A stretch of DNA of 64,000 bases. Origin: Candidatus Woesebacteria bacterium (GTDB taxonomy: Bacteria > Patescibacteriota > Microgenomatia > UBA8517). Each line of letters starts with the position of its first letter. Within the stretch, counting starts at the first letter, position 1. The translations under genes and the position numbers were made by a program. The notes beneath the pieces are model-generated. The model did not search any database. It worked only from the letters and a program-made list of their open reading frames with translations, and had not been told where the DNA came from. Location: assembly GCA_016432365.1 (NCBI GenBank), contig CP066686.1, forward strand, positions 64,355 through 128,354, read 5' to 3'. Positions 1-64,000 of this stretch are shown here, one piece after another.

Positions 1-142
1 GACCTAAAAATTCCGGTAAAAAAACAGTTGTATAAACTGGGGTGTTAGGCCAAATTTCTAAAAGAGTCTCTACAAATCGTTCTGCCCCGCCATATTCTTT
101 TATATAGTCATGTACTATTGCTATCTTTAATTTATTATTCAT
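1..142 (-). CDS. Glycosyltransferase family 4-like, partial: only the N-terminus is in the window and the gene continues past position 1
   Basis: The reverse complement of 1..142 translates to MNNKLKIAIVHDYIKEYGGAERFVETLLEIW..., a typical GT4 N-terminal motif. The ATG at 140-142 overlaps the stop of the next gene. Confidence 0.45.
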   Translation of the reverse strand, partial: MNNKLKIAIVHDYIKEYGGAERFVETLLEIWPNTPVYTTVFLPEFLG

Positions 143-145
143 TGT

Positions 146-1105
146 CTAAAATAACGACCCCTGTTTATCTTCCTCTATCTTTTTTCCAACATCCAATACT
201 CTTTTCGTCAGTGTCTTGAAACCAAACTCTTCCCCAAACAACTTTATTACTTTTTGTCCTGATATATTCCATTTACCCATTTCCTCAAAATCCAAATCAA
301 TCGGAACATTCCTGTCTATGGTCGCCAGAAAATATGATTGATCAGCTGATTTTTTTCCATTTTCAAGTTTCTCTTTTACCCCTCCAGATATTTCGTCCAT
401 GTGTTCGTAGATCCCCTTGACTGTCTTATATTTGGATAGAAGTGTCTCTGCTGTTTTAGGTCCAATTCCGGGAACTCCGAAATAGTTGTCGGAGGCGTCC
501 CCCGTCAACGCCTTGAGATCGACAATCTGTATCGGAGGAACTCCCATCCTTTCTACAGTATCTGACTCACCATACAACTTCGCATTCAATATTCCGGCAA
601 CGGGCATGTATAACTTGATATTTAGTTTATCGTCAACCAATTGTAGTTGGTCTCGGTCTCCGGTCACTATTACAACTTCGTCAATCAGAGCAGGAGAGCT
701 GGAGAGTGTAAGAGTAGAAGTATTGGTTGCCTTCGAGACAATTGTCCCAATCACATCATCCGCTTCATATCCCGCTTTTGAGTAAACAGGAATATTGGCC
801 GCAGCTAAAAATTTACTAGCTTTTTCAAATTGTGAAGCCAACTCGTTTGCCATCGGAGGACGCTGAGCTTGATAGGTAGGTAGCTCTTTTTGCCTAAAAG
901 TTGGCTCTTTTCTATCAAAAGCCACGGCAATATGACTCGGTTTAATTTCTCCGATTACCTTAAGAAGCATTGAGATGAGACCGTAAACCGCGTTTATCGG
1001 TTCGCCATTGGGGGTGGTTAAGGAGGGAATTGCATGAAACGCCCGATGCATAATTGCATTTCCATCAATAATCACGAGTTTATTCATGGATATATTGTAT
1101 CCCAA
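146..1105 (-). CDS. 5'-3' exonuclease (FEN-like; Pol I N-terminal domain homolog, free-standing)
   Basis: The 319-aa ORF has the conserved 5'-3' exonuclease motifs (VIIDGNAIMHRAFHA, GYEADDVIGT, GVPGIGPKTA H3TH region). Confidence 0.8.
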   Translation of the reverse strand: MGYNISMNKLVIIDGNAIMHRAFHAIPSLTTPNGEPINAVYGLISMLLKVIGEIKPSHIAVAFDRKEPTFRQKELPTYQAQRPPMANELASQFEKASKFLAAANIPVYSKAGYEADDVIGTIVSKATNTSTLTLSSSPALIDEVVIVTGDRDQLQLVDDKLNIKLYMPVAGILNAKLYGESDTVERMGVPPIQIVDLKALTGDASDNYFGVPGIGPKTAETLLSKYKTVKGIYEHMDEISGGVKEKLENGKKSADQSYFLATIDRNVPIDLDFEEMGKWNISGQKVIKLFGEEFGFKTLTKRVLDVGKKIEEDKQGSLF

Positions 1106-1140
1106 ATGAAGTTCTAAGTCTTACTTGACGCATTCAACAG

Positions 1141-1170
1141 ATACTAGTTGCTAGTTACTAGTATCTAGTT
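1141..1170. repeat. CTAG-rich palindromic intergenic repeat, copy 1 (atactagttgctagttactagtatctagtt)
   Basis: It lies between the exonuclease start and the ftsH stop and shares the actagtatctag core with the other copies. Confidence 0.6.
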
Positions 1171-1171
1171 T

Positions 1172-3034
1172 TTATTTCTGTCCGACTATCTTTTCAAATT
1201 CGTCTCTATCAAGAGTTTCTTTAACCAGCAAGGCTTCAGAAACTTTATCCAATATCTTCCTTTTTTCCTTCACCATCTTTACGGCAACTTTGTAACAAGA
1301 ATCAAGAATCTTTTTAACTTCGTTGTCTATTTTTTCCAAGAAGGCAGGCGAGTTTTTAGCAGATTCATACCATTCCATCTGGCCAAAATCCCCCATTCCT
1401 GTATCATCTCCAAAATTCATAGGCCCAAGTTCGCTCATTCCAAATTCAATCACCATTGCCCGGGCAACTTTGGTAGCTTGGGCTATATCATTGCTGGCGC
1501 CACTTGTCATCTCATTAAAAACAAGTTCTTCCGCGGCACGGCCGCCAAGCATTGCTGTAATCTGATTTAGAAGTCTCGATTTTGTTTCATGAGTTCTATC
1601 AGCGGCAGGGGGAATCAACGTATGCCCAAGACTCATCCCGCGCGCAACAATGGAGATTCTGTGGACGGGGTCCATTCCCTTTAGAAAGTTTGTAACGATT
1701 CCATGTCCCGCTTCGTGATAAGCGGTGATTTTCTTATCCTCGTCACTTTGAAGCCTTTTTTTGGCTGGCCCAAGTTTAACTTTTGTTGCACTCTCTTCGA
1801 TCTCCTCCATTGAGATCTCATCTTTGCCGTTTCGGGCTGCCCCAATCGCGGCTTCGTTAAGCATATTTTCCAAATCAGCTCCTGAAAATCCAACGGTGCG
1901 ATCGGCAACCCTACTCCAATCAACCTTTTTGGCAAACTTTTTTCCTTTGGCGTGGATCAAAAGAATTGCAAGCCGTCCCTCTTTGTCGGGCATGTCGAGT
2001 ACCACTCGTCTGTCGAACCTCCCCGGTCTTAAAAGTGCCGGGTCAAGCAAATCTCCACGGTTTGTGGCCGCCAAAACGACGACGTTATCGTTTGGAGTAA
2101 ACCCGTCCATCTCAACAAGAATTTGATTTAGCGTTTGTTCACGTTCATCGTGCCCGCCCATCATTCCACGGCCGCGAGACCTCCCGATTGCGTCAATTTC
2201 GTCTATAAAAATTATTGAAGGAGCGCTTGCCTTTGCCTGGCCAAAAAGATCACGAACACGGGAAGCTCCAACGCCAACCAACATCTCCATAAATTCCGAT
2301 CCGGCCATGCTAAAGAATGGTACCCCTGCTTCCCCTGCCACAGCTTTTGCCAAAAGTGTTTTACCAACTCCCGCAGGTCCAAAAAGAAGAGCACCCTTAG
2401 GAGTTCTTGCCCCCATCTTTCTGTATTTGGCAGGATATTTAAGAAAATCAACCAACTCTTCAAGCTCTTTTTTGGCTTCGTCCACACCGGCAACGTCTTT
2501 AAAAGTCGTATCTTGCTTGCCCTTGGCAAAAATCTTAGCACGGGATCTTCCAAAGGAAAAAATATCCTGCGCCCCCTTGCTTTGGGCTCTCATAATATAA
2601 TAAAAGAAAGCAGCCATAAGAATTATCGGTAGCACAATTCCTGCGATATCTGCCAGAGTTTTAGTCAGGGATTGATCTATAACAGCAAAATTTACACTTG
2701 TGGGATCTATCTCCGACTCTTTAAGAAGCTGACTAAACCCTTCCGAATCTTCTTTGGTGGACATCCTGACTGCTCCGTCTTTATAGGTAACAATCATTTT
2801 GTTTGCCTGAATCTGAACCTTATCTACTTTATTCGACTTAATATCATTTAGAAGTTGAGAGATCTCCACATTATTATTACTCCCGGCCATTTGAACTCCG
2901 GTTACGATAAGAGGGATTACAAAAAATATAACCAGAAGACCTAAAGCAACCGTCCAAAGATTGATTTTCAACTTGAATTGGACTTGCTTCTTTCCACTTG
3001 GGTTTTTGGTTTTGAGTAATTGTTTCGGATCCAT
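1172..3034 (-). CDS. ftsH: ATP-dependent zinc metalloprotease FtsH
   Basis: It has N-terminal TM helices, the AAA Walker [12 protein letters not shown] and the HEAGH zinc motif; length is 620 aa. Confidence 0.95.
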
Positions 3035-3055
3035 TCGAACGTCAATTATATCCTA

Positions 3056-3448
3056 TTATCTTACTTTTGTCCCATCTGGAACTTTTTCCTGAAGATTAAA
3101 TAAAACCGTTGGGGTTTCTTCCTGAACTTTTTTATCTTCCGATGCATCCCCAGGGCAAGCCATAATCATCATCGCCTCGGAGAGTTCTTTATCGGGACCG
3201 ATTGGCCTGGGTTTTAAGTTAACTACAAATGGAAATTGTTTGCCGACAAGATCTTCGGGTTTGAAGAACTTCATGATACCGGAAAAGCAAATCCTAGTGG
3301 ATTTGCCGTCCGTAGCTTCAGCGAAGGAGGGCCCAAAATCTACTTCCAACCTAATCACCCAATGACTCCATTCGGGGACTTCGGCTTTGACAACGGTTCC
3401 AATCCTTATATCCACTGCTTCAAACTGGTCAAAGGTTATTTCGTCCAT
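3056..3448 (-). CDS. tRNA-binding protein (CsaA/Trbp111 EMAP-type OB-fold)
   Basis: The 130-aa protein shows FEAVDIRIGTVVKAE ... FPFVVNLKPRPIGP, the characteristic CsaA/MetRS C-terminal tRNA-binding motif. It sits directly downstream of trpS. Confidence 0.75.
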   Translation of the reverse strand: MDEITFDQFEAVDIRIGTVVKAEVPEWSHWVIRLEVDFGPSFAEATDGKSTRICFSGIMKFFKPEDLVGKQFPFVVNLKPRPIGPDKELSEAMMIMACPGDASEDKKVQEETPTVLFNLQEKVPDGTKVR

Positions 3449-3451
3449 ATT

Positions 3452-4957
3452 TTAATTTAATTTGTTTTTAATCCCAATTAGTTTATACGCTTCTTCGAGG
3501 GTTGTGTTTGCTATTGTACTCGCCTTTTTGGATCCTTCCAAAAGAATGTTTTTTACAAGTTGCAAGTCGCCTTCGAATTCTTTTCTTCGTGCTCTGGCTT
3601 CTGCAAAATATAATTTATGAGCCTCAACCAATTTCTCTTTAACTTCCACATCTCCAATCTCACCTGCTTTATATTTTGTTTTCATCTCTTCAACCATATC
3701 TTTATTTTGGTTAATTATATCGTGGTACATAAAAACGGTGTTTCCCTCGATCTTCCCGGGATCGGTCGCTCTTTTTCTGTTCGGGTCAGTATACGCGCTC
3801 ATTATTTGTTTTTTTATCACTTCATAGTCATCAAATATTCCAATCACATTTCCCAAACTTTTGCTCATTTTTCGTGTCCCGTCTGTACCAACTATTTTTC
3901 CTGTTTCTTTAGAAATCAGTGGTTCCGGCAAAGGAAATAAGTCATTAGAATATGTCTTATTAAAATTTCCAGCAATATCGCGGGTTAATTCTATATGCTG
4001 TCTTTGATCCTCCCCAACCGGAACTCCATATGGTTTATACAAAAGAATGTCGGCGGCCATCAAAATGGGATAATTAAAAAGGCCCATGTTTATAGATTCA
4101 ACTTCTGCGCCAAATTGAAGTTTGTCTTTAAATGCATGCATTCTCTGCATTTGGCCGAATGAAATATAATTTGCCAAAACCACAGCCAGTTGAGAGTGTG
4201 CAGGAACTTGTGATTGGCGGAAGAAAACACATTTTTCCGGATCAAGTCCCAATGCCAAATAATCCAAGACGACATTCGTAATATTGTCTTCTAGTTTTTC
4301 TCGATCCTTTACAGTTGTTAGAGCATGCAAATCAGCTACAAAATAATAAACTTCCAAATTTCTATTCTGTAACTCGATTTGGGGTTTAACTGCCCCAAAA
4401 TAATTACCAATATGTAAGGCATTACCACTTGGGGTAATACCAGATAAAATTCTTTTATTGTCAGATCTTTCCAAACTATCCAAAGCATCCCCCGCTGTGA
4501 TATCAACGACTACTGAATTGGGAATCTTAGTTAAGTCTGAAGATTTATATTTTGTTGTAACTAATAAACTTCCTGAACCACCATATACATATTCGTTTTC
4601 GAGTACTTGACGATCAATGAAGGTTTTAAATCCGGTCAGGTAATGCGCCGCGCCGGGCTCAAGGCCGGTTAATCGGGAAAACTCCTCTTTGCTGGCAATG
4701 TTTAATTTTTTAACACTCAATAATTTCTTTGTTTTTTCTAAATCTAACCTAGTATCTCCCCTACGAATTAGCGCAACGTAGTCGTCGTCTGCTTTCATTA
4801 AAAGTGTTGCAGAGCTAAGTTTTAGTGGCAACCCTAGGAAATTCATAACATCAGAAACCTCAACAAAAGCCGGGTGTTCAATAAATTCATGAAGGATATT
4901 TAGCTGATCCAACTGTTTACCATATTCTTCGACTGTTTGTTCAACTTTGTTTTTCAT
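3452..4957 (-). CDS. trpS: Tryptophanyl-tRNA synthetase with a ~170-aa N-terminal YbaK/ProX-like (deacylase-type) extension
   Basis: The C-terminal ~330 aa carry the class I motifs HIGN (HIGH), ADLHALT and KMSKS typical of TrpRS. The N-terminal region (LIRRGDTRLDLEKTKKLL...LTGLEPGAAHYLTG...YGGSGS) resembles the YbaK/ProX trans-editing fold. Confidence 0.85.
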   Translation of the reverse strand: MKNKVEQTVEEYGKQLDQLNILHEFIEHPAFVEVSDVMNFLGLPLKLSSATLLMKADDDYVALIRRGDTRLDLEKTKKLLSVKKLNIASKEEFSRLTGLEPGAAHYLTGFKTFIDRQVLENEYVYGGSGSLLVTTKYKSSDLTKIPNSVVVDITAGDALDSLERSDNKRILSGITPSGNALHIGNYFGAVKPQIELQNRNLEVYYFVADLHALTTVKDREKLEDNITNVVLDYLALGLDPEKCVFFRQSQVPAHSQLAVVLANYISFGQMQRMHAFKDKLQFGAEVESINMGLFNYPILMAADILLYKPYGVPVGEDQRQHIELTRDIAGNFNKTYSNDLFPLPEPLISKETGKIVGTDGTRKMSKSLGNVIGIFDDYEVIKKQIMSAYTDPNRKRATDPGKIEGNTVFMYHDIINQNKDMVEEMKTKYKAGEIGDVEVKEKLVEAHKLYFAEARARRKEFEGDLQLVKNILLEGSKKASTIANTTLEEAYKLIGIKNKLN

Positions 4958-4965
4958 TTTTTTAA

Positions 4966-6063
4966 TTATACCTGTTTTTTAATGTGTTGTTTGCCTTTCA
5001 AAAAATAAAACGGCGCATCTTCAATATCTCCCTCTAAATAAACGGCTGTATAAACTTCAGGGTGTGTGATTATTTCTCCAAAATACACGATATCTACTTT
5101 ATCTGACCCCAAAACGGGAACTCCGTGGTGTGGAAAAATCCTAGTCCTCTTATGAATGGGGTGAAACGAATAGGTATCATTTCTGGCAATGGTTGATACA
5201 TAAATATAATTCGGAAAAACAGACTTTATAATCTGATTATCTTTTTTCATTTTTGCAATTGCTAAATATTTCACCGCCAACTCAACTGAAGCCGATTTAA
5301 TATACTCAGCAAATTCCTTTTGGAAAACTGTAAGTTCCCGATTATTGAATCCAAATACCGTGAGCAAATCTTCATAATAAACGTCTTGGTTGATAGGAAG
5401 GCTTCTAGACATAACAGGTACCAATTTATTTATCTCTTCTGAAATTCGCGGGTTTGTCAAACTGGCAAACAAATACTCTTCTTCGTGTTTACAACCCATC
5501 TTAAATTCACTTTTATTATTTAATATATCTAAAAAATCAATGAATCTTATCGTCCCATTACCCCCAGTTTTTCCCAGAAAAGTTTGAATTCCAGCCTTAT
5601 ATTTATCAATCTCATAATCTGTCGATCCAAATAAATCTTTATATGTTTCACTTTCAGACAAAACTGTAAAATTTACACCCGGGGAATAAATTTGACGAAC
5701 AGTTTCGTTTATATCCAATAACCTTTGTAAAAAAGCAAGTTCCCCAAGATCCGGAGTTTTTCTTAATGTCTCTATCGGGTTATGACATTTAAATGGAAAT
5801 CCCTGAAAAACAAAATTTATCGGCTCGTTTTTCAAAACAAACTCTTTGATTTTTTGCTTACTCTCATTCTGAACCGTTGAGGCAACCAGGCCATCCCCCC
5901 TTCTAATGGTCGAGTCCATTAGTAAATCAAAAATCATATCTGACTTATCACCACCATCATTTTTGGATGGCACTAGAGTTCTCGGCTCCCTTAACAAGCC
6001 GTTTATATCCAAAATCTTCAAAGTATTTATGTTATTAGCTTTTAATAATTCGTTATATTCCAT
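4966..6063 (-). CDS. Hypothetical protein (365 aa) lying between trpS and tRNA-Trp
   Basis: This is a long ORF in an operon-like arrangement with no motif I can assign confidently. A weak resemblance to the Dit1/PvcA-type fold is unverified. Confidence 0.5.
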   Translation of the reverse strand: MEYNELLKANNINTLKILDINGLLREPRTLVPSKNDGGDKSDMIFDLLMDSTIRRGDGLVASTVQNESKQKIKEFVLKNEPINFVFQGFPFKCHNPIETLRKTPDLGELAFLQRLLDINETVRQIYSPGVNFTVLSESETYKDLFGSTDYEIDKYKAGIQTFLGKTGGNGTIRFIDFLDILNNKSEFKMGCKHEEEYLFASLTNPRISEEINKLVPVMSRSLPINQDVYYEDLLTVFGFNNRELTVFQKEFAEYIKSASVELAVKYLAIAKMKKDNQIIKSVFPNYIYVSTIARNDTYSFHPIHKRTRIFPHHGVPVLGSDKVDIVYFGEIITHPEVYTAVYLEGDIEDAPFYFLKGKQHIKKQV

Positions 6064-6139
6064 GCCAAACTATCCCCTGGACGCGCCGCATCTCAGAGGC
6101 TCCTTTCTGTAAACTGTTTTCAAATTCTTTACTCATAGG

Positions 6140-6212
6140 CAGGCGAGGCTGGAATCGAACCAGCGATTTCGCGTTTTGGAGACGCGTGTTCTACCAACTG
6201 AACTACTCGCCT
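6140..6212 (-). tRNA. tRNA-Trp (anticodon CCA)
   Basis: A cloverleaf was read by hand on the minus strand: acceptor AGGCGAG/CTCGCCT, D-arm GTTCAGTTGGTAGAAC, anticodon loop CUCCAAA, T-arm GCTGGTTCGATTCCAGC. The 3' CCA is not encoded. Confidence 0.85.
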
Positions 6213-6531
6213 ATTTTCCCAACAAAAAGGCCCTTGCAAACCAACGAAATAAATCGTTAATTCACAAGGGCCCATTTCTGGGGGTGCCACCCTATTGTTA
6301 TCCTCCTAAACAAAAAGTCCCCGGTCGAAACCGAGGAAAATCAAAATAAGAGGATCTTATTTCTGACATTCTCCGCTTGTGCGACAAATGTTGCGGTTCT
6401 TTTTACAGTTTCGCCTCTGTAGGTTATTTAGTCCTCTGCTAGTTTCAGCGGTTCCATCCCTCCGCCTCAAAGCATTTGTTAAACTGTCTATATACTATCA
6501 GATATAACTCGAGTATGTCAAGTTTTGAAAA

Positions 6532-6810
6532 TTATCCGGAAAACCTGACACTGGCCTTACATTCATCACATTTAACATATTTCTGAGACACCACGACACT
6601 ATTTATGCCCACACCCCAAGGATTTCTACTTCGAATATCAATAACTTGATCGGATTCAATCTTACTAAGTGGCAAGGATTTGCTGCAATTTTTTTCATGC
6701 ACAAAGTTTGCCACAACCTCTTCATACGAAGGGGGTAAATCCAACACGTTGGAAACAAATTTTTCCAAACGTGCACCCATATCTTTAAACCCTTTAAATC
6801 TTTCTTTCAT
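6532..6810 (-). CDS. Hypothetical small protein (92 aa)
   Basis: An ORF between the tRNAs; it has a C-terminal CxxC pair and is otherwise unassigned. Confidence 0.35.
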   Translation of the reverse strand: MKERFKGFKDMGARLEKFVSNVLDLPPSYEEVVANFVHEKNCSKSLPLSKIESDQVIDIRSRNPWGVGINSVVVSQKYVKCDECKASVRFSG

Positions 6811-6813
6811 TTT

Positions 6814-6890
6814 TGGTGTCAGGGGAGGGATTCGAACCCTCGACCTCAGCGTTATGATTGCCGTGCTCTAACCAACTGAGCTACCCTGAC
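6814..6890 (-). tRNA. tRNA with CAT anticodon (elongator Met or Ile2/lysidine); CCA encoded
   Basis: Minus-strand cloverleaf: acceptor GTCAGGG/CCCTGAC, D-arm GCTCAGTTGGTTAGAGC, anticodon loop AUCAUAA, T-arm GAGGGTTCGAATCCCTC, 3' ACCA. Confidence 0.85.
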
Positions 6891-7036
6891 TCGTCAGAGC
6901 TTGCTTCGCTTTTTGCATACCGTTTTGCAGTTCTTCCTCCCAAATTTGCAAAGCAAATTTGAAAAGAAGGGCCATCGATAAAAGCGAAGTTTCCGAGCAT
7001 CGGAAACGTAGCGTAAAGGTTTACGCTCCGAACTTG

Positions 7037-7106
7037 TTGCGGGGCTGGGAGTTGAACCCAGCCTGGAAGATTATGAGCCTTCCGTGCAGCCGTACACTAC
7101 CCCGCA
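7037..7106 (-). tRNA. Second CAT-anticodon tRNA with a non-canonical D/acceptor layout (fMet, Met or Ile2)
   Basis: On the minus strand it has the anticodon stem-loop GAAGG-CUCAUAA-UCUUC, T-arm CTGGGTTCAACTCCCAG and a GC-rich acceptor GCGGGG/CCCCGC. The D-stem is only 3 bp and there is no encoded CCA, so the exact ends are uncertain by 1-2 nt. Confidence 0.6.
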
Positions 7107-7305
7107 TGTTACGAACAAGGGTATTATACCTTAAAGAAGATGCTGTAGTCACGTTAATTTTTAATATGAAGATTTCTGTTCTAACTACTCTCAAACCTCT
7201 AATCTAAATTAGAAACTTGAGAGTGGTGCTGAGAGCTTGGCCTTTTTATAAAAATAAAGGTTTTGGCTCTCAGCACATTTTAGTTAATCGTCTTTGTTGT
7301 GTGAC

Positions 7306-8208
7306 CTAGCGCCAGTGTTTTTCATCAGGGTCGTGAGGCCGAATTACCGGAATCTCGGGTGCCGTCAAAGGCCGATCGGGGCGCCAATTCCAAGGCCGAT
7401 CCCACCAATTGGGAAAAGTCGGAACAGGTTCAGTCCAATCCCAATTGAAATTCCAGGTTTTGCGTAGTAAGGGCAAAAGATCCTCACGGAACTCGGTGCG
7501 CAGGAAAACCACGGGCTGTGAATCCATATTGTAACTCAAGCCTGTGCGAGCGTGGCTCATATGTTCTTCAGCGCCGGCGCCAATCGCAGCTCCACCCTTG
7601 GGTGTTGAGGAACCGCGTCTGCCAGAAGAAGAACCGTCGCGCAAATTGGCTTCAAATGTCAGAGGATCAAAACCTTTGACATAGGCGCCGCCCATACCAT
7701 CACCCTCATTCGTGGGTCGATCGTATTGGTGGCGGTTTCCTGCCACAGTGCGCTCGTAGATGCGGATTTGGCCGCGCCATTTTGTACTACCAAAAGCGTT
7801 CTCACCGATTGCCTCGCCATAACCCGACTTGGTAATGATTAGCGGTCGGCCGAGCTGGGCATTTGGATTCCCCAATTGATAAAAGAGCTGTTGGTCACCG
7901 GGAGCCAGTTCCCACATGTGGTCAACGTGACAAATATCAGGATCTGATTCACCATTATCCCACAAGTTCCGGGCCTCGAGAAAGGTCGGGTACGCACGCC
8001 AATTTGAGTTTCCATTCCAAATTCCGATACCAAGGCGCATACCCATTGTCACGGGAAGATAAATCTCATTACCCCATCTGAGCATGCGCAGAAGCACGCG
8101 GTTGCCCATGTCCTGAGCCCAAACAACAGTGTTCGAACCCGCCGGTCTGAAACTCTGGATCATTTCGAAGCTTTGCCGATTTCCGGTCGGCCAATTTTGA
8201 ATAGTCAT
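7306..8208 (-). CDS. Hypothetical protein, GC-rich, with a Trp-rich C-terminus (probably horizontally acquired)
   Basis: The track ORF is 7306..8301, but the start is probably the internal Met (MTIQNW...) at 8208, which is preceded by AAAGGAGAAAAAATG. Local GC is clearly higher than the flanks. The C-terminus reads NFNWDWTEPVPTFPNWWDRPWNWRPDRP. Confidence 0.55.
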   Translation of the reverse strand: MTIQNWPTGNRQSFEMIQSFRPAGSNTVVWAQDMGNRVLLRMLRWGNEIYLPVTMGMRLGIGIWNGNSNWRAYPTFLEARNLWDNGESDPDICHVDHMWELAPGDQQLFYQLGNPNAQLGRPLIITKSGYGEAIGENAFGSTKWRGQIRIYERTVAGNRHQYDRPTNEGDGMGGAYVKGFDPLTFEANLRDGSSSGRRGSSTPKGGAAIGAGAEEHMSHARTGLSYNMDSQPVVFLRTEFREDLLPLLRKTWNFNWDWTEPVPTFPNWWDRPWNWRPDRPLTAPEIPVIRPHDPDEKHWR

Positions 8209-8434
8209 TTTTTCTCCTTTTTGAATTGAACAAGCCGACAAAACACCACACTTAGATTTGTGGTTATCTAAGCACAAAAATCTCTGCCCAAACAGCCACA
8301 AATCTAACAGACGATTAAACTTTTAAAGAACAAAAGCATTTTACCAGAAATAGGTTTCGTGTCAACACTATGGGGCGAATAATTTCAGCCACCCCACACA
8401 TCTTACTCGCGGGGCGATTTGGCGGGGTTGGGTA

Positions 8435-8830
8435 TTATTTAGAAACAAATAGTTGTACCCATTTCTTCCAATTGGGGTCAGGCAGGGTTTCCAGGTCAAT
8501 TTCAATTTTGGGAGCAAGGCTCCTCAATACGTCCCCGTCGGGCAAAACGACTATCGTCTCCCCTGTTTTAACCAGTCCAAGCTTGTTTCTAATCTCTTTA
8601 TCAATAAACTCGGGCTTTTGCGCTTCCGCAACTTGGTTGGCCAGTACTTCATTGGCAGCTTTCATTTTTGCAATTTTTGCCTTTTCAGCTGCAATTTCCC
8701 CCCTAATTCTCTTAACTTTACCTATATTTTGAACCAACGAAAGGGTCAAAAGTACGACCAAAACCCAAATGGCGTACCCACCAAGCTTCTCAAACTTGAC
8801 TTTTAGCCTCTTGACAAAATCCTTTTTCAT
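8435..8830 (-). CDS. Septum-formation initiator family protein (FtsB/DivIC-like)
   Basis: It has an N-terminal TM helix, a coiled coil (KVKRIRGEIAAEKAKIAKMKAANEVLANQVAEA) and an LGLVKTGETIVVL motif. Confidence 0.6.
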   Translation of the reverse strand: MKKDFVKRLKVKFEKLGGYAIWVLVVLLTLSLVQNIGKVKRIRGEIAAEKAKIAKMKAANEVLANQVAEAQKPEFIDKEIRNKLGLVKTGETIVVLPDGDVLRSLAPKIEIDLETLPDPNWKKWVQLFVSK

Positions 8831-8902
8831 AGGTAAATTACATCCTGTAATGTTGACATTCTCAAAATATGAGGTATAATTAACCTCTCAGATACATTAT
8901 AT

Positions 8903-9766
8903 ATGACACAAGATACGATCAAAAATCTGCTTCCCAAATTCATAGAGTCCCTTAAATCTAAAGGGCGCTCCCCTGCTACCGTGCTTGCCTATAGAAGCGA
9001 CCTTGAACAGCTTACCGGCTATTTGTTAAAAAGAGAAAGAGCTACTCCAGATCAGGTAAAGCCTGAGGATTTAGACTCGTTCCGTGACCAACTTTTGGCT
9101 GACAAGTACACACCCAAATCCGTCAGCCGCAAACTAAATGCCGTAAAAACATTCTTTAGGTGGATGATTACAGAAAATGCTATTAGCTTTGATCCAAGCT
9201 CTTCGGTTGCCCACCCTAAGATTGACAATGCCTTACCCAAATTCCTTTCACAGCTTGAGTATAGGGCCCTTCGCGACGTTGTAAGAAACGATGTTAGAAT
9301 TGCTGCTATTGTCGAACTTATCCTACAAACAGGTCTTAGAATCTCTGAGGTCGCCAATCTTAAACTTGAACGTTCCAAAGATGGTTCGCTTAAGATTGAG
9401 TCTTATGCTACCCAGCCGGAAAGAACAGCTCCTTTGAACAAACCGGCTCAGGAGGTTCTTGATTCTTATATGAAGATAAGACCTAAATCGGATTCTCCCT
9501 ATGTTTTTATCAGCAAAAACGGTAAACCACTGGCAGTAAGAAACATCAGAGCGTCAATTTCCAGATATATGCAAAGGGCAGAACTTCCAAATTATTCTGT
9601 AAATGACTTAAGGACCACGTTTATGGTGGAAAATCTCAAAGCAGGGGTAGATATTGTCCTTCTTTCTCAAGTTTCCGGACACAAACGTCTTTCTACCACA
9701 GAAAGGTATTTGGAACTTGCACAAATAACCGAGCCTGGTAAAAAACAGGTCTTAGTTGAGCTGTAA
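8903..9766 (+). CDS. Tyrosine site-specific recombinase/integrase (XerC/XerD family)
   Basis: It has an N-terminal SAM-like core-binding domain (LAYRSDLEQLTGYL) and a C-terminal catalytic domain with GLRISEVANLKL, the HxxR region and RYLEL (catalytic Tyr). Confidence 0.85.
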   Translation: MTQDTIKNLLPKFIESLKSKGRSPATVLAYRSDLEQLTGYLLKRERATPDQVKPEDLDSFRDQLLADKYTPKSVSRKLNAVKTFFRWMITENAISFDPSSSVAHPKIDNALPKFLSQLEYRALRDVVRNDVRIAAIVELILQTGLRISEVANLKLERSKDGSLKIESYATQPERTAPLNKPAQEVLDSYMKIRPKSDSPYVFISKNGKPLAVRNIRASISRYMQRAELPNYSVNDLRTTFMVENLKAGVDIVLLSQVSGHKRLSTTERYLELAQITEPGKKQVLVEL

Positions 9767-10334
9767 CTGGCCCAATTGGACTAATTAGTCCAAATTTGCC
9801 AAATTTGTTTTCCCTACGCTTCTTATACAGGTTTTCTTTAAATCCCCCTTCTTGAACGAATTTTTGTTCTTTTGCTCTAATAAGTTGGTCCAGTAAATAA
9901 CCCTGTTTCATACATAAACAAATCATTAGATTTGCAAAGTTTTCTGCGTTGTTGTAATCCAAATTGGTCCACTTTGACAAATCAGACAAATTTGTTTCTG
10001 TTCCAATCGTCTCCTTAAAACTTCTGATTTTTAAGACTCTTGGGTCGTTTTTATCCCAAATTGGCAAATGTCTTTGCCTTAAATAATCTTCAAAGTCTTC
10101 TGAAAGTTCAGAATAAGAGGCTCTACTAACACTGGTTAGCATCATTTCCGAGGCCGATGAAATTTCCTTAGATCCCTCAACTATATTTTGTTTACCACTT
10201 CTCCCGGCCTGGACCATTTGTTCAACAGTTCTTTTGAATTTCAAGTCAGACAAGTACCGGTCGCAGAAAACAACAGTGAAGTCGAATATCGTTACAGAAA
10301 GTCTGTAAACAAGAAGGTTTTTGTAGCCACCCAT
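9693..10334 (-). CDS. Four-helix-bundle family-like protein with a ~110-aa C-terminal extension (Avd/23S-IVS protein family?)
   Basis: The N-terminus (YRLSVTIFDFT...FKRTVEQMVQAGRSGKQNIVEG) aligns by eye to the four-helix-bundle protein at 40667..41029 (YKLSLLIYKLT...SQIRRAVISIPSNIAEG). Its 3' end overlaps the recombinase gene convergently. Confidence 0.4.
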   Translation of the reverse strand: MGGYKNLLVYRLSVTIFDFTVVFCDRYLSDLKFKRTVEQMVQAGRSGKQNIVEGSKEISSASEMMLTSVSRASYSELSEDFEDYLRQRHLPIWDKNDPRVLKIRSFKETIGTETNLSDLSKWTNLDYNNAENFANLMICLCMKQGYLLDQLIRAKEQKFVQEGGFKENLYKKRRENKFGKFGLISPIGPVTAQLRPVFYQARLFVQVPNTFLW

Positions 10335-10383
10335 ATAACCAAGTTAGACTAATTAGCCTAATTGGTCAAATTAGAACTTTTTG

Positions 10384-10577
10384 TGGTCTCGGATGGAATC
10401 GAACCATCGTGTCGACTTTATGTTAGTAAATTCTGGTGGAGCCGGATGGAGTCGGACCATCGAATCGACTTTATAAGAGTCGTGGCTTACCGTTAACCTA
10501 CGGCTCCCCAGAATTCACTAACAGTCAAGGCAAAGCCTTGTCATAAGAGTCGTGTCCTACCATTGAACGACGAGACC
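10384..10577 (-). tRNA. Interrupted (split/intron-containing) tRNA whose ~120-nt insert carries the complete tRNA above
   Basis: The 5' half is at 10577..~10543 (acceptor GGTCTCG, D-arm GTTCAATGGTAGGAC, anticodon stem CGACU + CUUAU). The 3' half is at ~10420..10384 (AGUCG, T-arm GATGGTTCGATTCCATC, acceptor CGAGACC complementary to the 5' half, discriminator A). The insert has a CAAGGC-TTT-GCCTTG hairpin and 13-bp inverted repeats (TGTTAGTGAATTC / GAATTTACTAACA) flanking the inner tRNA. Confidence 0.5.
10434..10507 (-). tRNA. tRNA with UAU anticodon (tRNA-Ile reading AUA), complete, CCA encoded
   Basis: Minus-strand cloverleaf: acceptor GGAGCCG/CGGCTCC, D-arm GGTTAACGGTAAGCC, anticodon arm CGACU-CUUAUAA-AGUCG, T-arm GATGGTCCGACTCCATC (T-loop TCCGACT, non-canonical at position 55), 3' ACCA. 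Confidence 0.65.
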
Positions 10578-10610
10578 AATGAGGCAATTATACCAAATAT
10601 ACGCGGAGAG

Positions 10611-10637
10611 ACTAGTTACTAGTAGCTAGCGACTAGT
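10611..10637. repeat. CTAG-rich palindromic intergenic repeat, copy 2 (actagttactagtagctagcgactagt)
   Basis: It overlaps the stop of the UGDH-like gene and lies next to the nested tRNA locus. Confidence 0.6.
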
Positions 10638-11477
10638 GGCTTTTTTAAATGCTTGTGGCATTTCTTCCCAATCACGGTGTTTCCTAACTTTGAGATTCTT
10701 TTTCCAAATAGCCTCAAGGGCAGAGACATCTACCTTTAATTTTTTGGCAAGACCCAGTATTCCCACCATATCTTTCGGGAAACACGCTCCCCCAAAGCCC
10801 ATATCGCCATCCGGCCCGGGAACCCCTAGGTGGGTTCCGATCCTAGGATCTGATTCAACCGCTTTTTGAACATCTAAATAATTTGCTCCGACCTTTTTAG
10901 ACAATTCATAAAATTCATTCGCCAAGAGGACTTTGCTGGCCAACATCAAATTGCTCATATATTTGATTACTTCTGCGCTTGTAGTATCGGTAACGACGTA
11001 TGGCTGATTCTTTGGAAGAATTGTTTTATAAATTTTTATCACCTTTAAAGCAACATCTTTTGATTCTGCCCCAATTACTGTTCGAGAGGGATTAAGAAAA
11101 TCACGGTTTGCGTTCTTTTGGGTGAGAAACTCGGGATTCATGACAAAGTTAACTCCGGGATATTTTTTGACCAAACTTTTTGCTGTTCCGGGAAGCGAAG
11201 TTGACTTGATAATAAGTATTTTAGACGTCCCCGATATTTTGGGAGCGATCTGATCAACCACACCGATAACTATACTCATGTCCATACCACTATAATCTTC
11301 AAATATTGGCGTTGGAACACAAATAAAAATAAAGTCTGACTTTTTTACAACCTCGTCCAAGGTATTTGGAGATTCTTTGAATTTATCAAACCAAAAGACT
11401 TTATTCTTCGGATTTGAAGAAAAACCCTCCCCGGTTGCGCGCCCTACAAAACCGTAGCCGATAACGCCAATATTCAT
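10626..11477 (-). CDS. UDP-glucose/GDP-mannose dehydrogenase family protein, unusually short (283 aa, lacks the usual C-terminal domain)
   Basis: It has the N-terminal Rossmann motif MNIGVIGYGFVGRA and the catalytic-Cys motif GGACFPKD. Confidence 0.6.
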   Translation of the reverse strand: MNIGVIGYGFVGRATGEGFSSNPKNKVFWFDKFKESPNTLDEVVKKSDFIFICVPTPIFEDYSGMDMSIVIGVVDQIAPKISGTSKILIIKSTSLPGTAKSLVKKYPGVNFVMNPEFLTQKNANRDFLNPSRTVIGAESKDVALKVIKIYKTILPKNQPYVVTDTTSAEVIKYMSNLMLASKVLLANEFYELSKKVGANYLDVQKAVESDPRIGTHLGVPGPDGDMGFGGACFPKDMVGILGLAKKLKVDVSALEAIWKKNLKVRKHRDWEEMPQAFKKATSR

Positions 11478-11515
11478 GGGTCAAGTATAACAAGTAGAAA
11501 AAGTATTACAAGAGT

Positions 11516-13849
11516 TTACAGCTTCGCACGACGGGTTATCTCAGCCTCGACCAATTTCTCATCGCGTCCATATTTAAGTCTACTCATTTCTTTTATAATT
11601 TCTGCAATTCGTTCGCTCTCAGCAGCCTTTTGTTTGCTCATGTCTTTCGTAAGGTCCATTGAAAAAGGAGGAACCGGTTCGTTATTAACGATAGTCTTGG
11701 CAAAAGCATGATAACGCTCAACATTAAGAAGATCGTCTTCTCCAAACACGGGCGCAAATTCATGAGCCAGATAATTAGCGTCTGTCACCCCAACCCTAAA
11801 GGCAACAATCGTACCAACGTTTCCAAAGACGGCGTTTTTAACCTCTTCCTCAACCTGACCTATAAACTGGTTGGCAACACAAAGCCCAAGGCGGTATTTA
11901 CGGGCCTCAGATAAAATTACTGCGAAATCCGGTGTAGCAAAATTCTGAAACTCGTCTACATAGAAATAAAAATCTCGCCTGTCCTTCATAGGCATGTCCA
12001 CCCTACTCATGGCGGCCATTAGAACCCGAGGAACAAGAATTAGTCCCAAAAAGTTTGAGTTTTCCTCCCCCAAACTTCCCTTTGCAAGATTAATTAAAAG
12101 AATTTTCCCTTCGTCCATAACTTTGCGCAAATCAAAAGAGCTTTGGGATTGCCCGATTATATTTCTAATTAATTTGTTTGTAACGAATCTTCCAAACTTT
12201 GATGTAATGTAATCCAAAACTTCTGACTTATGAAAGTCAGAAGTTTGAGCAATCTGGTCTGTCCAATAACGGCGGATAATCGGATCCTGAACTTTGGGCA
12301 ACAGTTCTTGTACAAATTTTGCATCTGTCAAAATTCTCATAATTTCTACAAATGTACTCCCCGGCTCATACATTGCCGTAAGCATGGCATTACGAACGGC
12401 GTGTTCAAATCTGGGTCCCACAATACCGGTCTTGTAAGGGTCAAAAAGTTTGTACATCATATTAATTACTGCCGTTGCTGCAAAATGTTTTTCGTCCTCG
12501 GTTCTGGCCTCAAGAAGATTAAGCCCCAAGGGCCGTTCCGTGTCGCTTGGATTAAAGTAGATTACATCTTCGGCCCTCTCCGGCGGAACCATCTTTAAAA
12601 TATCTTCAATAGCGTCACCGTGAGGGTCCATAAAGCAAACGCCCTTTCCCTCTTTTATATCCTGAATAACCATATCCTTCAAAATCTCAGACTTTCCGGT
12701 TCCGGTTTTTCCAATGATATATACATGCCTCATTCTGTCTTCATTGCCCAAAAACACGGGGCGCTTTATACCTCTGTAATTACTTACTCCCAGATATAGA
12801 CCGGTAGTCGGAATTTGCGCCGGAGCCGGAGCTGTTTTCGAATTTAACCAAAAAATATGAGGGGTAGTTATCTGTCTATTGGGAAAGTGAAAGATTGTGG
12901 CAAGTTCCTCGGAATTCAAAATTGACGAATGATTGCCAAAAAGATTGAACATTGGTTGATACCTGTAAAGAAAATCCTCCATAAACGATCCCTTTCTCCA
13001 TATTTTTCTGCTTTTGAGATTGTTCAGATCCCCTGCGAACTGGGCAAAAGCCCCTGCAATATTTGTTACGTGACTCTTTGCTGAATCTTCATCTAACGAA
13101 ACAACAACAATGCGTATTGAAGTTTCAAAACCGGGTTTTGCGATTTTGTTTTCAACAGCCTCTAGGGTTTTTGCAGGCGTAGAGTATTTGGCCTTTTCGG
13201 GATCGCTTTCTTGTTTTTTAGTGTCGGAAATAAATTTGCCACCTTCCTTTTGCCAATCGCTTTCGGCTGGCGAAATCAACACCTGTATAACAGCCGCCTC
13301 TTCAGGGCCCATTTTGGCAAGGGCCGAAGTGATTGCACTCATCGGGTCTGTTGGTAAATCTTTAAAAGTTTTAATGGGATAAAAATTACTCTTACCGAGC
13401 TGGAACGATTTGTACGCAACTCTTCCGTCTTTTGTAAAGACGTTGTATTCATCGATCTCTAATATCTCAGCGTCAGAATAGGCTCCGTTGATTTGTTTTT
13501 CTACTAAGTCCTTTATTTTTTTGGGGCACCAAACATAAAATCTTATATCCTCCTGTTTAGCAACGATCTCAAAAGAAATTGAAGGTTGGATTGAAAACTT
13601 TTGCTTCCAACCGCCCTTTTTTAGGGTATAAAGCGATGAAAAAAGCTGCTCCATCACATCAATCTTTGCTTCGTTGTTTCTAGGAAGCGCCACTTGGAGT
13701 AGGACCGAATCGATTGAAGACTCTTCTCTGTTCTTATGCTTAAAAAATATAAAAATAGCGTAACCCAAAGCCACGAGCAAAAAAATCAAAACAGCAATTC
13801 CAATTGCTGCCAACAGTATGCCGGTAAAATTTATTTGATCTATAAACAT
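11516..13849 (-). CDS. Membrane-anchored FtsK/HerA-superfamily ATPase (VirB4/TrbE- or VirD4-like, type IV secretion-like)
   Basis: It has an N-terminal TM helix, Walker A GKTGTGKS and Walker B YFYVDEFQNF; length is 777 aa. Confidence 0.5.
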   Translation of the reverse strand: MFIDQINFTGILLAAIGIAVLIFLLVALGYAIFIFFKHKNREESSIDSVLLQVALPRNNEAKIDVMEQLFSSLYTLKKGGWKQKFSIQPSISFEIVAKQEDIRFYVWCPKKIKDLVEKQINGAYSDAEILEIDEYNVFTKDGRVAYKSFQLGKSNFYPIKTFKDLPTDPMSAITSALAKMGPEEAAVIQVLISPAESDWQKEGGKFISDTKKQESDPEKAKYSTPAKTLEAVENKIAKPGFETSIRIVVVSLDEDSAKSHVTNIAGAFAQFAGDLNNLKSRKIWRKGSFMEDFLYRYQPMFNLFGNHSSILNSEELATIFHFPNRQITTPHIFWLNSKTAPAPAQIPTTGLYLGVSNYRGIKRPVFLGNEDRMRHVYIIGKTGTGKSEILKDMVIQDIKEGKGVCFMDPHGDAIEDILKMVPPERAEDVIYFNPSDTERPLGLNLLEARTEDEKHFAATAVINMMYKLFDPYKTGIVGPRFEHAVRNAMLTAMYEPGSTFVEIMRILTDAKFVQELLPKVQDPIIRRYWTDQIAQTSDFHKSEVLDYITSKFGRFVTNKLIRNIIGQSQSSFDLRKVMDEGKILLINLAKGSLGEENSNFLGLILVPRVLMAAMSRVDMPMKDRRDFYFYVDEFQNFATPDFAVILSEARKYRLGLCVANQFIGQVEEEVKNAVFGNVGTIVAFRVGVTDANYLAHEFAPVFGEDDLLNVERYHAFAKTIVNNEPVPPFSMDLTKDMSKQKAAESERIAEIIKEMSRLKYGRDEKLVEAEITRRAKL

Positions 13850-13857
13850 TTTTAGAA

Positions 13858-13890
13858 CCTAGATACTAGTATCTAGTTACTAGTATCTGT
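13858..13890. repeat. CTAG-rich palindromic intergenic repeat, copy 3; contains the perfect 18-nt palindrome ctagatactagtatctag
   Basis: It lies between the VirB4-like start and the upstream gene stop, followed by a cgggc-tta-gcccg hairpin. Confidence 0.65.
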
Positions 13891-14220
13891 CGGGCTTAGC
13901 CCGAGTATCTTCCAACCAAAATGCAATGCCTTTTTGATCACCCGCAGCCAAAATGCTCCCAGCCAAGTTGCCCCCGAAGTCGTATCCCCTTTAGACCAAG
14001 TTGTAAGCGTGGCCGGATCGGCCGGGGGTTGAACTGTAATTACTTGAGTCGGCGGAGTTTGAATTACGGGAGACCCCTTATCGTCGTTGACCTGAGCCTT
14101 AAAATTTTTCTGAACGACTTTAACCCCGCTTCCGGAAAGTGTTTCGGGAACAACAAACTCTTCCTGTCGTTCAACAACTTGAGGAACATCCGGTCTTAGT
14201 ATCTCAGGGGTGGCAGCCAT
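13873..14220 (-). CDS. Hypothetical protein (115 aa) upstream of the ATPase in the same operon
   Basis: An ORF whose stop codon lies inside the CTAG palindromic repeat; it has a Pro/Thr-rich middle region. Confidence 0.35.
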   Translation of the reverse strand: MAATPEILRPDVPQVVERQEEFVVPETLSGSGVKVVQKNFKAQVNDDKGSPVIQTPPTQVITVQPPADPATLTTWSKGDTTSGATWLGAFWLRVIKKALHFGWKILGLSPTDTSN

Positions 14221-14281
14221 AATGATTTATTTTACACTATATTTAGACTGTTTGAGACAGCTTTGTAGTATAATTTGCCAA

Positions 14282-14623
14282 ATGGAACCTGAAGAATTTT
14301 CGGAAAAAATAAAAAGTGGAAAACCGACCAAAACGAACCAAAACATGACTTTGCAAAAAGCTATCGATTTTGGAGAATATAATCCTGATTACCTCTCCAC
14401 CTTCCCCGAATGGGCCACCCTAAGCAAGCACGTCCAGTTCCAGTTTATTAAAACCGGGATAGAAAACCGTAGGAAACAGTTACTAATGCAATATGCAGAA
14501 ATAAGCAATGTCTTGGACTTTAGACTTAAGCCTGAATTAAAAGAAACGCTAGACAACATTCATAAACAGTTAAAAACGTTGGACGAAGTCTTCGAGAAAC
14601 TTTCGATGGAGTATTTTAAATGA
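14282..14623 (+). CDS. Hypothetical protein
   Basis: The track ORF is 14210..14623; an internal Met (MEPEEFSEKIKSG...) is the more plausible start. No motif was recognised. Confidence 0.3.
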   Translation: MEPEEFSEKIKSGKPTKTNQNMTLQKAIDFGEYNPDYLSTFPEWATLSKHVQFQFIKTGIENRRKQLLMQYAEISNVLDFRLKPELKETLDNIHKQLKTLDEVFEKLSMEYFK

Positions 14624-14626
14624 AAG

Positions 14627-15178
14627 TCATTTTGAAGTTTTCCAAAATTTTTCCTTGACCTTTGCTTTGAAGTTTTCTCTCCTCGCCATCATAAATAAAT
14701 AGTCAGATAGGCGATTTATATACATTATCGCCCCACTAGGTACTCTGTACTCTGTACTCTGTACTACCAAAGCGCGTTCAGCTCGGCGACAAATTGACCG
14801 GGCATAAAAGAGCTGTGAAGCTCGCGGTGTACCGCCGTAAAAAATAAAGTTTTTTTGGACGGGCAATTCCCCTTCCCATTTATCAATCTCTTTTTCCAGT
14901 TTTTTAGTTTTTGTTTTAGAAAATCTGAGGTTTGCCCCGGCAAGTATCGAGTTTATTGTAAATAAATTCCCCTGTATCTCTTCTATCTTTTTAATTCCAC
15001 TACTATCATTCGAATGATAGTAGTGTGATTTAATGACACCTAAAAAAGAATTTAACTCATCAATTGCCCCGATCGCTGCAATCTTGCAAGAATCTTTGCT
15101 GATTCCGATAAGCTGACCAGACTTTTTGTCAAAAACTTTTGTAATTCCTTTATCTCCTGTTTTTGTATAAATTGACAT
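14627..15178 (-). CDS. ATP:cob(I)alamin adenosyltransferase, PduO-type
   Basis: The N-terminal MSIYTKTGDKGIT matches the PduO/MMAB signature (YTxxGDxGxT); length is 183 aa. It sits directly downstream of the B12-dependent RNR. Confidence 0.8.
   Translation of the reverse strand: MSIYTKTGDKGITKVFDKKSGQLIGISKDSCKIAAIGAIDELNSFLGVIKSHYYHSNDSSGIKKIEEIQGNLFTINSILAGANLRFSKTKTKKLEKEIDKWEGELPVQKNFIFYGGTPRASQLFYARSICRRAERALVVQSTEYRVPSGAIMYINRLSDYLFMMARRENFKAKVKEKFWKTSK
14741..14771. repeat. Short tandem heptamer repeat (gtactct)x3 + gtacta
   Basis: A direct tandem array in the intergenic region downstream of the adenosyltransferase gene. Confidence 0.5.
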
Positions 15179-15187
15179 GAAGAAATA

Positions 15188-17629
15188 TTAACACTCTGAA
15201 TGTCCGCACACATGGCATTTTGCGCAACCCTCTTCATAAACCAACGCACTGCTTCCACAAGAAGGACAAATATCCCCAGCCTTGGTCATTGGCTGTAAAA
15301 ATTGAGGTTCAGCAGCCGGAATGGGTGTGGGGTCTAGGACCGCCACACTGGTTCCAACCTGCAAACTAACTCCGTTCACAGAATCTTGTTTGTCAGACCC
15401 AAACCCAAAATGAAGAGATATTGCCCGTGCTACCGCATCAGGGAGCGATCTGATTTTATTTGGCCCAAATCCAACTGATCTGCCTCCACCAATCCCCCTC
15501 AGCTGCTCCATAATCTCCCTTGCCCGCTCGATAGGAGGCTTGTGGTTTCCAAATCTGAGAGTTGTAGAAATCATACGGCCCAACGCCTCTGCGAGAGCGG
15601 CCACCTCACTTCCTGCCTTACCTATGGTAATAAATACCTCAAATGGATTTCCTTGTGGATCTTGGTTTACTGTGATAAATGCAACGCCAAGAGGTGTTGG
15701 GATTCTATATGTTGCTCCGTCAACTCTCAGGGGTCTTTCTGTAACAATTGGCCTTGCCTCGCCGGAGCCTTGCGCGGAGGCGGGTTTTTCATCAACTTTT
15801 GAAAGAACTCCTGTCCTACTTCCGTCTCTAAAATAAGTAACACCCTTACAGCCAAGCTCGTAAGCAAGTTGATAGAGTTTTTTGACATCTTCTAAAGTGT
15901 GAGAATTGGGAGCATTAACGGTCTTGCTAATTGACGAGTCTGTTAAATTTTGAATCATTGCTTGGACTTTTACATGATCCTCGGGAGTTAGGGCACTGGC
16001 GCTGACAAAGTAATCCGGAATCTTTTCCGACGGGTGTTCCTTAAGCCATTCGTCGTACAGCGGATGATTAACAATATGCTCCCCGGTTCTATCGTTTCTT
16101 TTATAACTGAATTCGTAAACCGGTTCGATGCCGGAAGAAACCCCGGCAAGAAGAGAGATTGTACCCGTTGGAGCCTGGGTTAAAATAATTGCATTCCTTA
16201 TTCCGTGATTGGCTATTAACTTTCTAATTTCTTCCGGAAGTTTTTGAATGAACACTCCTTTTAAGTACTTATCTTTTTTAAATCCTCCAAAAGATCCCTT
16301 TTCTTTGGCGAGAAGTGCTGAAGTTGTATAAGCCGCATTTCTGATTGTAGAATATATTTTTTCAATGACTTCTAGAGACTCCGGGCTTCCGTATTTTAAT
16401 TTCATTTTGATAAGAGCGTCCGCCAGTCCTAAAGTACCTAGCCCAGTGCGTCTAATATTAAGCTGTGCTTTTTTATTTTCATCATAAAAATAGTAGTTGG
16501 CATCTACTACGTTATCCAAAAAACGTGTGGCAATTGAGGCGTGTTCTGCAAGAAGTTTATAATCAACATTTCCGTCATTAATAAATGCAGGGAGATTCAA
16601 ATGACCCAAGTTGCAAACCCCCCAAGCTCCCAAACCCTGCTCCCCACACGGGTTGGTTGCAATAATTTTTTCAAAATACCAGGTATTGCTTAACTTGTTA
16701 TATCTATCGATAAATACAACTCCCGGCTCAGCCGATTTCCATGCTGCCTCACCGATTAAATTCCATAAATCTCTCGCCTTTATGGTTTTGTGAACAATAA
16801 CCGGATAGTCTTTCTCCTTCCACTTATCTAAGTCCCCGTCCCATTCTTCGTCGTATTTATAATACGAGTTATCCGGAAAAACCAAATTCCAATCAGCGTC
16901 CGTTTTGACGGCATCCATGAACGCGTCGGAGACACACACCGAAAGATTTGCACCGGGAATTTTTGTGAGATCTTGTTTAACCGTGATGAACTCTTCAACA
17001 TCGGGGTGCCAATCATTAATCATTATCATCAAGGCCCCGCGGCGTGAACCACCCTGCTGAATAACATCGTGGTTTGCCGTTGAATAAAGAGCTGCCCAAT
17101 TAACAGGACCCGAAGAAGTTCCGTTTACTTTTTTAACTCTGGAACCTCTAGGTCTAAGTGAGCTCAAGTTTACCCCGACTCCTCCGCCCCTAGCCTGGAT
17201 TTCTACAGTCATTGTAATATTTTCCATAATTCCCCCGCGGCTATCCTTGGGAGACGGAATTACATAACAGTTGTAATAAGTTACTTGATACGGAGTTCCG
17301 GCGCCGGACAAAATACGACCAGCTGGGACAAATTTGAATCCACTCATCGCTTTATAGAACTTTTCTTCCCAAACTTTTCTTAAAGCCGGTTTTTCCTGTT
17401 GGGAAATCCCCCAGGCCACCCTTTTCCACATTTGTTCTGGATACTCCTCAAGCGGCTTACCCTCTTCATTCTTAAGTGAATATCTATCGAGAAAAACGTC
17501 CTTTCTTATCCCGTCAAGTGTAGTAGGGTTAGCCGGGGCTTCAAAAACAAAGTCCGCATTCATTAAGTGTTTTTTACTTTTCCCGTTTGTGTACTTCTTT
17601 TCTGTTTTGTTTTTTATTTGTAATTGCAT
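15188..17629 (-). CDS. nrdJ: Adenosylcobalamin-dependent ribonucleotide reductase (class II, NrdJ)
   Basis: At 813 aa it has the catalytic TNPCGEQ motif and a C-terminal Cys cluster (CPSCGSS...CAKCHVCG). nrdR and a B12 adenosyltransferase are adjacent. Confidence 0.9.
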   Translation of the reverse strand: MQLQIKNKTEKKYTNGKSKKHLMNADFVFEAPANPTTLDGIRKDVFLDRYSLKNEEGKPLEEYPEQMWKRVAWGISQQEKPALRKVWEEKFYKAMSGFKFVPAGRILSGAGTPYQVTYYNCYVIPSPKDSRGGIMENITMTVEIQARGGGVGVNLSSLRPRGSRVKKVNGTSSGPVNWAALYSTANHDVIQQGGSRRGALMIMINDWHPDVEEFITVKQDLTKIPGANLSVCVSDAFMDAVKTDADWNLVFPDNSYYKYDEEWDGDLDKWKEKDYPVIVHKTIKARDLWNLIGEAAWKSAEPGVVFIDRYNKLSNTWYFEKIIATNPCGEQGLGAWGVCNLGHLNLPAFINDGNVDYKLLAEHASIATRFLDNVVDANYYFYDENKKAQLNIRRTGLGTLGLADALIKMKLKYGSPESLEVIEKIYSTIRNAAYTTSALLAKEKGSFGGFKKDKYLKGVFIQKLPEEIRKLIANHGIRNAIILTQAPTGTISLLAGVSSGIEPVYEFSYKRNDRTGEHIVNHPLYDEWLKEHPSEKIPDYFVSASALTPEDHVKVQAMIQNLTDSSISKTVNAPNSHTLEDVKKLYQLAYELGCKGVTYFRDGSRTGVLSKVDEKPASAQGSGEARPIVTERPLRVDGATYRIPTPLGVAFITVNQDPQGNPFEVFITIGKAGSEVAALAEALGRMISTTLRFGNHKPPIERAREIMEQLRGIGGGRSVGFGPNKIRSLPDAVARAISLHFGFGSDKQDSVNGVSLQVGTSVAVLDPTPIPAAEPQFLQPMTKAGDICPSCGSSALVYEEGCAKCHVCGHSEC

Positions 17630-17665
17630 ATATTAATTAACGCTCAACAATAGATTTCAGAAGCT

Positions 17666-17681
17666 ACACAACTTGTTGTGT
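17666..17681. promoter_or_regulatory. NrdR-box-like 16-bp perfect palindrome ACACAACTTGTTGTGT in the nrdJ upstream region
   Basis: It sits between nrdR and nrdJ. The ACAC...GTGT ends match the published NrdR box consensus (acaCwAtATaTwGtgt). Confidence 0.5.
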
Positions 17682-17710
17682 GCGCGACTGAACCTAGTAC
17701 CAGAGAAGTC

Positions 17711-18145
17711 CTACTTCTCTATGGCTTTTTCAAAATCACTTAAATCTTCAAATTCAAGATATACGCTGGCGAACCTCAACCAAGCTACTTTATCTAATTT
17801 CTTAAGTCTCTTTAAAATTGCATTGCCAATTGTACGGCTTTGAACCTCAGCCTCCTCAGCTTTAAGCATTTCCCGTTCGACATCTTCTAAAACCGCCTCT
17901 ACCTGATCCATTGAGACCGGACGTTTAAGTATCGCTCTCAATATTCCCCTTCTTATCTTTTCCTTGTCGAAAGGTTCGCGCCGTCCGTCTTTTTTTATCA
18001 CCCAAAGGAAAGTTTTTTTTACCTCTTCAAAGGTTGTAAATCTTTTCTCACATTTACCACACTCCCGCCTACGCCGGACTTTACCATCAACCGTTCTGCT
18101 TTCGAGAACACTTGTATCTGCCGCTCCACAAAATGGACATTTCAT
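17711..18145 (-). CDS. nrdR: Transcriptional repressor NrdR
   Basis: It has the zinc ribbon MKCPFCGA...CGKCEKRF followed by an ATP-cone; length is 144 aa. Confidence 0.9.
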   Translation of the reverse strand: MKCPFCGAADTSVLESRTVDGKVRRRRECGKCEKRFTTFEEVKKTFLWVIKKDGRREPFDKEKIRRGILRAILKRPVSMDQVEAVLEDVEREMLKAEEAEVQSRTIGNAILKRLKKLDKVAWLRFASVYLEFEDLSDFEKAIEK

Positions 18146-18394
18146 AGGTAATAATAAGTAAGGGCAGAAACTTCTTTCACGAATGGAAAACGTTTACTCT
18201 ACAACTAGTGACAAAGGTGATTATTCAACACTACCCCTACACTATCAACTACCAACATTTATAGCAAAACATATCACATCAGGCGTGAGGTGAAGCCATT
18301 TTTTTTGAACTTATTTTGCTCGCGGGGAATCTTGCGGAAATCTAAAATTTGAAGTTATAAAGAATGGTTCAAAAAAGATAAACAATAGCGGTAG

Positions 18395-19024
18395 TTATGG
18401 CCTATCGAACGGGTCAATCGGAACTGATTTGCCTTTTGAATATAATGCATCTCTCGCCGATTTGTATGCATTTTTACCATAATTCTCAAGTCTGATAACT
18501 TCCGGTTTTGCATCCTCAGGAGAAATTGGTAGTATCTCCTCCTCGATAACCTGCCTGTGTTTGATTGCTGAAACAGCAATTTTTTCCAAAAACTTTGAAG
18601 TATCTATTCCCTCTTTTCTCGCCAGGTCCTCTTCGTTGGTGGCAATTTCCATATATCTCTCACTTTTACTTAATGTAGAAAGCGCTATATCCGGTTTTTT
18701 CTTTTCAAATAAAATTTTGGCAGCACCCAAACGTTTATCCGAAAAAAGAAGTGCCAACTCGGCTTTTTTCAAATGGGAGAAGGACAGTGCATACCAAACT
18801 TTATCCCTCATCACTTTAAATACCCAAAATGGGCTATCCGGTAATATTTTACCGGGAAAAGGAAGTTCGTAATTTATTTTCGTAACTTTATTTAACACTG
18901 ATGCCGGAGAGGACAACGGGGTTGCAAAAACATAGGTCACCGCCGTAGACCGCATAACCGAAACCGAAAGAATTGCGAAAGCAAGGACAAAAAGAGGGAT
19001 TCCGTACAAATATTTCTTAAACAT
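18395..19024 (-). CDS. Hypothetical secreted/membrane-anchored protein
   Basis: It has an N-terminal signal/TM segment (LYGIPLFVLAFAILSVSV) and no recognisable catalytic motif. Confidence 0.45.
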   Translation of the reverse strand: MFKKYLYGIPLFVLAFAILSVSVMRSTAVTYVFATPLSSPASVLNKVTKINYELPFPGKILPDSPFWVFKVMRDKVWYALSFSHLKKAELALLFSDKRLGAAKILFEKKKPDIALSTLSKSERYMEIATNEEDLARKEGIDTSKFLEKIAVSAIKHRQVIEEEILPISPEDAKPEVIRLENYGKNAYKSARDALYSKGKSVPIDPFDRP

Positions 19025-19137
19025 CAGGTAATTGTAATGGTAGGACTGAATTTGCGTCGTGTCAAATCAGAGAGTCTGAATATCGGACTTTCCGAACTGC
19101 TGATTGACTGACGTTCCGAGTATTCTGAGTCGTCCGG

Positions 19138-19794
19138 TTATCTGAAGAGTATGATTGGCCACTCCCAAAGAACATGGAGAAATATCGATCCAAAAATATT
19201 TTTGGTCCTGCCGAAAATGAAAGCACTTCCAAGTCCGAATATCGCCGTCAAGCTTAAATATACAATTCCCTGCGGGAGGGTGTACCCCCAAATAAAAAAT
19301 GCTATCGGAACATGGATCCCTGTCCAGAGAAGAGCCTGGATAATATTTGCCGACCATTCATTTTTGAGAACAAAAGAGAGTCTGCTAAAAATATATCCCC
19401 TAAAAGCCGACTCTTCAGAAAAAGCGGTAATAAAAGACAGCCCGAACGACATTATAAGTGGCATACTTCCGATATTTGCACCAAAATTTAATTTCCCGTA
19501 TTTTACAAAGTTGGTTAAAACCCCCTCCATAACAAATACCGCTCCCAATCCTATTGCGAGATAGATTGCGGGGAAAATATTTTTAAAAGTAAATCCAAGT
19601 GATGAAATTCCAAATCCCTCTTTTTTGACAAAGTAAAAAAGCGGAATAAGCCAAACAATCGGCTTGATGACCAACTCTTCAATTTCATCCGGGAGTCTGA
19701 ATAGAAACCTATAAAATGCCCAGACAATAATCAGATAAGTCGCGTAAATTGTTACGTATTTAAGTACTCTTATTTTTGAAACCTTGGCAGTCAT
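19138..19794 (-). CDS. CPBP family intramembrane metalloprotease (CAAX protease/Abi-like)
   Basis: It is multi-TM with the motifs EESAFRGY (EExxxR), FxxxH (IWTGIHVP) and a C-terminal HVLWE. Confidence 0.7.
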   Translation of the reverse strand: MTAKVSKIRVLKYVTIYATYLIIVWAFYRFLFRLPDEIEELVIKPIVWLIPLFYFVKKEGFGISSLGFTFKNIFPAIYLAIGLGAVFVMEGVLTNFVKYGKLNFGANIGSMPLIMSFGLSFITAFSEESAFRGYIFSRLSFVLKNEWSANIIQALLWTGIHVPIAFFIWGYTLPQGIVYLSLTAIFGLGSAFIFGRTKNIFGSIFLHVLWEWPIILFR

Positions 19795-19844
19795 AAATAA
19801 ATAATATCAGTAAGTACAAATAAATACTAATTCCAAATTACCAA

Positions 19845-20387
19845 TTACTGGGCATTGGTGGTTGTTGGGTTGTTTGTATTTATTTGGCATTCTTTAAAAG
19901 ACTGGTCAATTGCCTGGATTATCATTTCGATTCTTTTACCCGATTCCTCGAGTGAAATCGCGTTTTTTTCGTTTGGAAACCAATGAAAAACCAGATTTCG
20001 CGACTGCTTCCATGTTTCCCAAAGCAATTCAGCCAAATCCGCCCCCCCACAATACTTCACTATCTTATCGTAAACTCCGTTGCGTCTAAATTCTCTGGGT
20101 AAAGAAGGATTCAAGGCCTTCCCGATCCTGAAATGTTTTCCGTAATAATCGATGTCTGTAATAAAACCAAGATCCAAAAAAAGTTTCTTTAAAAAACCTT
20201 CGTAAGCTTTGGCTGCCGGAAACACAACAAATGAATAATCGTCAAATTCCCTCTTTCCTCCAGGGAGGTCTGCCCCCCAGCTTTTTACCGTAGCATAAAT
20301 GAATTCCGACTCTTTAAGAAGTTTTTGAAGATCCTCCTCAAGATAACTCCACCATATTTTTGCCGATAGTTGCTCCAATGTTTCCAT
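19845..20387 (-). CDS. Hypothetical protein (180 aa)
   Basis: An ORF with no confident motif assignment. Confidence 0.4.
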   Translation of the reverse strand: METLEQLSAKIWWSYLEEDLQKLLKESEFIYATVKSWGADLPGGKREFDDYSFVVFPAAKAYEGFLKKLFLDLGFITDIDYYGKHFRIGKALNPSLPREFRRNGVYDKIVKYCGGADLAELLWETWKQSRNLVFHWFPNEKNAISLEESGKRIEMIIQAIDQSFKECQINTNNPTTTNAQ

Positions 20388-22654
20388 TTAGTAAAATATT
20401 GTCATTAATTGATATACTTACTGTATATTATATAATCCTTCCGCTGATGAAAAACATACTTAAAAAAATCGGTGAACATCTTTCGATTAGACGGAATGTT
20501 AAACGTATCATATTTTTTGGAATCTTTGGAGGGACATTCTTATACCTTTTCTGGGGGATTCCCTTGCCCACCAGGCTTGCATCTCAAAATCTTCCCGTCT
20601 CGACAAAAATCTTAGACCGTAATGAAAAATTAATTTATGAAATTTACACTGATAAAAAGCGCACTCCTATTAGGCTTTCTGAACTTCCCAAATATATTCC
20701 TGAAGCCACCATATCAATTGAAGACAAAGATTTTTACAAACATCAAGGTTTCTCTCTAACCGGAATCACAAGAGCTTTGTACAGTAATATTTTTAAAAGA
20801 GAACTTCAAGGAGGTTCGACTATCAGCCAACAACTTGTTAAAAACGCTCTTTTGACACAAGAGAGAACAATTAGACGCAAGGCCCAAGAAGTAATCCTCA
20901 CGGTGATCATTGAGGGGATCTATACAAAGGACCAAATACTCGAAATGTACCTCAACGAAATCCCTTACGGAGGAACAGCTTATGGGATTGAAACCGCAAG
21001 TGAAACCTATTTTGGTAAGTTGGCCAAAGATTTGAATCTTGCCGAAGCGGCCCTTTTGGTGGGTCTTCCTCAGAGGCCATCAACATATTCTCCCTTTGGA
21101 GCGCATCCGGAACTTGCAAAGTTACGACAGCAAGAAGTTTTAAAACAAATGGTTGCAAATAAATATATTTCGCAGGAGGAAGCAGACAAAACCGATAAGG
21201 TAGAATTAAAATATGCAAACATTAAACCCCCGGCCGCTCCCCACTTTGCTCTCTGGATAAAAGAACAACTAACCGATAAATACGGTCTGCAAAAAGTGGA
21301 ACAGGGGGGTTTAAGGGTCTATACAACTCTTGACCTCGATATCCAAAATATCGCACAACAAGCGGTTGCATCAGAAGTCGGAAAACTCACAAAACAAAAT
21401 GTCCATAATGGCGCTGCAATCGTAACAAAACCTTCTACCGGAGAAATATTGGCAATGGTGGGATCAAAAGATTACTTTGCAAAAGACGAAGACGGAAAAG
21501 TAAATGTTATTTTATCCCAAAGACAGCCAGGGAGTTCTATTAAACCTCTTAATTATGCACTTGCCATCCGTGATCAAAAAATAACTCCGGCCACCGCCTT
21601 CGCCGACGTGCCAACATGTTTCCAAGTCGCAGGTCAACCTCCATATTGTCCGGTTAATTACGACGGTAAATTCCACGGTTTAATTCAAACACGCTTCGCT
21701 CTGGCCAATTCATATAACATCCCCGCTGTAAAAACTCTTGCCGTCAACGGGGTCGACAATTTTGTCGGTTTCGCAAACCAAATGGGTATTTCAACTTTTA
21801 TAGATCCAAAAAATTATGGACTTTCACTAACACTCGGAGGAGGTGAGGTTAGACCTTACGATATGGCTGAAGCTTTCGGAGTATTTGCAAACCAAGGAAT
21901 AAAAGAGCCTCTTATCGCCATCACCAAAGTGACTGATTGGAAAGGAAATACTCTTGAACAAACCGACGTCAAAAAACTGGAGCTAACAGGAACCAGGGTC
22001 CTGGAACCCGCCGTAACTTTTCTTATTTCCCATATATTACTTGATAACGGTGCCAGAAGCGCAGCTTTTGGAACAAGCTCACAACTTAATGTAAAAGGAC
22101 ACTCCGAAGTTTCGGTTAAAACCGGAACCACTAATGACAGGCGGGATAACTGGACTATTGGTTATACGGCCGACGCCGTTACCGTTACATGGGTAGGAAA
22201 CAACGACAATACACAAATGAGCGGAGCCGTATCGGGAATAAGCGGGGCCTCACCAATTTGGAACAAAGTAATGAAAGCGGTACTTGATAAAGCCGAAGCC
22301 GGTGCATACGACCCTAACAAAAAAGGCCACGCATGGCCCAAACAACCCGAAGGAGTAACGGGTGCCACTGTATGTACAAATACCGGAGGGTCTCCCCCTT
22401 CTTCTGATCCCGCAAACCCAGGATGCCAAACAAGATTTGAATATTTTCTAAATGGAACCGTTCCAGCCACCTCTCTCATCACGAGCCAGGACGTTTCTAT
22501 TTTTAATGACACAGGCCAACAAGCCCCGGCTAGCGCCGACCCTACCCAGATTCATTTTGAAAACCGCCAAGTATACACCGATCCGACCGGCACCATTTAT
22601 TGTCTGGATTGTCCTGTTGCGAGTGCCTCCGCCACGATCAGATACCCACTCTAG
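20360..22654 (+). CDS. Class A penicillin-binding protein (PBP1A; GT51 transglycosylase + transpeptidase)
   Basis: It has GT51 motifs (EDKDFYKHQGFS, GGSTISQQLVKN), TPase motifs (SSIKP, KTGTTND) and an N-terminal TM; length is 764 aa. Confidence 0.9.
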   Translation: MPIVAPMFPFSKILSLIDILTVYYIILPLMKNILKKIGEHLSIRRNVKRIIFFGIFGGTFLYLFWGIPLPTRLASQNLPVSTKILDRNEKLIYEIYTDKKRTPIRLSELPKYIPEATISIEDKDFYKHQGFSLTGITRALYSNIFKRELQGGSTISQQLVKNALLTQERTIRRKAQEVILTVIIEGIYTKDQILEMYLNEIPYGGTAYGIETASETYFGKLAKDLNLAEAALLVGLPQRPSTYSPFGAHPELAKLRQQEVLKQMVANKYISQEEADKTDKVELKYANIKPPAAPHFALWIKEQLTDKYGLQKVEQGGLRVYTTLDLDIQNIAQQAVASEVGKLTKQNVHNGAAIVTKPSTGEILAMVGSKDYFAKDEDGKVNVILSQRQPGSSIKPLNYALAIRDQKITPATAFADVPTCFQVAGQPPYCPVNYDGKFHGLIQTRFALANSYNIPAVKTLAVNGVDNFVGFANQMGISTFIDPKNYGLSLTLGGGEVRPYDMAEAFGVFANQGIKEPLIAITKVTDWKGNTLEQTDVKKLELTGTRVLEPAVTFLISHILLDNGARSAAFGTSSQLNVKGHSEVSVKTGTTNDRRDNWTIGYTADAVTVTWVGNNDNTQMSGAVSGISGASPIWNKVMKAVLDKAEAGAYDPNKKGHAWPKQPEGVTGATVCTNTGGSPPSSDPANPGCQTRFEYFLNGTVPATSLITSQDVSIFNDTGQQAPASADPTQIHFENRQVYTDPTGTIYCLDCPVASASATIRYPL

Positions 22655-22679
22655 ATAATGTCTGGTACAATACGCCGTA

Positions 22680-25124
22680 ATGGCGAAACGGCCTAATGTT
22701 AAACCCAATGAGAAATCTGCCCAAAATATCAGCTTGACTCCCGTTCAGACACTTGGGGGTCTTTTAGCTCTGGTCGGGAAACCGTTCTATTTGATCCTTT
22801 CACACCTGGTACTTGGGATAATATTTATCTTGCTTGCCATTGGAAAAACCACAAGACTCCTAGTTGCTGCCGTAACCCGACATTTTAAGTGGCTATTCAC
22901 CACAATAATACAAAGAAAAAAGGAAAATAAAAAACAAAAAGCAGCAAAAAAACTAAGAACAAACAAGCGTGTCAATCAACTGAAATTTCAACTCCCGAAT
23001 TTCAAACTCTTTTTCAAACTTGAGAAACTCCGGGTGAACCTCTTTGAATTAAAAATACTTTTTAATTTTAAAAGAAATATCGCCAAGATTGGGGACTCCA
23101 TCAGAAAGTTCAGGTCAAAGTTCAAATCCAAGCTTTTTATCGTTATCAGCGTTCTAATATTTTTACTTTTTAATTTTTACTTTTTAATTTTCAAAGACCT
23201 CCCCTCCCCAAAAGATCTCGATACCAGAGAGCCTGAAGTCTCAACTAAAATTTATGACAGAAACGGCAATTTGCTTTACAAAATTTATAAAGATAAAAAC
23301 CGGACAATTGTCCCTCTAACCCAAATTCCCCAACAAGTACGTCTTGCCACCCTCGCTGCAGAAGACGCCGAATTTTATTCTCACCCTGGTTTTTCCATTA
23401 AGGGGATTTTCAGGGCGGTGATTACAGACATCCGCAGCGGATCATTGCAGGGCGGTTCAACCATCACACAACAACTTGTAAAAAATACACTTCTTTCCCC
23501 TGAAAAAACAATACTTAGAAAAATAAAGGAAATTATATTATCAGTCGAGGTGGAGTATTTGTACACAAAAGATCAGATTTTAGAAATGTATCTTAATGAA
23601 GTTAGCTACGGCGGCACCGCTTACGGAATTCAAGAGGCCAGTCTTTCTTATTTTGGAAAAGACGCCAGAGATCTAACTCTTGCCGAAGCGGCTCTACTCG
23701 CCGGACTGCCAAAAAGTCCGACACTATATTCACCATTCGGACAAAATCCCGACCTTGCCTTTGAAAGACAAAAAGAAGTCCTCCACCTGATGGTAGTAAA
23801 TAAATTCATCACAAAAAGCCAGGAAACTGAAGCTGTGAATCAAAAGCTAAGATTCCTACCTAAAAAAACTGAGATTAAAGCCCCACATTTTGTTATGTAT
23901 GTTAGACAAATGTTGGTGGATAAATATGGCGAAGATATGGTAGAAAAAGGCGGACTTGAGGTAACAACTTCGCTGGACCTTAACATTCAGAACTTAGCAG
24001 AGAAAATCGTATCACAAGAAGTTGATAGAATTAAAAATCTTCATGTAGGCAACGGTGCCGCTTTAGTCGTAAACCCCCAAACAGGAGAGATTCTAAGCAT
24101 GGTAGGCTCCAAAAATTATTTTGATACTGCCGGTGACGGTAATGTAAATGTCCTGACAAGACTCAGACAACCCGGAAGTTCAATAAAGGTTGTTAATTAC
24201 GCTTATGCCCTAGGTAACGGTTTTACTCCGGCGACAATCATAAACGATTCGCCGATCATATATTCTACCCCCGGTTCACCACCCTACTCTCCACAAAATT
24301 ATGATGGGAAATTTATAGGGAATGTATCTCTCAGAAACGCATTGGCACAATCGAGAAATATTCCGGCAGTCAAAGTTCTGGTTAGTTATGGAGTACCAAA
24401 AATGATCGAGCAAGGTCGTAAGATGGGTATAACTTCATGGGATGATCCTTCAAAATATGGTCTTTCATTAACCTTGGGAGGAGGCGCTGTTAAAGCAATC
24501 GAACTGGTAAGAGTCTACGGTGTTTTGGCTAATTACGGCAAACGAATGGACTTAATACCAATTTTAAGCGTCAAAGATTATAAGGGTAGAATTTTAGAAA
24601 AGAATACCCCAAACGGAGAGCAAGTTCTTGATCCAAGAATTGCATTTTCTCTGACAGATATTTTAAAGGACAATCCGGCAAGAGCTCCTGAATTTGGATT
24701 AAATTCATATCTGGTTATTAAAAACCATCCCGAAGTAGCGGTAAAAACAGGAACAAGCAATGATTTAAGGGATAACTGGGCGGTGGGTTACAATCAAAAT
24801 TTTTTGGTATTAACTTGGGTCGGAAATAATGACAATTCACCAATGAGCCATGTTGCATCAGGTGTTACCGGTGCGTCACCTATTTGGAATAAAATAATAT
24901 CGGCATTACTCACCGATCAATTGTCGATTGATTGGAAAGCACCGGAGGGTGTAAGTAAAATTAATATTTGCACACTCACAGGCAATCTTCCCTGTAATGG
25001 TTGCCCGACGCGACAAGAGTGGTTCTTGGACGAAAAAAAACCAACCCATCGTATTTGTGCCACACCAATACCAGTTATTCAAGAAGGAAATATACTAAAT
25101 TCAGGGTCTTCAACAAGAAATTAA
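22680..25124 (+). CDS. Second class A penicillin-binding protein (PBP1A paralog) with a long Lys-rich N-terminal region
   Basis: It has GT51 motifs (EDAEFYSHPGFS, GGSTITQQLVKN) and TPase motifs (SSIKV, KTGTSND); length is 814 aa. It lies in tandem with the preceding PBP. Confidence 0.9.
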   Translation: MAKRPNVKPNEKSAQNISLTPVQTLGGLLALVGKPFYLILSHLVLGIIFILLAIGKTTRLLVAAVTRHFKWLFTTIIQRKKENKKQKAAKKLRTNKRVNQLKFQLPNFKLFFKLEKLRVNLFELKILFNFKRNIAKIGDSIRKFRSKFKSKLFIVISVLIFLLFNFYFLIFKDLPSPKDLDTREPEVSTKIYDRNGNLLYKIYKDKNRTIVPLTQIPQQVRLATLAAEDAEFYSHPGFSIKGIFRAVITDIRSGSLQGGSTITQQLVKNTLLSPEKTILRKIKEIILSVEVEYLYTKDQILEMYLNEVSYGGTAYGIQEASLSYFGKDARDLTLAEAALLAGLPKSPTLYSPFGQNPDLAFERQKEVLHLMVVNKFITKSQETEAVNQKLRFLPKKTEIKAPHFVMYVRQMLVDKYGEDMVEKGGLEVTTSLDLNIQNLAEKIVSQEVDRIKNLHVGNGAALVVNPQTGEILSMVGSKNYFDTAGDGNVNVLTRLRQPGSSIKVVNYAYALGNGFTPATIINDSPIIYSTPGSPPYSPQNYDGKFIGNVSLRNALAQSRNIPAVKVLVSYGVPKMIEQGRKMGITSWDDPSKYGLSLTLGGGAVKAIELVRVYGVLANYGKRMDLIPILSVKDYKGRILEKNTPNGEQVLDPRIAFSLTDILKDNPARAPEFGLNSYLVIKNHPEVAVKTGTSNDLRDNWAVGYNQNFLVLTWVGNNDNSPMSHVASGVTGASPIWNKIISALLTDQLSIDWKAPEGVSKINICTLTGNLPCNGCPTRQEWFLDEKKPTHRICATPIPVIQEGNILNSGSSTRN

Positions 25125-25135
25125 TGATCGTCTTT

Positions 25136-25510
25136 TTAATTCCCGCTTTTTTTGATCGTTATTGTCTCCTCTTTAAAAAAGTTGAGAGAGTCAAAATTCA
25201 TCTTTGGTAAACTGAAGTTGGGTTTGGGCAAATTTAGTTGTCCTTTACCCTCAGAGGTAAAGGTAAGTATTCCTGAAATAATTACTGTTGCCAAAATCAC
25301 AATTAAAAGTGTCAGTCTCTCGCGCTTTCCCCAAGGCTTGGGGGGCTCTTTTCTTTTTTTTCTATTCTCAGGTTTTAAATCTCTCAACCTGCGTCTGGAA
25401 AATTCACCTTTGCCCTCCGAAGCGTAGGCGTTGGATGGGTCGTCATCAAACTCTTCTTCGTCTTTCTTTCTTCCAAAAAGTGCCATGCTTAATTCTACAA
25501 TAAAAATCAC
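25136..25510 (-). CDS. Hypothetical small membrane protein
   Basis: An ORF with a basic N-terminus and one TM helix (LTLLIVILATVIISGIL); the start is probably the internal MALFGRKK. Confidence 0.3.
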   Translation of the reverse strand: MIFIVELSMALFGRKKDEEEFDDDPSNAYASEGKGEFSRRRLRDLKPENRKKRKEPPKPWGKRERLTLLIVILATVIISGILTFTSEGKGQLNLPKPNFSLPKMNFDSLNFFKEETITIKKSGN

Positions 25511-25523
25511 TTATACTTAACCT

Positions 25524-26138
25524 GTGGAATCAACAGAAATAAGTTTGGATAGTGTTGCGCGCGAATCAAGTACCGACAAAGAGTTGGGCCCTGATGTAGA
25601 CGAAAGGCTAAATAGATATTTCAAAACTCCATCTGAAAGAGAAATGCAAATATTGCAAATAAATATCGGTTCTGATTGCGTCGACTGGCTAACGTCCAGT
25701 AACCATAAATTATATGTTCCTGACAGACCTCCTTTTGTTAAAAAAATAACTGACCAACCCAGCCGCACTTTTTTTGTGGTAGACCACAATTGGATGTTAG
25801 AAATTGGAATATCGCTACCAGAATCAAATGGTGAAGAAAGTAGGAGGGTGACTTTATTTTTCAAATCTTTAGACGACACATTAAATGAGTGGCAGGAAAG
25901 AATTGACCACCCTGTCACTCAAATATTCCGTAATAAACGGAAAGACTCCGACTACAAGAAGAGTAGCGATGTGTTACAGGAAGGGTCTTTATCATTTTTA
26001 AAATTTTGTAGAGAAGTTGTTAAAAAAATAGATACCGAAAGTAGGATATATATTAATCCCAGTGACAAACAAAGAGCTAGACTATATAAAAAGGCATTGG
26101 GTGGTCAAAGCAACGTGACTTTTTTATCAGATATCTAA
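25524..26138 (+). CDS. Hypothetical protein (204 aa)
   Basis: This is the longest ORF in the interval; it competes with the antisense ORF 25517..25918. No motifs were recognised. Confidence 0.3.
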   Translation: MESTEISLDSVARESSTDKELGPDVDERLNRYFKTPSEREMQILQINIGSDCVDWLTSSNHKLYVPDRPPFVKKITDQPSRTFFVVDHNWMLEIGISLPESNGEESRRVTLFFKSLDDTLNEWQERIDHPVTQIFRNKRKDSDYKKSSDVLQEGSLSFLKFCREVVKKIDTESRIYINPSDKQRARLYKKALGGQSNVTFLSDI

Positions 26139-26145
26139 ATATCGG

Positions 26146-27132
26146 TTACTTTCTCCTTTTCTCCCACACTTCTGGGTTAACCAAATTTTCAGGCTTTTGT
26201 CCGGAGACGACCGTTAAAATTTGTCCCACTGCTTGTTCCCCCATTTTATTTCTGGCTTCCCAAGTGGCTGAAGCAATATGCGGAGTTGTTATAACATTCG
26301 GTGCATCATAAAGCTCCGGAGAAATATTTGGTTCGTTATCAAAAACATCCAAACCCGCCCCGCCAAGTTGCCCGTCTCTTAATGCGTCTACCAAATCCCG
26401 TTCATCAACAACCGATCCTCTGGCTGTATTGACTAAAAAGGCTCCTTTTTTCATTTTGGCAAAAGCCCCCTTATTTATCATGTGTCTGGTTTCGTCAGTT
26501 AAGGGCACATGCAAAGAAACGAAATCGCTCTGTGCATATAGTTCATCGAGGGAAACAAATTTAACACCAAGTTCTGCCTCCGACGCACGGTCCGGCTCGC
26601 GCTTATTATAAAGAAGTGTCATTTTATAACCTTGAGCTCGTCTGGCAACCATAGACCCGATCCTTCCGAGTCCGATGATCCCCAACGTCTTCCCCATCAC
26701 ATTGTGTCCCAAAAAAACATCCGGTTCCCAACCGCGATAGGCGCCGCGTCTGGTTGCTTCATCTGCCTCAACAATCCTCCTGGCCAAAGCCAGCATTAAA
26801 GCCCATGTATGTTCCGCAACCGACTCATTCACTTCATCGCTGGGAGTATTTGTTATAAGAATTCCACGATCACTAGCGGCTTTGATATCAATATTGTCAA
26901 ATCCAACTGCATAATTACTTACCATTTTAAGTTGTGGGCCAATAGCATCCATTACGTCTCCGTCAATCCGGTCAGTCAAAAGCGATAAAAGGAAATCTAC
27001 TCCGCGAGCCATATTAATAAGCTCTTCTTGGGTGAGCGGTCTATTGAATTCGGAGACTGTTACTTCATTTCCGTCAGTTTTTAAGCGTTCTATAAAGTCT
27101 CCGGGGATTTTTCTTGTTACAAAAACTTTCAT
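26146..27132 (-). CDS. D-isomer-specific 2-hydroxyacid dehydrogenase (glyoxylate/hydroxypyruvate reductase-like)
   Basis: It has the NAD-binding motif GKTLGIIGLGRIGSMVARRA and the catalytic HIASAT region; length is 328 aa. Confidence 0.8.
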   Translation of the reverse strand: MKVFVTRKIPGDFIERLKTDGNEVTVSEFNRPLTQEELINMARGVDFLLSLLTDRIDGDVMDAIGPQLKMVSNYAVGFDNIDIKAASDRGILITNTPSDEVNESVAEHTWALMLALARRIVEADEATRRGAYRGWEPDVFLGHNVMGKTLGIIGLGRIGSMVARRAQGYKMTLLYNKREPDRASEAELGVKFVSLDELYAQSDFVSLHVPLTDETRHMINKGAFAKMKKGAFLVNTARGSVVDERDLVDALRDGQLGGAGLDVFDNEPNISPELYDAPNVITTPHIASATWEARNKMGEQAVGQILTVVSGQKPENLVNPEVWEKRRK

Positions 27133-27145
27133 TGTGTTATTTTGG

Positions 27146-28144
27146 TTAAAAATTAATTACATTTACACCGCTACTTTTACACCTGATAAGCCATCCGTCC
27201 ATTTCCTCAAATTTCAAAAGGCCTTTTTGCGGGCCGGTATAGCCAATGACGGATGCTGAATTTGCAGTTCCCCAAAGAAGCGCCTCCTCTAGTGTTCTGC
27301 CATGAATTATCGCAGAAAGGGAACCACTTCCGAATGCATCCCCCGCCCCGGTCCGTTCGTATGCATCAACCGGAAGAATCCCAACCCGCACAAATTTACC
27401 ATTGATGCTGTCGTAGGCAAATGCTCCATCCCCACCATCTGTAATAATGCAAATCTTTGGACCAAGTTTATTTAGTGCGATAAGTAAATCGCGATCGCGT
27501 CCGTTTGATTCTCCAAAATTTGTAAGCTTTTCTGCTTCTTGCCTATTTACATACATTATATGAGTTGATTCAACTATTCCTTTAATCGAATCGTAGCCGG
27601 CTCGAAGCTGCCAGCTTCCGGGGTTAAAGGCCAACTTTATAGTTGGGTTTTTCTTGATCCATTCGGTCAGATGATTATAAAAAGGTCTAAAACTTTCCCC
27701 CATGCTGGTTAAGTAAACCCAGGGTACTACCGGAAGTTGCACCGGAAACTCATAGCTTCTGGGGGCGTGATAAACAAAGATTGTGCGCTCTCCCATATAA
27801 TTGATTATCGTGGAATAATTAGATGTTGTTCCAGGCTGCTGAATTACATAGGTCATATCAACCCCTTCACTTTTTAGTTTTTCGACAATTAAGTTTCCAA
27901 TACTATCGTCACCTAATGTCAAAAGGATAGAAGAATTTACCCCAAGCCTTTTTGCACCAACCGCATTATTTCCGGCATTACCGCCAACGGCGAATTCTAA
28001 ATTTCTAACCGGTATTTTTTCTCCATATGCGAATGCTATTAAGCACTGCTTCTTATCAACTGTGCAAAGGGTCTCCGTTTCAAGCGGGGTCATAAACGTA
28101 TCGATAGAGGAATCTCCGATTGAGAGTAAATCTGTTGGATTCAT
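27146..28144 (-). CDS. PfkB/ribokinase-family carbohydrate kinase
   Basis: It has the N-terminal GG motif region and the C-terminal anion-hole motif TGAGDAFGSG. Confidence 0.75.
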   Translation of the reverse strand: MNPTDLLSIGDSSIDTFMTPLETETLCTVDKKQCLIAFAYGEKIPVRNLEFAVGGNAGNNAVGAKRLGVNSSILLTLGDDSIGNLIVEKLKSEGVDMTYVIQQPGTTSNYSTIINYMGERTIFVYHAPRSYEFPVQLPVVPWVYLTSMGESFRPFYNHLTEWIKKNPTIKLAFNPGSWQLRAGYDSIKGIVESTHIMYVNRQEAEKLTNFGESNGRDRDLLIALNKLGPKICIITDGGDGAFAYDSINGKFVRVGILPVDAYERTGAGDAFGSGSLSAIIHGRTLEEALLWGTANSASVIGYTGPQKGLLKFEEMDGWLIRCKSSGVNVINF

Positions 28145-29107
28145 TTAGAGTTCTCCTTTCGCCGCTTTTGAAACCGTTTCAAGCCTTTTGATAAAAACTT
28201 GCTGGGCCTTTGCGGTATTTTCATCTTTTCCGGTCCATGTTTCCATCGCTTCATTTTGTAAGGCCCTGGAAAACGAAAATGTTAAAACCCAGGGGGAATC
28301 TCCTTTAAGCTTCACTATCTCGTTTAGATTGCTCGTTGCCTCATCCGGAGTTTGTCCGCCAGAAAGAAAAACGACTCCGGGAACTTCGGGTGGAACAGAC
28401 CTCTTAAGCGCCCTAAGTGTTGCGTTCGCCACTTCCAAAGGAAGCGCCTTTACCCCACTATCCGGACCAGGCAATGCCATACTGGTTTTGACTATCAGAT
28501 TTTTAAGATCTACTCCTTCGGAATTTAACTTTTCAAAAAGAATTTTCAATGTTGAGTCTAATGTCTCGCTACACCTTGTGGTGGTATGATTTCCCTCGAG
28601 TAGAACTTCGGGTTCAACAATTGGAACGATACCGTTTTCCTGGGCAATTTTTGCATATTTAGCCATTCTTCCCAGGTTTTCATCATAAAAATCTTTTGAA
28701 GGATACATGTCTGTGATCTTGAAAACCCCTCTCCATTTGGCAAATCTCATTCCCATCTCGGCATATTCTTTAAGCCGAATGTCTAATGTCTCCAAGCCTT
28801 TTGTGATCTGTTCTGGGGTATTGTTAAACGATTCCAAACCTTCATCGACTTTAATTCCCGGGACAACCCCCTTTGATTCTAAAATTTTGTGAAGATCCTG
28901 ACGGACGGACTCGTCAAATAAGATAACGCCACTTATATAGTTTTCTATGCCCTGTGTCGTAAAAAGCATCTCCCGGTATTTTTTATTAAGCTCCGGGGTT
29001 GAAGTAAGGCCCAAAGTTTCGAATCTATTTGAAATTGTTTTTGTCGATTCATCTGCGGCCAAAAGGCCTTTTCCCTCGACAAGAAGTTTTTGGACAGTTT
29101 CCTGCAT
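28145..29107 (-). CDS. Fructose-bisphosphate aldolase, class I
   Basis: The N-terminus EGKGLLAADES matches the class I FBA signature (GKGILAADES); length is 320 aa. Confidence 0.8.
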   Translation of the reverse strand: MQETVQKLLVEGKGLLAADESTKTISNRFETLGLTSTPELNKKYREMLFTTQGIENYISGVILFDESVRQDLHKILESKGVVPGIKVDEGLESFNNTPEQITKGLETLDIRLKEYAEMGMRFAKWRGVFKITDMYPSKDFYDENLGRMAKYAKIAQENGIVPIVEPEVLLEGNHTTTRCSETLDSTLKILFEKLNSEGVDLKNLIVKTSMALPGPDSGVKALPLEVANATLRALKRSVPPEVPGVVFLSGGQTPDEATSNLNEIVKLKGDSPWVLTFSFSRALQNEAMETWTGKDENTAKAQQVFIKRLETVSKAAKGEL

Positions 29108-29147
29108 ATATTCAGTCTATCAGCTAACCGTTGGGGACTTCAACAGC

Positions 29148-30008
29148 ATGTTGTATACTTTGAATATGGATCCCCAAGTACCAATTGAAGATCAAATTCC
29201 AAATAAAAAATCTCAATTAACAAATGGCACAAACAACGTCACCGTAATAAGCATGGCTGTATTTGTATTGTTGGCTTTGGGGGCAGTCACATTTTTGTAT
29301 TATCAAAACCAACAATTAAAGAAAATGCTGGCAAATTACCAAACACCCATCGGCTCGCCGGAGCCAACGGCGAAGGCGGCAACGACAGATCCAACAGCAA
29401 GTTGGAAAACATATACGGCATCGGATGGGTCTTTTTTACTAAAATATCCAATAGATTGGAGTATTCCCAATGAAGAAAAGCTGCAAAATGTTCAACGAAT
29501 AAACTTTGATAATACATTAATTGTCACGTCCAGACCTGCTTTAACCCTTGATCAATACGTGGCTAAAAATTTACCTTTGGACAAAACTTTGCCTGTTGAC
29601 TACACAAATGGTGACATACATGGCAAAAAACTTATTTATAAAAGCGGGGTCGACCAATCTACAATTGATACAGTTATTGTTTTTCCCGGCAAAACGCAGA
29701 ATGTAATTACTTTTTCATATACCGACTTCCCTGGGCACATAACTAAATCAGAGGTTGTTGACCAAATTCTCTCCACTTTTAAGTTTTTAGAATCTCCAAC
29801 TGCAACCTGTGTTCCACTGCCCACCTGTGCATACAACACAGATCCAAACAAACCTACATGTAAAATAGCCGAAAAACCATCTACTGGAGGAGTTTGGTGC
29901 CAACCATCACCGTCGCCGAAATCGTGTACAGAAGAAGCGAAACTTTGTCCCGATGGAAGCTATGTTGGCAGAACCGGGCCAAACTGTGAATTTGCCCCGT
30001 GTCTTTAA
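29148..30008 (+). CDS. Hypothetical membrane-anchored protein with a Cys-rich C-terminal tail
   Basis: The track ORF is 28947..30008 and overlaps the aldolase gene on the other strand, so a later start (MLYTLNMDP...) is likelier. It has a TM helix (AVFVLLALGAVTFLY) and 8 Cys in the last 70 aa. Confidence 0.45.
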   Translation: MLYTLNMDPQVPIEDQIPNKKSQLTNGTNNVTVISMAVFVLLALGAVTFLYYQNQQLKKMLANYQTPIGSPEPTAKAATTDPTASWKTYTASDGSFLLKYPIDWSIPNEEKLQNVQRINFDNTLIVTSRPALTLDQYVAKNLPLDKTLPVDYTNGDIHGKKLIYKSGVDQSTIDTVIVFPGKTQNVITFSYTDFPGHITKSEVVDQILSTFKFLESPTATCVPLPTCAYNTDPNKPTCKIAEKPSTGGVWCQPSPSPKSCTEEAKLCPDGSYVGRTGPNCEFAPCL

Positions 30009-31000
30009 GAATTTTTTCGTACAATAACCTTTTTGACGGCTACGACAATATCTTCTGACTTCATATGATATTTCCTGAGTAACTCATCCGGCTCCCCGCT
30101 CTCGCCAAAATGATCAGGCATCCCGATAAACTCCTGAGGAGTCGGCAGATTCTTAGCCAAAAGCTCGGCAACGGCCCCACCCAAGCCACCAATAATTTGA
30201 TGTTCCTCAACTGTTACAACTGCCCCGGTCTTTTTGACTGAAGATATAATAGTCCGTTCGTCCAGGGGTTTAATTGTATGACAGTTAACAACTTCTACAT
30301 TAATTCCTGTTTTTTCAAGTTCCTGAGCTGCAATTAATGCTTCAAAAAGAAGCGATCCTGCTGCAATTATAGATACTTGTGGGTCTTTGGATATCCAAAA
30401 AACGTCCGCTTTTCCGATTTTGAAAGGAGTTGCCTCGGTTGTTATTACCACCGTTTTCTCCCGCGCGAGTCGAATATAAGTTGGCTTTCCGTTTGCAGCC
30501 GATGCGACAGTCGCTTTTTTGGCTTCGACAGAGTCACATGGGTAAACTACAATCATATTTGGCATTGCCCGCATCAAAGCAATATCTTCAAGCATCTGGT
30601 GGGTCGCTCCGTCAGGCCCAACAGTTAAACCGGCATGGGCACCGGCAATTTTAACCGGAACATCATTAAGAGCAATCGTTGTCCTTATCTGCTCCCAATT
30701 ACGCCCCGGGGAAAATGCTGCGTACGATGAGATAAAAGGAATTTTTCCGTAGTTGGCCATTCCGGCAGCTACCGTCGCCATTCCTTGCTCGGCAACCCCC
30801 ATCTCCACAAATCTTGATGGGAATTTTTCTTTAAAAAGATTAGACCTTGTAGACTCGGTCAGATCTGCACATAAAACAACAACATTCGGATCCTTCTCTC
30901 CGGCGATGACGAGTCCTTCTCCGTATCCCTGACGTGTCGGAATCTGTTCAACGTCTTTTTCAAAAATTTTCTCGGCTAGTTTCAGTGAACTTCTTAGCAT
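30005..31000 (-). CDS. Transketolase C-terminal section (pyrimidine-binding + C-terminal domains)
   Basis: The 331-aa ORF matches the transketolase subunit-B layout (GEKDPNVVVLCADL, MGVAEQGMATVAAGMA). Confidence 0.85.
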   Translation of the reverse strand: MLRSSLKLAEKIFEKDVEQIPTRQGYGEGLVIAGEKDPNVVVLCADLTESTRSNLFKEKFPSRFVEMGVAEQGMATVAAGMANYGKIPFISSYAAFSPGRNWEQIRTTIALNDVPVKIAGAHAGLTVGPDGATHQMLEDIALMRAMPNMIVVYPCDSVEAKKATVASAANGKPTYIRLAREKTVVITTEATPFKIGKADVFWISKDPQVSIIAAGSLLFEALIAAQELEKTGINVEVVNCHTIKPLDERTIISSVKKTGAVVTVEEHQIIGGLGGAVAELLAKNLPTPQEFIGMPDHFGESGEPDELLRKYHMKSEDIVVAVKKVIVRKNS

Positions 31001-31003
31001 TTG

Positions 31004-31672
31004 TTAATATTTCTCCCCTTCAAGATATCTTATAAAACTCTGGAACTTGCTTTTGTTACCTTCAGCTATTGCTCTGGCCTCTGTCTCTCCAAAACCCAAA
31101 CGATTTGGGCCTTTGTAAGGCGCAATATGTCCTAAATCTATAAGATATAGTTTACCTATCCCCGTTTGTCTGTCCGCAACTACCGCAAAAGAGTCGAAAG
31201 ATAGGTATACGTTGACAGAATTCGCAATTTTGTATATTTTTTCAACTTGTTCGATGTTTTCTGCTTTATTATTCAATTCAAATTCCCAGGGTATTTCTCC
31301 TGCCTCAATAAGTTTTGAATAATGTCTATCTATAATTACATTTTTGCCTCCCTGCGTCATATCTGTTGCTATCACCTTTTTACCATTTACTCGAACAGTT
31401 GGTGGAAGTGGAATATAATCAATTTCCCCATTTTCTTTTGCCTTCTGAAAGGCGTCGTATAGGATTTCGTAAACTTCCAACAGCCTGCCAGACTCTCTGG
31501 CATCTTTAACAAACATTTCGGACATATTTCTAGTTCTTCCCCCAATGCTAACCGAAACACTAGCTTCACCTTTCGAACCTTCTGTGCCTATACCAATATC
31601 CCTTTTTTGCATAACGGCCAACATATTACTCCTTCCACCTCTACCCTGGTATTGTTCAAAAACGTCATTCAT
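31004..31672 (-). CDS. Hypothetical protein inserted between the two transketolase halves
   Basis: A 222-aa ORF with a faint kinase-like LYLIDLGH segment and otherwise unassigned. It is tightly packed between the two tkt halves (4-nt gap, 8-nt overlap). Confidence 0.5.
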   Translation of the reverse strand: MNDVFEQYQGRGGRSNMLAVMQKRDIGIGTEGSKGEASVSVSIGGRTRNMSEMFVKDARESGRLLEVYEILYDAFQKAKENGEIDYIPLPPTVRVNGKKVIATDMTQGGKNVIIDRHYSKLIEAGEIPWEFELNNKAENIEQVEKIYKIANSVNVYLSFDSFAVVADRQTGIGKLYLIDLGHIAPYKGPNRLGFGETEARAIAEGNKSKFQSFIRYLEGEKY

Positions 31673-32540
31673 GTTCCGATCTTATTTTTCCTCCCAATGT
31701 TCGTAATTCATGTAGTGCTATCTTTGCCTGTTCTTCTTTTGGCGGCTCACCTGGAATATTTGTCCCAGGGGGGTTCCCGTGCCATTTATAATCCCCCTCC
31801 ATAAAATCCACTCCTTTTCCGGGAATGGTGTGGGCAATTATTACAGTCGGATTTTCAAATATGGCTTTGGCCTTACCTGTGGCGTCAATGATTTCCTGCA
31901 TATTGTGCCCATCAATTTCTATAACACTCCAGTTAAACGCCTTGTATTTTTCAACCATCGGTTCAAGAGGCATTATGTCTTCTGTATAGCCATCGATTTG
32001 AATATTATTACGATCGACTATCATGGTCAGGTTCGAAAGATTGTATTTAGCTGCAAACATTACCGCCTCCCAATGATTCCCCTCCTGGTGTTCGCCGTCG
32101 CTGGTTATGCAATACACTCTGAACTTTTGACCATCCATTTTGGCAGCATATGCATAACCGGCAGCCTGAGCCAATCCGCTCCCTAGTGGGCCCGAAGTTG
32201 TTTCCACTCCCGGAAGCCTTAATCTCTCCGGATGCCCCTGAAGCCTGCTCCCCAATTTTCGAAGAGTCATCAGTTCGCTAACAGGAAAATACCCGGCCTC
32301 AGCCATTGCAGCATAACGGACCGGACAAATGTGACCGTTAGAAAGCATCAATCTGTCTCGCTCTTCCCACATCGGATTATGCGGATCGTGATTTAAAATA
32401 TGAAAGTAAAGCGCCGTAAAAATATCAGCCATTCCCAAGGGCCCAGCCGCATGCCCGCTCCCTGCTTCTACAAGCATTTTAATAATGTCTTCTCTGATTG
32501 TATTCGCCTTTAGTTCAAGTTCTTTAATGTCCAATTTCAT
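31665..32540 (-). CDS. Transketolase N-terminal section (TPP-binding domain)
   Basis: It has the motifs GSGHAAGPLGMADIF and GHPE, and GDGEHQEG (TPP Mg site); length is 291 aa. Confidence 0.85.
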   Translation of the reverse strand: MKLDIKELELKANTIREDIIKMLVEAGSGHAAGPLGMADIFTALYFHILNHDPHNPMWEERDRLMLSNGHICPVRYAAMAEAGYFPVSELMTLRKLGSRLQGHPERLRLPGVETTSGPLGSGLAQAAGYAYAAKMDGQKFRVYCITSDGEHQEGNHWEAVMFAAKYNLSNLTMIVDRNNIQIDGYTEDIMPLEPMVEKYKAFNWSVIEIDGHNMQEIIDATGKAKAIFENPTVIIAHTIPGKGVDFMEGDYKWHGNPPGTNIPGEPPKEEQAKIALHELRTLGGKIRSEHE

Positions 32541-32547
32541 AATATTA

Positions 32548-32578
32548 CTAGAAGCTAGATACTAGTTGCTAGCTTCTT
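32548..32578. repeat. CTAG-rich palindromic intergenic repeat, copy 4 (agaagctagatactagttgctagcttct; 9-bp stem)
   Basis: It lies between the tkt-N start and the LOG gene stop. Coordinates are ±1. Confidence 0.6.
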
Positions 32579-33201
32579 GATTTAATTTGGAACGGGCTTT
32601 CTTCGTTATTTGCACCCTCTTTTCTTTTCAACGCACCTTCAAAAACCTGAATTGCTGCATACGCTTCTTCTGGGGTGGAAACTACTCTAAAAACTTCAAG
32701 CTCTTCGGGTCTGGTTCTCATATTTTCCACAAAGGCTTTAATTATGTTGTTCCAAAATTCTCCGTATAGAATCAGGGGCTTGTGGTGGCCAAAATAAAGA
32801 CGGGCAAGTCCCCAAGCCATTCCAAATTCCGAAATTGTCCCTGTTCCGCCTCTGAATATCACATAGGCATCCCCCATTTCCAAAAGTTTGAGGGTCCTCT
32901 CCAAATAATTTTTTGTCTTTATTTCAATATCAAAAGGGTTGTTCTTATCTCTACCTTCATAATTGGCGACATCCTTAGGATAAAATGTAACTCCAACTGC
33001 TGTACCGTTAACAGCTTTTGCCCCTTCAGAAACGGCTCTCATTGTCCCGGGTCCTCCGCCGTTTATTGCTACATAGCCTTTACTCGTTAAATATTTTGCG
33101 CATTCATATGCTTCCTGAAACAATGGATCTCCAGGTTTTGCATCGGCAAAACCAAGATAAGAAATCTGTCTGATTTTTTTATCTAAAAAGTCTTGTGGCA
33201 T
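32569..33201 (-). CDS. LOG-family protein (TIGR00730; cytokinin riboside 5'-monophosphate phosphoribohydrolase-like)
   Basis: It has the motifs INGGGPGTMRAV and the RGGTGT PGGxGTxxE-like motif. Confidence 0.8.
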   Translation of the reverse strand: MPQDFLDKKIRQISYLGFADAKPGDPLFQEAYECAKYLTSKGYVAINGGGPGTMRAVSEGAKAVNGTAVGVTFYPKDVANYEGRDKNNPFDIEIKTKNYLERTLKLLEMGDAYVIFRGGTGTISEFGMAWGLARLYFGHHKPLILYGEFWNNIIKAFVENMRTRPEELEVFRVVSTPEEAYAAIQVFEGALKRKEGANNEESPFQIKSRS

Positions 33202-33211
33202 ATGTACTCTT

Positions 33212-33886
33212 CTACTCTAATTTATCCGCTGCTTCTGTAAATTTCTTAATATTTATTGCCAAGTCTCCGTCAAACAAGCGCTTACCGATTACAACTTCAT
33301 CTGCCCCTGCATAGTGTGTATCATCAATAACATCGACTGTTTCCCCTCCGTCAACACAAATTTTGAATGGTGTTCTGTCTCTAACCCTTATCGCGTCCAA
33401 CTCTTTAATCTTATCAAGGACATGTTTATCAAATTTCTGTCCGCCAAAACCGGCTTTAACAGCCATCAGAAGTATAACATCAACATTATTTAAAATAAGC
33501 GCGTTAAGTTCAGAGACTGGAGTTTCAAGATCTAGTGCTAAACCTATATAAAGGCCTGTTTCTTGCACCTTTTCCACAAACTCGACTTGATTTTGCATCA
33601 TTTCGATTTGACCTATTATTCGGTCAGCCCCGGCATTGGCGCATTTTTCAATCCAATTGACCGGCTCTTTGACCATTAAATGAAAGTCGATACCCAGGTC
33701 TGTGTCTAGTCCTACCAGATTTACCGGATCCACTGTTCGGTTATCCGCAAACACTCCGTCTATTACATCTATCTGAATTGTCCTAACAGTTATCCCTTCA
33801 ATATACGAAGCATCATTAATCCGTTTCACCTTGTCGTTAAGATCTGTAATATTATCAGTAAGAATTGCAGGAATAATATTTATCAC
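33212..33886 (-). CDS. rpe: Ribulose-phosphate 3-epimerase
   Basis: It has a TIM-barrel Rpe-like pattern (IDGVFADNRT, HLMV, GADRI, VDGG); length is 224 aa. Confidence 0.7.
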   Translation of the reverse strand: MINIIPAILTDNITDLNDKVKRINDASYIEGITVRTIQIDVIDGVFADNRTVDPVNLVGLDTDLGIDFHLMVKEPVNWIEKCANAGADRIIGQIEMMQNQVEFVEKVQETGLYIGLALDLETPVSELNALILNNVDVILLMAVKAGFGGQKFDKHVLDKIKELDAIRVRDRTPFKICVDGGETVDVIDDTHYAGADEVVIGKRLFDGDLAINIKKFTEAADKLE

Positions 33887-35013
33887 GTTTGTTCAGTTGG
33901 CCCGGCGAAGGATAGTGTAATCGGATCCGTTGGCACAGAGTTTCCCTCCAGGGTTCTTCCTACCCGTATCACTTGTTCTACAAGTCGGTTGGCATATCCC
34001 CACTCGTTGTCGTACCAGGCAAAAACTTTGACCATATTCCCCGCAACAACCTGCGTTAATGGTAAGTCCACTATAGCAGACTCGCTTCTGCCGATGATAT
34101 CGCTTGATACCAAAAATCCATCAGAAACAGCCAATATGCCTTTGTAGATGGGATTTCCTATAGCATCTTTGAAGGCTTGGTTTACCTCTTCTTTTGTAAC
34201 ATTTCGTTTTAAAAGAAATGTAAAGTCGGTTAATGAACCCGTTGTTGTCGGTACTCTTAAACTCATCCCGTCAAAGAGGCCCTTTAACTCGGGGATTGTT
34301 TCTGTTGTGGCAATTGCGGCACCGGTAGTTGTCGGAATAATATTTTGCGCGGCCGCTCTCGCCCGTCTTAAATCTTTGTGGCTGCTATCTTGCAAAACCT
34401 GATCGTCTGTATAACTATGGATTGTTGTCATCATCGCCTTTTCAATTCCAAATTTGGCCTGCATAACTGCAGCAACCGGCGCGACACAATTTGTAGTACA
34501 ACTGGCGTTACTTATTACCATTCCCTCCGGATCCTTCCCATCCACTTCATTAACACCAAGTACGTAAGTTCCAACGTTACCTCCTTTTGCAGGAGCAGAA
34601 ATAACAACCCGCTTTGCACCCCCAACTGCATGTTTTTTAGCCCCCTCCTCGTCGGTAAAATGTCCGGTGGCTTCAATCACCACCTCAACCCCGTATTTGC
34701 TCCACGGAATTTTTGTTGGATCCTTTTGAGCCAATACAGGAACCTTAACATTTCTTTCCGAAATCATTAAATTTCCAATCTGCGGTTCCCCATCCGTTGC
34801 TTGATCAGAAGCTTTTAGCTCTTCACTCTTAACTTTATATTGAAACTCCCTGTACATCGTATCGTAGTTCGTGAGGTGTGCCCAACTTGCCGTATTCATG
34901 CTCCCTGGAGTGTTAACTGCCCCAAACTCAATTTCATCGGAATGTTTGAGGATTCCAATTCTAAATGCAAGTCTTCCTATTCTACCGAAACCATTTATTC
35001 CAACTTTAATCAT
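33883..35013 (-). CDS. gap: Glyceraldehyde-3-phosphate dehydrogenase
   Basis: It has the N-terminal GINGFGRIGR and catalytic SNASCTTNC motifs; at 376 aa it carries an insertion relative to typical GAPDH. Confidence 0.9.
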   Translation of the reverse strand: MIKVGINGFGRIGRLAFRIGILKHSDEIEFGAVNTPGSMNTASWAHLTNYDTMYREFQYKVKSEELKASDQATDGEPQIGNLMISERNVKVPVLAQKDPTKIPWSKYGVEVVIEATGHFTDEEGAKKHAVGGAKRVVISAPAKGGNVGTYVLGVNEVDGKDPEGMVISNASCTTNCVAPVAAVMQAKFGIEKAMMTTIHSYTDDQVLQDSSHKDLRRARAAAQNIIPTTTGAAIATTETIPELKGLFDGMSLRVPTTTGSLTDFTFLLKRNVTKEEVNQAFKDAIGNPIYKGILAVSDGFLVSSDIIGRSESAIVDLPLTQVVAGNMVKVFAWYDNEWGYANRLVEQVIRVGRTLEGNSVPTDPITLSFAGPTEQT

Positions 35014-35065
35014 ATGGGCAGCTCGACATGAGCATTAAAACCATTATACAAGTATAATAGTAGCC

Positions 35066-35746
35066 ATGAAAGTATCTGTGATAATTCCAGCCTACAATGA
35101 GGAGAAATTCATAGGCAGATGCCTGGGAAGCGTTATTGGACAAAGTATGCCGGCAGACGAAATCGTAGTTATTGACAATAACTCAAAGGATAAAACAGTA
35201 GAAATAACAAAGAGGTTTCGTGTAAAAATTGTTAAGGAGAAAAAACAGGGTATGATTTTTGCCAGAAACAGAGGTTTTAATGAAGCAAAATATAATATTA
35301 TTGCCAGGTGTGATGCGGATGTGGTTGTCCCCCATGATTGGATAGAAAGAATAAAGAAAAATTTTAGTAAAAAAGACATAGATGCCCTCTCGGGTCCGGT
35401 TGCCTATACCGACTCCCCTCTAGTAACCAGTTCTCCTTTTCCTTCAAAGGTTTATTTGGAATCCCTCAGATTGCTTTCTAAGGGCAATAGATACTTAGTT
35501 GGAATGAACATGTCACTAACAAGAGACATATGGAAAAAGGTAAAACACTCTGTGAGCTTAGATGACTCTAAGGTCCATGAAGACCTAGATTTATCTCTTA
35601 ACATCGTTAAGGCTGGTGGAACCATAGGCTATGATTCAAAATTAATAGTAAGTAGCTCCGCAAGACGAATAATCGGCAAGCCTAAGTCTTTTTTTATAGA
35701 ATACCCGGCTCGTGTAATTAAAACTTTTTTACTTAACAATAAATAA
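35066..35746 (+). CDS. Glycosyltransferase family 2
   Basis: It has VIIPAYNEE, the DxD region (VIDNNSKD) and a GT-A fold pattern. Confidence 0.8.
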   Translation: MKVSVIIPAYNEEKFIGRCLGSVIGQSMPADEIVVIDNNSKDKTVEITKRFRVKIVKEKKQGMIFARNRGFNEAKYNIIARCDADVVVPHDWIERIKKNFSKKDIDALSGPVAYTDSPLVTSSPFPSKVYLESLRLLSKGNRYLVGMNMSLTRDIWKKVKHSVSLDDSKVHEDLDLSLNIVKAGGTIGYDSKLIVSSSARRIIGKPKSFFIEYPARVIKTFLLNNK

Positions 35747-35769
35747 ATTTCTGTTGCTAAAATAATTTA

Positions 35770-36363
35770 ATGCCGATTGCCATCTGGTATGTTATCTGGT
35801 TTTTAATTTGGGGAATTTTTAATACCCGCTTCAACTGGAAAATTGCCAAAACAAAAAAGGAGAAATATTATCAAACTTCTTTTTTCTTTTTGTTAAGCTC
35901 GATAGCTGTCTATTTCATATTCGAAAATTTTCTATCAAAATCTATTGAGCCCATACTTTTAGGATTTATTATTACTGTTGGCTTGGGAATTTTCTTTTCA
36001 GACTATTATCCCTACTACAAACATATTAAAAATGGTAAATACTTTCTTGTTTCTTTGGCATTTGATATTTTATTGCAACAAGTGATGGTGGTTGCCGGTA
36101 TAAAAATACTGAACCAATATTTTGGTATGAATTACAACAACCTATATTTTGGGGTGATGTTTTCCGCCGGACATCTGCCTGTAATATTTTTGAAGTGGGC
36201 AAAATTAAGATATTTTTATTTGGTTCTTACCTTTTTGGGTGGTATCGGATTTAGTTTTCTAATCAATGAAATTGGAGGGGTGGGAATACTTATTTCTTTC
36301 TTGCTTCACTACAGTCTGTATATTCCTATGTTTTATTACCTGCAGGATGAAAGAAAAATTTAA
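35770..36363 (+). CDS. Hypothetical integral membrane protein
   Basis: Multiple hydrophobic helices; no catalytic motif is confidently assigned. Confidence 0.4.
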   Translation: MPIAIWYVIWFLIWGIFNTRFNWKIAKTKKEKYYQTSFFFLLSSIAVYFIFENFLSKSIEPILLGFIITVGLGIFFSDYYPYYKHIKNGKYFLVSLAFDILLQQVMVVAGIKILNQYFGMNYNNLYFGVMFSAGHLPVIFLKWAKLRYFYLVLTFLGGIGFSFLINEIGGVGILISFLLHYSLYIPMFYYLQDERKI

Positions 36364-37151
36364 ATTATTTTTATTCCTATCCTCTCCTTCCCCCAAAACC
36401 AGCCGTCGCGGGAGTTGAAATAAACAAACATTTTATTTCCTATCTTTTTACCATCACAAACATATATAAAGCTTTTTTTGAAACCCCGACCGGGATTAAT
36501 GAAATCTTTCCCATTCAAAAAAACTTTTGATCTACTCCGTCCTTTTTCATCTTTATACCATTTCGTTTCAAATATATTGTTTTCGACGACACGTAAAACA
36601 TGATGAATAGTTTCGTCTGGAGCATTTGTAACATTTCGATAATATCCATCAATAGTTTTTGATATCGCTTGTCCCGAATATTTTGGTTCAGAAAAAAAGC
36701 AATCCCAAAAATATTTTTGATTGGCATTGTAGTAAAGCCTAAAACCAGACTTCTCTTTGACCACACATGGATTGCAAACACTTGTCCCCTGCCATGACAG
36801 TGTTGGTTTTAGAATGGTTTTTGGTTTACTCCAATTGTTCAAATCTTTTGATGAGACAACCTGGAGTTCGGAAAAATAAATTGTCGTTAGAGGAATAATA
36901 AATTTTAGTTTTTCGTAAAAAAGATAATAAATATCTTTTTCTTTAAATATGAACGGGCGGATGGAAAACGCTTTTACGAATTTAAAGTTTTTCCAGTTTA
37001 CTCCGTCATCCGACATGTAATGATGCAATCCCCAAACAGAATGGGCAAAAAGGTGAAACCTACCGTCAAGAGAATTGTTTGGAGGGAAAAAGGTCGGATC
37101 GGCAACTATCGGCGACCCAAACGGTGGATCAATAACAACTTTTTCTACCAT
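36360..37151 (-). CDS. Hypothetical protein, possibly a beta-propeller glycoside-hydrolase-like fold
   Basis: The N-terminal DPTFFPPNN...DGRFHLFAH resembles GH43/GH130-type propeller starts. This is an inference only. Confidence 0.3.
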   Translation of the reverse strand: MVEKVVIDPPFGSPIVADPTFFPPNNSLDGRFHLFAHSVWGLHHYMSDDGVNWKNFKFVKAFSIRPFIFKEKDIYYLFYEKLKFIIPLTTIYFSELQVVSSKDLNNWSKPKTILKPTLSWQGTSVCNPCVVKEKSGFRLYYNANQKYFWDCFFSEPKYSGQAISKTIDGYYRNVTNAPDETIHHVLRVVENNIFETKWYKDEKGRSRSKVFLNGKDFINPGRGFKKSFIYVCDGKKIGNKMFVYFNSRDGWFWGKERIGIKII

Positions 37152-37157
37152 CGTCAG

Positions 37158-37994
37158 TTATTTATTATTTCTGTATGGGCGGGCGAACTTTCCACCAACC
37201 CTGTCATCAACTAAATATAATTCATCGGTATTTTCAATCTCTTTATCTATTACCGATATACTTCTTTTCAACGGACCATAAAAATTATCAGGAACACTCG
37301 AATGTAGGAACGTCAACACCGCTTGGGAAGAAGTACCGCCCCAACCTGGAAGGATATCGCCCAATGTTTTAAGTTCATCTTTCGAAAAAATCTCATTCAT
37401 GGTTGGAATTTTATATCTTCGGAAAAGAGTTTTTGGACGCATGTGTTTAGTTAAATCTCTAACTGCCAAATCTGTAGCCCCAACAAAAAAAAGTCCTAAA
37501 TTGTTTCTATTTATCGAATTACCGGGAAAGCTTTCGTTATTAATAAAGTGGTTCACTTGTGCACCACTGATTGTATGATCGTCGGGATAAACTACCTTTG
37601 TTCCATTTTTTACAAATTTGGAAAAAAGGTTATCTCTGCGATCGAAAACAGAAAGCGATGCCAACGGACTTAAATTTAACTGATCGGCTACCCACTTACC
37701 ACTTCTATCCTCTGGCCCATAAATCACTATAAATGGGTCATTTTCCACAAAATTTTTAATTTGCCCTTCCATTATCCCAAGAGAAGACTTAAAGTCCTCA
37801 GGGCCAACATACCTTATATTTTCTAATAGTTTTTCGAATAAACGATCCGCACCTTTTAAGTGCATGTGCTTTCTGTAAATATCAATTCTCTCCGGATCAA
37901 TAATCCCCGGCGGCAGATCAACCACTCTCGGAGGCAGTTCCACAGAAACACTGTCCCGCTTTTCCCGAAACATAAAATCAAATAATTTATCCAT
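37158..37994 (-). CDS. Hypothetical protein (possible PRTase-like segment VVYPDDHTISGAQV)
   Basis: A 278-aa ORF with a weak phosphoribosyltransferase-like acidic loop motif. Confidence 0.35.
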   Translation of the reverse strand: MDKLFDFMFREKRDSVSVELPPRVVDLPPGIIDPERIDIYRKHMHLKGADRLFEKLLENIRYVGPEDFKSSLGIMEGQIKNFVENDPFIVIYGPEDRSGKWVADQLNLSPLASLSVFDRRDNLFSKFVKNGTKVVYPDDHTISGAQVNHFINNESFPGNSINRNNLGLFFVGATDLAVRDLTKHMRPKTLFRRYKIPTMNEIFSKDELKTLGDILPGWGGTSSQAVLTFLHSSVPDNFYGPLKRSISVIDKEIENTDELYLVDDRVGGKFARPYRNNK

Positions 37995-38043
37995 TCGTTA
38001 TTGAAATGTGTCAATTCCCGATAGGTTTTTTTTTGAAAGAAAT

Positions 38044-39192
38044 TCAAGCATCCGATTGTACAAACCCAAGCTTTTTAGCCAACGGTGGGATCATACTTGC
38101 CCAAAGCATTCCCGTTTCAGCACTATGTCCAAACCTACCTTCCAATGGTAAATGCCCGTCGGCTTCGAACAGTTCTATGTAGGTTTGGTGTTTTTCAATC
38201 CAATTTAGATATTGTGCAATGTGAATTCCAGCGTCTTTGGTATAGAATTTTGATTCCAAATCAATATATATCGGCCCCATCATAGTCCAAATACTGTCTC
38301 CTTGATAGTTTGGTGAAAATATTCTTGCTCCAATTTGTGTTTTCATCCATTTCGGTTTTGAAAAAGAATGGTATTTCAACGGAAATGGTTTGTCCAATTT
38401 TTCCTTTTTAATTGCATCAATTGAGGCCTTAGCCATTGTCTTATTTTTAACAATTCCTAAATAATAAGGGATTATATTAGCATCAGCAGACACTACGTCT
38501 CCTTCATTGTCCATCAAATCGTTCTTAAAATATTTTTTTTCTTTATTCCAAAATGAATTGATAAATGGCGTAACCAGATCGATGTTTTTAAATGGATTGT
38601 TTAGTTCTGGAAAGTCGTTTTTAAGGAGTTCTGACAGAAAAACCATAAATGAGTTAGCAACACACGTCTTAGTTCTCATAACAACGTCTTTAGGTGTAGA
38701 AAAGGGTTCATTTTTAATCAAATTTGTTTGGTGATCAAGCACTTTTTTATAATATATTTCTATCTGAGAATTAATAAATTTTTTATGCTTTTCTACTAAA
38801 TAACGTTGTTTTGTTTTTAAAAGGTCTGATAGCAAAAAGGGTAAGGAGTCGGCAGAAAAATGAAAGAGATCTACAACTTCACCCTCAGCGGTCACTGTTG
38901 TTGCAATTTTATCTTCTCTCGCAAAATTTTTTATTGCCCATTCTAGGGTTTCTTTTGCCTGTTTTTTGTATCCTAAATTAATCAGCCCATCTAAGCACAA
39001 TGAAAAATCTCTTATCCAAAACTGGTTGTTGTAAATAGTCTCACCTGCTTCAAAAAATGTTCCATTCCAGCGATCTTTGACAACTTGTTTACAAACTTGC
39101 TCACCGCCACCTTTGTGTTGTTTGTATTCTTTCTTTGATAAGTCTCTTTTTAAAACATGCCAACCCTCATTTATATAAAAATTGATATTCAT
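38044..39192 (-). CDS. Hypothetical protein (possible alpha/alpha-barrel glycoside-hydrolase-like)
   Basis: A 382-aa ORF with a QFWIRD segment; otherwise unassigned. Confidence 0.35.
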   Translation of the reverse strand: MNINFYINEGWHVLKRDLSKKEYKQHKGGGEQVCKQVVKDRWNGTFFEAGETIYNNQFWIRDFSLCLDGLINLGYKKQAKETLEWAIKNFAREDKIATTVTAEGEVVDLFHFSADSLPFLLSDLLKTKQRYLVEKHKKFINSQIEIYYKKVLDHQTNLIKNEPFSTPKDVVMRTKTCVANSFMVFLSELLKNDFPELNNPFKNIDLVTPFINSFWNKEKKYFKNDLMDNEGDVVSADANIIPYYLGIVKNKTMAKASIDAIKKEKLDKPFPLKYHSFSKPKWMKTQIGARIFSPNYQGDSIWTMMGPIYIDLESKFYTKDAGIHIAQYLNWIEKHQTYIELFEADGHLPLEGRFGHSAETGMLWASMIPPLAKKLGFVQSDA

Positions 39193-40149
39193 CTATGTTG
39201 TGAGTACTTCGATCCCGGGCAGAGTTTTCTTGGAGAGGAATTCAAGCATGGCACCACCACCCACAGAAATCCAACTAAACTTATCTTCCAGATGGAGCAT
39301 CCGTACCGCTTCCAAACTATCTCCGCCGCCGACAATTTTGAATGTGTTAGAGTCAGCCACCGCCGAAAAGATTTTTTCAGTTCCCATTCTATGCCCCTCG
39401 TCTTCATACTTCCCAAGCACCCCGGCCAAAACTATCGTCTTTGCCAGCTTTATTTCTTTAGTAAACCTATCAATCGTATTTAAGGTAATATCTTCCTTGT
39501 CCATTACCAAATTACCAATGATAACTTTACCATTTTGAGACCTGACACTTTCCAGAGCAGCATCCCCTAAAAATTCCGGAAGCCTTCCTCCAACCAGAAC
39601 CCTGTCCGCAATTTCCTCGAGGGGTTTAATCATTTCTAATTTATCTTTTTTAATTCCACTGATAAGAACGACAACGGGATGCTCAGGATTTTCAAATACC
39701 TTGCTCAGGTTTTCCACCTCACGCATAAAATGGATCCCTGCAACATGGGGAAGAAGTTTTGGTAGACCGACAATTGAAGCATGTTCACGATGAGATGAAG
39801 CAAAAGCGTCATTTATATAACAGTCCCCAAGTGATGCAAGTTTTTTTGCAAATTCGGGGTCATTTGATTCTTCTCCTATGTCAAATCTCAAGTTCTCCTC
39901 TACCTTTGCACCCCACTTGTCAAAAATTGGTTGAAATGACGCAAGGGATAAACCCTCGTTTACTTTTCCATCCGGTCTTCCCCGATGAGCCAAAATAATA
40001 ATTTCCGCTCCTTTTTCTTTTAAATAGTCCAACGTTTCCTCCGAAGCTTTGATTCTTAAATCGTCGGGGTCGGGGTCGCAATCCAAATCCAACCGAAGCA
40101 AAACCTTTTTTCCTGTTACGTCTAAATCTGTAAGTTTGGGCAAGTCCAT
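39193..40149 (-). CDS. pgk: Phosphoglycerate kinase (unusually short, 318 aa)
   Basis: It has KVLLRLDLD (substrate-binding N-terminus), NDAFASSHREHASIVG, and C-terminal GGGDS / GGGAMLEFL nucleotide-binding motifs. Confidence 0.7.
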   Translation of the reverse strand: MDLPKLTDLDVTGKKVLLRLDLDCDPDPDDLRIKASEETLDYLKEKGAEIIILAHRGRPDGKVNEGLSLASFQPIFDKWGAKVEENLRFDIGEESNDPEFAKKLASLGDCYINDAFASSHREHASIVGLPKLLPHVAGIHFMREVENLSKVFENPEHPVVVLISGIKKDKLEMIKPLEEIADRVLVGGRLPEFLGDAALESVRSQNGKVIIGNLVMDKEDITLNTIDRFTKEIKLAKTIVLAGVLGKYEDEGHRMGTEKIFSAVADSNTFKIVGGGDSLEAVRMLHLEDKFSWISVGGGAMLEFLSKKTLPGIEVLTT

Positions 40150-40158
40150 GTTTGAAGT

Positions 40159-40641
40159 TTAATTGTTTTCCTCCAGTCTCGTTATCTCTTCAAGCCGTTC
40201 CTCATACCGTTCTTTTCCGGAGAACTTTGTTTCGAGAAATGCAATGAGCATCGCTTTTGCCTCTTTTTCGGTAGTGTAGTCGGCCGCCAAAACCAAGACA
40301 TTCATGTCATCGTCGTTTCGACCGGCCTTAATCTGGCCGACAGATTTTCCGATTGCCGCCCTAACACCGTCAAATTTATTGGCAACAACTTCTATCCCCA
40401 CTCCACTACCGCAAATCAAAATACCACGGACCTTATCTTTTCGATCATACGCCGCGCCTAAATAGTAAGACCCGACGACAGAACCAACTTTTTCTGCATA
40501 TTTTGTATAATCATCCGTAGGGTCTAGTTTGTCTGCGCCCACATCCTCAAATTCATATCCCATCTGAAAAAGCCATCTGGCAACTTTTTCTTTAAGTTCA
40601 AAACCTCTATGATCCGCGCCCAGGTAAATTACATCTTTCAT
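40159..40641 (-). CDS. rpiB: Ribose-5-phosphate isomerase B (RpiB/LacAB family)
   Basis: It has GADHRGFELKEKV and the catalytic-Cys region ILICGSGVGIEVVANKF; length is 160 aa. Confidence 0.85.
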   Translation of the reverse strand: MKDVIYLGADHRGFELKEKVARWLFQMGYEFEDVGADKLDPTDDYTKYAEKVGSVVGSYYLGAAYDRKDKVRGILICGSGVGIEVVANKFDGVRAAIGKSVGQIKAGRNDDDMNVLVLAADYTTEKEAKAMLIAFLETKFSGKERYEERLEEITRLEENN

Positions 40642-40650
40642 AATTAGAGA

Positions 40651-40679
40651 AACTAGTCGCTAGTAGCTAGATACTAGTT
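40651..40679. repeat. CTAG-rich palindromic intergenic repeat, copy 5 (aactagtcgctagtagctagatactagtt)
   Basis: It lies between the rpiB start and the four-helix-bundle gene stop. Confidence 0.6.
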
Positions 40680-41029
40680 TTTATTTTAGAAATTAAAGAG
40701 TTTAACATTTTCATTACCTCTTCCAGTAACAAATTCGCCTCTTCAAAGTCTCTATTAGAAATATACCCCAAATCTCTCGCAATTAATAGTTGTGTCTCAA
40801 GCTCGGCTCCGGAGGCGAAAGATATTTGCAAGAATTGAATGTACTCCAATTTTCTTTGTCTACAATATCCCTCTGCAATATTTGAAGGAATTGAAATAAC
40901 AGCTCTCCTAATTTGAGAGGTAAGACCATACAACTCTTCCCTCGGAAAACGCCCCGTAAGCTTGTAAATTAGAAGCGAGAGTTTGTAGGATTTTTGCCAA
41001 ACTATTAATTCCTTGTATGTTTTAGTCAT
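40667..41029 (-). CDS. Four-helix-bundle protein (TIGR02436; 23S rRNA intervening-sequence protein family)
   Basis: It has the canonical YKLSLLIYKLTGRFPREELYGLTSQIRRAVISIPSNIAEG signature. It sits between tpiA and rpiB, flanked on both sides by CTAG-rich palindromic repeats. Confidence 0.8.
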   Translation of the reverse strand: MTKTYKELIVWQKSYKLSLLIYKLTGRFPREELYGLTSQIRRAVISIPSNIAEGYCRQRKLEYIQFLQISFASGAELETQLLIARDLGYISNRDFEEANLLLEEVMKMLNSLISKIKTSI

Positions 41030-41060
41030 CCTAGTATCTAACTTCTAGTAACTAGTTACT
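41030..41060. repeat. CTAG-rich palindromic intergenic repeat, copy 6 (cctagtatctaacttctagtaactagttact)
   Basis: It lies between the four-helix-bundle gene start and the tpiA stop. Confidence 0.6.
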
Positions 41061-41062
41061 TA

Positions 41063-41722
41063 TCACTTAAACCCTTCCGTAAGTTCTGTCAATTCTTTTC
41101 TCGGGTCTTCCGCTTTAACAATATCTGTAGCTACCGCAAAACCGGTTGCCCCGAGACTTAGACTTTTTCTTATATCTTCCGATGAGTGGATTCCGGCTCC
41201 CACAACAAGTGGAATATCGAATCCATTCGCAATTTCTGCGGCTAACGAAATTATTTCCGGTTTAGCCTGTGCTACTGACGTCGTAGTTGAACCGACAAGC
41301 TCGGCCGGCTCATAGGCCACATAGGTTGGAGCAAGGTCGCAAACCTTTCTAAGTTCGGGGGTGTCTGTTGCAAAAATCAAGGTCTTTAAATTTGCATTCA
41401 TTGCTTTTTCGTTTGCGGTATAAAGATTGTCGAAATTATTAAACTTATGTTCAGAGTGGTTCAGAAAAACTCCGGAAACTCCGATTCTTGCAACTTCTTC
41501 GGGCAATGTCCAACCTGTATGTGCACCGTAACTGATGGGGTCTATGTGCTGGACCCAAATTTCTAAAGTAGTAGAAGTAATAATCGCCTCAGCGTCAATC
41601 ACCTGAACAACGGGGATAATTTTTATCTGCGACTGCCTTGCCACCTCTTCCAAAATTTTAGTTAAATTAACAGCGTTTATTCCACTCCCCTGTTCATAGG
41701 TTTTGTAATTAACAAATATCAT
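41063..41722 (-). CDS. tpiA: Triosephosphate isomerase, short archaeal-type (219 aa)
   Basis: It has NHSEH (catalytic His), VAYEPAELVGS (catalytic Glu region) and GAGI motifs; the length is typical of archaeal-type TIM. Confidence 0.7.
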   Translation of the reverse strand: MIFVNYKTYEQGSGINAVNLTKILEEVARQSQIKIIPVVQVIDAEAIITSTTLEIWVQHIDPISYGAHTGWTLPEEVARIGVSGVFLNHSEHKFNNFDNLYTANEKAMNANLKTLIFATDTPELRKVCDLAPTYVAYEPAELVGSTTTSVAQAKPEIISLAAEIANGFDIPLVVGAGIHSSEDIRKSLSLGATGFAVATDIVKAEDPRKELTELTEGFK

Positions 41723-41773
41723 GATTGATTTGATTGCAATTACATAATACTATATGATTTACAGGATATCCAA

Positions 41774-42031
41774 ATGACAGTTACAATTTACTCAACAACA
41801 ACGTGTCCTTACTGCAAAATGCTTAAGGACTATCTGGGACAAAAGAACCAACCATTCACCGAAAAATTCGTTGATATAGATGACGTCGCGAGGGACGAAA
41901 TGATGGCCTCATCCGGAGGTTTTTTGGGAGTTCCTTTTAGTGTTGTAACTAAAGATGATGGCAGTAAGGAGACCGTTTTGGGTTTTGATAAAGGAAAACT
42001 GGATTCAATTCTTACTACCCCAACTGTTTAA
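41774..42031 (+). CDS. Glutaredoxin-like protein (NrdH/Grx family, CPYC active site)
   Basis: The 85-aa ORF has TCPYCKMLKDYL on a thioredoxin fold. Confidence 0.75.
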   Translation: MTVTIYSTTTCPYCKMLKDYLGQKNQPFTEKFVDIDDVARDEMMASSGGFLGVPFSVVTKDDGSKETVLGFDKGKLDSILTTPTV

Positions 42032-42516
42032 TTGAAGGATCCTTCAAGAACACTCTCTTCCTGCTTTTGATCAAACGTTTTTTCCAGTGTTACCACAATC
42101 TCTTTATAATTCGAATAGTTTTTGGCCGAAGAAAAGTCGATGAGGTATCCGCCTTTAGCTAAATTAAGTTTGCCCAAAGAAATAAATGTTGTTCCATTAC
42201 CCATCCAAGCCTGATAAAAGTAACCTGTCGTAGGTTCTGGTAAATCCGCAAGGACTGTGAGTTCAAATTTGCTATTTTCAAAAACTCGTATTGCTTCGCC
42301 AATCCCCCCACTCTCCATAACAGACACAAGATCAGCCCTGTCTGCATTAGATGGAATTGTTATACCGCCGAATTTTTCAGTTATTCTTTGGAAAATTGAT
42401 GGGGTGGAAGACGGAAGGTTTAAAACATCATTCTTTTTAGAATTTTTGAAAAGAAGAACGCCCGTAATTAATACTACCAAAACTAAAAAACCAACTATTA
42501 TGTCCCTTGTTTTCAT
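42028..42516 (-). CDS. Hypothetical membrane-anchored protein
   Basis: It has an N-terminal TM helix (IIVGFLVLVVLITGVLLF); length is 162 aa. Confidence 0.4.
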   Translation of the reverse strand: MKTRDIIVGFLVLVVLITGVLLFKNSKKNDVLNLPSSTPSIFQRITEKFGGITIPSNADRADLVSVMESGGIGEAIRVFENSKFELTVLADLPEPTTGYFYQAWMGNGTTFISLGKLNLAKGGYLIDFSSAKNYSNYKEIVVTLEKTFDQKQEESVLEGSFN

Positions 42517-42560
42517 TGGTGGCTAAAAATAGCACCCTACTACAGGTTTGTCAAGGCCCC

Positions 42561-42590
42561 CTAGTATCTAATATCTAATCACTAGTATCT
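42561..42590. repeat. CTAG-rich palindromic intergenic repeat, copy 7 (ctagtatctaatatctaatcactagtatct)
   Basis: It lies between two minus-strand membrane-protein genes. Confidence 0.55.
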
Positions 42591-42632
42591 TTCTCTTATT
42601 CCCGCATATTTACCGCATAAATTCCGCAAGCC

Positions 42633-43238
42633 TCAACCCAGCCTATCTTTAATCTCATCATGGTTTGTAAACTCGGTAAAAAGCACCGATCCAACAAGTC
42701 CGTGAATAAGCATTTGTGGCAAAATATTTCCCCAAATTAAATAAATCCAGTTGTTTATTACTCCAAAAACAGCCAGTAGAATCCAAAATCTTTTAATTGA
42801 TGACCACCCGGTCAAATGAAAAATCATAAAAAATAAAAATGAGGCTAAAAATACAAAATTAATGTTTTGGAACAAGTAGTAAATGGTATCGGTAAAAACC
42901 CAAAGGAAAAATATTTGCTGCAATCCCCCAAACAAAATGTAAGGCAAAATAAGCCTCCTCAACCTACGGATTCTTTTTCTGAAATTCTTTGCAGAGATTC
43001 CGAAAAATAGAAAAACAATTGCCGGTCCACTAATCAACAGGAACGAAGGAAAAATTGTCTCCTTATTATACCCACCCAAAAACGGATAATCTTTTAAAAT
43101 TGATAGCCTCAAAAATAAGGCCCCAAATCCAAAAACAAACATTAATATTCCCCAAAAACCATTAAATCTGGTTGTTTTAAAATAGACCGGAATAATAATG
43201 AGGGAAAGAATCAGAATTATTATTAAAGGGTTGACCAC
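42633..43238 (-). CDS. Hypothetical integral membrane protein
   Basis: The 201-aa ORF is highly hydrophobic. Confidence 0.4.
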   Translation of the reverse strand: MVNPLIIILILSLIIIPVYFKTTRFNGFWGILMFVFGFGALFLRLSILKDYPFLGGYNKETIFPSFLLISGPAIVFLFFGISAKNFRKRIRRLRRLILPYILFGGLQQIFFLWVFTDTIYYLFQNINFVFLASFLFFMIFHLTGWSSIKRFWILLAVFGVINNWIYLIWGNILPQMLIHGLVGSVLFTEFTNHDEIKDRLG

Positions 43239-43244
43239 AAAATG

Positions 43245-43348
43245 ATTATATAGTAGATTTAACCAATTGGTGAATCACGGCGAACATCCGTGGGAGTGCC
43301 GCTACCGTCTATACCCGGGGCCCGATCAAATAGAACTGCGAGCCACAG
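43245..43348 (+). ncRNA. GC-rich structured 5' leader, candidate riboswitch (possibly cobalamin-type)
   Basis: A ~65% GC tract (cacggcgaacatccgtgggagtgccgctaccgtctatacccggggcccg) sits in a ~38% GC genome, upstream of a DUF4430-like gene plus a membrane-protein gene pair. It contains GGTGAA and GCCACAG elements, but the full B12-box was not confirmed. Confidence 0.3.
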
Positions 43349-43351
43349 AAA

Positions 43352-43759
43352 ATGATAAATCGTAAAAAATTACTAATACTTCTTTTAGTACTCATCGGAA
43401 TCTCGTCTTTGTTTATTTTCTGTAATCGGATAAACAACAAAAATCAGCCTCCTTCCCCCGTTGTTACACAAGAACAAACAACAGCACTCACTCTGAACAT
43501 TGACGGAAAGACAGAATCTTTTGATATCTCCTCTTTTGTTGGCAAATCAGCCCTAGAAGCTACAAATAGTTTTGCAAAAGTCGTAGAAAGCGGCGCCGGT
43601 GAAAATGCCTTCGTAACGGAAATCAACGGAAGAGCAGCCGATTCAAAAAAGCGTGAATTCTGGGAACTGGTAATTAACGGGCAGTCGGCTCAAGTCGGGG
43701 CCGGAAGCTATACCATTCAAAAAGGAGATTCGATATTATGGAAAATCACAACATATTAA
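43352..43759 (+). CDS. DUF4430-like secreted protein (B12-uptake associated family)
   Basis: The 135-aa ORF has a signal anchor followed by a small beta-rich domain (GDSILWKITTY end). The assignment rests on family resemblance and context. Confidence 0.45.
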   Translation: MINRKKLLILLLVLIGISSLFIFCNRINNKNQPPSPVVTQEQTTALTLNIDGKTESFDISSFVGKSALEATNSFAKVVESGAGENAFVTEINGRAADSKKREFWELVINGQSAQVGAGSYTIQKGDSILWKITTY

Positions 43760-44286
43760 AAAGACTGGCCACTCCGATAACTTTCATTTTGATCGGAGCA
43801 GTTGCCCGGATAATTCCTCACGTTCCAAATTTTGCTCCAATTGGGGCAATGGCTCTTTTTGGCGGAGCTTATATGAATAAAAAACAAGCCTTTCTCTTGC
43901 CGGTTCTGGCTATGATTTTGTCTGATTTCATTGTTGGGTTTGATAGTCTTCCCATGCGACTAACTGTTTACGGAACATTTTTAATGATGGTTGTAGTTGG
44001 AATTTGGCTCAAGAAAAATCTTAGTCTAAAAAATGTATTTATCTCAAGTCTTTTCGCATCTGTTTTGTTTTTTATGACAACAAATTTTTCTGTTTGGATT
44101 TTTGGCTCAATGTACCCGCACAACATCGGCGGTTTGGGTGAGAGTTATTTCTTTGCTATTCCCTTTTTCCGAAATACACTGCTTGGAGATCTGTTTTACT
44201 CAGGAGCTTTCTTTGGTGGGTACGAATTAGTTCGAAGTTTGTTAAGGCGTGATTCCCGTTCCAAAATTTTTAATTTTAAATTCTAA
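43738..44286 (+). CDS. Integral membrane protein, ECF-transporter S-component-like
   Basis: The 182-aa ORF has ~5-6 TM helices and starts inside the end of the upstream gene. Confidence 0.4.
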   Translation: MENHNILKRLATPITFILIGAVARIIPHVPNFAPIGAMALFGGAYMNKKQAFLLPVLAMILSDFIVGFDSLPMRLTVYGTFLMMVVVGIWLKKNLSLKNVFISSLFASVLFFMTTNFSVWIFGSMYPHNIGGLGESYFFAIPFFRNTLLGDLFYSGAFFGGYELVRSLLRRDSRSKIFNFKF

Positions 44287-44299
44287 ATTTTAAATTATC

Positions 44300-44917
44300 T
44301 TAGTACCGCTCCCCTCTTGGTTTTGGTATAAACGGTCTAATCCCATCCATCTCTTTAGGTTTTTGTTTGTATGTAAAGAGAATTTTGTCGATATAGTTAC
44401 CCAAATCACGATAATAATAAACATCGTTTAACAAAATGTCATCTGCTGTAACATCTCCGTGTCCAAAATCATCCGGTCTGGCCGGAGTTCTGGCATGAAC
44501 AACTACGTTCCCAATCGCCAGTTGTTTCCAAATCATATTGGGAGGGTAGGTTTTAACTTTAACCACTTCGTCCCAGGTAAGAGTTCTGGAATTTGTAGCA
44601 AAAAGAGTTGTGGGGTCAAAGCGTACCAGTCTGCGGTCGGTAATATAGGCGATATCACGTTTCTGATAATCGGTCGTAATCTTAGTCCCAATGGTTATTA
44701 TTAAAAGAGCCAGGGCCATCCCCCCAACATAGAAGAAAGAGGACATAACGCTAACCTGACTTCCAAGAATCACCAAAACAAAAAGAATAGCAAGCGAAAT
44801 CAGATAAATTCTGACAAGGGCCACTGTGGTTGCAAGTGGGTGTGGGCGCACTACGTAGAGAATCTTCTCGTCTTCCTGCCGACCAAAAAAGTCGGTATCG
44901 GAATTTTGCATTGTCAT
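44300..44917 (-). CDS. Membrane protein with a bacterial PH domain (DUF304/YdbS-YdbT-like)
   Basis: It has two TM helices followed by a PH-like domain (YITDRRLVRF...). Confidence 0.5.
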   Translation of the reverse strand: MTMQNSDTDFFGRQEDEKILYVVRPHPLATTVALVRIYLISLAILFVLVILGSQVSVMSSFFYVGGMALALLIITIGTKITTDYQKRDIAYITDRRLVRFDPTTLFATNSRTLTWDEVVKVKTYPPNMIWKQLAIGNVVVHARTPARPDDFGHGDVTADDILLNDVYYYRDLGNYIDKILFTYKQKPKEMDGIRPFIPKPRGERY

Positions 44918-44989
44918 ATCCCAATTCTAGTAGATATTGCCGCTTTTTGCGAGTATCGGCAAATAACAGTTCTTATATAGTATCATTAA

Positions 44990-46822
44990 TTGATGCTTGG
45001 TCTCGTTTCAAATTTCTCTCTTGTCTTCATATTAGTTACCCTTCTGTTTCTTAAGCTGATTGGGATCGATGTCTCGATTATTATTTTCAAGGTTGTTTCT
45101 GTGATTGCCTTAATTCCGGTCATAATTGCGTCGTTCAAATCATTAAAAAACAAGACCGTATCTGTTGATTTTTTAGCTGCGGTCGCTTTGATCTTTGCCT
45201 ATATCGCTGGAGAATGGTATTCGGCAGCGTTTATCAACCTCATGTTGGCTTCAGCAAGAATATTTGAAATCTGGACAGAGCGAAGATCGGAAAATCTGGT
45301 AAAGAGTCTTCTTAAATTCCGCCCCGAAAAAGTCAAAATTAAAAACGGAGACCAAATAGAAATAAAGGACATAAAAGATATTAAGGTTAACGACATTATG
45401 ATAATCGCCGCCGGGGAAAGAATTGCAGTTGACGCAATTGTAATTTCAGGACAAGCCAGTGTCGATGAATCAACATTAACAGGAGAAAGTGAACCTGTTG
45501 TTAAAAAAACCGGCAATCATATTTTTTCTTCCACTCTAAATACCTCCGGATCAATTTTGGCAAAAGCCGAGAAAGTCGCTGAGGAAAGTACTTTGGCAAA
45601 AATTATTTCTTTGGTTGAAAAATCGTCGCTAAAAAAATCAAAAACCGTAAGAATGGTCGATGCGTTTTCTCAATGGTATATCGTGGCCACCCTGGCCGGG
45701 GCCATTGTCCTTTATATTATTTCCAAGGACGTAAACTTTGTCCTGGCGATACTTCTTGTGGTTTGTGCCGACGATATTGCTGTCTCAATCCCATTAGCTT
45801 TCACAGTTGCTGTCTCGAAGGGAGCCCAAAATGGAATACTTATTAAAAGTTCTGACGTCTTGGAGCGAATAAGTAAAATTAATGTTTTTATTACCGACAA
45901 GACCGGGACTCTCACATTTGCAAAGCCCAGAGTCACGCAAGTCATAACATTCGGAAATTTTAAACGGCAAAAATTTCTTAAACTTCTCTCAGCTGCCGAA
46001 TCAAGTTCAACACATCCACTGTCCCGCCCAATTCTAGAATTCACCGAGAAAGAGGGAATAGTTACTCCCCCAGTAAGCGAATTTAGTGAAACCGCAGGAG
46101 AAGGAATGGAAGTTATGTTTGATAATGAAAAAATAATTGCCGGTAAGCTGGACTTTATCGAGAGGAAAGGAATAAAAATAGCAAAGGATGAACAAGTACA
46201 AGCAGATAAATTGAGTCGGTCCGGTTATTCCCTGGTCACTCTTGGGGTAGACGGAAAATTGGTTGGATTCGTCGTATTTGAAGACGAACCAAAGTCATAT
46301 ATAAAAAATGTTATAAAACGAACCAAGGAGTTGGGAGCGAATCTATGGATAATGCTAACCGGAGACAATGCTTCAGTTGCACAAAAAATTGCCGATTTCT
46401 GCGGAATCGATATTTTCGAAGCAAATCTGAAACCCGATGAAAAAGTCCGTTTTGTTGAAAAATATAAAGAAAAAAACAAAAACAAAGTAGTGGCCATGGT
46501 CGGAGACGGTGTAAACGATGCGGCGGCCCTGGCTATTGCCGACGTCAGTTTTGCGATGGGGGCAGTTGGAAGTGACGTTGCAATTAACGCAGCTGATGTG
46601 GCTCTCATGACTGACAATCTGGAGAGGATCCCTGAAGCAATGATTCTAGGACAAAAAACCAGGGCCATTGTTTATCAAAATTTCGCCATTTGGGGAATAA
46701 CAAATATAATTGGTCTGAGTTTGGTGGCCGTAGGAGTGTTTGAACCTACGGGGGCCGCAACTTACAACTTTTTAACCGATTTTATCCCCATATTTAATGC
46801 TTTGAGGATGAGTAGAGCGTGA
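44990..46822 (+). CDS. P-type cation-transporting ATPase (P1B-like, no N-terminal metal-binding domain)
   Basis: It has DKTGTLT (phosphorylation site), GDGVNDAAAL and TGES. The TM6 region reads VCADD instead of the usual CPC. Confidence 0.8.
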   Translation: MMLGLVSNFSLVFILVTLLFLKLIGIDVSIIIFKVVSVIALIPVIIASFKSLKNKTVSVDFLAAVALIFAYIAGEWYSAAFINLMLASARIFEIWTERRSENLVKSLLKFRPEKVKIKNGDQIEIKDIKDIKVNDIMIIAAGERIAVDAIVISGQASVDESTLTGESEPVVKKTGNHIFSSTLNTSGSILAKAEKVAEESTLAKIISLVEKSSLKKSKTVRMVDAFSQWYIVATLAGAIVLYIISKDVNFVLAILLVVCADDIAVSIPLAFTVAVSKGAQNGILIKSSDVLERISKINVFITDKTGTLTFAKPRVTQVITFGNFKRQKFLKLLSAAESSSTHPLSRPILEFTEKEGIVTPPVSEFSETAGEGMEVMFDNEKIIAGKLDFIERKGIKIAKDEQVQADKLSRSGYSLVTLGVDGKLVGFVVFEDEPKSYIKNVIKRTKELGANLWIMLTGDNASVAQKIADFCGIDIFEANLKPDEKVRFVEKYKEKNKNKVVAMVGDGVNDAAALAIADVSFAMGAVGSDVAINAADVALMTDNLERIPEAMILGQKTRAIVYQNFAIWGITNIIGLSLVAVGVFEPTGAATYNFLTDFIPIFNALRMSRA

Positions 46823-46849
46823 GCCTTTACCGTGGTATAATCCTCCGTT

Positions 46850-47320
46850 ATGCCATTTCCGGAACGAATCCGCCGTGAAGAAAAACTTGCAGCTTTTACT
46901 TGTGCTGCGTGCAACAAAAAGTTCAGCTCCCCTGACGAGGGTGAACTGCACTCAAAGACAGGCCTCCATTTGGTTAAAGACAAGAGGTCAAAAAAATCCA
47001 GATTCAAAGTCACCTCAGCCCCTGAAGGACACTCTATTCTGAAAGGAAAGACTATAAGCAGAGCTTCATTTATCAGCCATGAAGATAAAGACAACGACTC
47101 GGTTTGTCTTTGTAAGAATTGCCATACCGAGGTTCATAGACTGGCCTTAGCTGAAGCCAAAACAAGGGGAAACTTCCCGGGGAATGCCACTCCACCACAA
47201 ATATTAGAAGAGGTTACACAAGGTTTTATCGAAAAAAGGAGACAAACAGTTGACCCTATGCCAAAAATCGAGTTGGCCAAAATTCATCTTCCAATGCCTG
47301 AATTAACCAAAATTGTATAA
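46850..47320 (+). CDS. HNH-endonuclease-like zinc-finger protein
   Basis: It has CAACNKKF...ELHSKTGLH...CLCKNCHTEVHR, the CxxC...H...H...CxxCH pattern of HNH nucleases. GC is somewhat elevated. Confidence 0.4.
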   Translation: MPFPERIRREEKLAAFTCAACNKKFSSPDEGELHSKTGLHLVKDKRSKKSRFKVTSAPEGHSILKGKTISRASFISHEDKDNDSVCLCKNCHTEVHRLALAEAKTRGNFPGNATPPQILEEVTQGFIEKRRQTVDPMPKIELAKIHLPMPELTKIV

Positions 47321-47542
47321 CGGTACTTATTTACCAAAACAGTGATCATGAGTTATAATTCCACGTTATGCACGCTTGGGAAAAAATTCTAGAGATTGTT
47401 TACCGCGAACTGGGTGAGAGCGTTGGCAAGGTGTTTATGGACTTCTACAATGGTTTTCCAATAAACGAACAATATACTGGTGCAGTTGAGCTGCTTTCGA
47501 AAACTCTAGGGCCTGAGGCAGCTAAAGAACTATTGAAAGATG

Positions 47543-48109
47543 TTATTTAACTCTTCCCAAATATTCTCCTGAGGTTGTATCTATTAAAACTTTCTCTCCG
47601 GTTTTGATGAATATGGGAACCATTGCCTCTGCTCCGGTTTCCAACTTTACGGTCTTTTTGGGAGCGTTGATCCTGTTTCCTGCCACATCATTCGGAGATT
47701 CAATAACTTTCAAAACCACATTTGGTGGAAGTCCAACCCCAATTGCTTTGTCTTTATACCAAAGAACCCAACATTTTAGGTTTGGAATAAGGTAACCAAC
47801 TTGGTCTTCAATTAAACTCATGGGGACTTCGGCCTGATCAAAAGTTTTAGAGTTCATAAAGAAGAGGTCGTCCCCCGAGCGGTACAGAAACTCCATTTCG
47901 CGCTTTTCAACGTCAGCCACTTCCACTTGTTCGTTAGTTTTATAAGTAAACTCAAGCGCCGCACCGTTTTCTATGCTTCTATATTTAACACGCATGACAG
48001 CGCTCCCCTTTCCGGGTGACATAAACTCCGTTTTTGTGACCAAATGCGGTTTGTCCTTAAAAATTAAGTACATTCCTTTGGTGATATTGCCGGCGTTAAC
48101 TGTGATCAT
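47543..48109 (-). CDS. efp: Elongation factor P
   Basis: The track ORF is 47543..48238, but the true start is at the internal Met (MITVNAGNITKGMYLIFKDKPHLV...) at 48109. The motif KPGKGSAVMRVKYRS contains the modifiable Lys, and the three OB/KOW-like domains are present. Confidence 0.85.
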   Translation of the reverse strand: MITVNAGNITKGMYLIFKDKPHLVTKTEFMSPGKGSAVMRVKYRSIENGAALEFTYKTNEQVEVADVEKREMEFLYRSGDDLFFMNSKTFDQAEVPMSLIEDQVGYLIPNLKCWVLWYKDKAIGVGLPPNVVLKVIESPNDVAGNRINAPKKTVKLETGAEAMVPIFIKTGEKVLIDTTSGEYLGRVK

Positions 48110-48217
48110 ATGAATAGCTAAGAGCTGAAAGCGAAGAGCTAAGAACTTTAGCTTCAGTATTATACCCCTGGGCCTGTAGTCTTGACAAGCGGGAGAAGAA
48201 AAAAGTAAATTGATCTC

Positions 48218-48520
48218 GTGGAAGTTCACGAAAGTCAACCCAAGCCAATTAACGGTTTTCTTATATTAAACAGTAAACACAAGTTTTTGGAACACAACAA
48301 CCTTACATGGTTTGACCATGGAGGAAACTATCGTGATGCTTATGTTTACACCCGGGAAGAACTCGATGACATTTTGGAAAGATCAAGGGTAGATGATTGG
48401 AAAATCAAACCCACCGATGTGATTGAAGCAACGTTTGATCCTTCAAGTGGAGTAACAGCTCACGAACACAATGGAAAAATGACAATTCCCATATCAGAAC
48501 TTCCCCCGCTTAAAAAATAG
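48218..48520 (+). CDS. Hypothetical protein (100 aa)
   Basis: An ORF between efp and epmA on the opposite strand; unassigned. Confidence 0.3.
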   Translation: MEVHESQPKPINGFLILNSKHKFLEHNNLTWFDHGGNYRDAYVYTREELDDILERSRVDDWKIKPTDVIEATFDPSSGVTAHEHNGKMTIPISELPPLKK

Positions 48521-48537
48521 TTACTCAAAATTACAAT

Positions 48538-49632
48538 CTACAGATCAAACAATTCATTATCGGAGAAAAAAATTGTATCAGAGACGTTGGGAACATCCGC
48601 AGCAAGCATAACCAGCCTATCAACCCCAACGGCAATTCCGGACGACATTGGCATTCCGCTTTTGAGCGCGTCAACAAAATCTTCATCAATAGGGAAATCG
48701 GTTTTGCCCAGCTTTTTTCTTTCAGCTAAATCTGCCTCGAACCTTTTATGCTGCGCCTCAGCATCAGTTAATTCGCTAAAACAATTTCCAAGTTCCACCC
48801 CAGCCAAAAACACTTCAAATCGTTCCGCAAACCTTGGGTCTTCTTTCTTGGGTCGGCTTAAGGATGCCTGGGCCAGTGGATAATCATAAATAAATGTAGG
48901 CTTATGAGAATCTCTTATTTTAGTTTCGATCTCATTCAAAAATATTTGATAAAACATCTGTTCCCAAGTCGTATTTTCCTTGTCCGCCAAAGCCTTGGCG
49001 TCGGCGGGTTCAACAACATATCCCTTGGCTCGCCCAGCATTCAGTAATTTTTCTTCGGAAAGAAGTGTTTCAATGTCAATTCCTGCAAATTTTTCAAACG
49101 CTTCCGCCACTGTTATTCTCGGCCAAGGAAGAGACAAATCATATTCCTGCCCTTGATACACCATTTTTTCTTTACCAACTATTTCCAAAAATAAGTGTTC
49201 AAAATCCTTCATTGTGTCCTTATAATCGGCATTAACTCTATACCACTCAAGTATGGTAAATTCGGGAGAATGAAGTCGGCTTACTTCTTCTTCATTACGA
49301 AACGAGTGTGTTATCTCGAATAAACTCCCCACCCCGGCAGCAAGCAGTCTTTTGTGCGCATATTCCGGAGAAGATATCAAAAACGCTCTTTTTTGTTTTC
49401 CGGTTGATGTCCTCAACTGAGTCTCAAACACCTCCAAATTGGGTTCTATTGAAGGAACAGGAACCATAACCGGCGTAAAAACTTCATGAAACCCTTCCTT
49501 TTTGAAAAAGTCACGTATGGTTTGTATTACTTTTTCTCGAACAAAATAGTTTTTTAATAAATCAGGATTTTTTTTGATTTTCTGCCAAGTTTTGTCCATT
49601 TTCAGTGTGATTTTAGCACATGAATCACCCAC
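48538..49632 (-). CDS. epmA: EF-P lysine aminoacylase EpmA (PoxA/GenX; class II LysRS catalytic-domain paralog)
   Basis: It has class II aaRS motifs (FHEVFTPVM, SFRNEE, GNCFSELTD, GIAVGVDRLVMLAA) and lacks an anticodon-binding domain; length is 364 aa. It lies next to efp. Confidence 0.7.
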   Translation of the reverse strand: MGDSCAKITLKMDKTWQKIKKNPDLLKNYFVREKVIQTIRDFFKKEGFHEVFTPVMVPVPSIEPNLEVFETQLRTSTGKQKRAFLISSPEYAHKRLLAAGVGSLFEITHSFRNEEEVSRLHSPEFTILEWYRVNADYKDTMKDFEHLFLEIVGKEKMVYQGQEYDLSLPWPRITVAEAFEKFAGIDIETLLSEEKLLNAGRAKGYVVEPADAKALADKENTTWEQMFYQIFLNEIETKIRDSHKPTFIYDYPLAQASLSRPKKEDPRFAERFEVFLAGVELGNCFSELTDAEAQHKRFEADLAERKKLGKTDFPIDEDFVDALKSGMPMSSGIAVGVDRLVMLAADVPNVSDTIFFSDNELFDL

Positions 49633-49667
49633 CCGCTCAAAAAAATGTTAATATTCACTAGACAAAA

Positions 49668-50819
49668 ATGAAAAGATCAAGAACTATAGATATTTTTTTA
49701 CTAATATCAGTCGGCGTCTTGATAAGGTTTGGGCTTTTTAAATTGCTGGGAGAGGAAATAAACACATTCACGAGACTTTTTGGAACTGTCTCAATCTTAG
49801 TTGTTGGAGCCTTAGTTCTAAAGGGATGCGCCGAAGTAATAGAAGAGACAACAGATATCTTGTCCCGCAGAACCAAACTTGCCGGAGGTTTTTTGCAGTC
49901 TATCGGCACCGCCTTTCCGGATATGGCAATCGGAATCGTCGCTGCTTTGGTAAGTTTACAACTACGCCATACTGATTATGCCTTAGCCGTATCGTTTGCC
50001 ATTATTGCCGCCGCTACCACCTTCGGCTCAAATATTTATAATATTGCCCATGCTGCATGGTGTATTTTCCGGCAAAATCTGGCAAACAACCTAAACCGGG
50101 ATGTGTTGATGTTTCCTCCTTTTGTAAAAGGAGGGACAGTCAGACCGCTCAAAAATCATATAGCTAAGCCAACTTCTAAAGAAATCGATACTTCAATCGA
50201 TATTTTAAATGCCCTGACGATAATTACTGCAATAGTAGCAATTTCCATGGTTCTTTTTGGAAAAGTCGCATCTCCCCCGGAGGGAATGGCGGGCGACCTT
50301 TACCAGCTCATTCGCCCTGTGGGTTTTGTTGTATTCTTTTTGTCTGCTCTGGTTGTGTTCTATTTTAGAAAAACCCAAAGAGCAATAACCAGTGACGAAG
50401 AAAGAGTTCACGAAAAAATGTACTACTCAGGTAAATCAAATTTGCTTATATCTTCCCACCTGATTCTTTCCGGAGTTTCTATCCTTTTGGCGGCAGAAAG
50501 TATGGTTCACGCCGTCCAGGTATTTTGCGAGATTACCAACTTGCCAACTGTCGTTGCCGGTGTTTTTGCGGGGCTTATTGGCTGCTTGGGGGAAATGTTG
50601 GTTGTCCACAACTACTCAATAAGTCCGAAGGGTAGAATTGCGGACGCAATAGTCGGAGTTGGTATGGATAATATAGTTACAACTATCGGAGCCTCAATTG
50701 TAGCAATAATGGGAGGGATTTTCCTTGGAGGAAACGCCTTAATTCTCATTTTCGTTATCATTTTAGCCCTAAATACATCACTAATTTGGCAAATCTCCCG
50801 CCTCAAAAACTTTCTTTAA
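49668..50819 (+). CDS. Integral membrane protein, Ca2+/cation antiporter (CaCA)-like
   Basis: It has ~10 TM helices and two alpha-repeat-like motifs (GTAFPDMAIG; GASIVAIMGG). Confidence 0.4.
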   Translation: MKRSRTIDIFLLISVGVLIRFGLFKLLGEEINTFTRLFGTVSILVVGALVLKGCAEVIEETTDILSRRTKLAGGFLQSIGTAFPDMAIGIVAALVSLQLRHTDYALAVSFAIIAAATTFGSNIYNIAHAAWCIFRQNLANNLNRDVLMFPPFVKGGTVRPLKNHIAKPTSKEIDTSIDILNALTIITAIVAISMVLFGKVASPPEGMAGDLYQLIRPVGFVVFFLSALVVFYFRKTQRAITSDEERVHEKMYYSGKSNLLISSHLILSGVSILLAAESMVHAVQVFCEITNLPTVVAGVFAGLIGCLGEMLVVHNYSISPKGRIADAIVGVGMDNIVTTIGASIVAIMGGIFLGGNALILIFVIILALNTSLIWQISRLKNFL

Positions 50820-50875
50820 TTTAACTTGGCAGCAATCTTGACATAGCTAAATGTGATCTATATACTACAGGACTT

Positions 50876-51586
50876 ATGACGGCCGAAGCAGTAAATATCA
50901 ACGATGCACTCGTCCAAGAACAAACAGCTTTAAAGGCTGCTGTGGACGGTGGAAATTGGGAGGCTCTGACAGCCGAAGCTTTTCCAATCTTTTCGAGTAA
51001 GCAACCCAGACCTTTTTACCTGGCCAGATATGGAATGATTAATGCTGAAATACAAAGTCTAAGCCAAGGCCCGGCAGTCGGACTCATGGATGAGGCTTCT
51101 CAAAGTACACTCCGTGGTAGAATGATTGAGCTAGGGGCGGCCGCGTCAGAAACCATCAAGCTCCTCTACCCCAATGTTAAGCCGGTCCCTCAAGAAACGT
51201 TTCCCGTAACCCCAGACACAATCGAGACTATTGAGGCTTTTGTAGCTAACGGAGCAATTGACCAACTGAATGAGGAGTCGATTCCGGGATGGGACAACCT
51301 GGCTGCAGATCAAAGGCTTCTTTACCGGCTCAGCGCACTACAAACATATTATGACAAATGGCAAGATAGCGCCAATAACGATTCTTTGAACGAAATTGCC
51401 CCTCTTGGATTTACCTCAACTCCAGACAGTCTCGTTCGCCGGGTTAAAAACGTAACTGAGGTTGTTCAAGAAAAAATAATTGAAAGACATCTGACCGAGT
51501 GGCTTAAAGAAGCGGAGGAACTAGGTCTAAATGATAACCCGACCGTCCAAACCGCCAAAAAGCTTCTAGACTCAAAAAATAAATAA
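50876..51586 (+). CDS. Hypothetical protein (236 aa)
   Basis: An ORF that is unassigned. Confidence 0.4.
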   Translation: MTAEAVNINDALVQEQTALKAAVDGGNWEALTAEAFPIFSSKQPRPFYLARYGMINAEIQSLSQGPAVGLMDEASQSTLRGRMIELGAAASETIKLLYPNVKPVPQETFPVTPDTIETIEAFVANGAIDQLNEESIPGWDNLAADQRLLYRLSALQTYYDKWQDSANNDSLNEIAPLGFTSTPDSLVRRVKNVTEVVQEKIIERHLTEWLKEAEELGLNDNPTVQTAKKLLDSKNK

Positions 51587-51587
51587 A

Positions 51588-53069
51588 ATGGAAAGATTAC
51601 ACGGACAAAAATCGTATGAACAAGAATTGAGAAACGAGCTCAAAAACCCTGCCTTTAAAGAGGTTTTTGGGTATCGAAACGGATATCTCGTCCTGAATCC
51701 CATAGAGGGTTACAGAAAAAATGAGATCAGGATGGTCGACCTTCTCAATAAATATGGAGAAGGAGGAGCTATTCAAGTAACCGATCTTGGAATGATAAAA
51801 AAACGTGCCCATCAGCTAAAAGAAATTTTATGGAAAAGCGCGGATTCTGTCGGTTATCCCAAAAACAAAATACAACCCCACCACGCTTTCAAAGTAAACA
51901 TTAAAGGCCCTAACATTTTGTCCGCTCTCTCAGAATTGGAAGCTGAAACAAGTTGGGAATTTGATCTTTTTAATGTTCAAAAGATGAGGCGCAGAGGTTA
52001 TGTTCGTGAAGACATTAAGGTTGTGAGCAATGGTTTCATATTCGATTGGAAGCAGGGAAAAGACCCGAGTTATGCACGTAGGATAATTGATGCCCACAAC
52101 GAAGGAATTGATATTACTCCGATTTTGGGACCGCACATGCTTCCATACTTTCAGAAAAATGTGAACAAAGGTGTATTAAGCGTAGGCCTGAGGTTAAAAT
52201 TCGGTCAGGTGTCGAGCGACGCCGAGCTGGAAAAATTGGTATCCCGATTCGGATTCGGATGGACTGATTTACAAAAAGAGGCACAACTTATAAAAAATTC
52301 GCGGAATGTTGAATTTACCATGCTCCACGCAATGATCACGGCAGCACACACGATTGAGCCCCAGGCAATGGCCAAAAGTGCCCTGTTTGCGGCCGAAAAA
52401 TGGGCTCAACTCAAAAAAGTTCACCCGAGTTTGACTCATCTTAATTTTGGCGGAGGTTTCCCCACAATAGACAGTGGATTTGACCATGATGCCTTCCTGA
52501 AAATTTATTTTTCCGGAATAACGGAAATATGCATGCGTTATGGAGTAGATTTACCTACCGTAGTCATAGAAAGTGGAAGTTTTGTGGCAGCAGACACTGA
52601 ACACTTGATATACCCTGTCGTAGACACATATAAAAATAGTTCAAACCCCTACACAGAAGTGAATGTTACCAATACAATTATGGATTTGGCGGATATATGG
52701 GTACAGGAAGACCCTTTCACCTTTGTAGCTATCGATCATGCTAATGATGCCCCAATTCAGGTACGTTTAGGGGACACCACCTGTGATTCAAACTGCACCT
52801 ACCCACCCAAAAACCAACCTGACAGGTATATATCCATGCCGGAAAACACTAGCGCAGTTGTTGCTATTATGGTTGGAGCATATCAAGACGTTTTGGGAAC
52901 GATCGCCGCTCAAGGTGAGGCAAAAAGTGTCGAACACTGCGGCCTTAGAACTCCAAAGCAAGTTTATATTACAGAAACAGGACAGATATGGACCAATACT
53001 TTGCCTTCCATGGAAGAAATGAGCAATATTGCAGGTTATAACGACAAAATGCTCTCTTTGGTGAAGTAA
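51588..53069 (+). CDS. PLP-dependent decarboxylase-like (alanine-racemase fold; Orn/DAP/Arg decarboxylase family)
   Basis: It has AFKVN (PLP-Lys-like), NFGGGFPT and a C-terminal CDS-type motif; length is 493 aa. Confidence 0.45.
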   Translation: MERLHGQKSYEQELRNELKNPAFKEVFGYRNGYLVLNPIEGYRKNEIRMVDLLNKYGEGGAIQVTDLGMIKKRAHQLKEILWKSADSVGYPKNKIQPHHAFKVNIKGPNILSALSELEAETSWEFDLFNVQKMRRRGYVREDIKVVSNGFIFDWKQGKDPSYARRIIDAHNEGIDITPILGPHMLPYFQKNVNKGVLSVGLRLKFGQVSSDAELEKLVSRFGFGWTDLQKEAQLIKNSRNVEFTMLHAMITAAHTIEPQAMAKSALFAAEKWAQLKKVHPSLTHLNFGGGFPTIDSGFDHDAFLKIYFSGITEICMRYGVDLPTVVIESGSFVAADTEHLIYPVVDTYKNSSNPYTEVNVTNTIMDLADIWVQEDPFTFVAIDHANDAPIQVRLGDTTCDSNCTYPPKNQPDRYISMPENTSAVVAIMVGAYQDVLGTIAAQGEAKSVEHCGLRTPKQVYITETGQIWTNTLPSMEEMSNIAGYNDKMLSLVK

Positions 53070-53333
53070 AATTCTACTGTTACAATCAAACCTATAGGTT
53101 TGACATTCGCCTTCACTTGATATAAAATCTCCCGGCAAATTAACCCTCCCTGGTTATTTGGACTTTTTGTTCTTTAACAAAATCTACAGACACCACATCC
53201 ATGAATTGAGTTCCAAACTGTGGTGTATGCTCAAGAAATCACTTAGTCCAACTTTTCAATAAAAAGAAGTGATTTCTTTATCTGTTTAATTGACCAAAAA
53301 CCAGGCCTACTTTTCATTCAAAGGAGAAAGAAA

Positions 53334-55223
53334 ATGGCAAATCCTCGTTTTAATGGCGTCAGGCCACCGTCTCGACCTGTCAGATTACCGCTTCCGACAG
53401 AAGCTGCGCAGCCACAGCGAAACCAGCGCCCCCCGCTTCGACCAGCTTTTGTGGCCGGTATTGTGTTCGTCGTGTTGTGCCTGCTCGTGAGCTCAGTCGG
53501 CTCGTACATTTGGTTTAACCGACCGAGTCAGCCAACCGAGCCTACCCCGACAGGACAGTCAGGTGGATTTGAACAGCCTACATCGGTCTTCGTTCCCGGT
53601 TCTTCGCCGACCCAAATCGCGATTCCTACTGGACCAAAAGCGCCAGTCACGATTGGATTTGTTTACTATGTCGGATATTACGAAGTGCCCTTGATGGCGC
53701 GCCTGAACAATCCCTACTATCAGGCAGTTCCTGTTCCGTTCGAATTCCAGGCAGAAGAAAACGGTGCGATACTGACTAAGGGTTCCGAATCCGAACAAAT
53801 CGAGATGCTTCGCAACGGCGAGATCGACATCTTGCTTACAACCAGCGATGTACTGGCCAGATACCCGACCATCGGAAAAGGTGTTGTCGTTTGGGATCGT
53901 AGCCATGGTGTTGACCAAATTTGGCTTTCGAATAATGGTCGCACACAAAGCTGTGCCGGACGCCCACTCAAAATCTTTAACGATCTTGGTGCAAAATACG
54001 ACACGAGCGGCGCCATGATGCAATCGCCCTGCGTTATAGCAGTGGTATTCAACTCTGTAAGCGAATACTACGCCCTGAGCTACACCAAAATCACCGGTAT
54101 GACCAAAAACGACATTACCTTCGCTTACTACGATACAGCGGCAGAAGCTGTAGCTGCTTTCAACAATGGCGAAGCCGATGCCGTTGCTTGTTGGGAACCT
54201 GACTGCCAAAGTGCCAACGATGGCAAATCTTTTAAACTGACAAGCACCATTGACCTGCACACGATTTATGACGTCATCTTGGTTTCACGTCAAGCCGACC
54301 AAAACAAGAAACCGTTGGTAATCGAAGCTTTGGCCGACCTCTTTGCTGTACGCAACATGTTCCTTGCAGACCCAGAAGGTACGGCAGAACTTGTTGCTCA
54401 GTGGCAATTCACGGCGCCGACGGAACCTACCAGTTGGTGGCTTGGCCCAACAGACGGTGCCACCTACTCTACAAACTGGTGGACTGGTGTCTCCTCCGGT
54501 ACGGCCTACGATGATATGCAGTACTGGGGCTTGGGTGGAATTGCGCAGGCTAAGTTTGACCACAACCTTGTTTATCTTTCAAGTCCTGATCTGTGGTGGG
54601 ATAACCTTGAACTTGAACGCAAAGTCTGGGAATGGGGCGGCGCACAACTGGAAACACCATTCGATCCTAAAACAATGGTTGATACGTCTTACTTGCAAGC
54701 GCTTTCCGGTCGCAAAAATCTGTATGCGCCCAAAGGCATGTCTTTCTTAGACAACACCTTCTCACCGTTCCCGCCCGAGGCGGCACTGCTACCGGAGACA
54801 ACTCGTGTTATTGCCGAATATGCATGTCCAAATGTATTTTTTGGCCCTAACGCAACCACCATCCCTCAAGGAAGTGTGCAACAACCGAATCCTCAATACG
54901 TGGCCTTTGTCGACTGTGTCAAAACATTGATTCAGGTCATGAATGAGGCCGATGTCCGTATTGAGATCGTCGGTTCTGCCGCTAACCCTGATCCAGCGAT
55001 CTTTGGATCACTCTACGCTCATTGCGGCGAGCTCACGGATGACGACTACTGTTTGAAAATCGCAAAAGGGCGAGCAAATTGGGCCTGGAACGAGCTTGTG
55101 AATCTGAGTTTTGATATGACTCGCGTCACGATGTCTACCGAAGTTGGACCACGCACAAGCAGTCAAAGTGTGATGTCCGACAGCCGGTTCATCATTATCA
55201 GAATCCTGGCTGCAGGTTCCTAA
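53334..55223 (+). CDS. Membrane-anchored protein with an NMT1/SsuA-type substrate-binding-like domain plus a large C-terminal domain; GC-rich, first gene of the island
   Basis: It has a strong SD (AAAGGAGAAAGAAAATG), a Pro-rich N-terminus with a TM helix, then IGFVYYVGYYEVPLMARL...GEIDILLTTSDVLA (SBP-like). GC is ~55% against a ~38% background. Confidence 0.5.
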   Translation: MANPRFNGVRPPSRPVRLPLPTEAAQPQRNQRPPLRPAFVAGIVFVVLCLLVSSVGSYIWFNRPSQPTEPTPTGQSGGFEQPTSVFVPGSSPTQIAIPTGPKAPVTIGFVYYVGYYEVPLMARLNNPYYQAVPVPFEFQAEENGAILTKGSESEQIEMLRNGEIDILLTTSDVLARYPTIGKGVVVWDRSHGVDQIWLSNNGRTQSCAGRPLKIFNDLGAKYDTSGAMMQSPCVIAVVFNSVSEYYALSYTKITGMTKNDITFAYYDTAAEAVAAFNNGEADAVACWEPDCQSANDGKSFKLTSTIDLHTIYDVILVSRQADQNKKPLVIEALADLFAVRNMFLADPEGTAELVAQWQFTAPTEPTSWWLGPTDGATYSTNWWTGVSSGTAYDDMQYWGLGGIAQAKFDHNLVYLSSPDLWWDNLELERKVWEWGGAQLETPFDPKTMVDTSYLQALSGRKNLYAPKGMSFLDNTFSPFPPEAALLPETTRVIAEYACPNVFFGPNATTIPQGSVQQPNPQYVAFVDCVKTLIQVMNEADVRIEIVGSAANPDPAIFGSLYAHCGELTDDDYCLKIAKGRANWAWNELVNLSFDMTRVTMSTEVGPRTSSQSVMSDSRFIIIRILAAGS

Positions 55224-55309
55224 GTTCTAGGATAGATTTGAAGTAAGTTATGCCGGTACGGTTAACGTTGACACAAAGTCAGCAACAACCGTACCGGCAA
55301 TTTTTTTGG

Positions 55310-56101
55310 TTATTCTCGCCTTCCGTTAGCAAAACTTTCACTGGCCTCATCGTAAAATCTCTGAATAAGATACCTCAACTGAACCAGATTTAAGTAAGCA
55401 ATCCTGTCGGATGGATTGGCAATTTTTCCACGGCCATCTGCGCTGTCTCCAATTTTGTTTAACTCTGCGTCCGCAATTGCATTAGTTACCAGATCAGAAT
55501 ACCCCTTTTGATCAGCCACGTTTTGTTTTTCATCTATTTCCGAAAGAGCATTAATAACTTTTAGCAAAAAACTCCTATAAGCCAGTTCGTTTGAAGGGTT
55601 ACCTGCGGGATCAAAAAGAATTATGCTAAGCCTCTGACTTTCCGATTGCGGAATTATCAAACTGTATGACTCCGACTCCCCGCTTCCCCAATTTATCTGC
55701 TTTTCAAGAATTGCCTTTAGTAAATCGAGTTCTTCAACCTCAATAATCTCTATTTCTCCACTGGTATTTACACAAGCCAACGAAAGCACATCCTCACTAA
55801 ATTGATTACCGTTATCCCGATTGTCTATAGGCCTCGACATTTCAGTAAAATCGAAAGCTACCGGAGTGAATGAAAGCTCCTCAGTCGTTAAAGTCAAGGG
55901 TTGCGGGTCTACCCCTCTTTCCATTTCCCCCGCATTTGAAGTTAGTAGTCTCCTATTTGTGACCACGGTAGGATACCCGGCTTCGTCCCATCCAAAATGA
56001 AGAATTTGACCACGACCTCCCCTTCCAGCTACCTGGACAAGACCGAAAACATAATTTAGTTGTCTATTAGGCTGCCTAGTCTCAATTTCAATGTTTGCCA
56101 T
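55310..56101 (-). CDS. Hypothetical protein (263 aa), last gene of the minus-strand island operon
   Basis: An unassigned ORF with moderate GC and no SD. Confidence 0.4.
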   Translation of the reverse strand: MANIEIETRQPNRQLNYVFGLVQVAGRGGRGQILHFGWDEAGYPTVVTNRRLLTSNAGEMERGVDPQPLTLTTEELSFTPVAFDFTEMSRPIDNRDNGNQFSEDVLSLACVNTSGEIEIIEVEELDLLKAILEKQINWGSGESESYSLIIPQSESQRLSIILFDPAGNPSNELAYRSFLLKVINALSEIDEKQNVADQKGYSDLVTNAIADAELNKIGDSADGRGKIANPSDRIAYLNLVQLRYLIQRFYDEASESFANGRRE

Positions 56102-56183
56102 ATTTATTTTCTAAAAATATTTAAATGTAAATCCTGTTGCCGGGTAGTTTATATAAACCTATCCGGCAACAGAGTGTAACTTA

Positions 56184-57158
56184 CTATCCTTTATACCCCC
56201 GGGCATACTCATCGGCCTCGGCCAGCGTCGAGCGAACCGACTGATACTTCGCAACTTCCGCCGCAAACTTCTCCACCTCAGCCTGGGCAACTCCCTTGAT
56301 GGTTGCGGAATTCCCAATCTGATTGGCGGCAAGCGCATTGGCGCCGTAAAGCATGTTCTGAATTCGTTCCACGTTCCAGGTCATGTTTGCCAACTGCTTT
56401 AGAACCGCGTCAGGATCGCCGAGCTTGGCCTCCAGTTGTTCCATGAACGTGAGTTGTTTCAAGAGAAGAACAACATCCTCAGACTTCATGTCGAGAACAG
56501 GCAAGGTCGCCCAATCCAGAACAACCGGTGATTCGGCAGGAGCCGCGTAAGCGATCTTGCGGAATGCCGAACCGAGCTTGCCGCGCCAATAGGCAATTCC
56601 TGTTTCCGCGACCGGACGGGACTGCTCTTCCTTCCACAAATCGACAACCCTGATAACAGGCGGGTTTTTTGTCAGATCGTTGAAGAAATCGAACTGCCCG
56701 GCTACACGGTCTTGAATCTTCTGCGCCGGCGCTTGTGCGAGATCCTGTTCGTCAAACTCGGCCTTTGCAATGCGGTCAAGCTCCTCGAATGCCTCAGGAT
56801 TCATCTCCCGCGTGGTGCGCTTCGAGATTCTGTCCGCGAGTTCCATTCCCTGGTTAGCCACAACCACCAAACAATCAGCAATGGCTTTTTGCACCGAGGA
56901 AGGGGTCACGCCGTCGATCGACGCTTGCATCATTGTAAACGCCAGATCAACATCCAGTCCCAATCTGTTATTGGTGAGCAGGATGGCTGCAAGACGAACC
57001 TTACCCATGATCATTTTGAGATTGGGCACGTCCGCCACCCAGGCTTTTACCAGATCTTCTGCATCCAAAACCTGCGGTCCGGTTGCGGAAACTGGCTCGG
57101 CTACAGCCTGAACGGGCACCGCCGTGCCAGGTTTTTCGTCCTTACTTTTTGGGGTCAT
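56184..57158 (-). CDS. Hypothetical protein (324 aa), GC-rich, downstream of the E1 gene
   Basis: It has a strong SD (AAAAGGAGAAAACAATG) and no recognisable motifs. Confidence 0.45.
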   Translation of the reverse strand: MTPKSKDEKPGTAVPVQAVAEPVSATGPQVLDAEDLVKAWVADVPNLKMIMGKVRLAAILLTNNRLGLDVDLAFTMMQASIDGVTPSSVQKAIADCLVVVANQGMELADRISKRTTREMNPEAFEELDRIAKAEFDEQDLAQAPAQKIQDRVAGQFDFFNDLTKNPPVIRVVDLWKEEQSRPVAETGIAYWRGKLGSAFRKIAYAAPAESPVVLDWATLPVLDMKSEDVVLLLKQLTFMEQLEAKLGDPDAVLKQLANMTWNVERIQNMLYGANALAANQIGNSATIKGVAQAEVEKFAAEVAKYQSVRSTLAEADEYARGYKG

Positions 57159-57394
57159 TGTTTTCTCCTTTTAATCCAAAAGTATTGGTTTGAAACGACA
57201 AAGAGCGATTTGTGATAAAAATCACAAGCTTTTAGTAACCCAGGGAGTTTATAGGATAAAAGAAGAAAAATCAACTATGGGTTGAGGGTTTTTGCCAAAA
57301 AAAAGGTGGTACTGTTTTCTGAAATTAATCAGTAACAGTACCACCTGTCGTGCTAAGTCTCCAGACTAAACTGGATCATCCATATCGTGCGAAA

Positions 57395-57715
57395 TTACTC
57401 GCTGCGCTCTTCGCCTTCTTCAGTGGCCGCAAATTCCGTCTTTTTGACGGCAGCAGCAACTTGGCCGGGCTCGGGCTCAGGAGCGGACTCGGTGGGGGCA
57501 TCTTTGAAGGTCAAAGTGACCTTTTTGCCGCCATCAGGCTGATCTTCGAACTGGCATCCCGTGACGGCCGCCAACAGATCAATGCTCTCAGCAGTGATGT
57601 CGGGCATATCCTTCGGCGTCCAATTGACGACACCGTTTTCGTCGGCCTTGGCGAACAGGGCTTCCCATGTGGCAGCAGGGCCACCGGTCAAATTACCAGG
57701 CATGCGTGTGTTCAT
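57395..57715 (-). CDS. Hypothetical acidic protein (106 aa), GC-rich, immediately downstream of the E1 gene
   Basis: It has a strong SD (AAGGAGAAAAAAATG) and a Glu/Pro-rich C-terminus. Confidence 0.4.
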   Translation of the reverse strand: MNTRMPGNLTGGPAATWEALFAKADENGVVNWTPKDMPDITAESIDLLAAVTGCQFEDQPDGGKKVTLTFKDAPTESAPEPEPGQVAAAVKKTEFAATEEGEERSE

Positions 57716-57732
57716 TTTTTTCTCCTTGTGAA

Positions 57733-58665
57733 TCAGATGTTGGATGCGCTTGTAACATCATGCGTATGCGCAGTGCATTCGCTCCACCTTTCAAGCGCTA
57801 GAGGAAAGGTAGAATTCCGGATGAGGAGCGGAAACCGCCCATTTTCTTCCGGACCAAACATCATTGTCCTCTGCATCGAAAGCTTCGACTGCAGGGCAAT
57901 GTATTCGGAAAGTTCTCTCATGATATCCCCCTGGCGGAGCCTTCGAACTTCAACCCAGTCCTGGAAAGCGATCATCAAAACTGTAGGGTCGATTTTCTTG
58001 GTCGTGGCTACCACGTCCATGACGCTCATTGCCATCCAGTCGGCAATTATACCAACCGGGGCGCCCAAAGACGGAACAGCCTGCGGGGCTCCTTCAGGAC
58101 TACGAAACTGAGTCGGATCAAACCCGTAGTTTTGATCGGCCGGATGACCGGAATACTCCAAGTTTCCCAACGCTCCTTGTGCGCAGACAAAACATACTTT
58201 ATCGGGATGTGGCAAAGTAACAACCTGGCCGCCTTTCCCTTGAGCATATACAGAGCCGACAATCATCGGAATATTATGCTTCTCGCACCAGGCGCTGATC
58301 CTGTATTTAACGTCCTCGTCATCTACAGAGACAATTGCAGCGGCTGCGTCGGTGTGTTCCTCAAAGATCGCTTCGGCATCACCAACGTGGGCAATAACTT
58401 TCTCACCCGGTACGCCGTGCTCGATAAGGGTTTCCCGACAGCCGATTGCTTTGGGCTTACCGATCCACGATTCGTCCAACCAGTGTCTCTCGATGTTCTC
58501 GACTTTCAGGTTTTTAGGGTCAGCAATTACGATTTGTCGCCACCACGGGTAGGCAAGTTTTGACATCGCCCAACTGCCGACACTTCCCGCGCCCCAAAAA
58601 ACCAGCTTCGAAGCTTTGACTTTACTCAAGTCATAGACATTCGGAAATCGTGCCGGTCCGTTCAT
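57733..58665 (-). CDS. ThiF/MoeB-type E1-like ubiquitin-activating enzyme homolog (BilD-like)
   Basis: It has the Rossmann motif LVFWGAGSVGSWAMSKLA...IVIADPKNLKVENIERH (the GxGxxG...D...N[LI]xR[QH] pattern of ThiF/E1) and a CxxC pair (VCFVCAQG). The start overlaps the JAB gene stop (ATGA). Confidence 0.75.
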   Translation of the reverse strand: MNGPARFPNVYDLSKVKASKLVFWGAGSVGSWAMSKLAYPWWRQIVIADPKNLKVENIERHWLDESWIGKPKAIGCRETLIEHGVPGEKVIAHVGDAEAIFEEHTDAAAAIVSVDDEDVKYRISAWCEKHNIPMIVGSVYAQGKGGQVVTLPHPDKVCFVCAQGALGNLEYSGHPADQNYGFDPTQFRSPEGAPQAVPSLGAPVGIIADWMAMSVMDVVATTKKIDPTVLMIAFQDWVEVRRLRQGDIMRELSEYIALQSKLSMQRTMMFGPEENGRFPLLIRNSTFPLALERWSECTAHTHDVTSASNI

Positions 58666-59621
58666 AACTCACCTCTTGCTTCAAGTTTGAATATGGCCTC
58701 GATCAAATCCTCGCCGGGACTCCACAAAGGGCCTTCTAACAGCCTTTTTGAATTATAGTCACCTTGCTCGGTAGCTGATTTGCCTTCTAAGGCGTCTACG
58801 CTAAACTTTGGTGCCGCCTCGGGATAGTTCCAGGGTGTAACAATGTACAAAGTTCCACGCCAGACTTTTTCTTTTGTGACTTTAAAAACTATCTCCTGTG
58901 GCGGACCATCGCGAACATCGCGATATGAGACTTCAACTTCGGCGCCATAGTTAGTGATGTGCCTTAACTGCTCAAAATAGTCAGCGTCATTTGTAAATTG
59001 CCATCCCAAAGGAGGCAACATTGGCGCAGACTTGGCTTCAATGATGGTCGGGGTGACTGTAATGGGTTCGGTGATACCCATAGCCGCCATGGCTTTTGAG
59101 TAATAATAAAACACGATCCGAACCCTGGTGAACTCATTTACATCGACATAACCGGAGGTAGCCTTAAATTTCCAGTCTCCCGGGTTTAGAATTAAAACGA
59201 GAGGTCCTACAGCAACTTCCAACCCGTCTACGTTGATTGCATCCTTGATGGATTGTATATCAGTTCCGCTGTATTGGTTGAAATTCAAAGTGTGGTGGCT
59301 GTGCCCTTTATAAAGATACGCACACTTTCCACCTGGTTTTGAACCGAGTTTTTTTCGAAAAAGACCCTCGTTGGCGGTTAACCATATAAGCGCCTCTTTC
59401 TGACCGTCACCACCAAATGCAAGTTTGGCGTATCCTTTTTCAATATCTTCAGGGATCGGTTGGATAATATGAGTAACAATCACCGACTGGTGATCGTCCA
59501 TTATCACACCCCATAAACCGAAACCCGTTTCAATCGCAGGATTGGCTAAAACCTCGTTTACCATGGCGATAGCAGCACCTTTGGTCACTAAAATTCGCGG
59601 CCGTTTGGCTGTAATTTCCAT
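58662..59621 (-). CDS. JAB/MPN (JAMM) metallopeptidase, deubiquitinase-like, with a ~170-aa C-terminal domain (BilC-like)
   Basis: It has the JAMM motif: a Glu (IETGFGLWG), then HSHHTLNFNQYSGTD matching H-x-H-x(7-10)-S-x-x-D. It has a strong SD. Confidence 0.75.
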   Translation of the reverse strand: MEITAKRPRILVTKGAAIAMVNEVLANPAIETGFGLWGVIMDDHQSVIVTHIIQPIPEDIEKGYAKLAFGGDGQKEALIWLTANEGLFRKKLGSKPGGKCAYLYKGHSHHTLNFNQYSGTDIQSIKDAINVDGLEVAVGPLVLILNPGDWKFKATSGYVDVNEFTRVRIVFYYYSKAMAAMGITEPITVTPTIIEAKSAPMLPPLGWQFTNDADYFEQLRHITNYGAEVEVSYRDVRDGPPQEIVFKVTKEKVWRGTLYIVTPWNYPEAAPKFSVDALEGKSATEQGDYNSKRLLEGPLWSPGEDLIEAIFKLEARGEL

Positions 59622-59630
59622 TTTTCCTCC

Positions 59631-60215
59631 TTACCAGCCGTGCTTATCGTAGTGCCATACAGCCCAATCGAAAAAGGCCTGCATGAAACTGATTATGGTA
59701 TCGCGGCCCTTGACCCAGTCGTCCGAATCGGCAAAAAAGCATACCCACCCGTTTTCATACATGTGGTTTGAATGCATATCGCCGTCAAAGCGTTTGTAAC
59801 GTGGGTCGTCTATCCGAACGTGTGGCGGCTTATACGGCCACCTAGGGTCAAATCTGATCTCGACCCATTTGTCGATAAGAAGTTCGGGCGGGCGAGGTTG
59901 GCGCCTAAGTTGGGGTCTGTCCCTGAAAACCCGCATTTTGAACTGCAACAGCGGCTGCGGTTCACCATCAACTTGGACAAAATCTCCCCATTTGAATTGG
60001 TCAACATAAACCTGTAAACCTGCGTCCTTGTAAATTCTGGGAACACCGGTTCCGTTCTCTTCCCCTACAACCTTGGTTTTTTTTAAATAAAACCAATCCC
60101 TTATCGACTTGATCACGGCTGCATAGGAATAAAGGGGGTCGCCTTTGGTAAAGTTGGCCCGCGCTTTTTTAGGATCCCAAGATCCTGGAAAATCTGTAAA
60201 CCAGTTGGTTGTCAT
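59631..60215 (-). CDS. Ubiquitin-conjugating E2-like enzyme (UBC fold; BilB-like)
   Basis: It has IRFDPRWPYKPPHVRI...HSNHMYENGWVCFF, which matches the canonical UBC signature FPxxYPFKPPKVxF...HPNIxxxGxICL with the catalytic Cys. It has a strong SD. Confidence 0.75.
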   Translation of the reverse strand: MTTNWFTDFPGSWDPKKARANFTKGDPLYSYAAVIKSIRDWFYLKKTKVVGEENGTGVPRIYKDAGLQVYVDQFKWGDFVQVDGEPQPLLQFKMRVFRDRPQLRRQPRPPELLIDKWVEIRFDPRWPYKPPHVRIDDPRYKRFDGDMHSNHMYENGWVCFFADSDDWVKGRDTIISFMQAFFDWAVWHYDKHGW

Positions 60216-60230
60216 ATTCTCCTCGCTTTT

Positions 60231-60806
60231 TTAGATATCGTTCATTGATACTGTAACATCCGCCGTCCGTTGAATTCTGGCGTTGGCTCTTAAAGTCCCA
60301 TCGGGGTTAAGATTGCCAACAATTGATCCTACTGTCGGAACTATTGTGAGTTCGAAGGATGTTAGTTTGAAATACTTGGAACTCCCCAAAAAATCCGAAA
60401 TGGTAGATTTCTTTACTACTCCTAAAACTTTTTTGCCAAAAAGAACGGCTGATGCTTCCACTGTCCAAAGTCCGGCCATATCGTCACCGCGAGAATATTG
60501 GGTTAAATCTGCTACATCTTTGGCGGTGAAAAGCAGTTTACTGTCAGCTCTCTTTGCGAGTCTTGAAGTGTGAATCTGCCGACCGTCCTTAAGTGTGGTA
60601 AATTTTATGCCCAAAAAAACTACCGATTGGGGAAGAGGGCTAAGTTCAACCTGTAAGACAGGCTGGAAAGCGAAAACTCCCTTAATCGTTTCCAGGTCGA
60701 TTTCCAGAAAGTTCGTAACTTTGCCGGAAAGCGCCTTGTTAATCTGGCTGGGCGTATCCAAAACGTTGATTCCAAAAAAGGTTGGGTTAATTCTGAGGTC
60801 TGTCAT
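60231..60806 (-). CDS. First gene of the E2/JAB/E1 operon, in the position of the Ubl/BilA component; Ubl identity unverified
   Basis: It is 191 aa with a strong SD (AAGGAGGAGTAAATG) and sits immediately upstream of the E2. There is no C-terminal Gly-Gly (it ends ...SMNDI), so it may be a pro-form or a different component. Confidence 0.35.
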   Translation of the reverse strand: MTDLRINPTFFGINVLDTPSQINKALSGKVTNFLEIDLETIKGVFAFQPVLQVELSPLPQSVVFLGIKFTTLKDGRQIHTSRLAKRADSKLLFTAKDVADLTQYSRGDDMAGLWTVEASAVLFGKKVLGVVKKSTISDFLGSSKYFKLTSFELTIVPTVGSIVGNLNPDGTLRANARIQRTADVTVSMNDI

Positions 60807-60956
60807 TTACTCCTCCTTTCTTCGGAGTTTTTAGATATGGATGATGTTAACGAACAAGATAACGAAGAGCGATTCTACCACAACCCTCCTGTAGGAGTCA
60901 ATATTATGGGCCAGATTAAAAATGCCTTTTTTGCTCATTTAGGTTAAAATATTTAA

Positions 60957-62165
60957 ATGCCCGAGCGCCTTGCCTATCAAAGCGAAAACCATGAGTCGAC
61001 CAAATACGGAGAGGCTCTAACAATAGTGAGTGCCCCTTTTGGAAAACCTGTAAATAACGAAGAACTTTTAGCCCTAGCGCTTGATCTGGGCTTGCCTGTT
61101 AAAGAGATGGAAAATGCCAGGCATGCAATTACAGCAACCGGTTTCACCAACCGTTTCTCGAGTAATCCCCCTGAAGAGGAACCAAACACAGATTTGGCAA
61201 TCAAAGGCAGCATTGAAAACGGGGCCAAACTTCTTACAGAAATTATGAAAAGTCATGGGTGGACAGACGGAATAGACGTTTTTATAGACACGTCCGCGTT
61301 TCTCCCAAATTCTATCAATAAAGAAATTTTAGCCCTGGCCGGATTAAACCCTGACCACGTTGTTTCAAAATCTTACCGATACGCCTGTGCCGGGGCAGTT
61401 GGAGCCTTTATCGACTGCCTATCAGATCCGGCTCTTAAAAACACGCGTATTGTGATCGCCGCACTTGAACCACTAAGTTATGTCATAGACAAGTCCCATT
61501 TTCACTCCCCCAAATCAATTTCTATACCTGCCATATTCGGAGATGCAAACACCCTAATTGCTTTTACTCCGAATCGATTTCACCTGGATGTCAAACAAAT
61601 ATTAATCCAGCCTGACCACGGTGTAATAAAACTTAATACTCTCTACGATTTTGGTCAGATGCCTTCAAACCCTGCATCCACACCTTCACATTACCGATTT
61701 GGAGAAGGTGGTGAGTCCATCTTCCGATACTCAGAAAGTGGAGCCTATCTTAAAATTGAATCCCCCGGACAGGGAGCGTCGCTTTCAATGGATGGTATGG
61801 CCACAGGTTTTTTCTTTGGAGACCAAACAGCCTCAGTTATTACCGATCTTATTTTAGAACATGGTGACACGGACATTTTAAGAAAACTAAACGGAAAAAA
61901 TATTATTATGCACTCGGCTAGTAAACCGGTCGTAGACCGCATAGCCAAACTTTTACGTAGAAGTGAACATCGATTTTTAGATACTCCCGAACTTCCTTTT
62001 CTAATGGATAAAGCCAGACAATCAAATGGGAGTAGTGCCACGACCCTAAACAGATGGCAGTATATGATTAAAAACAACATGATGGATGCGGATTTACCAA
62101 TGCTTTGGATTGCACCCGGAATAGGGTCAGCCATCGCCGGAGCTATCGGTACAATTAACCCCTGA
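60957..62165 (+). CDS. Thiolase-fold condensing-enzyme-like protein (FabH/KAS III-like)
   Basis: It has YRYACAGAV (Cys nucleophile region) and MHSASKPV (His); length is 402 aa. The assignment is tentative. Confidence 0.4.
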   Translation: MPERLAYQSENHESTKYGEALTIVSAPFGKPVNNEELLALALDLGLPVKEMENARHAITATGFTNRFSSNPPEEEPNTDLAIKGSIENGAKLLTEIMKSHGWTDGIDVFIDTSAFLPNSINKEILALAGLNPDHVVSKSYRYACAGAVGAFIDCLSDPALKNTRIVIAALEPLSYVIDKSHFHSPKSISIPAIFGDANTLIAFTPNRFHLDVKQILIQPDHGVIKLNTLYDFGQMPSNPASTPSHYRFGEGGESIFRYSESGAYLKIESPGQGASLSMDGMATGFFFGDQTASVITDLILEHGDTDILRKLNGKNIIMHSASKPVVDRIAKLLRRSEHRFLDTPELPFLMDKARQSNGSSATTLNRWQYMIKNNMMDADLPMLWIAPGIGSAIAGAIGTINP

Positions 62166-62204
62166 AAATTGGACTGCTTCAAGAAAATGTTGTATTAATA
62201 GTTA

Positions 62205-63296
62205 ATGGTTGAAAATCTCAAAGCCAGGGGAACAGGGGTTATGCTCCCCCACGGTGGTCTGCCAGAAGTCCTTCCACCTTATTTAGTAAAATTAATTTCT
62301 GAGACAGGTGGTCCGGAAGGTCCGATCGGGCTTCAATTTGTAGCCAGACCCACTCTGGAACTTTCCCAATACGATTACAAAGAAAGTGACCCACTGCTTG
62401 AGGATTTCAACGAAGTATCTCCAGGGCTTGTTTATAAATATCGGGCAGGAAAAGATTCTGAAGGTCACTCTTATGCTGGAAGGGCTTTGTTTACAATAAC
62501 CCGCAACTGCGCAGCCTATTGTAGATACTGCACACGAGGAAGAGAGGTTGGAATCCCTGCAAATCAACAGGGCGAACTTTCCGGGACGTTGTCGCACACG
62601 CCACATCTTTCCAAAGAGCAAATCGATCAATCTCTCGAATTTATCCGAAATGAGTATGGTTTAAATGAAGTTATTCTTTCAGGTGGAGACCCCCTTACTG
62701 TTAGGCCTGAAGTTCTAAGCTATGTAACCGAAAAACTCGGAGAAATGCAAAGAGAAGGGAAACTTAGTATCGTAAGAATTGGAACACGGGTCCCAATCCA
62801 CAACCCACTTCTTATTAAGGAAGCACATTTTGAAGCACTCAAAAAGTTAAGAAACCCTCGCTTTATGATTCATGCTAATCATATCCTCGAATTAACCCCA
62901 GAAGCCCTTTCGGTTTTACAAAGGCTTAGAAAAGACTGTAACGGAGTTGTCATGAGCCAAACCGTACTTCTAAAGGGAGTAAATGATAATGTGGAAGTTT
63001 TATATAACCTCTTTACCAAGTGGGCTGAGGAGGGGTTTATCCCCTATTATGTCTTTCAAAATGATGCTGTCTCTTGGGCCAAGCATTTCACTGTTCCAAT
63101 TCAAGATGCAATTTCCCTTTGGCAAAAAATGCGTCCAAGGCTTTCAGGAGTAGCCGCAACTGCGCGTTTTGTGATTGACGTTGAAAGCGGATACGGAAAA
63201 GTGGCAGTTCCTGAAGCTGGGGCATGGAATATAATTTTTTCTGACGGGTTTAGAGACTTTAAGGGAACAAGGTTTGACCTTGGAGTTGCTGAATGA
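62205..63296 (+). CDS. KamA-family radical SAM protein (lysine 2,3-aminomutase/EpmB-like)
   Basis: It has the [11 protein letters not shown] CxxxCxxC radical-SAM motif in the KamA arrangement; length is 363 aa. Confidence 0.75.
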
Positions 63297-64000
63297 AGGA
63301 ACAACCACAAAAAGTAAAAGAGAACTATGCTGAAAAATATGGCTTTCATGATCCCGAACATAATGTATTTAAATCTGGCCGAGGGCTATCCCAAGAAGTA
63401 GTAGAAAACATCTCCAAAATGAAAGGCGAGCCCAAATGGATGCTCGATTTTCGCCTTAAAGCACTCACTCATTTCCAATCACGGCCAATGCCAACATGGG
63501 GACCAGACCTTTCTGGACTTAACCTCAACGAAATGTTTTTCTATGTAAAACCTACGGAAAAAAGCGAAAAATCATGGGACGACATTCCCAACGACATCAA
63601 AAAAACCTTTAACAAACTTGGTGTACCTGAAGCAGAGCAGAAATTTCTTGCAGGAGTAGGAGCTCAATATGAAAGTGAGATGGTATACCACTCCATTCAG
63701 GAACATCTTGAAAAACTCGGGGTAGTTTTCCTTTCGATTGAAGACGGTTTAAAGAAACACCCCGATCTCTTCCGCGAATACTTCGGCTCGGTTATACCCA
63801 TCGAAGATAACAAATTCGCAGCCCTCAATAGTGCGGTCTGGTCGGGTGGATCTTTTGTATATGTTCCAAAGGGAGTGAAAGTAGATTTGCCGCTCCAAGC
63901 ATATTTTCGACTTAATACTGCAAATCTGGGACAATTCGAACGCAGTTTAATTATAGTTGACGAAGGAGCATCGGTTCACTATGTGGAAGGATGCACCGCC
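63293..64000 (+). CDS. sufB: Fe-S cluster assembly protein SufB (partial, 3' end outside the window)
   Basis: Translation from the ATG at 63293 gives [58 protein letters not shown]..., typical of SufB. The ATGA overlaps the kamA-like stop. It is not in the ORF track because no stop lies in the window. Confidence 0.8.

Follow-up and report, generated by a model that had tools for sequence, protein, structure and literature searches.

Introduction

The closest described counterparts of the protein analysed here are prolyl-tRNA synthetases (ProRSs) that carry an editing domain of the YbaK/ProX fold (Pfam family PF04073), the fold of the INS superfamily. The INS domain of ProRS resembles the domain described below in being attached in cis to an aminoacyl-tRNA synthetase and in having an 'RGD' stretch, which corresponds to R66-G67-D68 of our protein. 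In the ProXp-ala-ProRS proteins of Plasmodium and trypanosomatids, the domain is N-terminal and is followed by a linker, as it is here. The superfamily also includes free-standing factors (YbaK, ProXp-x/ProX, ProXp-ST1/ST2 and the uncharacterised ProXp-7/8/9), and a 2024 review lists all members other than those linked to ProRS as single-domain proteins (PMC11295145). The characterised INS-superfamily deacylases all use a conserved lysine and a GXXXP loop (PMC11286415); the lysine binds and positions the C75-A76 phosphate, and the chemistry proceeds via the A76 2'-OH and water (PMC10164551).

Another editing fold, B3/4, is found in the beta subunit of PheRS and in stand-alone deacylases such as the canavanyl-tRNA deacylase CtdA. 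TrpRS and TyrRS are the textbook synthetases that need no editing domain; to our knowledge, no need for editing by TrpRS has been described, and we know of no enzyme for tryptophan that proofreads. The known weakness of both is the charging of D-amino acids, which is covered elsewhere by a separate enzyme, DTD. The substrates of DTD1 are D-Tyr-, D-Trp- and D-Asp-tRNA (PMC1807948). The only other described TrpRS that we found with an appended editing-type domain is the cytosolic enzyme of Plasmodium and other alveolates, which has an N-terminal AlaX-like domain (PMC3240968). Earlier literature on a YbaK-TrpRS architecture amounted to a single figure-legend line.

Here, we analysed trpS and its surroundings in a 64,000-nucleotide stretch of DNA from a Candidatus Woesebacteria bacterium; this whole stretch is referred to as the window. 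The features discussed are collected in Table 1.

Table 1. Positions of the features discussed, in window coordinates
Feature	Residues	Position	Strand	Description or basis
trpS	501 aa	3452..4957	-	YbaK/ProX-fold domain, linker and bacterial TrpRS core; ATG start
N-terminal YbaK/ProX-fold (INS-superfamily) domain	1-152	4502..4957	-	PF04073, AF2, Foldseek
Linker ITAGDALDSLERSD	153-166 (14 residues)	4460..4501	-	Lower model confidence, pLDDT 72/65 in blocks
TrpRS core, canonical bacterial	167-501	3452..4459	-	TIGR00233 and motifs
HIGN	182-185	4403-4414	-	TrpRS core motif, translated ORF
ADLHALT		4316-4336	-	TrpRS core motif, translated ORF
AADILLY	301-307	4037-4057	-	TrpRS core motif, Trp-pocket segment
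KMSKS	363-367	3857-3871	-	TrpRS core motif, translated ORF
Ala50-Thr51	50-51	4805..4810	-	Superfamily 'K-T' site (H. influenzae YbaK K46-T47), Lys absent; HMMER alignments to 1dbu and 5znj
Arg65-Arg66-Gly67-Asp68	65-68	4754..4765	-	Strand paired with the A50 strand
G98-L-E-P-G102-A-A-H105-Y106 loop	98-106	4640..4666	-	GXXXP equivalent; both Gly kept, Pro replaced by Tyr106
tRNA-binding OB-fold gene		3056-3448	-	Trbp111/CsaA/MetRS-C-terminal-like; PF01588, 29.3 bits; sub-threshold NCBIfam matches
ftsH		1172..3034	-	In the conserved synteny trpS - tRNA_bind - ftsH - 5'-3' exonuclease
Isonitrile-synthase-family gene (DIT1/PvcA)	365 aa	4966-6063	-	PF05141 DIT1_PvcA, 83 bits
tRNA-Trp		6138-6212	-	Anticodon CCA, G73 as discriminator, 3' CCA not encoded; 74 nt separate it from the PvcA-like gene downstream

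A YbaK/ProX-fold domain is fused to a canonical TrpRS

The trpS product was 100% identical to a tryptophan--tRNA ligase recorded at NCBI for 'Candidatus Woesebacteria'. None of its 501 residues is itself a Trp. The NCBIfam profile TIGR00233 (trpS) matched the core with 326.7 bits (cut-off, 176.75), aligning residues 167-496 with profile positions 2-328 of 328, and the Pfam match to PF00579 spanned residues 168-451. A preliminary description of this DNA, made from its letters and translations, had placed a YbaK/ProX-like module ahead of a TrpRS core with HIGN, ADLHALT and KMSKS motifs, and all three motifs were found where it had put them. Across the TrpRS family members compared, HIGN, KMSKS and AADILLY were invariant; the Asp of AADILLY takes part in indole recognition.

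The module ahead of the core is a member of PF04073 by both profile and fold, in agreement with that description. The PF04073 profile (tRNA_edit) matched with 54.8 bits (gathering threshold, 25.5), aligning residues 28-144 with positions 1-122 of 123. An AF2 model of residues 1-166 had a pLDDT of 93.5 and a pTM of 0.87, and a Foldseek search of the PDB with this model returned 37 matches with E<1e-3. All of these were YbaK, ProX or ProRS-INS proteins, or structural-genomics or design entries of that fold, except 9qzk (SadB) and 3mem, two larger multidomain proteins with other annotation. The best structural matches were free-standing INS factors, with a TM of 0.76-0.82: T. thermophilus ProX ranked first (2z0k/2cx5; E ~6e-12, TMq 0.80-0.82), and APE2540, Atu3699 and YbaK (1dbu/2dxa) belonged to the same group; for ProX, YbaK and APE2540, TMq values were 0.76-0.82 and E values 1e-10 to 6e-12. 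By sequence (HMMER), the best PDB match was the ProRS INS domain 5znj (E 1.6e-5). A Pfam search of the trpS product gave no match to AlaX or tRNA_SAD, and the fold recovered by Foldseek was that of YbaK and not of DTD. The alveolate TrpRSs differ from this protein in their AlaX fold, their eukaryotic-type TrpRS and their unrelated origin.

Joining of the domain and the core by an annotation or assembly error, such as a mis-called start or a sequencing error linking two genes, is effectively refuted. The frame is continuous and has no internal Met near the start of the core, and 8 nt separate the ATG from the end of the upstream gene. Across 58 homologous fusions, M1 is conserved and the entire N-domain can be aligned. 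The fused homologues are independent and number at least 64, and about 17 GTDB species representatives carry the fusion. We also found no support for a recent, separate acquisition of the N-domain, as GC and GC3 were similar in the domain and the core.

In a full-length model (pTM 0.62), docking of the N-domain on the core was not confident, and the domain appears in this model to be flexibly tethered. The N terminus of the core runs straight into its first strand and the HIGN motif (residues 169-185); given this and a linker of 14 residues, the geometry would place the domain near the site of the acceptor end.

The fused domain has lost the hallmark lysine

The preliminary description had also credited the module with the hallmarks of the trans-editing family, and this claim failed at two positions. 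The lysine that is near-universal in the superfamily (K46 in Hi YbaK, K279 in Ec ProRS, K45 in Cc ProXp-ala) is Ala50 here, and the proline of the GXXXP loop is Tyr106, so that the window domain differs from ProRS INS, ProXp-ala and the characterised free-standing factors (PMC11286415) in having neither. In the 58 fusions, position 50 was Ala in 35, Ser in 17, Pro in 3 and another residue in 3, and never Lys; Lys was also missing in about 45 of the top representatives. The proline is less uniformly lost. The GXXXP loop (G102-A-A-H-Y106 in the window) was intact in 25 of the 58 single-domain fusions, in all TyrRS fusions and in the second domain of proteins with tandem domains, and His105 was conserved within the subclade of the window protein. 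In the tandem proteins, domain 2 keeps GXXXP, and domain 1, the one that the window domain matches, has likewise lost the Pro; the window copy could therefore be the degenerate partner of the pair.

The loss of Lys was accompanied by a second change. R/K65 is a specific feature of the Lys-less clade and sets it apart from ProRS INS and ProXp-ala, and the adjoining R66 and D68 are shared with ProRS INS. In 150 representatives collected by exhaustive search, R/K65 was present in 1 of the 81 with K50 and in 31 of the 35 with a small residue at position 50. The two positions are paired across a predicted beta-hairpin (E48-56/E59-66; AF2, DSSP). This covariation suggests that the phosphate contact has been maintained by a neighbouring Arg. 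Because the lysine serves to bind and position the phosphate, with the chemistry carried out elsewhere, a relocated cation could preserve function. Conservation within the domain follows the same elements: T51, R66, D68, K75, G98, G102, D115 and G127 were at least 90% conserved, compared with a domain mean identity of 42%, and the window domain retains the pocket-forming glycines G98, G102 and G127 together with T51 and D115. Purifying selection is thus concentrated on canonical elements of the pocket, and the Lys-less domains probably make up a clade of the INS (YbaK/ProX) superfamily, centred on Patescibacteria, whose active site has been remodelled.

With both Lys and the GXXXP Pro missing, proofreading cannot be assumed from homology and would need such a remodelled site. 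Proofreading and tRNA handling are the two leading explanations, and neither is proven. The main rival to proofreading holds that the YbaK fold is catalytically dead and has been kept as an appendage binding the tRNA acceptor end or CCA, which would raise the affinity for tRNATrp or would protect or hand off Trp-tRNATrp. We regard it as possible but somewhat doubtful. The loss of both hallmarks in the window copy is what such an appendage would look like, as is the flexible tether predicted by the model, and the AlaX-like domain on the cytosolic TrpRS of Plasmodium offers a precedent (PMC3240968). The conservation described above may argue the other way, centred as it is on the pocket loops (G98, G102, G127, D115, T51) and the R65/R66/D68 strand. 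The Lys/Arg covariation likewise suggests a kept phosphate contact, although binding, and not catalysis alone, would depend on such a contact.

Editing-type modules recur on TrpRS and TyrRS in Patescibacteria

The preliminary description had called the fusion unusual, a view that is consistent with the 2024 review (PMC11295145), and had proposed a survey of TrpRS architectures in related lineages. That survey showed the fusion to be recurrent. The same architecture was found in dozens of Microgenomates proteins, from Woese-, Dojka- and Gottesmanbacteria; the fused homologues came from many metagenomes and MAGs, and the count of species representatives was obtained by a scan with full-length alignment. 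Other TrpRSs had tandem YbaK-like domains (P0062 and others) or a C-terminal one (P0139). A PheRS-type B3/4 domain, absent in the window protein, was combined with, and placed ahead of, the YbaK-like domain or domains in three sister TrpRSs (P0148, L038, L043) and was the sole added editing fold in a fourth (L094). The co-occurrence of this second editing fold on the same TrpRSs speaks against a dead tRNA-binding appendage. That reading gains from the tendency of this TrpRS lineage to gather tRNA-binding modules, in the form of a downstream tRNA_bind gene or of in-frame fusions to tRNA_bind (L082-type proteins and the triple fusion L089), and from the acquisition of OB-fold tRNA-binding domains by CPR synthetases (Mukai et al.).

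Five clusters joined a domain of the Lys-less clade to bacterial TyrRS, and cousins that have the Lys were attached to AspRS or to TyrRS of the archaeal type. One Lys-less member (P0129) is genuinely free-standing; its genome is complete, at 1.45 Mb, and its existence is consistent with a unit that works autonomously, in the manner of trans-editing factors. Taken together, these architectures suggest that editing-type modules have been joined to TrpRS repeatedly and independently in the Patescibacteria lineage.

Some close relatives are unfused, among them a protein with 87.5% core identity to the window TrpRS (P0009), whose gene has no separate YbaK-like neighbour. No separate YbaK-like ORF was present within +/-4 kb of unfused trpS at about 63 loci, and we therefore rejected a split gene as the explanation. 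Comparison of these relatives indicates that the N-domain is dispensable over short evolutionary distances and has been lost in close relatives, a ready loss that would also suit an appendage for tRNA binding. No column of the TrpRS core separated fused from unfused relatives, the best (0.74) being linker position 168. An altered amino-acid pocket in fused cores was accordingly rejected.

A possible role in cis proofreading

Our preferred reading, which we hold tentatively and at somewhat less than even confidence, is that the N-domain takes up the acylated 3' end of tRNATrp and acts there as a remodelled deacylase that proofreads in cis. It builds on the fold, the conserved fusion, the tether, the loss of Lys together with the Arg that covaries with it, and the variety of alternative architectures. 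The window gene would encode the cell's bacterial-type TrpRS, with the YbaK/ProX-fold module tethered N-terminally beside the catalytic Rossmann fold. The Lys that grips the C75-A76 phosphate would have been replaced by the small Ala50, and its cross-strand neighbour, R65 (Arg or Lys in the clade), may be its spatial replacement. After charging, the aminoacylated CCA end of tRNATrp would pass to the module, which, given a catalytically competent pocket, would hydrolyse wrong products in a post-transfer proofreading step in cis.

The substrate would have to differ from those of the ProRS systems: their partner is a class II synthetase, the partner here is a class I TrpRS, and Ala- or Cys-tRNAPro cannot be what this domain acts on. 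Because members of this group of domains, some close and some more distant, are fused to TrpRS, TyrRS and AspRS, the synthetases that correspond to the classical D-aminoacyl substrates of DTD, D-Trp-tRNATrp would be the leading candidate; a Trp analogue is the alternative. The parallel with DTD1, DTD2 and DTD3 is one of functional analogy only, in that D-Tyr-, D-Trp- and D-Asp-tRNA match the fusion partners TyrRS, TrpRS and AspRS; the DTD fold is unrelated to the YbaK fold. A phmmer query with E. coli DTD, run on the window and about 90 loci related to it and so covering about 6% of the genome, gave no match, and we found no literature linking DTD to CPR or Patescibacteria.

Against proofreading stand the two residues missing from the window copy, Lys (A50) and the GXXXP Pro (Y106, preceded by H105), as well as the apparent dispensability of the domain, a TrpRS pocket that does not change with fusion and the low confidence of full-length docking.

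A broader proposal, which we consider speculative and rather unlikely, is that the Lys-less, Patescibacteria-centred YbaK clade would be a class of proofreading enzyme not recognised before, serving class Ic synthetases both in cis and in trans. Its likeliest task would be that of a chiral checkpoint, a D-Trp/D-Tyr-tRNA deacylase replacing DTD, with R65 in place of Lys; it would be modular on TrpRS and TyrRS and sometimes tandem or accompanied by B3/4. Were this so, TrpRS and TyrRS, long deemed editing-free, would have gained proofreading in ultra-small bacteria.

An ultra-small Patescibacteria lineage with tiny genomes has thus repeatedly added editing-type folds to TrpRS and TyrRS, it would seem, and uses a YbaK-like module without the lysine employed by every characterised superfamily member. 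If active, the module would add a new kind of catalysis to a proofreading fold that has been studied in depth and would extend cis-editing to class Ic synthetases, and it could show how translation accuracy is kept up in genome-reduced symbionts that live on scavenged amino acids. If inactive, it would be a clean natural case of an editing fold re-used for tRNA handling.

Genomic context of the fused trpS

The tRNA_bind gene starts 3 nt after trpS and lies immediately downstream of it in most loci, a partnership that is conserved in this lineage of trpS. The preliminary description, which spoke of a Trp-decoding cluster, had this CsaA/Trbp111-like gene, a 365-aa gene and tRNA-Trp all following trpS. 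The order is right for the first of these; the other two precede trpS on the minus strand. As for the cluster, the pairing of trpS with tRNA_bind is conserved, tRNA-Trp lies directly upstream in few loci only, and some of the genomes show tight linkage between the 365-aa gene and trpS. A search of the operon for a T-box or other leader RNA gave no match, whether the limit was E<=0.1 or the gathering threshold.

The 365-aa protein, earlier labelled unknown, belongs by its PF05141 match to the DIT1/PvcA family; its NCBI name is 'L-tyrosine/L-tryptophan isonitrile synthase family protein', and it also has a structural match to PvcA. Its gene, the one ending 8 nt short of trpS in the window, preceded trpS in 7 of 7 contexts: it was the immediate neighbour in the window, L032 and L091-L094, and in L035 a NIF3 gene stood between the two. 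This linkage raises the question of whether the module disposes of tRNATrp or Trp-AMP carrying a Trp analogue made by the adjacent enzyme (for example, alpha-isocyano or N-formyl tryptophan), as self-protection in a pathway for a small Trp-derived metabolite. Characterised members of the family, such as IsnA and PvcA, modify Trp or Tyr at the alpha-amine, as the family name and the PvcA match would lead one to expect, and the PF05141 gene and trpS share a low GC (0.34-0.38, compared with 0.43 +/- 0.04), as expected of a cassette. The linkage, however, extends to trpS genes generally: of the seven TrpRSs concerned, two were unfused and two had B3/4 only, so exclusivity to YbaK-fused trpS was rejected, and 19 of the 22 YbaK-TrpRS fusion loci had no PvcA-like neighbour. 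Mischarging is also doubtful, since an alpha-isocyano acid would not have the amine recognised by TrpRS. We judge self-protection against such an analogue to be quite improbable.

At two loci (L004, L070), the fused trpS directly followed trp biosynthesis genes. Such an arrangement would suit a module that senses a small molecule (an amino acid) and modulates TrpRS or moonlights, independently of the tRNA 3' end; the YbaK pocket binds aminoacyl moieties, and the hallmark tRNA-contacting Lys is lost. That the clade is found on TyrRS, and on TrpRS at either end, points instead to a function common to the products of class Ic synthetases and not to Trp sensing. We know of no precedent for a sensing role in the YbaK/ProX superfamily and consider it very unlikely here.

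The window and two related loci (L038, L043) were those with tRNA-Trp directly upstream of trpS. A cognate bacterial-type tRNATrp is available in the window, and its G73 follows the identity rule for such tRNAs (PMC5370408).

N-terminal YbaK/ProX-fold domain of the TrpRS

The preliminary description had proposed a TrpRS with a canonical core and a YbaK/ProX-like N-domain, and both parts were borne out. Pfam assigned residues 28-144 to PF04073 (aminoacyl-tRNA editing domain, YbaK/ProX family) with 54.8 bits, the gathering score being 25.5, and residues 168-451 to the class I W/Y catalytic domain. NCBIfam recognized the trpS equivalog at residues 167-496 (326.7 bits; cut-off, 176.75), and the HIGN, ADLHALT and KMSKS motifs lie where expected. 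An AlphaFold2 model of residues 1-166, with 28 homologous N-domains as input, reached a pLDDT of 93.5 and a pTM of 0.87. Foldseek matched it to 37 PDB entries at E<1e-3, all YbaK, ProX, ProRS-INS or same-fold entries except two larger multidomain proteins annotated otherwise. T. thermophilus ProX ranked first (2z0k/2cx5; E ~6e-12, TMq 0.80-0.82), and other leading matches were APE2540, Atu3699 and YbaK of H. influenzae and E. coli. The similarity is thus far beyond chance. In the full-length model both domains were well folded (pLDDT 84.6); a pTM of 0.62 and a weaker linker indicate a module that would be tethered to the TrpRS core, not docked on it.

An NCBI 'tryptophan--tRNA ligase' of a Candidatus Woesebacteria MAG (1.08 Mb contig) matches the protein at 100% identity. 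We found no other TrpRS and no other YbaK-like domain in the 64-kb window. The enzyme, N-domain included, contains no Trp. All 55 unfused relatives and 62 of the 64 fused ones are likewise Trp-free, an observation that echoes a remark by Mukai et al. (2017) on TrpRSs without Trp in CPR bacteria.

Distribution and architectures

The fusion is a real, conserved architecture. Among the 120 best homologues, 58 have the two-domain form (480-515 aa), 6 carry tandem YbaK-like domains before TrpRS (655-675 aa) and about 55 are core-only (~337 aa). This TrpRS clade was present at 80 loci in a scan of GTDB species representatives. About 17 of these encode the fusion and belong to Woesebacteria, Dojkabacteria, Gottesmanbacteria and genomes described no further than 'Patescibacteria'; about 63, from groups such as Pacebacteria and Collierbacteria, are unfused. 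By core sequence the two kinds are intermixed. The window core shares 89% and 84% identity with the cores of the fused homologues P0003 and P0002, 87.5% with that of the unfused P0009 and only 73% with those of the fused P0005 and P0035. At the P0009 locus, the upstream gene ends 5 nt before the trpS start, and no YbaK-like ORF lies near trpS. The module has thus been gained, lost or swapped many times.

An exhaustive profile search with the N-domain gave 6118 matches; domain scans of these and of related loci revealed a series of architectures (see table), in which ORFs for TrpRS bearing a B3/4 domain span up to ~750-930 aa, stop to stop. In fusions to archaeal-type TyrRS (P0176, P0183) and AspRS (P0222, P0258), the YbaK-like domain is a more distant, Lys-bearing relative. 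Nearest-neighbour analysis showed that the closest free-standing relatives of the fusions differ from one another, so the fusions arose independently. Many MAGs with a clearly Patescibacteria-type locus, among them those of L011, L012, L014 and L025, have record titles that read 'uncultured Pseudomonadales' or 'Gammaproteobacteria'; these taxonomic labels are probably wrong.

Active site and proposed function

By alignment, the N-domain active site is not canonical. The superfamily Lys (H. influenzae YbaK 'SFKTLLV'; ProRS INS 'iaKTmif') aligns in HMMER to Ala50 ('SSATLLM'), and across 58 fusions this column holds Ala in 35, Ser in 17, Pro in 3, other residues in 3 and Lys in none. Lys is also missing from both tandem domains and from TyrRS-fused domains. 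Among 150 representatives, the ~45 best-scoring lack Lys, whereas lower-scoring free-standing proteins of ~155 aa carry it. Positions 50 and 65 covary: Arg or Lys stands at 65 in 1 of 81 K50 proteins but in 31 of the 35 whose residue 50 is small. Strands 48-56 and 59-66 form a hairpin with a two-residue turn in both AlphaFold2 models, so positions 50 and 65 are predicted, from DSSP of the models, to be adjacent across strands. The GXXXP-loop equivalent keeps G98 and G102, with Pro replaced by Tyr106 directly after His105, which is conserved in the subclade. Of the 58 fusions, 25 have an intact loop, as do all TyrRS fusions. The window N-domain is similar to tandem domain 1, where Pro is missing too; GYVSP is kept in tandem domain 2 and in the free-standing P0129.

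In the superfamily, the Lys binds and positions the C75-A76 phosphate, and deacylation proceeds via the A76 2'-OH and water (PMC10164551). Because the chemistry lies elsewhere, loss of Lys need not end hydrolysis, provided that R65 supplies the cation. The pocket would then take the acylated CCA end, and the N-domain would act in cis as a remodelled proofreading deacylase, which we tentatively consider the best explanation. The main rival, a catalytically dead appendage that binds the tRNA end, seems somewhat less likely; it gains from the absence of both hallmark residues in the window copy, the ease with which close relatives lose the domain and the habit of this TrpRS lineage of adding tRNA_bind modules. 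A functional CCA-end pocket is favoured by conservation concentrated on pocket elements (T51, R65/R66/D68, G98, G102, D115, G127), by the repeated recruitment of two different editing folds to TrpRS and by a genuine free-standing Lys-less member from a complete genome.

If the N-domain is a proofreading deacylase, the foremost candidate for its substrate is D-Trp-tRNATrp, on circumstantial grounds: the fusion partners TrpRS, TyrRS and AspRS charge the tRNAs whose D-aminoacyl forms DTD classically clears (PMC1807948).

The YbaK/ProX fold and the idea of cis-editing are already known; the fusion partner, TrpRS, and the active-site configuration are new. A 2024 review describes INS-superfamily members, except ProRS-linked ones, as single-domain proteins (PMC11295145). 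The sole mention of these TrpRS fusions that we found in the literature is one figure-legend line in Mukai et al., which gives no fold assignment. Alveolate TrpRS with an AlaX-like domain is the closest precedent (PMC3240968), although that fold differs from YbaK. Databases auto-tag both Pfam domains, and the protein is named simply 'tryptophan--tRNA ligase'.

Genomic neighbourhood

Gaps between tRNA-Trp, the PvcA-like gene, trpS, the tRNA_bind gene and ftsH are 74, 8, 3 and 21 nt, and the order trpS, tRNA_bind, ftsH, exonuclease is kept in fused and unfused relatives. Most Microgenomates loci have the Trbp111/CsaA-like tRNA_bind gene after trpS, in some cases joined in-frame to the C-terminus of TrpRS; it was downstream of trpS or part of its ORF at 15 of 22 YbaK-fused loci and at 46 of the 69 others. 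No riboswitch or T-box leader was detected in the trpS operon. A terminator-like 20-bp hairpin with a T-run directly upstream of tRNA-Trp probably closes the transcription unit before it, and tRNA-Trp may therefore be the first gene of the trpS operon. In L092, ftsH contains an intein with a LAGLIDADG homing endonuclease (PF14890, PF14528).

The PvcA-like protein, itself Trp-free in the window, has only ~50 homologues in total. In all contexts examined (7 of 7) its gene precedes trpS: no gene separates the two in six, and a NIF3 gene does so in the seventh (L035). The TrpRS of these contexts is YbaK-fused, B3/4-fused or plain. Our literature search found no paper tying PF05141 to TrpRS or CPR bacteria. 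GC content is 0.34-0.38 (GC3 ~0.31-0.33) across the PvcA-like gene and all of trpS (3452-6063), versus 0.44 for both ftsH and tRNA_bind and a background of 0.43 +/- 0.04, which suggests that the two genes travel together as a cassette, the syntenic slot itself being conserved.

In several related genomes, this slot directly upstream of fused or unfused trpS holds an Asp/Glu-racemase-family gene (PF01177), which could be a putative link to D-amino-acid metabolism. At L004, a tandem-domain locus, trpS directly follows a complete trpG-D-C-F-B-A operon, and trpB and trpA lie just upstream of trpS at L070, a single-domain fusion. For CPR genomes, regarded as devoid of amino-acid biosynthesis, such genes are unusual.

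Features of the window and related loci (L, loci; P, homologous proteins or cluster representatives)
Feature	Location	Strand	Remarks
tRNA-Trp	window 6212-6138	minus	first in gene order
PF05141 (DIT1/PvcA) isonitrile-synthase-family (PvcA-like) gene	window 6063-4966	minus	after tRNA-Trp
trpS	window 4957-3452	minus	ORF, 501 aa; after PF05141 gene
tRNA_bind gene, Trbp111/CsaA-like	window 3448-3056	minus	after trpS
ftsH, then 5'-3' exonuclease	window	minus	after tRNA_bind gene
Hairpin	window 6228-6273	minus	
Trp-rich ORF, 331 aa	window 7306-8301	minus	no Pfam match
tRNA-Met(CAT), two genes	window 6814-6890, 7036-7106		
tRNA-Ile, anticodon TAT (UAU)	window 10434-10507 (minus); L002 2537-2608; L005 2791-2862		conserved in neighbourhood
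PvcA-like gene, relatives	L032 2853-3956; L035 1078-2418; L091-L094 4001-5100		
PF01177 gene	L002 5318-5995; L003 263-967; L005 5252-5992; L017; L090		
trp biosynthesis genes upstream of trpS	L004 24-4926; L070		
ftsH with intein	L092 6440-9080		
TrpRS alone			
TrpRS-tRNA_bind	L082 3989-5365		in-frame C-terminal fusion, 459 aa
YbaK-TrpRS	window		
YbaK-TrpRS-tRNA_bind	L089 3992-5815		in-frame, 608 aa
YbaK-YbaK-TrpRS			
B3/4-TrpRS	L094 5089-6810		PheRS-beta-type B3/4 editing domain alone
B3/4-YbaK-TrpRS	P0148; L038 3263-5542		B3/4 precedes YbaK-like domain
B3/4-YbaK-YbaK-TrpRS	L043 3233-6016		
TrpRS-YbaK (C-terminal)	P0139		
YbaK-TyrRS, bacterial type	P0158, P0324-P0327; L009 5001-6770		five clusters, Lys-less clade

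The Trp-rich ORF, some 1 kb upstream of the cluster of tRNA-Trp and trpS, encodes 17 Trp (5.1%, versus ~0.8% in other window genes) and ends in the tail 'WNFNWDWTEPVPTFPNWWDRPWNWRP'. Its GC content (0.51) exceeds the window value of 0.42. The ORF is possibly not a genuine gene.

Follow-up and report, generated by a model that had tools for sequence, protein, structure and literature searches.

A complete tRNA-Ile(UAU) gene nested in the anticodon loop of another in a Candidatus Woesebacteria bacterium looks like the overwriting of an essential tRNA gene rather than an intron

Introduction

How does a complete tRNA gene come to lie inside the anticodon loop of another tRNA gene, and which of the two serves the cell? 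The question is raised by a locus in a 64-kb stretch of DNA (64,000 nucleotides; hereafter the window) from the ~1.08-Mb genome of a bacterium, Candidatus Woesebacteria. No published description of nested tRNA genes in bacteria was found in the literature searched. A first-pass annotation, made from the sequence alone, had offered three explanations: a tRNA intron that itself encodes a tRNA, a permuted or split-tRNA-like arrangement, or a scar of site-specific recombination. The last of these is the closest, although the two features cited in its favour, a nearby recombinase gene and a CTAG repeat, are not specific to the interrupted state. The reading favoured here, which is considered probable, is that a promoter-less replacement tRNA cassette was inserted site-specifically into a resident tRNA-Ile(UAU) gene, and that the outer halves are a recent relic of that gene.

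Anatomy of the nested locus

On the minus strand of the window, an insert interrupts a 71-nt tRNA-Ile(UAU) gene midway through its anticodon loop (Table 1). All elements of the tRNA within a split tRNA described by the first-pass annotation proved to be in place, and ARAGORN, Rfam, the predicted fold and an uninterrupted allele in a relative (L139; see below) agree. The 5′ half of the outer gene matches positions 2–36 of a tRNA-Ile(UAU) profile (nhmmer, E = 4e-7), and the 3′ half matches positions 35–73 (E = 1e-7); they are identical to the first 35 nt and the last 36 nt, respectively, of the intact gene L139:2376-2446. The 3′ half has a canonical T arm and no encoded CCA, and its acceptor strand is the perfect complement of that of the 5′ half. 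None of the stems of the outer gene carries a substitution, and the halves, joined in silico, are called as a tRNA by ARAGORN.

The insert had been estimated at ~120 nt; its exact length is 123 nt. Its parts are a complete tRNA-Ile(UAU), the 16-bp stalk that bears it and a small hairpin. It contains no ORF; 74 of the 123 nt are tRNA, and 49 nt of non-tRNA sequence remain. The anticodon loop contains the palindrome TTATAA, in the centre of which the insert sits; the central AT can be assigned to either junction. The stalk comprises 15 Watson–Crick pairs and one G.U pair. It had been reported as 13-bp inverted repeats; these do flank the inner tRNA, but their length is 16 bp when UGG/CCA is counted. 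The inner tRNA, with its discriminator A at 10437 and an encoded CCA at 10436..10434, is called by ARAGORN and matches Rfam RF00005 over its full length (60.7 bits, E = 1e-10). The long ORFs of the window use AUA at 18 per 1000 codons, so that an AUA decoder is needed; the inner tRNA-Ile(UAU) is presumed to be a functional one. An intron-aware search (ARAGORN, introns up to 200 nt), which the first-pass annotation had suggested, reported the inner gene alone and did not recognise the outer one as a tRNA with an intron. Elsewhere in the 64-kb window, profile searches detected no half-tRNA relics.

Table 1. Features of the nested locus and its neighbourhood, in window positions.
Feature	Position	Strand	Details
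Xer-like tyrosine recombinase gene, 287 aa	8903..9766	+	NCBIfam XerC/XerA/XerD 143–152 bits, all below curated cut-offs
Outer tRNA-Ile(UAU), 3′ half	10384..10419	-	AAAGTCG, variable loop, T arm GATGGTTCGATTCCATC, acceptor CGAGACC, discriminator A
Insert (cassette), 123 nt	10420..10542	-	filled site compared with empty site L139
Stalk, 3′ arm CCAGAATTTACTAACA	10421..10436	-	takes in CCA end of inner tRNA
Inner intact tRNA-Ile(UAU)	10434..10507	-	acceptor GGAGCCG/CGGCTCC; anticodon TAT 10475..10473
Stalk, 5′ arm TGTTAGTGAATTCTGG	10508..10523	-	pairs with 10436..10421
Hairpin hp1, CAAGGC-TTT-GCCTTG	10526..10540	-	in MFE fold
Outer tRNA-Ile(UAU), 5′ half	10543..10577	-	acceptor GGTCTCG, D arm, anticodon stem CGACT, loop CTTAT
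Putative extended −10 element TGGTATAAT	10587..10595	-	9 nt upstream of outer tRNA 5′ end; read by eye

The identical nested sequence occurs in an independent Logan assembly (L001), and analogous nests are present in NCBI, ENA, JGI and Logan assemblies; the locus is therefore not an assembly artefact.

The sole promoter-like element for the whole nested unit is TGGTATAAT; a −35/−10 consensus scan gave no match to a full two-hexamer promoter. In every nested locus the outermost 5′ half is preceded, at the same position, by a TGnTATAAT or TATAAT box, as is the simple tRNA in relatives. Promoter function of TGGTATAAT is suggested by its sequence. The absence of any other promoter-like box from the nested loci supports expression from the promoter of the target gene.

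Fold and covariation

The first-pass annotation had proposed folding the insert with its flanks. The 197-nt unit folds into the nested structure (MFE −81 kcal/mol, z = −7.2; none of 200 shuffles equalled it). Both the MFE and the centroid structure show a three-way junction of anticodon stem, hairpin and stalk, and neither has a bulge-helix-bulge, that is, a pair of 3-nt bulges 4 bp apart. Between the window and a second nested locus, L092, 64 pairs are conserved, 24 of them with changes on both sides, and none is broken. The stalk shows three double compensatory changes and a one-sided one, and the counterpart of hp1 in L092, in the same place, is CAAAC-GTA-GTTTG, a compensatory change.

Across cassettes, the stalks and hairpins comprise 225 Watson–Crick pairs, 10 sense-strand G.U pairs and no A.C pair, and the fold is better on the sense than on the antisense strand in 11 of 15 scaffolds. 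Type II stalks have 9–13 bp only. The sequences at the junctions are able to pair (UUAUG/CAUAA); in L014, L022 and L063 they are TTAC..GTAA, a covariation in the manner of an inverted rather than a direct repeat. This pairing and covariation would also fit an RNA processing helix, which counts against the replacement reading.

Empty site and recurrence in relatives

The empty site is represented by L139, which carries the outer gene uninterrupted and identical to the window's joined halves at 71 of 71 positions; it scores 64.8 bits with the Rfam tRNA model, and a neighbouring gene has 87% amino-acid identity to that of the window. The first-pass annotation had considered that the outer tRNA would read UAU or CAU, depending on the splice point; the intact allele bears out UAU and not CAU. 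As part of its grounds for refutation it had named relatives with an uninterrupted outer tRNA, together with degradation of this locus: L139 has the uninterrupted outer tRNA, but the locus in the window is not degraded.

Recurrence was assessed in 73 distinct syntenic loci of Candidatus Woesebacteria with an intact tRNA-Ile(UAU), sampled by anchoring on one syntenic gene. Half-tRNA relics broken at the same loop position (profile positions 35/36) occur in at least 22 of the 73, of which nine are nested, three have a 5′ relic only and ten a 3′ relic only. Each locus has exactly one intact tRNA-Ile(UAU) gene, and two were found in none of the 73. Over half of the related loci have an interrupted copy that is degenerate or missing one half, while none is without an uninterrupted copy. 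The compact insert architecture of stalk, tRNA and hairpin is common to a dozen or more independent nests. In five loci (L010, L031, L063, L093 and L136), a 5′-truncated copy has in its anticodon loop a conserved two-hairpin unit and no tRNA, a class that the replacement model does not explain in detail. Several further degenerate relics were seen by eye, beyond the 22.

Decay of outer copies

Outer copies are found in all states of preservation. They are perfect in the window, L092, L049 and L050, have damaged anticodon stems in L014, L022 and L082, carry extra insertions in the D loop or T loop in L019 and L010, and are truncated in L011, L013, L016 and L030. L011 and L010 also keep the outer 3′ half of the window, the latter with a T-loop insertion. 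Taken alone, the outer gene of the window could still be functional if a novel form of splicing existed, a point that weighs against the replacement reading. In L147, a nearby tRNA(CAU) gene is also nested, three to four layers deep, and decay grows from the innermost intact copy outward.

Formation of the relics by recombination among the AT sites of anticodon loops, which predicts hybrid tRNAs, was considered and rejected. In L013, L016 and L030, the acceptor strand of the 5′ relic is unpaired with the 3′ strand of the intact gene; ordinary deletions therefore fit these relic classes better.

Cassette lineages and genomic context

The same cassette lineages are found in different targets. 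Three different outer genes contain the GGAGCCG+CCA lineage (the window, L019 and L100), two contain the GGATCTG cassette (L014 and L022) and three an identical GGGCTTG cassette (L011, L013 and L050); the flanking coding DNA of species with common cassettes is only 66–75% identical. Two tRNA lineages change places between outer and inner position, GGAACCG between L049 and L082, and GGGCCTG between L030 and L092.

A regex search of the sampled loci and the window found the hairpin and junction motifs nowhere but in tRNA relics. Among the sampled loci, cassettes were found only within tRNA genes, and none was free or circular, which also counts against the replacement reading. Viral contigs were scanned with four patterns, namely the shared anticodon arm, the type I scaffold, the two-hairpin unit and the predicted junction of a cassette circle (...GAATTTACTAACAT abutting GACAAGGCTTTGCC...), with chance matches or none. 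The 197-nt unit has no BLAST match in the phage and plasmid collections.

The tyrosine recombinase gene that the first-pass annotation had noted at 700 bp is present, at a distance of 618 bp. It is not specific to the interrupted state: nested and non-nested genomes both have it in synteny, and it adjoins the uninterrupted alleles L139, L012 and L132. In L147, the gene separates the tRNA-Ile locus from the tRNA(CAU) nest. The Xer-like protein is only a candidate for the insertion enzyme. The CTAG repeat, also adduced earlier, is a CTAG-rich stretch at the 3′ end of the upstream gene and shows no link to the insert. The genes between tRNA and recombinase vary among species. A GC-skew profile gave no sign of a replication terminus or dif site at the locus.

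A replacement cassette as the proposed explanation

In the favoured explanation, a promoter-less cassette of 123 nt would have entered the exact centre (TTATAA) of the anticodon loop of the resident tRNA-Ile(UAU). The insertion would destroy the old gene, and the tRNA of the cassette would take over its function. Transcription from the promoter of the old gene would cross its 5′ half and continue into the cassette, and ordinary end-processing would then free the inner tRNA, with RNase P acting at the 5′ end and trimming at the 3′ end. RNase III cuts rRNA processing stalks and 23S intervening sequences, where a stable RNA likewise stands on a long inverted-repeat helix, is freed by a double-strand-specific nuclease and leaves flanks that are not religated. 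A comparable cut of the long stalk may precede end-processing of the tRNA; the likeness serves as an analogy for this processing step only.

The outer halves would then be a very recent, non-functional relic. In Woesebacteria, related cassettes, probably moving as units, would repeatedly have struck tRNA-Ile(UAU) and a tRNA(CAU) gene, each newcomer entering the intact loop of the currently functional copy. This would build nests up to three to four layers deep, and the outer layers would decay and be deleted. Insertion might be carried out by a structure- or site-specific recombinase, for which the Xer-like neighbour is a candidate, or by homing-type repair after a cut of the intact loop.

A more far-reaching proposal is put forward tentatively, as a possibility rather than an expectation. 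The inserts may form a new class of minimal non-autonomous 'matryoshka' tRNA cassettes of ~110–125 nt, with a tRNA on a structured stalk as their sole cargo, which home into the anticodon loop of the same tRNA, kill and replace the resident gene, recreate their own target and drive a rapid turnover of tRNA-Ile UAU and tRNA CAU; a structure-guided recombinase, possibly Xer-like, would act on hairpin-folded DNA.

Comparison with known mobile elements

Integron cassettes resemble the inserts in several respects. They are promoter-less, have hairpin arms that are conserved in structure and variable in sequence, use one site downstream of a resident promoter, have a tyrosine recombinase gene close by and build serial arrays. 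Integron arrays are tandem, however, whereas the arrays here are nested, and the cargo is an ORF in the former and a tRNA in the latter. The R and L boxes of attC (GTTRRRY; R''/R' RYYYAAC/GTTRRRY) are absent at the cassette ends, and the neighbouring recombinase scores 46 bits with the integron integrase model, against a cut-off of 265.

Classical integrative elements carry an integrase gene inside and rebuild the tRNA through a direct repeat of its 3′ segment, typically 10–60 bp, at both ends; here, the two junctions have AT alone in common and the outer tRNA stays broken. The insert lacks an ORF, and the Xer-like gene lies outside it. With regard to MITE- or IS-type elements, the insert ends are often TGAC...GTCA or CGAC...GTCG and the junction AT is self-complementary; AC on the left and GT on the right in L014, L022 and L063 form an inverted repeat, which argues against a target-site duplication. 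Palindrome-associated elements derived from IS200/IS605 insert 3′ of a fixed tetra- or pentanucleotide without duplicating it, have similar subterminal hairpins at both ends and go with a Y1 transposase in the genome. Here, the sequence before the insert is TTAT, TCAT or TTAC, and one end is next to a hairpin; the two ends, however, do not have similar hairpins.

Alternative explanations

Homing-like spread differs from the replacement reading in the mechanism of insertion only. A nuclease would cut the DNA of the intact loop, or DNA would be taken up, and the nested allele would be copied by homologous recombination through the tRNA halves. This route would suit outer genes that are chimeric near the junction (the 5′ junction-proximal sequence of L014 is unlike that of L013, which has the same outer gene) and a fragment, ..TCTCTTAC abutting ATTAAAATTTGG, that is common to L011 and L022 in different contexts. 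The D and T arms of tRNAs are conserved enough to act as short homology, and homing endonucleases are common in Patescibacteria introns (PMC13011429). The outer gene of the window, however, equals the intact allele up to the junction, with no co-conversion tract, although the outer gene of a donor could match. Homology arms of ~35 nt are short, the first nest needs a separate origin and no endonuclease gene was identified; homing-like spread is considered unlikely.

Anticodon loops are classical integrase targets. A phage or other element with its own tRNA-Ile could have integrated there without rebuilding the tRNA and could later have been reduced by deletion to the tRNA and its att flanks; attP would then equal the predicted junction, ...ACTAACAT abutting GACAAGG.... 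The variable gene content between tRNA and recombinase gene would be in keeping with such a history, as would a perfect 39-nt duplicate of the 3′ half past a 28-nt spacer in L067, which resembles an attL/attR pair. Its logic would be that of tRNA-dependent lysogeny in actinobacteriophages (Guerrero-Bustamante and Hatfull 2024, PMC10865867). In both cases, a resident tRNA is split and the same isotype is supplied (here both are tRNA-Ile(UAU)), and only insertions that bring a replacement survive (PMC10865867). The actinobacterial elements are whole temperate phages with their own tyrosine integrase and a common core of ~10 bp (PMC10865867), whereas the insert here has 110–125 nt, consists only of a tRNA on a stalk and a hairpin, has no coding capacity, shares only AT at its junctions, would use the promoter of the target and is recursive, leading to nests. 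A shrunken element is made quite improbable by the dozen or more independent nests, all compact, of the same architecture and free of other element remnants. The window and L092 share this architecture despite a flank identity of 67%, the junctions lack an att core of ~10 bp or more, and nothing similar was found in the phage, plasmid and viral-contig collections.

A functional intron would require that the 123-nt insert is spliced from the outer pre-tRNA by a novel bacterial route, for example by cuts in an extended anticodon helix and RNA ligation, such that one transcript yields two tRNA-Ile(UAU). The perfect outer cloverleaves of the window, L092, L049 and L050 speak for this, as do the junctions, which can extend the anticodon stem as a helix (TTAT..ATAA covaries with TTAC..GTAA), and the conserved three-way junction with its compensatory changes and sense-strand G.U pairs. 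There is also a precedent, since Patescibacteria have group I introns in tRNA anticodon loops (PMC13011429). These are self-splicing, ~200 nt or more in length, follow a 5′ exon that ends in U and themselves end in G; the functional product is the tRNA that they interrupt (PMC13011429). They share with the present case the phylum, the anticodon-loop site and a host tRNA that is missed or mis-called by annotation tools (PMC13011429).

The insert differs from them in that it has no ribozyme match and that the interrupted copy appears dead. As the first-pass annotation had held, 123 nt is too short for a group I intron, and without the inner tRNA only the 49 nt are left. Neither group I, group II nor any other ribozyme was matched at E <= 10; apart from the inner tRNA, a cmscan of 10300..10700 at this threshold gave just one match, a weak antisense one to a plastid UTR family. 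The ends do not follow the group I rule: with a 5′ exon ...CUUAU the insert ends ...ACAU, and with ...CUU it ends ...UAAC. A hammerhead-like three-way junction (CUUAUGA, similar to CUGAUGA) was rejected, as the catalytic G and the GAAA element are missing and Rfam gives no match.

Archaeal disrupted tRNA genes include bulge-helix-bulge introns, some with a box C/D RNA, as well as split and tri-split tRNAs, and a Caldiarchaeum tRNA-Thr locus is disrupted by a mobile element (PMC4090602, PMC3293823). As is proposed for the present locus, a functional RNA can lie inside a tRNA interruption and tRNA fragments can be left by mobile-element activity; archaeal interruptions are also found in D and T loops (PMC4090602, PMC3293823). 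In these archaeal cases the interrupted gene is functional and depends on a bulge-helix-bulge motif and the archaeal splicing endonuclease, whereas the host here is a bacterium, the fold has no bulge-helix-bulge and the embedded RNA is a copy of the same tRNA. Both products of splicing would be the same isoacceptor, so there would be no selection for splicing. With the frequent loss or degeneration of the interrupted copy, the constant presence of an uninterrupted one and the outward decay of multilayer nests, this makes an intron very improbable. A split or permuted arrangement is at odds with halves that are collinear, 123 nt apart, on one strand and under one promoter.

Chance resemblance or an assembly chimera has a negligible probability, given the z-score of −7.2, tRNA-Ile profile matches of both halves at E about 1e-7, their identity to the real L139 gene, the same sequence in an independent assembly and analogous nests in many assemblies from four sources.

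Implications

If the replacement reading is correct, an essential single-copy tRNA gene can be repeatedly overwritten by tiny self-complementing inserts. Each would be a compact selfish or addictive element that destroys its target, supplies a replacement and regenerates the target. If identified, the activity that inserts cassettes so precisely, at the centre of a 7-nt loop, could serve as a tool. For annotation, tRNA finders report the inner gene and miss the halves, and intron-aware tools could wrongly call a spliced tRNA. The locus bears on the debate over the origin of disrupted tRNA genes and on tRNA genes as integration sites. For Woesebacteria, repeated overwriting would explain the strong divergence of tRNA-Ile(UAU) at one syntenic locus between related species.

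Anatomy of the nested locus

The first-pass annotation placed a complete tRNA inside the anticodon loop of another, and every element of that anatomy was found as placed by minus-strand reading, ARAGORN, Rfam and folding. ARAGORN calls tRNA-Ile(UAU) for the inner gene only and leaves the outer gene uncalled; the inner tRNA scores 60.7 bits at full length against the Rfam tRNA model, and the outer halves are recognised as a tRNA when joined in silico. The nested structure is the exact fold of a 197-nt stretch (−81 kcal/mol, z = −7.2 versus shuffles), and the identical sequence occurs in an independent assembly (L001; L numbers denote the homologous loci and contigs compared with the window). 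It is real and non-random. At position 55 of the inner tRNA (window 10455; T loop TCCGACT), C replaces the near-universal U, a variant shared by numerous tRNA-Ile(UAU) and tRNA(CAU) genes of these bacteria that seem to be functional.

Elements of the nested tRNA locus in the window
Feature	Position	Strand	Remarks
Extended −10 box TGGTATAAT	10595..10587	minus	9 nt upstream of the outer tRNA start GGTCTCG
Outer tRNA, 5' half	ends 10543	minus	acceptor GGTCTCG, D arm, anticodon stem CGACT, loop CTTAT; sequence reading 10200..10800
Hairpin CAAGGC-TTT-GCCTTG	10540..10526	minus	followed by AC
Stalk arms, 16 nt	10523..10508 pairing with 10436..10421	minus	
Inner complete tRNA	10507..10434	minus	CCA end; between stalk arms
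Outer tRNA, 3' half	10419..10384	minus	after second stalk arm

The empty site

Comparison with related genomes, one of the checks named in the annotation, supplied the empty site. L139, a relative with an 87%-identical dehydrogenase, carries an uninterrupted tRNA-Ile(UAU) at the same place (64.8 bits, Rfam), identical at 71/71 positions to the window halves joined at CTTAT/AAAG. This empty site delimits an insert of 123 nt (10542..10420) and puts the insertion point midway in the palindromic loop sequence TTATAA, the central AT being assignable to either side. It also settles the outer anticodon as UAU, so that CAU, previously held open, falls away.

Recurrence at the syntenic locus

Syntenic loci from 33 GTDB species genomes, 80 JGI metagenome contigs and several single look-ups were scanned with a profile derived from 48 different tRNA-Ile(UAU) sequences. 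Among 73 distinct loci with an intact tRNA-Ile(UAU), nine are nested, with a relic (a half or degenerate copy) on either side of the intact gene; three have only a 5' relic upstream and ten only a 3' relic downstream. Two intact tRNA-Ile(UAU) genes occur together in 0 of the 73. Degenerate relics were seen by eye in at least six further loci (L010, L019, L100, L059, L075, L103). Relic breakpoints lie at profile positions 35/36.

Outer copies grade from perfect (window, L092, L049, L050), through those with a broken anticodon stem (L014, L022, L082) or extra D-loop or T-loop insertions (L019, L010), to truncated ones (L011, L013, L016, L030). The closest nested relative, L011 (flanking gene at 84% nucleotide identity with the window), retains the window-type outer 3' half together with 21 nt from the 5' half; between them lie two more partial layers and a different inner tRNA.

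Across related species (L010–L139), the tRNA-Ile(UAU) at this one conserved locus is unusually variable, with more than 15 acceptor stems. The tRNA gene is found in both orientations, with a separate promoter for each: TTTGGTATAATTGCCTCA beside the dehydrogenase gene, CTGATATAATACGACTTAG beside the recombinase gene. Reciprocal relics are also found: at L139:2490-2520 a 3' fragment of a GGATCTC-type tRNA lies downstream of an intact GGTCTCG gene, and at L010:3484-3585 the GGTCTCG gene is left, downstream of an intact GGATCTC gene, as an interrupted 3' portion.

Cassette architecture and probable mobility

Two cassette arrangements occur between CTTAT and ATAAAG. Type I (window, L092) has a hairpin followed by stalk-tRNA-stalk; in type II (L011, L014, L019, L022, L049, L050, L082, L100), stalk-tRNA-stalk precedes a hairpin at the right junction. 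A conserved two-hairpin unit lacking a tRNA, e.g. GCCAAGCGAAGCTTGGGACACGTTCTTCGAATGTG, lies between the same motifs in the 5'-truncated relics of L010, L031, L063, L093 and L136, being regularly found in the anticodon loop of such relics downstream of the intact gene. Between L063 and L136 the unit is identical at 34/35 positions and the flanking gene at 71%.

Scaffolds and tRNAs recur in different combinations. The scaffold GACAA..TTGACTGTTAnTnnATTnTGG is common to the window and L092, which have different tRNAs, inner as well as outer, and no more than 67% identity in flanking coding DNA; a joint fold conserves 64 pairs, 24 with both sides changed and 0 broken. The GGAGCCG+CCA lineage sits in three different outer genes (window, L019, L100), the GGATCTG lineage in two (L014, L022), and identical copies of a GGGCTTG cassette in three (L011, L013, L050). 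Outer and inner roles are swapped between genomes in the GGAACCG (L049, L082) and GGGCCTG (L030, L092) lineages. There are at least 12 distinct outer-cassette combinations and therefore many independent insertions at one locus. Repeatedly, an intact resident gene has been split by a compact cassette with a complete gene for the same tRNA.

Read on the sense strand, stalks and hairpins comprise 225 Watson-Crick pairs, 10 G.U and 0 A.C; the right-hand hairpin has a conserved G.U and the stalk base a conserved purine-purine mismatch. In 11 of 15 scaffolds the sense strand is the stabler. These elements have the look of structures formed by a single strand, the sense strand, and such predicted strand specificity would fit either a role in RNA processing or recognition of hairpin-folded DNA at insertion. 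Cassette tRNAs often encode CCA paired with an upstream TGG; many stand-alone genes at the locus have no CCA.

Relics of different tRNAs in L010 (3545-3566) and L063 share a conserved 22-nt T-loop insert, ATGAGAACTAAyCTrCrrTTGG; the L063 relic is flanked by the intact tRNA and the final 3' half. Extra T-loop insertions are also present in L059 and L019 relics, in L019 with a D-loop insertion too. The shared 22-nt insert suggests a second small element targeting tRNA loops.

Nests at a tRNA(CAU) gene

About 1–2 kb from the tRNA-Ile(UAU) locus, beyond the recombinase gene, there is a second target, a tRNA(CAU) gene. The presence of an initiator-like tRNA(CAU) as well as tRNA-Ile(UAU) makes elongator tRNA-Met its probable identity. 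At L019:5082-5121 (minus strand), a tRNA(CAU) 5' relic ending ..ATCAT/GAC stands before an intact gene. In the 90%-identical relative L147 there is a nest three to four layers deep (9190-9582, plus strand) with layers of the form ..TCAT/GA-stalk-(tRNA+CCA)-stalk-hairpin/ATAA... Decay grows outward: the innermost layer is intact, the one around it has a single acceptor mismatch, the third has a degenerate 5' half, and only 11 nt remain of the outermost. Such an order is expected if each insertion in a series hits whichever loop is intact at the time and the older layers then decay neutrally. In the window, the tRNA(CAU) gene (6814..6890) is simple and uninterrupted, and profile searches found no other tRNA relics in the window.

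Genomic context

Candidatus Woesebacteria belong to the Patescibacteria/CPR. The gene upstream of the tRNA locus encodes a UDP-glucose/GDP-mannose dehydrogenase-family protein, which matches a Candidatus Woesebacteria database entry at 100% identity, and relatives keep the order VirB4-like ATPase, dehydrogenase, tRNA locus, variable gene, convergent Xer-like tyrosine recombinase, DivIC. The recombinase scores 143–152 bits against the XerC, XerA and XerD models, under their curated cut-offs. The slot between tRNA locus and recombinase is itself variable, as its occupants differ among species: a four-helix-bundle protein with a 4helix_suffix domain in the window (9693-10334, minus strand), this type also in L011 and L012; a TPR protein in L010 and L133; an unrelated 240-aa protein in L139; and nothing in many other species. 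The 4helix_suffix family is known from 23S rRNA intervening sequences.

The CTAG repeat, earlier taken to support recombination, is a palindromic stretch (GCTAGCTACTAGTAACTAGT, 10611-10645) that overlaps the dehydrogenase stop codon and scores as a terminator-like hairpin on the plus strand; it is conserved in L011 and shows no connection with the insert. Elsewhere in the window, G+C reaches 0.47–0.50 at 54001-60000 (about 0.41 otherwise), where no rRNA or other Rfam family passes gathering thresholds. A 331-aa ORF between the tRNA cluster and DivIC (7306-8301, minus strand), unusually rich in Trp/Arg/Gly and matching no NCBIfam family, may not be a real gene.

Proposed process and alternatives

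The probable explanation, whatever the enzyme, is that self-complementing replacement cassettes, each carrying a tRNA, insert site-specifically; this locus is one case of a process that recurs in Woesebacteria and has apparently not been described before. The Xer-like gene sits between both hotspots, tRNA-Ile(UAU) and tRNA(CAU); the annotation drew support from its proximity, which loses force because the gene is equally present beside uninterrupted alleles, and the recombinase is thus only a candidate. A homing-like route is possible, in which a break made in an intact loop is mended by copying a nested allele, the two tRNA halves providing the homology; this would account for chimeric outer genes, e.g. 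in L014.

Of the earlier proposals the site-specific recombination scar comes closest. It is not a classical att duplication: AT alone is common to both junctions. In L014, L022 and L063 the junction dinucleotides differ (AC left, GT right) and are inverted, not direct, which argues against target-site duplication and favours either pairing between the junctions or terminal inverted repeats (TGAC..GTCA, CGAC..GTCG). Phage, plasmid and viral-contig collections gave no match to the nested unit or cassette motifs. The intron reading is not supported: subtracting the tRNA leaves 49 nt, too few for a group I/II ribozyme; neither possible boundary follows the group I U...G rule (PMC13011429); at E ≤ 10 the insert has no Rfam match beyond the inner tRNA; the fold contains no bulge-helix-bulge; and the host is a bacterium.

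With cassette insertion as the preferred reading, the inner gene would be the functional AUA decoder, since AUA makes up 18 of every 1000 codons and an intact copy is retained throughout. It appears to have no promoter of its own and would be transcribed from that of the outer gene; in every nest a promoter-like box lies ahead of the outermost 5' half. The inner tRNA would be freed by RNase P together with processing of its 3' end. On the model of rRNA processing stems, RNase III may first open the stalk, a long helix of 16 bp extended by the 7 bp of the acceptor stem.

Some features are shared with group I introns of Patescibacteria tRNAs (PMC13011429), with disrupted tRNAs of archaea (PMC4090602, PMC3293823) and with integron cassettes, and each of these comparisons fails at least one defining test. 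No published description of bacterial tRNA-in-tRNA nesting was found within a limited literature coverage, so novelty is not proven. [quoted passage not shown] In Woesebacteria, by contrast, the element comes down to the tRNA itself, and insertion is recursive, giving nests.

What the first reader, a model, noticed from the sequence alone, without database searches (positions are those of the whole stretch)
13858..13890. Dispersed family of CTAG-rich palindromic intergenic repeats (core TAGATACTAGTATCTA)
At least seven copies (about 1141, 10611, 13858, 32548, 40651, 41030 and 42561) occupy the very short gaps between consecutive minus-strand genes and often include the upstream gene's TAG stop. 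They are built from ACTAGT/CTAG units that form perfect or near-perfect palindromes; 13859..13876 is an 18-nt perfect palindrome. CTAG is normally avoided in bacterial genomes, so its concentration in a repeated intergenic element is striking. Possible roles are intra-operon terminator or attenuator hairpins, RNase processing sites, REP-like elements, a protein binding site, or insertion footprints. Two copies bracket the free-standing four-helix-bundle gene at 40667..41029, as if that gene were a mobile cassette.
Basis: seen in the sequence. Interest (0 to 1): 0.6.

Follow-up and report, generated by a model that had tools for sequence, protein, structure and literature searches.

The report
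CTAG-heptamer arms of mobile IVP cassette
The CTAG-rich palindromes are real: they are about 30-base repeats that form the two inverted ends of a small mobile gene cassette, of the kind previously described inside ribosomal RNA genes but here sitting between ordinary metabolic genes of an uncultured CPR bacterium, plus five extra copies with no gene inside.

Summary
Seven sites each consist of exactly four YTAR units (mostly CTAG) at a strict 7-nt period, with 0.01 expected by chance. All seven fit one oriented 30-nt consensus, AGAnACTAGTnnCTAGnnnCTAGnnnCTAG.

The window comes from a Candidatus Woesebacteria (CPR) genome. Sites 6 and 5 are the inverted arms of a cassette carrying a 23S_rRNA_IVP/S23p four-helix-bundle gene, inserted between tpiA and rpiB. 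The arms can pair over about 25-30 bp (-37 kcal/mol).

This matches the published Coxiella 23S rRNA intervening sequence: an S23p ORF, tandem heptamers just before the ATG, and a 28-bp stem cut by RNase III. Here the element lies in an mRNA operon instead.

Relatives show mobility:
- Most have an empty tpiA-rpiB junction.
- IVP cassettes with heptamer arms occupy at least 8 different junctions.
- In one relative the cassette is 99.5% identical while the flanking genes are about 84% identical.

Five sites are solo arms, and four of them fold into 9-11 bp hairpins. RNase III processing and the role of the solo copies are inferred, not shown. This is a new variant of a known kind.

The parts
41031..41060 (-). 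Site 6: 5' arm of the IVP cassette. Four heptamers (CTAG, CTAG, TTAG, CTAG on the coding strand) plus the outer flank AGTAA. It ends 1 nt before the IVP ATG.
   Evidence: It pairs with site 5 at -37.4 kcal/mol, z -6.7, with 25/30 identity to the reverse complement of site 5. It is identical in L127 and L226.
40667..41029 (-). IVP/S23p gene, a 120-aa four-helix-bundle protein.
   Evidence: PF05635 at E 1.1e-38, and bAvd-like at 1.9e-9. The closest solved structure is 2GSC, deposited with 5 chains, at E 1.5e-22. The last codons (..K-T-S-I-stop) are encoded by the first units of the 3' arm.
40648..40677 (+). Site 5: 3' arm of the IVP cassette, with the consensus reading on the + strand. It overlaps the IVP stop codon and ends 11 nt before the rpiB ATG.
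40643..41080 (-). The whole cassette as a transferred unit: the block of near-identity to relative L226.
   Evidence: There are 2 mismatches in 438 nt, against a mismatch roughly every 8 nt (about 84% identity) in flanking tpiA and rpiB.
13859..13888 (-). Site 3, the reported locus: a solo arm in 5'-arm orientation. It contains the stop of the 115-aa ORF and ends 9 nt before the ATG of the 777-aa T4SS coupling-protein-like gene.
   Evidence: It forms an 11-bp hairpin at -13.3 kcal/mol, z -3.0. A variant is present in the 97% relative L121 and the array is absent in the 86-89% relatives L123-L126.
1139..1168 (+). Site 1: a solo arm in 3'-arm orientation, 3 nt after the ftsH stop. It lies 56 nt upstream of the ATG (1087) of the 5'-3' exonuclease gene, which has its own -10 box.
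   Evidence: The hairpin is -13.1 kcal/mol, z -4.6. It is absent at this junction in L121-L126.
10607..10636 (+). Site 2: a solo arm in 3'-arm orientation that contains the stop of the UDP-glucose dehydrogenase-like ORF. A TATAAT box and tRNA-Ile(UAU) follow it.
   Evidence: The hairpin is -11.0 kcal/mol, z -3.6. L121 carries a degenerate CTAA version.
32548..32572 (.). Site 4: a solo array that contains the stop of the LOG-family gene and ends 7 nt before the ATG of the transketolase N subunit. Its orientation is ambiguous.
   Evidence: With its flanks it forms a hairpin of -10.9 kcal/mol, z -2.0.
42561..42590 (-). Site 7: a solo arm in 5'-arm orientation (CTAG, TTAG, TTAG, CTAG), directly upstream of a sigma-70-like promoter.
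   Evidence: Self-folding is weak. It is identical in L226.
42526..42554 (-). Promoter-like site (TTGACA, 17 nt, TATTTT, with TG) between site 7 and the RskA_C-like gene.
   Evidence: (10 of 12 matches).
9693..10334 (-). A second, distant IVP-like ORF. In relative L121 its ortholog has its own flanking inverted repeats of a different repeat family; in the window that signal is weak (score 19 against 47) and the C-terminus is extended.
   Evidence: There is a weak PF05635 match to residues 7-79, E 7.6e-4, below Pfam's cut-off. The L121 ortholog has the highest flank inverted-repeat score of 775 genes, at 47.

Best explanation
The CTAG-heptamer arrays are the terminal inverted repeats ('arms') of a small selfish cassette of the intervening-sequence (IVS) type, together with ORF-less single-arm copies of the same roughly 30-nt repeat.

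The full element lies at about 41080-40643 on the minus strand. It consists of a left arm of four YTAG-N3 heptamers, a 363-nt gene for an IVP/S23p four-helix-bundle protein, and a right arm in inverted orientation. It sits in the spacer between tpiA and rpiB of a glycolysis/pentose-phosphate operon.

Shown here:
- The arms are inverted repeats that can form a 25-30 bp duplex enclosing the ORF.
- IVP genes in this lineage and in other phyla carry such heptamer arms far more often than other genes do.
- The cassette occupies different junctions in different genomes, and most relatives have empty sites.
- The cassette, including both arms, is nearly identical between two genomes whose flanking genes differ by about 16%. 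It has therefore been exchanged recently as a unit.
- TAG recurs every 7 nt, so every reading frame on both strands hits a stop. This explains why the repeat can sit directly on gene ends (4 of 7 upstream ORFs terminate inside it).

Inferred by analogy with the experimentally studied Coxiella and Leptospira 23S rRNA IVS:
- In the transcript the two arms pair and the stem is cut by RNase III. This would release the IVP message and separate the neighbouring cistrons.
- The five solo arms are relics or landing pads of the same element. Four of them fold with their flanks into 9-11 bp hairpins, so at most they act as REP-like intercistronic hairpins.

How the cassette moves is unknown. Candidates are recombination between arrays, a trans-acting enzyme, or a role for the IVP pentamer itself.
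For: Arm pairing:
- The sense-strand duplex is -37.4 kcal/mol, z -6.7.
- The arms share 25/30 identity, with mismatches that include 2 sense G-U pairs.

Specificity:
- Of 12 IVP genes among 775 genes in Microgenomates loci, 11 score at or above 26 for flank inverted repeats. That is above the 99th percentile (25.4) of non-IVP genes.
- Ten of 14 cassettes have arm duplexes of -25 to -46 kcal/mol.

Mobility:
- tpiA-rpiB is an overlapping or near-abutting junction in most of about 70 relatives.
- IVP cassettes lie in at least 8 different junctions of the conserved gene neighbourhood, and a ninth follows a glycosyltransferase gene.
- An IVP 84% identical to the window's lies between tktN and tktC.
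- The block 41080-40643 has 2 mismatches in 438 nt against L226, while the flanks are about 83-85% identical. L127 gives the same picture.
- Solo arrays are present, variant or absent among 86-97% relatives.

Generality: IVP genes on cyanobacterial and Azospirillum plasmids are also flanked by heptamer arrays, mostly inverted. Examples are Nostoc punctiforme CAGGAGT/ACTCCTG at -60 kcal/mol and Geminocystis GGGAAAA/TTTTCCC at -49.5 kcal/mol.

Published precedent (PMC4990558): the Coxiella IVS is an S23p ORF with three tandem heptamers plus one degenerate copy (GACAGAT) directly before the ATG. Copy number varies among strains, the terminal repeats form a 28-bp stem, and RNase III cuts at the first repeat.

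Solo sites 1-4 fold at -10.9 to -13.3 kcal/mol, z -2.0 to -4.6.
Against: - No RNA data exist for this organism, so RNase III cleavage is purely analogical. RNase III was not looked for in this genome.
- The excess of sense-strand G-U over antisense-type mismatches is not significant (22 against 13). A purely DNA-level terminal repeat therefore fits equally well.
- No transposase, RAYT or target-site duplication was found.
- Solo hairpins of 9-11 bp are short for RNase III.
- Sites 6 and 7 barely fold on their own.
- CTAG-heptamer arrays are widespread in many phyla and in phage contigs without any IVP gene nearby: 2 of 120 genome loci and 0 of 48 viral loci have one. Arrays may therefore arise independently, for example by heptanucleotide slippage, with IVP cassettes merely associating with them.
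- The near-identical block could be an ordinary recombination tract, although both of its ends fall within 11-25 nt of the arms.
- Only 64 kb of the genome was seen.
Confidence: 0.62

Rival explanations
1. The arrays are ordinary heptanucleotide simple-sequence repeats. Replication slippage generated them, they decayed by point mutation, and they are tolerated between genes only because they carry stops in all frames. They have no function and no intrinsic link to the IVP gene.
For: - Heptamer arrays, including perfect CTAG-N3 microsatellites of up to 16 or more units, occur in many phyla and in phages.
- Unit number differs between the window and the 97% relative at site 3.
- Heptanucleotide repeats are reported as the most abundant long SSR class in bacteria, as reviewed in PMC4679880.
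- Period 7 is enriched generally in these genomes.
Against: - All seven window arrays have exactly four units, and no 2- or 3-unit arrays occur elsewhere. That is not a slippage-type length distribution.
- The spacers differ while CTAG and the flank AGAnA/ACTAGT are conserved.
- Arrays flank IVP genes in inverted orientation far above background.
- Sites 5, 6 and 7 are 100% conserved where neighbouring DNA is partly 15% diverged.
Confidence: 0.13
2. The arrays act in translation. They provide a frame-independent stop for the upstream gene and also serve as an SD-less initiation or re-initiation platform, or as the binding site of a post-transcriptional regulator, for the downstream gene. This was proposed for the TAACTGA heptamer repeats of Beggiatoaceae.
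For: - Four arrays end 1-11 nt before the next ATG, and none of the downstream genes has a Shine-Dalgarno sequence.
- Four upstream ORFs stop inside the array.
- On the coding strand TAG is kept in 28 of 28 units. The three variant units are TTAG on the coding strand and CTAA on the + strand.
- In a relative without the array, the same junction carries GGAGG and an overlapping stop/start.
- The TAACTGA repeats share position, lack of SD and three-frame stops (PMC4679880).
Against: - Most genes in this genome lack an SD anyway and look leaderless, with a -10 box 6-8 nt before the ATG. Lack of an SD is therefore not specific to array-preceded genes.
- Three arrays lie 44-104 nt from the next gene and are followed by promoters or a tRNA.
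- Across related loci, three-frame stops are not clearly biased to the sense strand (20 of 28 against 17 of 28).
- This reading does not explain the inverted pairing around IVP.
Confidence: 0.13
3. The arrays are DNA operators for a repressor or nucleoid protein that recognises CTAG half-sites, in the manner of TrpR or ribbon-helix-helix proteins. Alternatively they are binding sites for the IVP pentamer itself.
For: - They have CTAG palindromic cores.
- The 1st and 4th units lie 21 bp apart, on the same face of the helix.
- Three sites sit just upstream of promoter-like sequences.
- IVP relatives (Avd) bind nucleic acid, and the solved homologues 2GSC and 2RLD were each deposited with five chains. 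PMC4990558 describes the homologue as a homopentameric toroid.
Against: - A 7-bp period is unlike known CTAG operators. TrpR sites are spaced by 8 bp (from memory).
- Most sites overlap stop codons inside an operon rather than promoters.
- Sites are gained and lost between close relatives, which is unlike a regulon.
- No candidate regulator lies next to any site.
Confidence: 0.07
4. They are REP/BIME-type elements mobilised by a RAYT (IS200/IS605-like) transposase, or MITEs of a conventional transposon.
For: - They are short imperfect palindromes.
- They lie in intergenic spacers within operons at gene ends.
- Multiple copies occur (7 in 43 kb), with two orientations.
Against: - There is no conserved GTAG head.
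- There is no Y1 transposase or any other transposase in the window.
- No target-site duplication is recognisable.
- The only gene ever enclosed is IVP.
Confidence: 0.05

Closest known systems
23S rRNA intervening sequences carrying an S23p/IVP ORF (Coxiella burnetii, Leptospira; PMC4990558)
   Same: - Both encode a PF05635 four-helix-bundle protein.
- Both have tandem heptameric repeats, about 4 units, immediately upstream of the ATG, with copy number varying among close strains.
- Both have terminal inverted repeats able to form a 25-30 bp stem around the ORF.
- Neither has a usable Shine-Dalgarno sequence.
- Both are regarded as selfish or mobile.
   Different: - This element lies between two protein-coding genes (tpiA and rpiB), not in helix 9, 25 or 45 of 23S rRNA.
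- The heptamer is YTAG-N3, giving stops in all frames and a palindromic core, rather than GACAGAT.
- Extra ORF-less single arms are dispersed in the genome.
- RNase III cleavage is shown for Coxiella and is untested here.
Intergenic TAACTGA heptamer direct repeats of marine Beggiatoaceae, cyanobacteria and Bacteroidetes (MacGregor 2015, PMC4679880)
   Same: - Both are arrays of 2-6 heptamers just upstream of start codons.
- In both, a Shine-Dalgarno sequence is usually absent.
- Both give stops in all three frames and often overlap the upstream stop codon.
- Both have a patchy phylogenetic distribution and unknown function.
   Different: - TAACTGA repeats are exact direct repeats of one unit. 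Here only CTAG and its phase are kept.
- No link to IVP genes or to inverted pairing was reported for TAACTGA.
REP/BIME elements of enterobacteria and pseudomonads
   Same: - Both are imperfect palindromes of about 30 nt.
- Both occur in intercistronic spacers at the 3' ends of genes.
- Both occur in either orientation, with many copies.
- Both plausibly form mRNA hairpins.
   Different: - There is no GTAG head and no RAYT gene here.
- These are built from phased heptamers.
- Two of them bracket a gene.
Cyanobacterial STRR and other heptanucleotide long SSRs (Mrazek et al. 2007, as summarised in PMC4679880; STRR from memory)
   Same: - Both are tandem heptamers that are mostly intergenic.
- In both, the unit is lineage-specific.
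- IVP genes on Nostoc, Geminocystis and Picosynechococcus plasmids are flanked by such arrays.
   Different: - The window arrays are short (always four units) and not exact repeats.
- To my knowledge, no link between STRR and IVP cassettes has been described.
HutP binding site (UAG-N4)x3 of Bacillus hut mRNA (recalled from memory, not tested)
   Same: UAG triplets occur at a 7-nt period on the transcript.
   Different: - No HutP-family gene was seen in the window.
- There are four units, not 3+3.
- The core is palindromic, and the arms are inverted around a gene.

Membership tests
IVS-type S23p/IVP cassette (as in Coxiella/Leptospira 23S rRNA) | Encodes a PF05635 (23S_rRNA_IVP / S23p) four-helix-bundle protein | tested here: met
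   PF05635 at E 1.1e-38, 132 bits against a cut-off of 33.8. PDB 2GSC matches at E 1.5e-22.
IVS-type S23p/IVP cassette (as in Coxiella/Leptospira 23S rRNA) | Terminal inverted repeats able to form a stem of about 20-28 bp enclosing the ORF | tested here: met
   The arm duplex is -37.4 kcal/mol, z -6.7. The inverted-repeat alignment is 25/30. The score is above the 99th percentile of 763 non-IVP genes.
IVS-type S23p/IVP cassette (as in Coxiella/Leptospira 23S rRNA) | [quoted passage not shown] | tested here: met
   Four heptamers end 1 nt before the ATG. Homologous cassettes have 3-9 units. Coxiella has 2-3 units plus one degenerate copy (PMC4990558).
IVS-type S23p/IVP cassette (as in Coxiella/Leptospira 23S rRNA) | Inserted in a helix of the 23S (or 16S) rRNA gene | tested here: not met
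   The element lies between tpiA (41063-41722) and rpiB (40159-40641). Rfam finds only four tRNAs and no rRNA in the window.
IVS-type S23p/IVP cassette (as in Coxiella/Leptospira 23S rRNA) | Excised from the primary transcript by RNase III | not testable with these tools
   This needs RNA-end mapping or an in vitro cleavage assay.
REP/BIME elements | Imperfect palindrome of 20-40 nt in intergenic spacers, many copies | tested here: met
   There are seven copies in 43 kb. Hairpins of 9-11 bp form for sites 1-4.
REP/BIME elements | Conserved GTAG head and a cognate RAYT (Y1 transposase) gene | tested here: not met
   The consensus is AGAnACTAGT.... No Y1 or other transposase is among the roughly 60 window proteins scanned. 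The rest of the genome was not seen.
MITE | Terminal inverted repeats plus a target-site duplication, derived from an autonomous transposon | tested here: inconclusive
   Inverted arms are present. No direct duplication is recognisable at the cassette or solo sites. No transposase is known.
Heptanucleotide SSR (STRR / TAACTGA type) | Head-to-tail exact or near-exact copies of one 7-nt unit, with slippage-type length variation | tested here: not met
   The period is exactly 7, but 3 of 7 positions vary freely and every array has four units. One case of unit-number change was seen in L121.
Intrinsic terminator / attenuator | G+C-rich hairpin followed by a U-tract on the transcribed strand | tested here: not met
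   The stems are A+U-rich. No T-run follows them on the minus strand. No terminator was called at sites 5-7.

The most novel reading that the evidence does not exclude
IVP/S23p genes with heptamer-array arms may form a widespread, so far unrecognised class of mobile intercistronic cassettes. On this reading they are not a peculiarity of rRNA genes, and rRNA intervening sequences are just the best-tolerated insertion sites.

The toroidal IVP pentamer would recognise, or help propagate, the phased heptamers. The enigmatic heptanucleotide arrays of bacteria (STRR, TAACTGA, CTAG-N3) would then be, at least in part, solo arms or landing pads of such cassettes.

In leaderless-mRNA organisms such as this CPR bacterium, RNase III cleavage in the arms could also create the 5' ends from which the neighbouring cistrons are translated.
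Probability: 0.25. Interest if true: 0.85.

Novelty: new variant of a known kind. Interest (0 to 1): 0.62.

Why it matters
The PF05635/S23p family is large and has no known function. rRNA intervening sequences have been unexplained 'selfish' elements for more than 30 years, and the abundance of heptanucleotide repeats in bacteria has no accepted explanation.

This locus ties the three together in one compact, comparative case. The same ORF-plus-heptamer-stem architecture known from Coxiella 23S rRNA is found between metabolic genes, moves between junctions and between genomes, and leaves or uses solo arms.

That makes concrete experiments possible:
- RNase III cleavage of the arms.
- Binding of IVP to phased heptamers.
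- Recombination between arrays.

It also matters for annotation. In CPR genomes these 25-nt arrays define gene ends, supplying stops in all six frames, and they mark recombination-prone junctions.

Tried and rejected
- **Phage or synthetic 'six-frame stop linker' origin.** Rejected. The window is a Woesebacteria chromosome with conserved synteny in many metagenomes.
- **Known RNA family.** The Rfam gathering scan finds only tRNAs.
- **IVP next to CTAG arrays in general.** My iterated IVP HMM finds IVP in only 2 of 120 array-bearing loci from other phyla and in 0 of 48 viral loci. Arrays are therefore not generally IVP-linked. The link runs the other way: IVP genes nearly always have arrays.
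- **IVP relatives in viral contigs.** None were found.
- **G-U wobble bias, to separate an RNA stem from a DNA repeat.** The count is 22 against 13, which is not significant. The sense duplex is more stable than the antisense duplex in 9 of 14 cassettes, which is only suggestive.
- **Sense-strand bias of three-frame stops.** It is not significant.
- **Promoter inside the array for leaderless downstream genes.** TAG-N3-T hexamers fit a -10 box at sites 3 and 5 but not at sites 4 and 6. This is left open.
- **UDP-glucose dehydrogenase ORF truncated by the array.** Rejected. The short form is conserved in relatives without the array.
- **Heptamer array inserted in the cobalamin adenosyltransferase-like ORF.** Rejected as an insertion. 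The protein alignment has no gap there.
- **Leads from memory that were not tested.** These are the IS5/IS630 YTAR/CTAG target preference, the TrpR operator, and HutP.
- **Literature search.** No paper in the searchable library links IVP genes outside rRNA to heptamer arms. The library is incomplete.
Full report
**1. The observation**

The reported locus reads CTAGATACTAGTATCTAGTTACTAG on the + strand at 13859-13883.

Looking at CTAG alone shows the real rule. Each of the seven sites has four tetramers at an exact 7-nt period. The sites start at 1144, 10612, 13859, 32548, 40653, 41031 and 42561. Almost all CTAG pairs closer than 30 nt in the window are 7, 14 or 21 nt apart.

The relaxed pattern YTAR-N3 x4 gives 8 overlapping matches against 0.01 expected. 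There are no 2- or 3-unit arrays anywhere else in the window. CTAG is depleted in the window as a whole (82 against about 132 expected), yet 25 of the 82 copies lie in these 175 bases.

The three variant units are all CTAA on the + strand, which is TTAG on the coding (minus) strand. TAG is therefore kept in 28 of 28 units on the coding strand.

Oriented and aligned, the seven sites share more than the phase. The consensus is AGAnACTAGTnnCTAGnnnCTAGnnnCTAG. Sites 1, 2 and 5 read this way on the + strand. Sites 3, 6 and 7 read this way on the minus strand (alignment A1).

**2. Setting**

The window is chromosomal DNA of a Candidatus Woesebacteria bacterium (Microgenomates, CPR). The 777-aa protein next to site 3 is 100% identical to a protein that NCBI names from such a MAG, on a 1.08-Mb contig.

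The genes around the sites are housekeeping genes: ftsH, a 5'-3' exonuclease, a split transketolase, rpe, GAPDH, PGK, rpiB and tpiA.

All sites lie between co-directional minus-strand genes.
- Four upstream ORFs stop on a TAG inside the array.
- Two more upstream ORFs stop 3-7 nt before the array.
- Four downstream ATGs lie 1-11 nt after the array.
- The other three sites are followed by a promoter-like sequence or a tRNA.

Because TAG recurs every 7 nt and CTAG is its own complement, each array carries stops in all six frames.

Most genes of this genome have no Shine-Dalgarno sequence. They show a -10 box 6-8 nt before the ATG, which suggests leaderless mRNAs.

**3. The key: the gene between sites 6 and 5**

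ORF 40667-41029 is a 23S_rRNA_IVP/S23p four-helix-bundle protein. It matches PF05635 at E 1e-38, and the closest solved structure is 2GSC, deposited with five chains.

- Site 6 ends 1 nt before its ATG.
- Site 5 begins in its last codons.
- The two arms are inverted repeats, with 25/30 identity after reverse-complementing one.
- As RNA they form a duplex of -37.4 kcal/mol, z -6.7 against shuffles.

The same holds for IVP homologues in related metagenomic loci, although the heptamer unit differs by lineage. Units seen include CTAG-N3, TAGGCA/TGCCTA, GATTAAG/CTTAATC, GTCTACA, GGTAG-type/CTAC-type and GTAAG/CTTAC.

As a control I scored 5'-flank against 3'-flank inverted similarity for 775 genes in these loci. 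Of the 12 IVP genes, 11 scored at or above 26, which is above the 99th percentile (25.4) of the other 763. The few high-scoring non-IVP genes were mostly neighbours that share an IVP arm, plus a distant IVP-like gene.

**4. Mobility**

- In most of about 70 relatives, the tpiA stop codon overlaps or lies within a few bases of the rpiB ATG, so the site is empty. A few carry a solo array or a small hairpin there.
- IVP cassettes occupy at least 8 different junctions of the conserved gene neighbourhood in different lineages: RskA-like to tpiA, tpiA to rpiB, PGK to GAPDH, GAPDH to rpe, tktN to tktC, after tktC, before the aldolase gene, and between the aldolase and PfkB-kinase genes. One more follows a glycosyltransferase gene.
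- An IVP 84% identical to the window's lies between tktN and tktC.
- Against relative L226 (and L127), tpiA and rpiB are about 83-85% identical in DNA. The block 41080-40643, which is the two arms plus the ORF, has 2 mismatches in 438 nt. Divergence resumes 25 nt outside one arm and 11 nt outside the other. The cassette, arms included, has therefore been exchanged recently as a unit.
- The solo sites turn over quickly. Site 3 has a 5-unit variant in the 97% relative and is absent in the 86-89% relatives, where the two genes abut and an SD is present. Site 1 is absent in all relatives examined. Site 2 is degenerate in the 97% relative.

**5. Link to what is known**

Warrier et al. 2016 (PMC4990558) describe the Coxiella burnetii 23S rRNA intervening sequence.
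- It is a 428-nt selfish element encoding S23p, the same family.
- Three tandem heptamers (GACAGAT), plus a degenerate fourth, lie directly upstream of the S23p ATG.
- Their number varies among strains, and the 5' cut falls at the first repeat.

That is the architecture found here, except that the element is not in rRNA. Rfam finds no rRNA in the window.

IVP genes on plasmids of Nostoc, Geminocystis, Picosynechococcus, Stanieria and Azospirillum are likewise flanked by heptamer arrays, mostly inverted. Two of them sit inside CRISPR-cas operons. Heptamer arms therefore look like a general property of this cassette.

I found no paper in the searchable library that describes this outside rRNA.

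The nearest described dispersed repeats are the unexplained TAACTGA heptamers of Beggiatoaceae. They share position, lack of SD and three-frame stops (PMC4679880).

**6. The five solo sites**

They share the oriented consensus of the cassette arms.
- Sites 3 and 7 have the orientation of a 5' arm.
- Sites 1 and 2 have the orientation of a 3' arm and sit directly on the end of the upstream gene.
- Sites 1-4 fold, with a few flanking bases, into 9-11 bp hairpins of -10.9 to -13.3 kcal/mol, z -2.0 to -4.6.
- The cassette arms, sites 5 and 6, fold less well on their own (-10.4 and -6.7 kcal/mol), and solo site 7 barely folds at all (-5.1 kcal/mol).

A second Woesebacteria lineage (L211) has five such arrays in 6.4 kb, partly at other junctions.

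I read the solo sites as ORF-less relics or landing pads of the cassette family. This is inference. CTAG-heptamer arrays also occur widely in other phyla and in phage contigs with no IVP gene nearby, often as perfect microsatellites or as inverted pairs. Arrays may therefore arise independently, and the cassette may simply use them.

**7. Mechanism and rivals**

Shown:
- A phased, oriented repeat family.
- Its inverted pairing around IVP.
- Its specificity to IVP genes.
- Its mobility.
- Its frame-independent stop function.

Inferred:
- RNase III processing of the arm duplex, by analogy with rRNA intervening sequences.
- A REP-like hairpin role or relic status for the solo arms.

Not resolved:
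- How the cassette moves. No transposase or RAYT gene is present, only a XerC/D-like recombinase at 8903-9766.
- Whether the repeat acts as RNA or as DNA. The G-U bias of 22 against 13 is not significant.

The rivals (pure slippage SSRs, translational platforms, DNA operators, REP/RAYT elements, terminators) are weighed in the structured fields. None explains the IVP association or the transferred block. The translational reading is not exclusive of the main one.

**8. Verdict**

This is a real and non-random feature. It is best described as an IVS-type IVP cassette with CTAG-heptamer arms in an mRNA operon, plus solo arms. It is a new variant of a known kind, with a plausible wider significance that needs a genome-scale census and RNA data.

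Noticed in passing
window 1-52000 (gene starts listed): Most genes lack a Shine-Dalgarno sequence. Instead they have a TAnAAT-like -10 box 6-8 nt before the ATG, for example at 4957, 35066, 35770, 46850 and 44917. The 5'-3' exonuclease gene keeps this layout in four relatives. This suggests leaderless mRNAs dominate in this CPR lineage.
   Followed up: partly
window 53000-61000: This stretch has higher G+C (45-50% against about 41%). Its genes are preceded by strong AAGGAGG Shine-Dalgarno sites, unlike the rest of the window. Nearly all of them lack Pfam hits, apart from a ThiF-family protein within the stretch and a radical-SAM protein just downstream at 62205-63296. It may be a horizontally acquired island.
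   Followed up: partly
window 9693-10334 (-) and L121 13474-14022: This is a second, distant IVP-like gene, with the motif ..QMVQAGRSGKQNIVEG.. and a weak PF05635 hit. In L121 it is bracketed by the strongest flank inverted repeat of 775 genes, from a different repeat family (CCAATT/TAATTAG). In the window its stop is lost and the ORF is 31 aa longer.
   Followed up: partly
window 10434-10600 and 8903-9766: A tRNA-Ile with anticodon UAU is preceded by a fragment resembling the 5' half of a tRNA. A XerC/D-like tyrosine recombinase gene lies nearby. Gene content in this region differs between close relatives.
   Followed up: no
window 14734-14768 (inside ORF 14627-15178): A period-7 repeat (AGTACAG x3-4, ending in CTAG) lies inside the cobalamin adenosyltransferase-like gene. 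It encodes VVQSTEYRVPS with no length change relative to homologues. Similar AGTACAR or AGTTAAA arrays occur in another conserved coding context in several relatives.
   Followed up: partly
window 19845-20387 (-): A HEPN/RNase LS-like ORF of 180 aa is flanked by an inverted repeat (TATATAATATACAGTAAGTATA... / its complement). Its score of 32 places it in the top 1% of genes.
   Followed up: no
window 44262-44300, 48112-48144, 23157-23195: Other period-7 arrays with different units are present. An AATT-type array sits at the convergent junction 44286/44300, an AGC-type array lies near the EF-P gene start, and a TTTT-type array lies inside the second PBP gene.
   Followed up: no
window 42494-42913 against L226: A second high-identity tract (92-98% against about 83%) covers the end of the Rce1-like gene, site 7 and the promoter, and ends close to site 7. 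Recombination breakpoints may coincide with the arrays.
   Followed up: partly
L219 (Pseudanabaena plasmid), L224 (Picosynechococcus plasmid): IVP genes are inserted inside CRISPR-cas operons, between cas6 and cas4 and between cas10 and cmr3. Both are flanked by heptamer arrays: AAAAGCT x12 upstream and AAAAGCC repeats downstream in L219, and GGAGATA/TATCTCC in L224.
   Followed up: partly
L035, L064, L072, L074, L077, L086, L111, L117 (genome-contig loci): In Acidobacteriota, Planctomycetota and other phyla, CTAG-N3 arrays often come as inverted pairs (purine-rich spacers, then pyrimidine-rich spacers) 13-80 nt apart, frequently just upstream of an ATG. They look like ORF-less hairpin versions of the same design.
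   Followed up: no
window 3452-4957 (-): A class I Trp/Tyr-type aminoacyl-tRNA synthetase carries an N-terminal aminoacyl-tRNA editing (tRNA_edit) domain, which is an unusual fusion. The next gene encodes a stand-alone tRNA-binding domain.
   Followed up: no
L121 7995-8086; L167 8734-8843: Intergenic inverted pairs of other heptamer families (CTCAAAT/ATTTGAG and CCAATTN/NAATTGG types) lie between the ribonucleotide reductase and adenosyltransferase genes and elsewhere in relatives. Heptamer-built hairpins are therefore a general feature of this clade.
   Followed up: no
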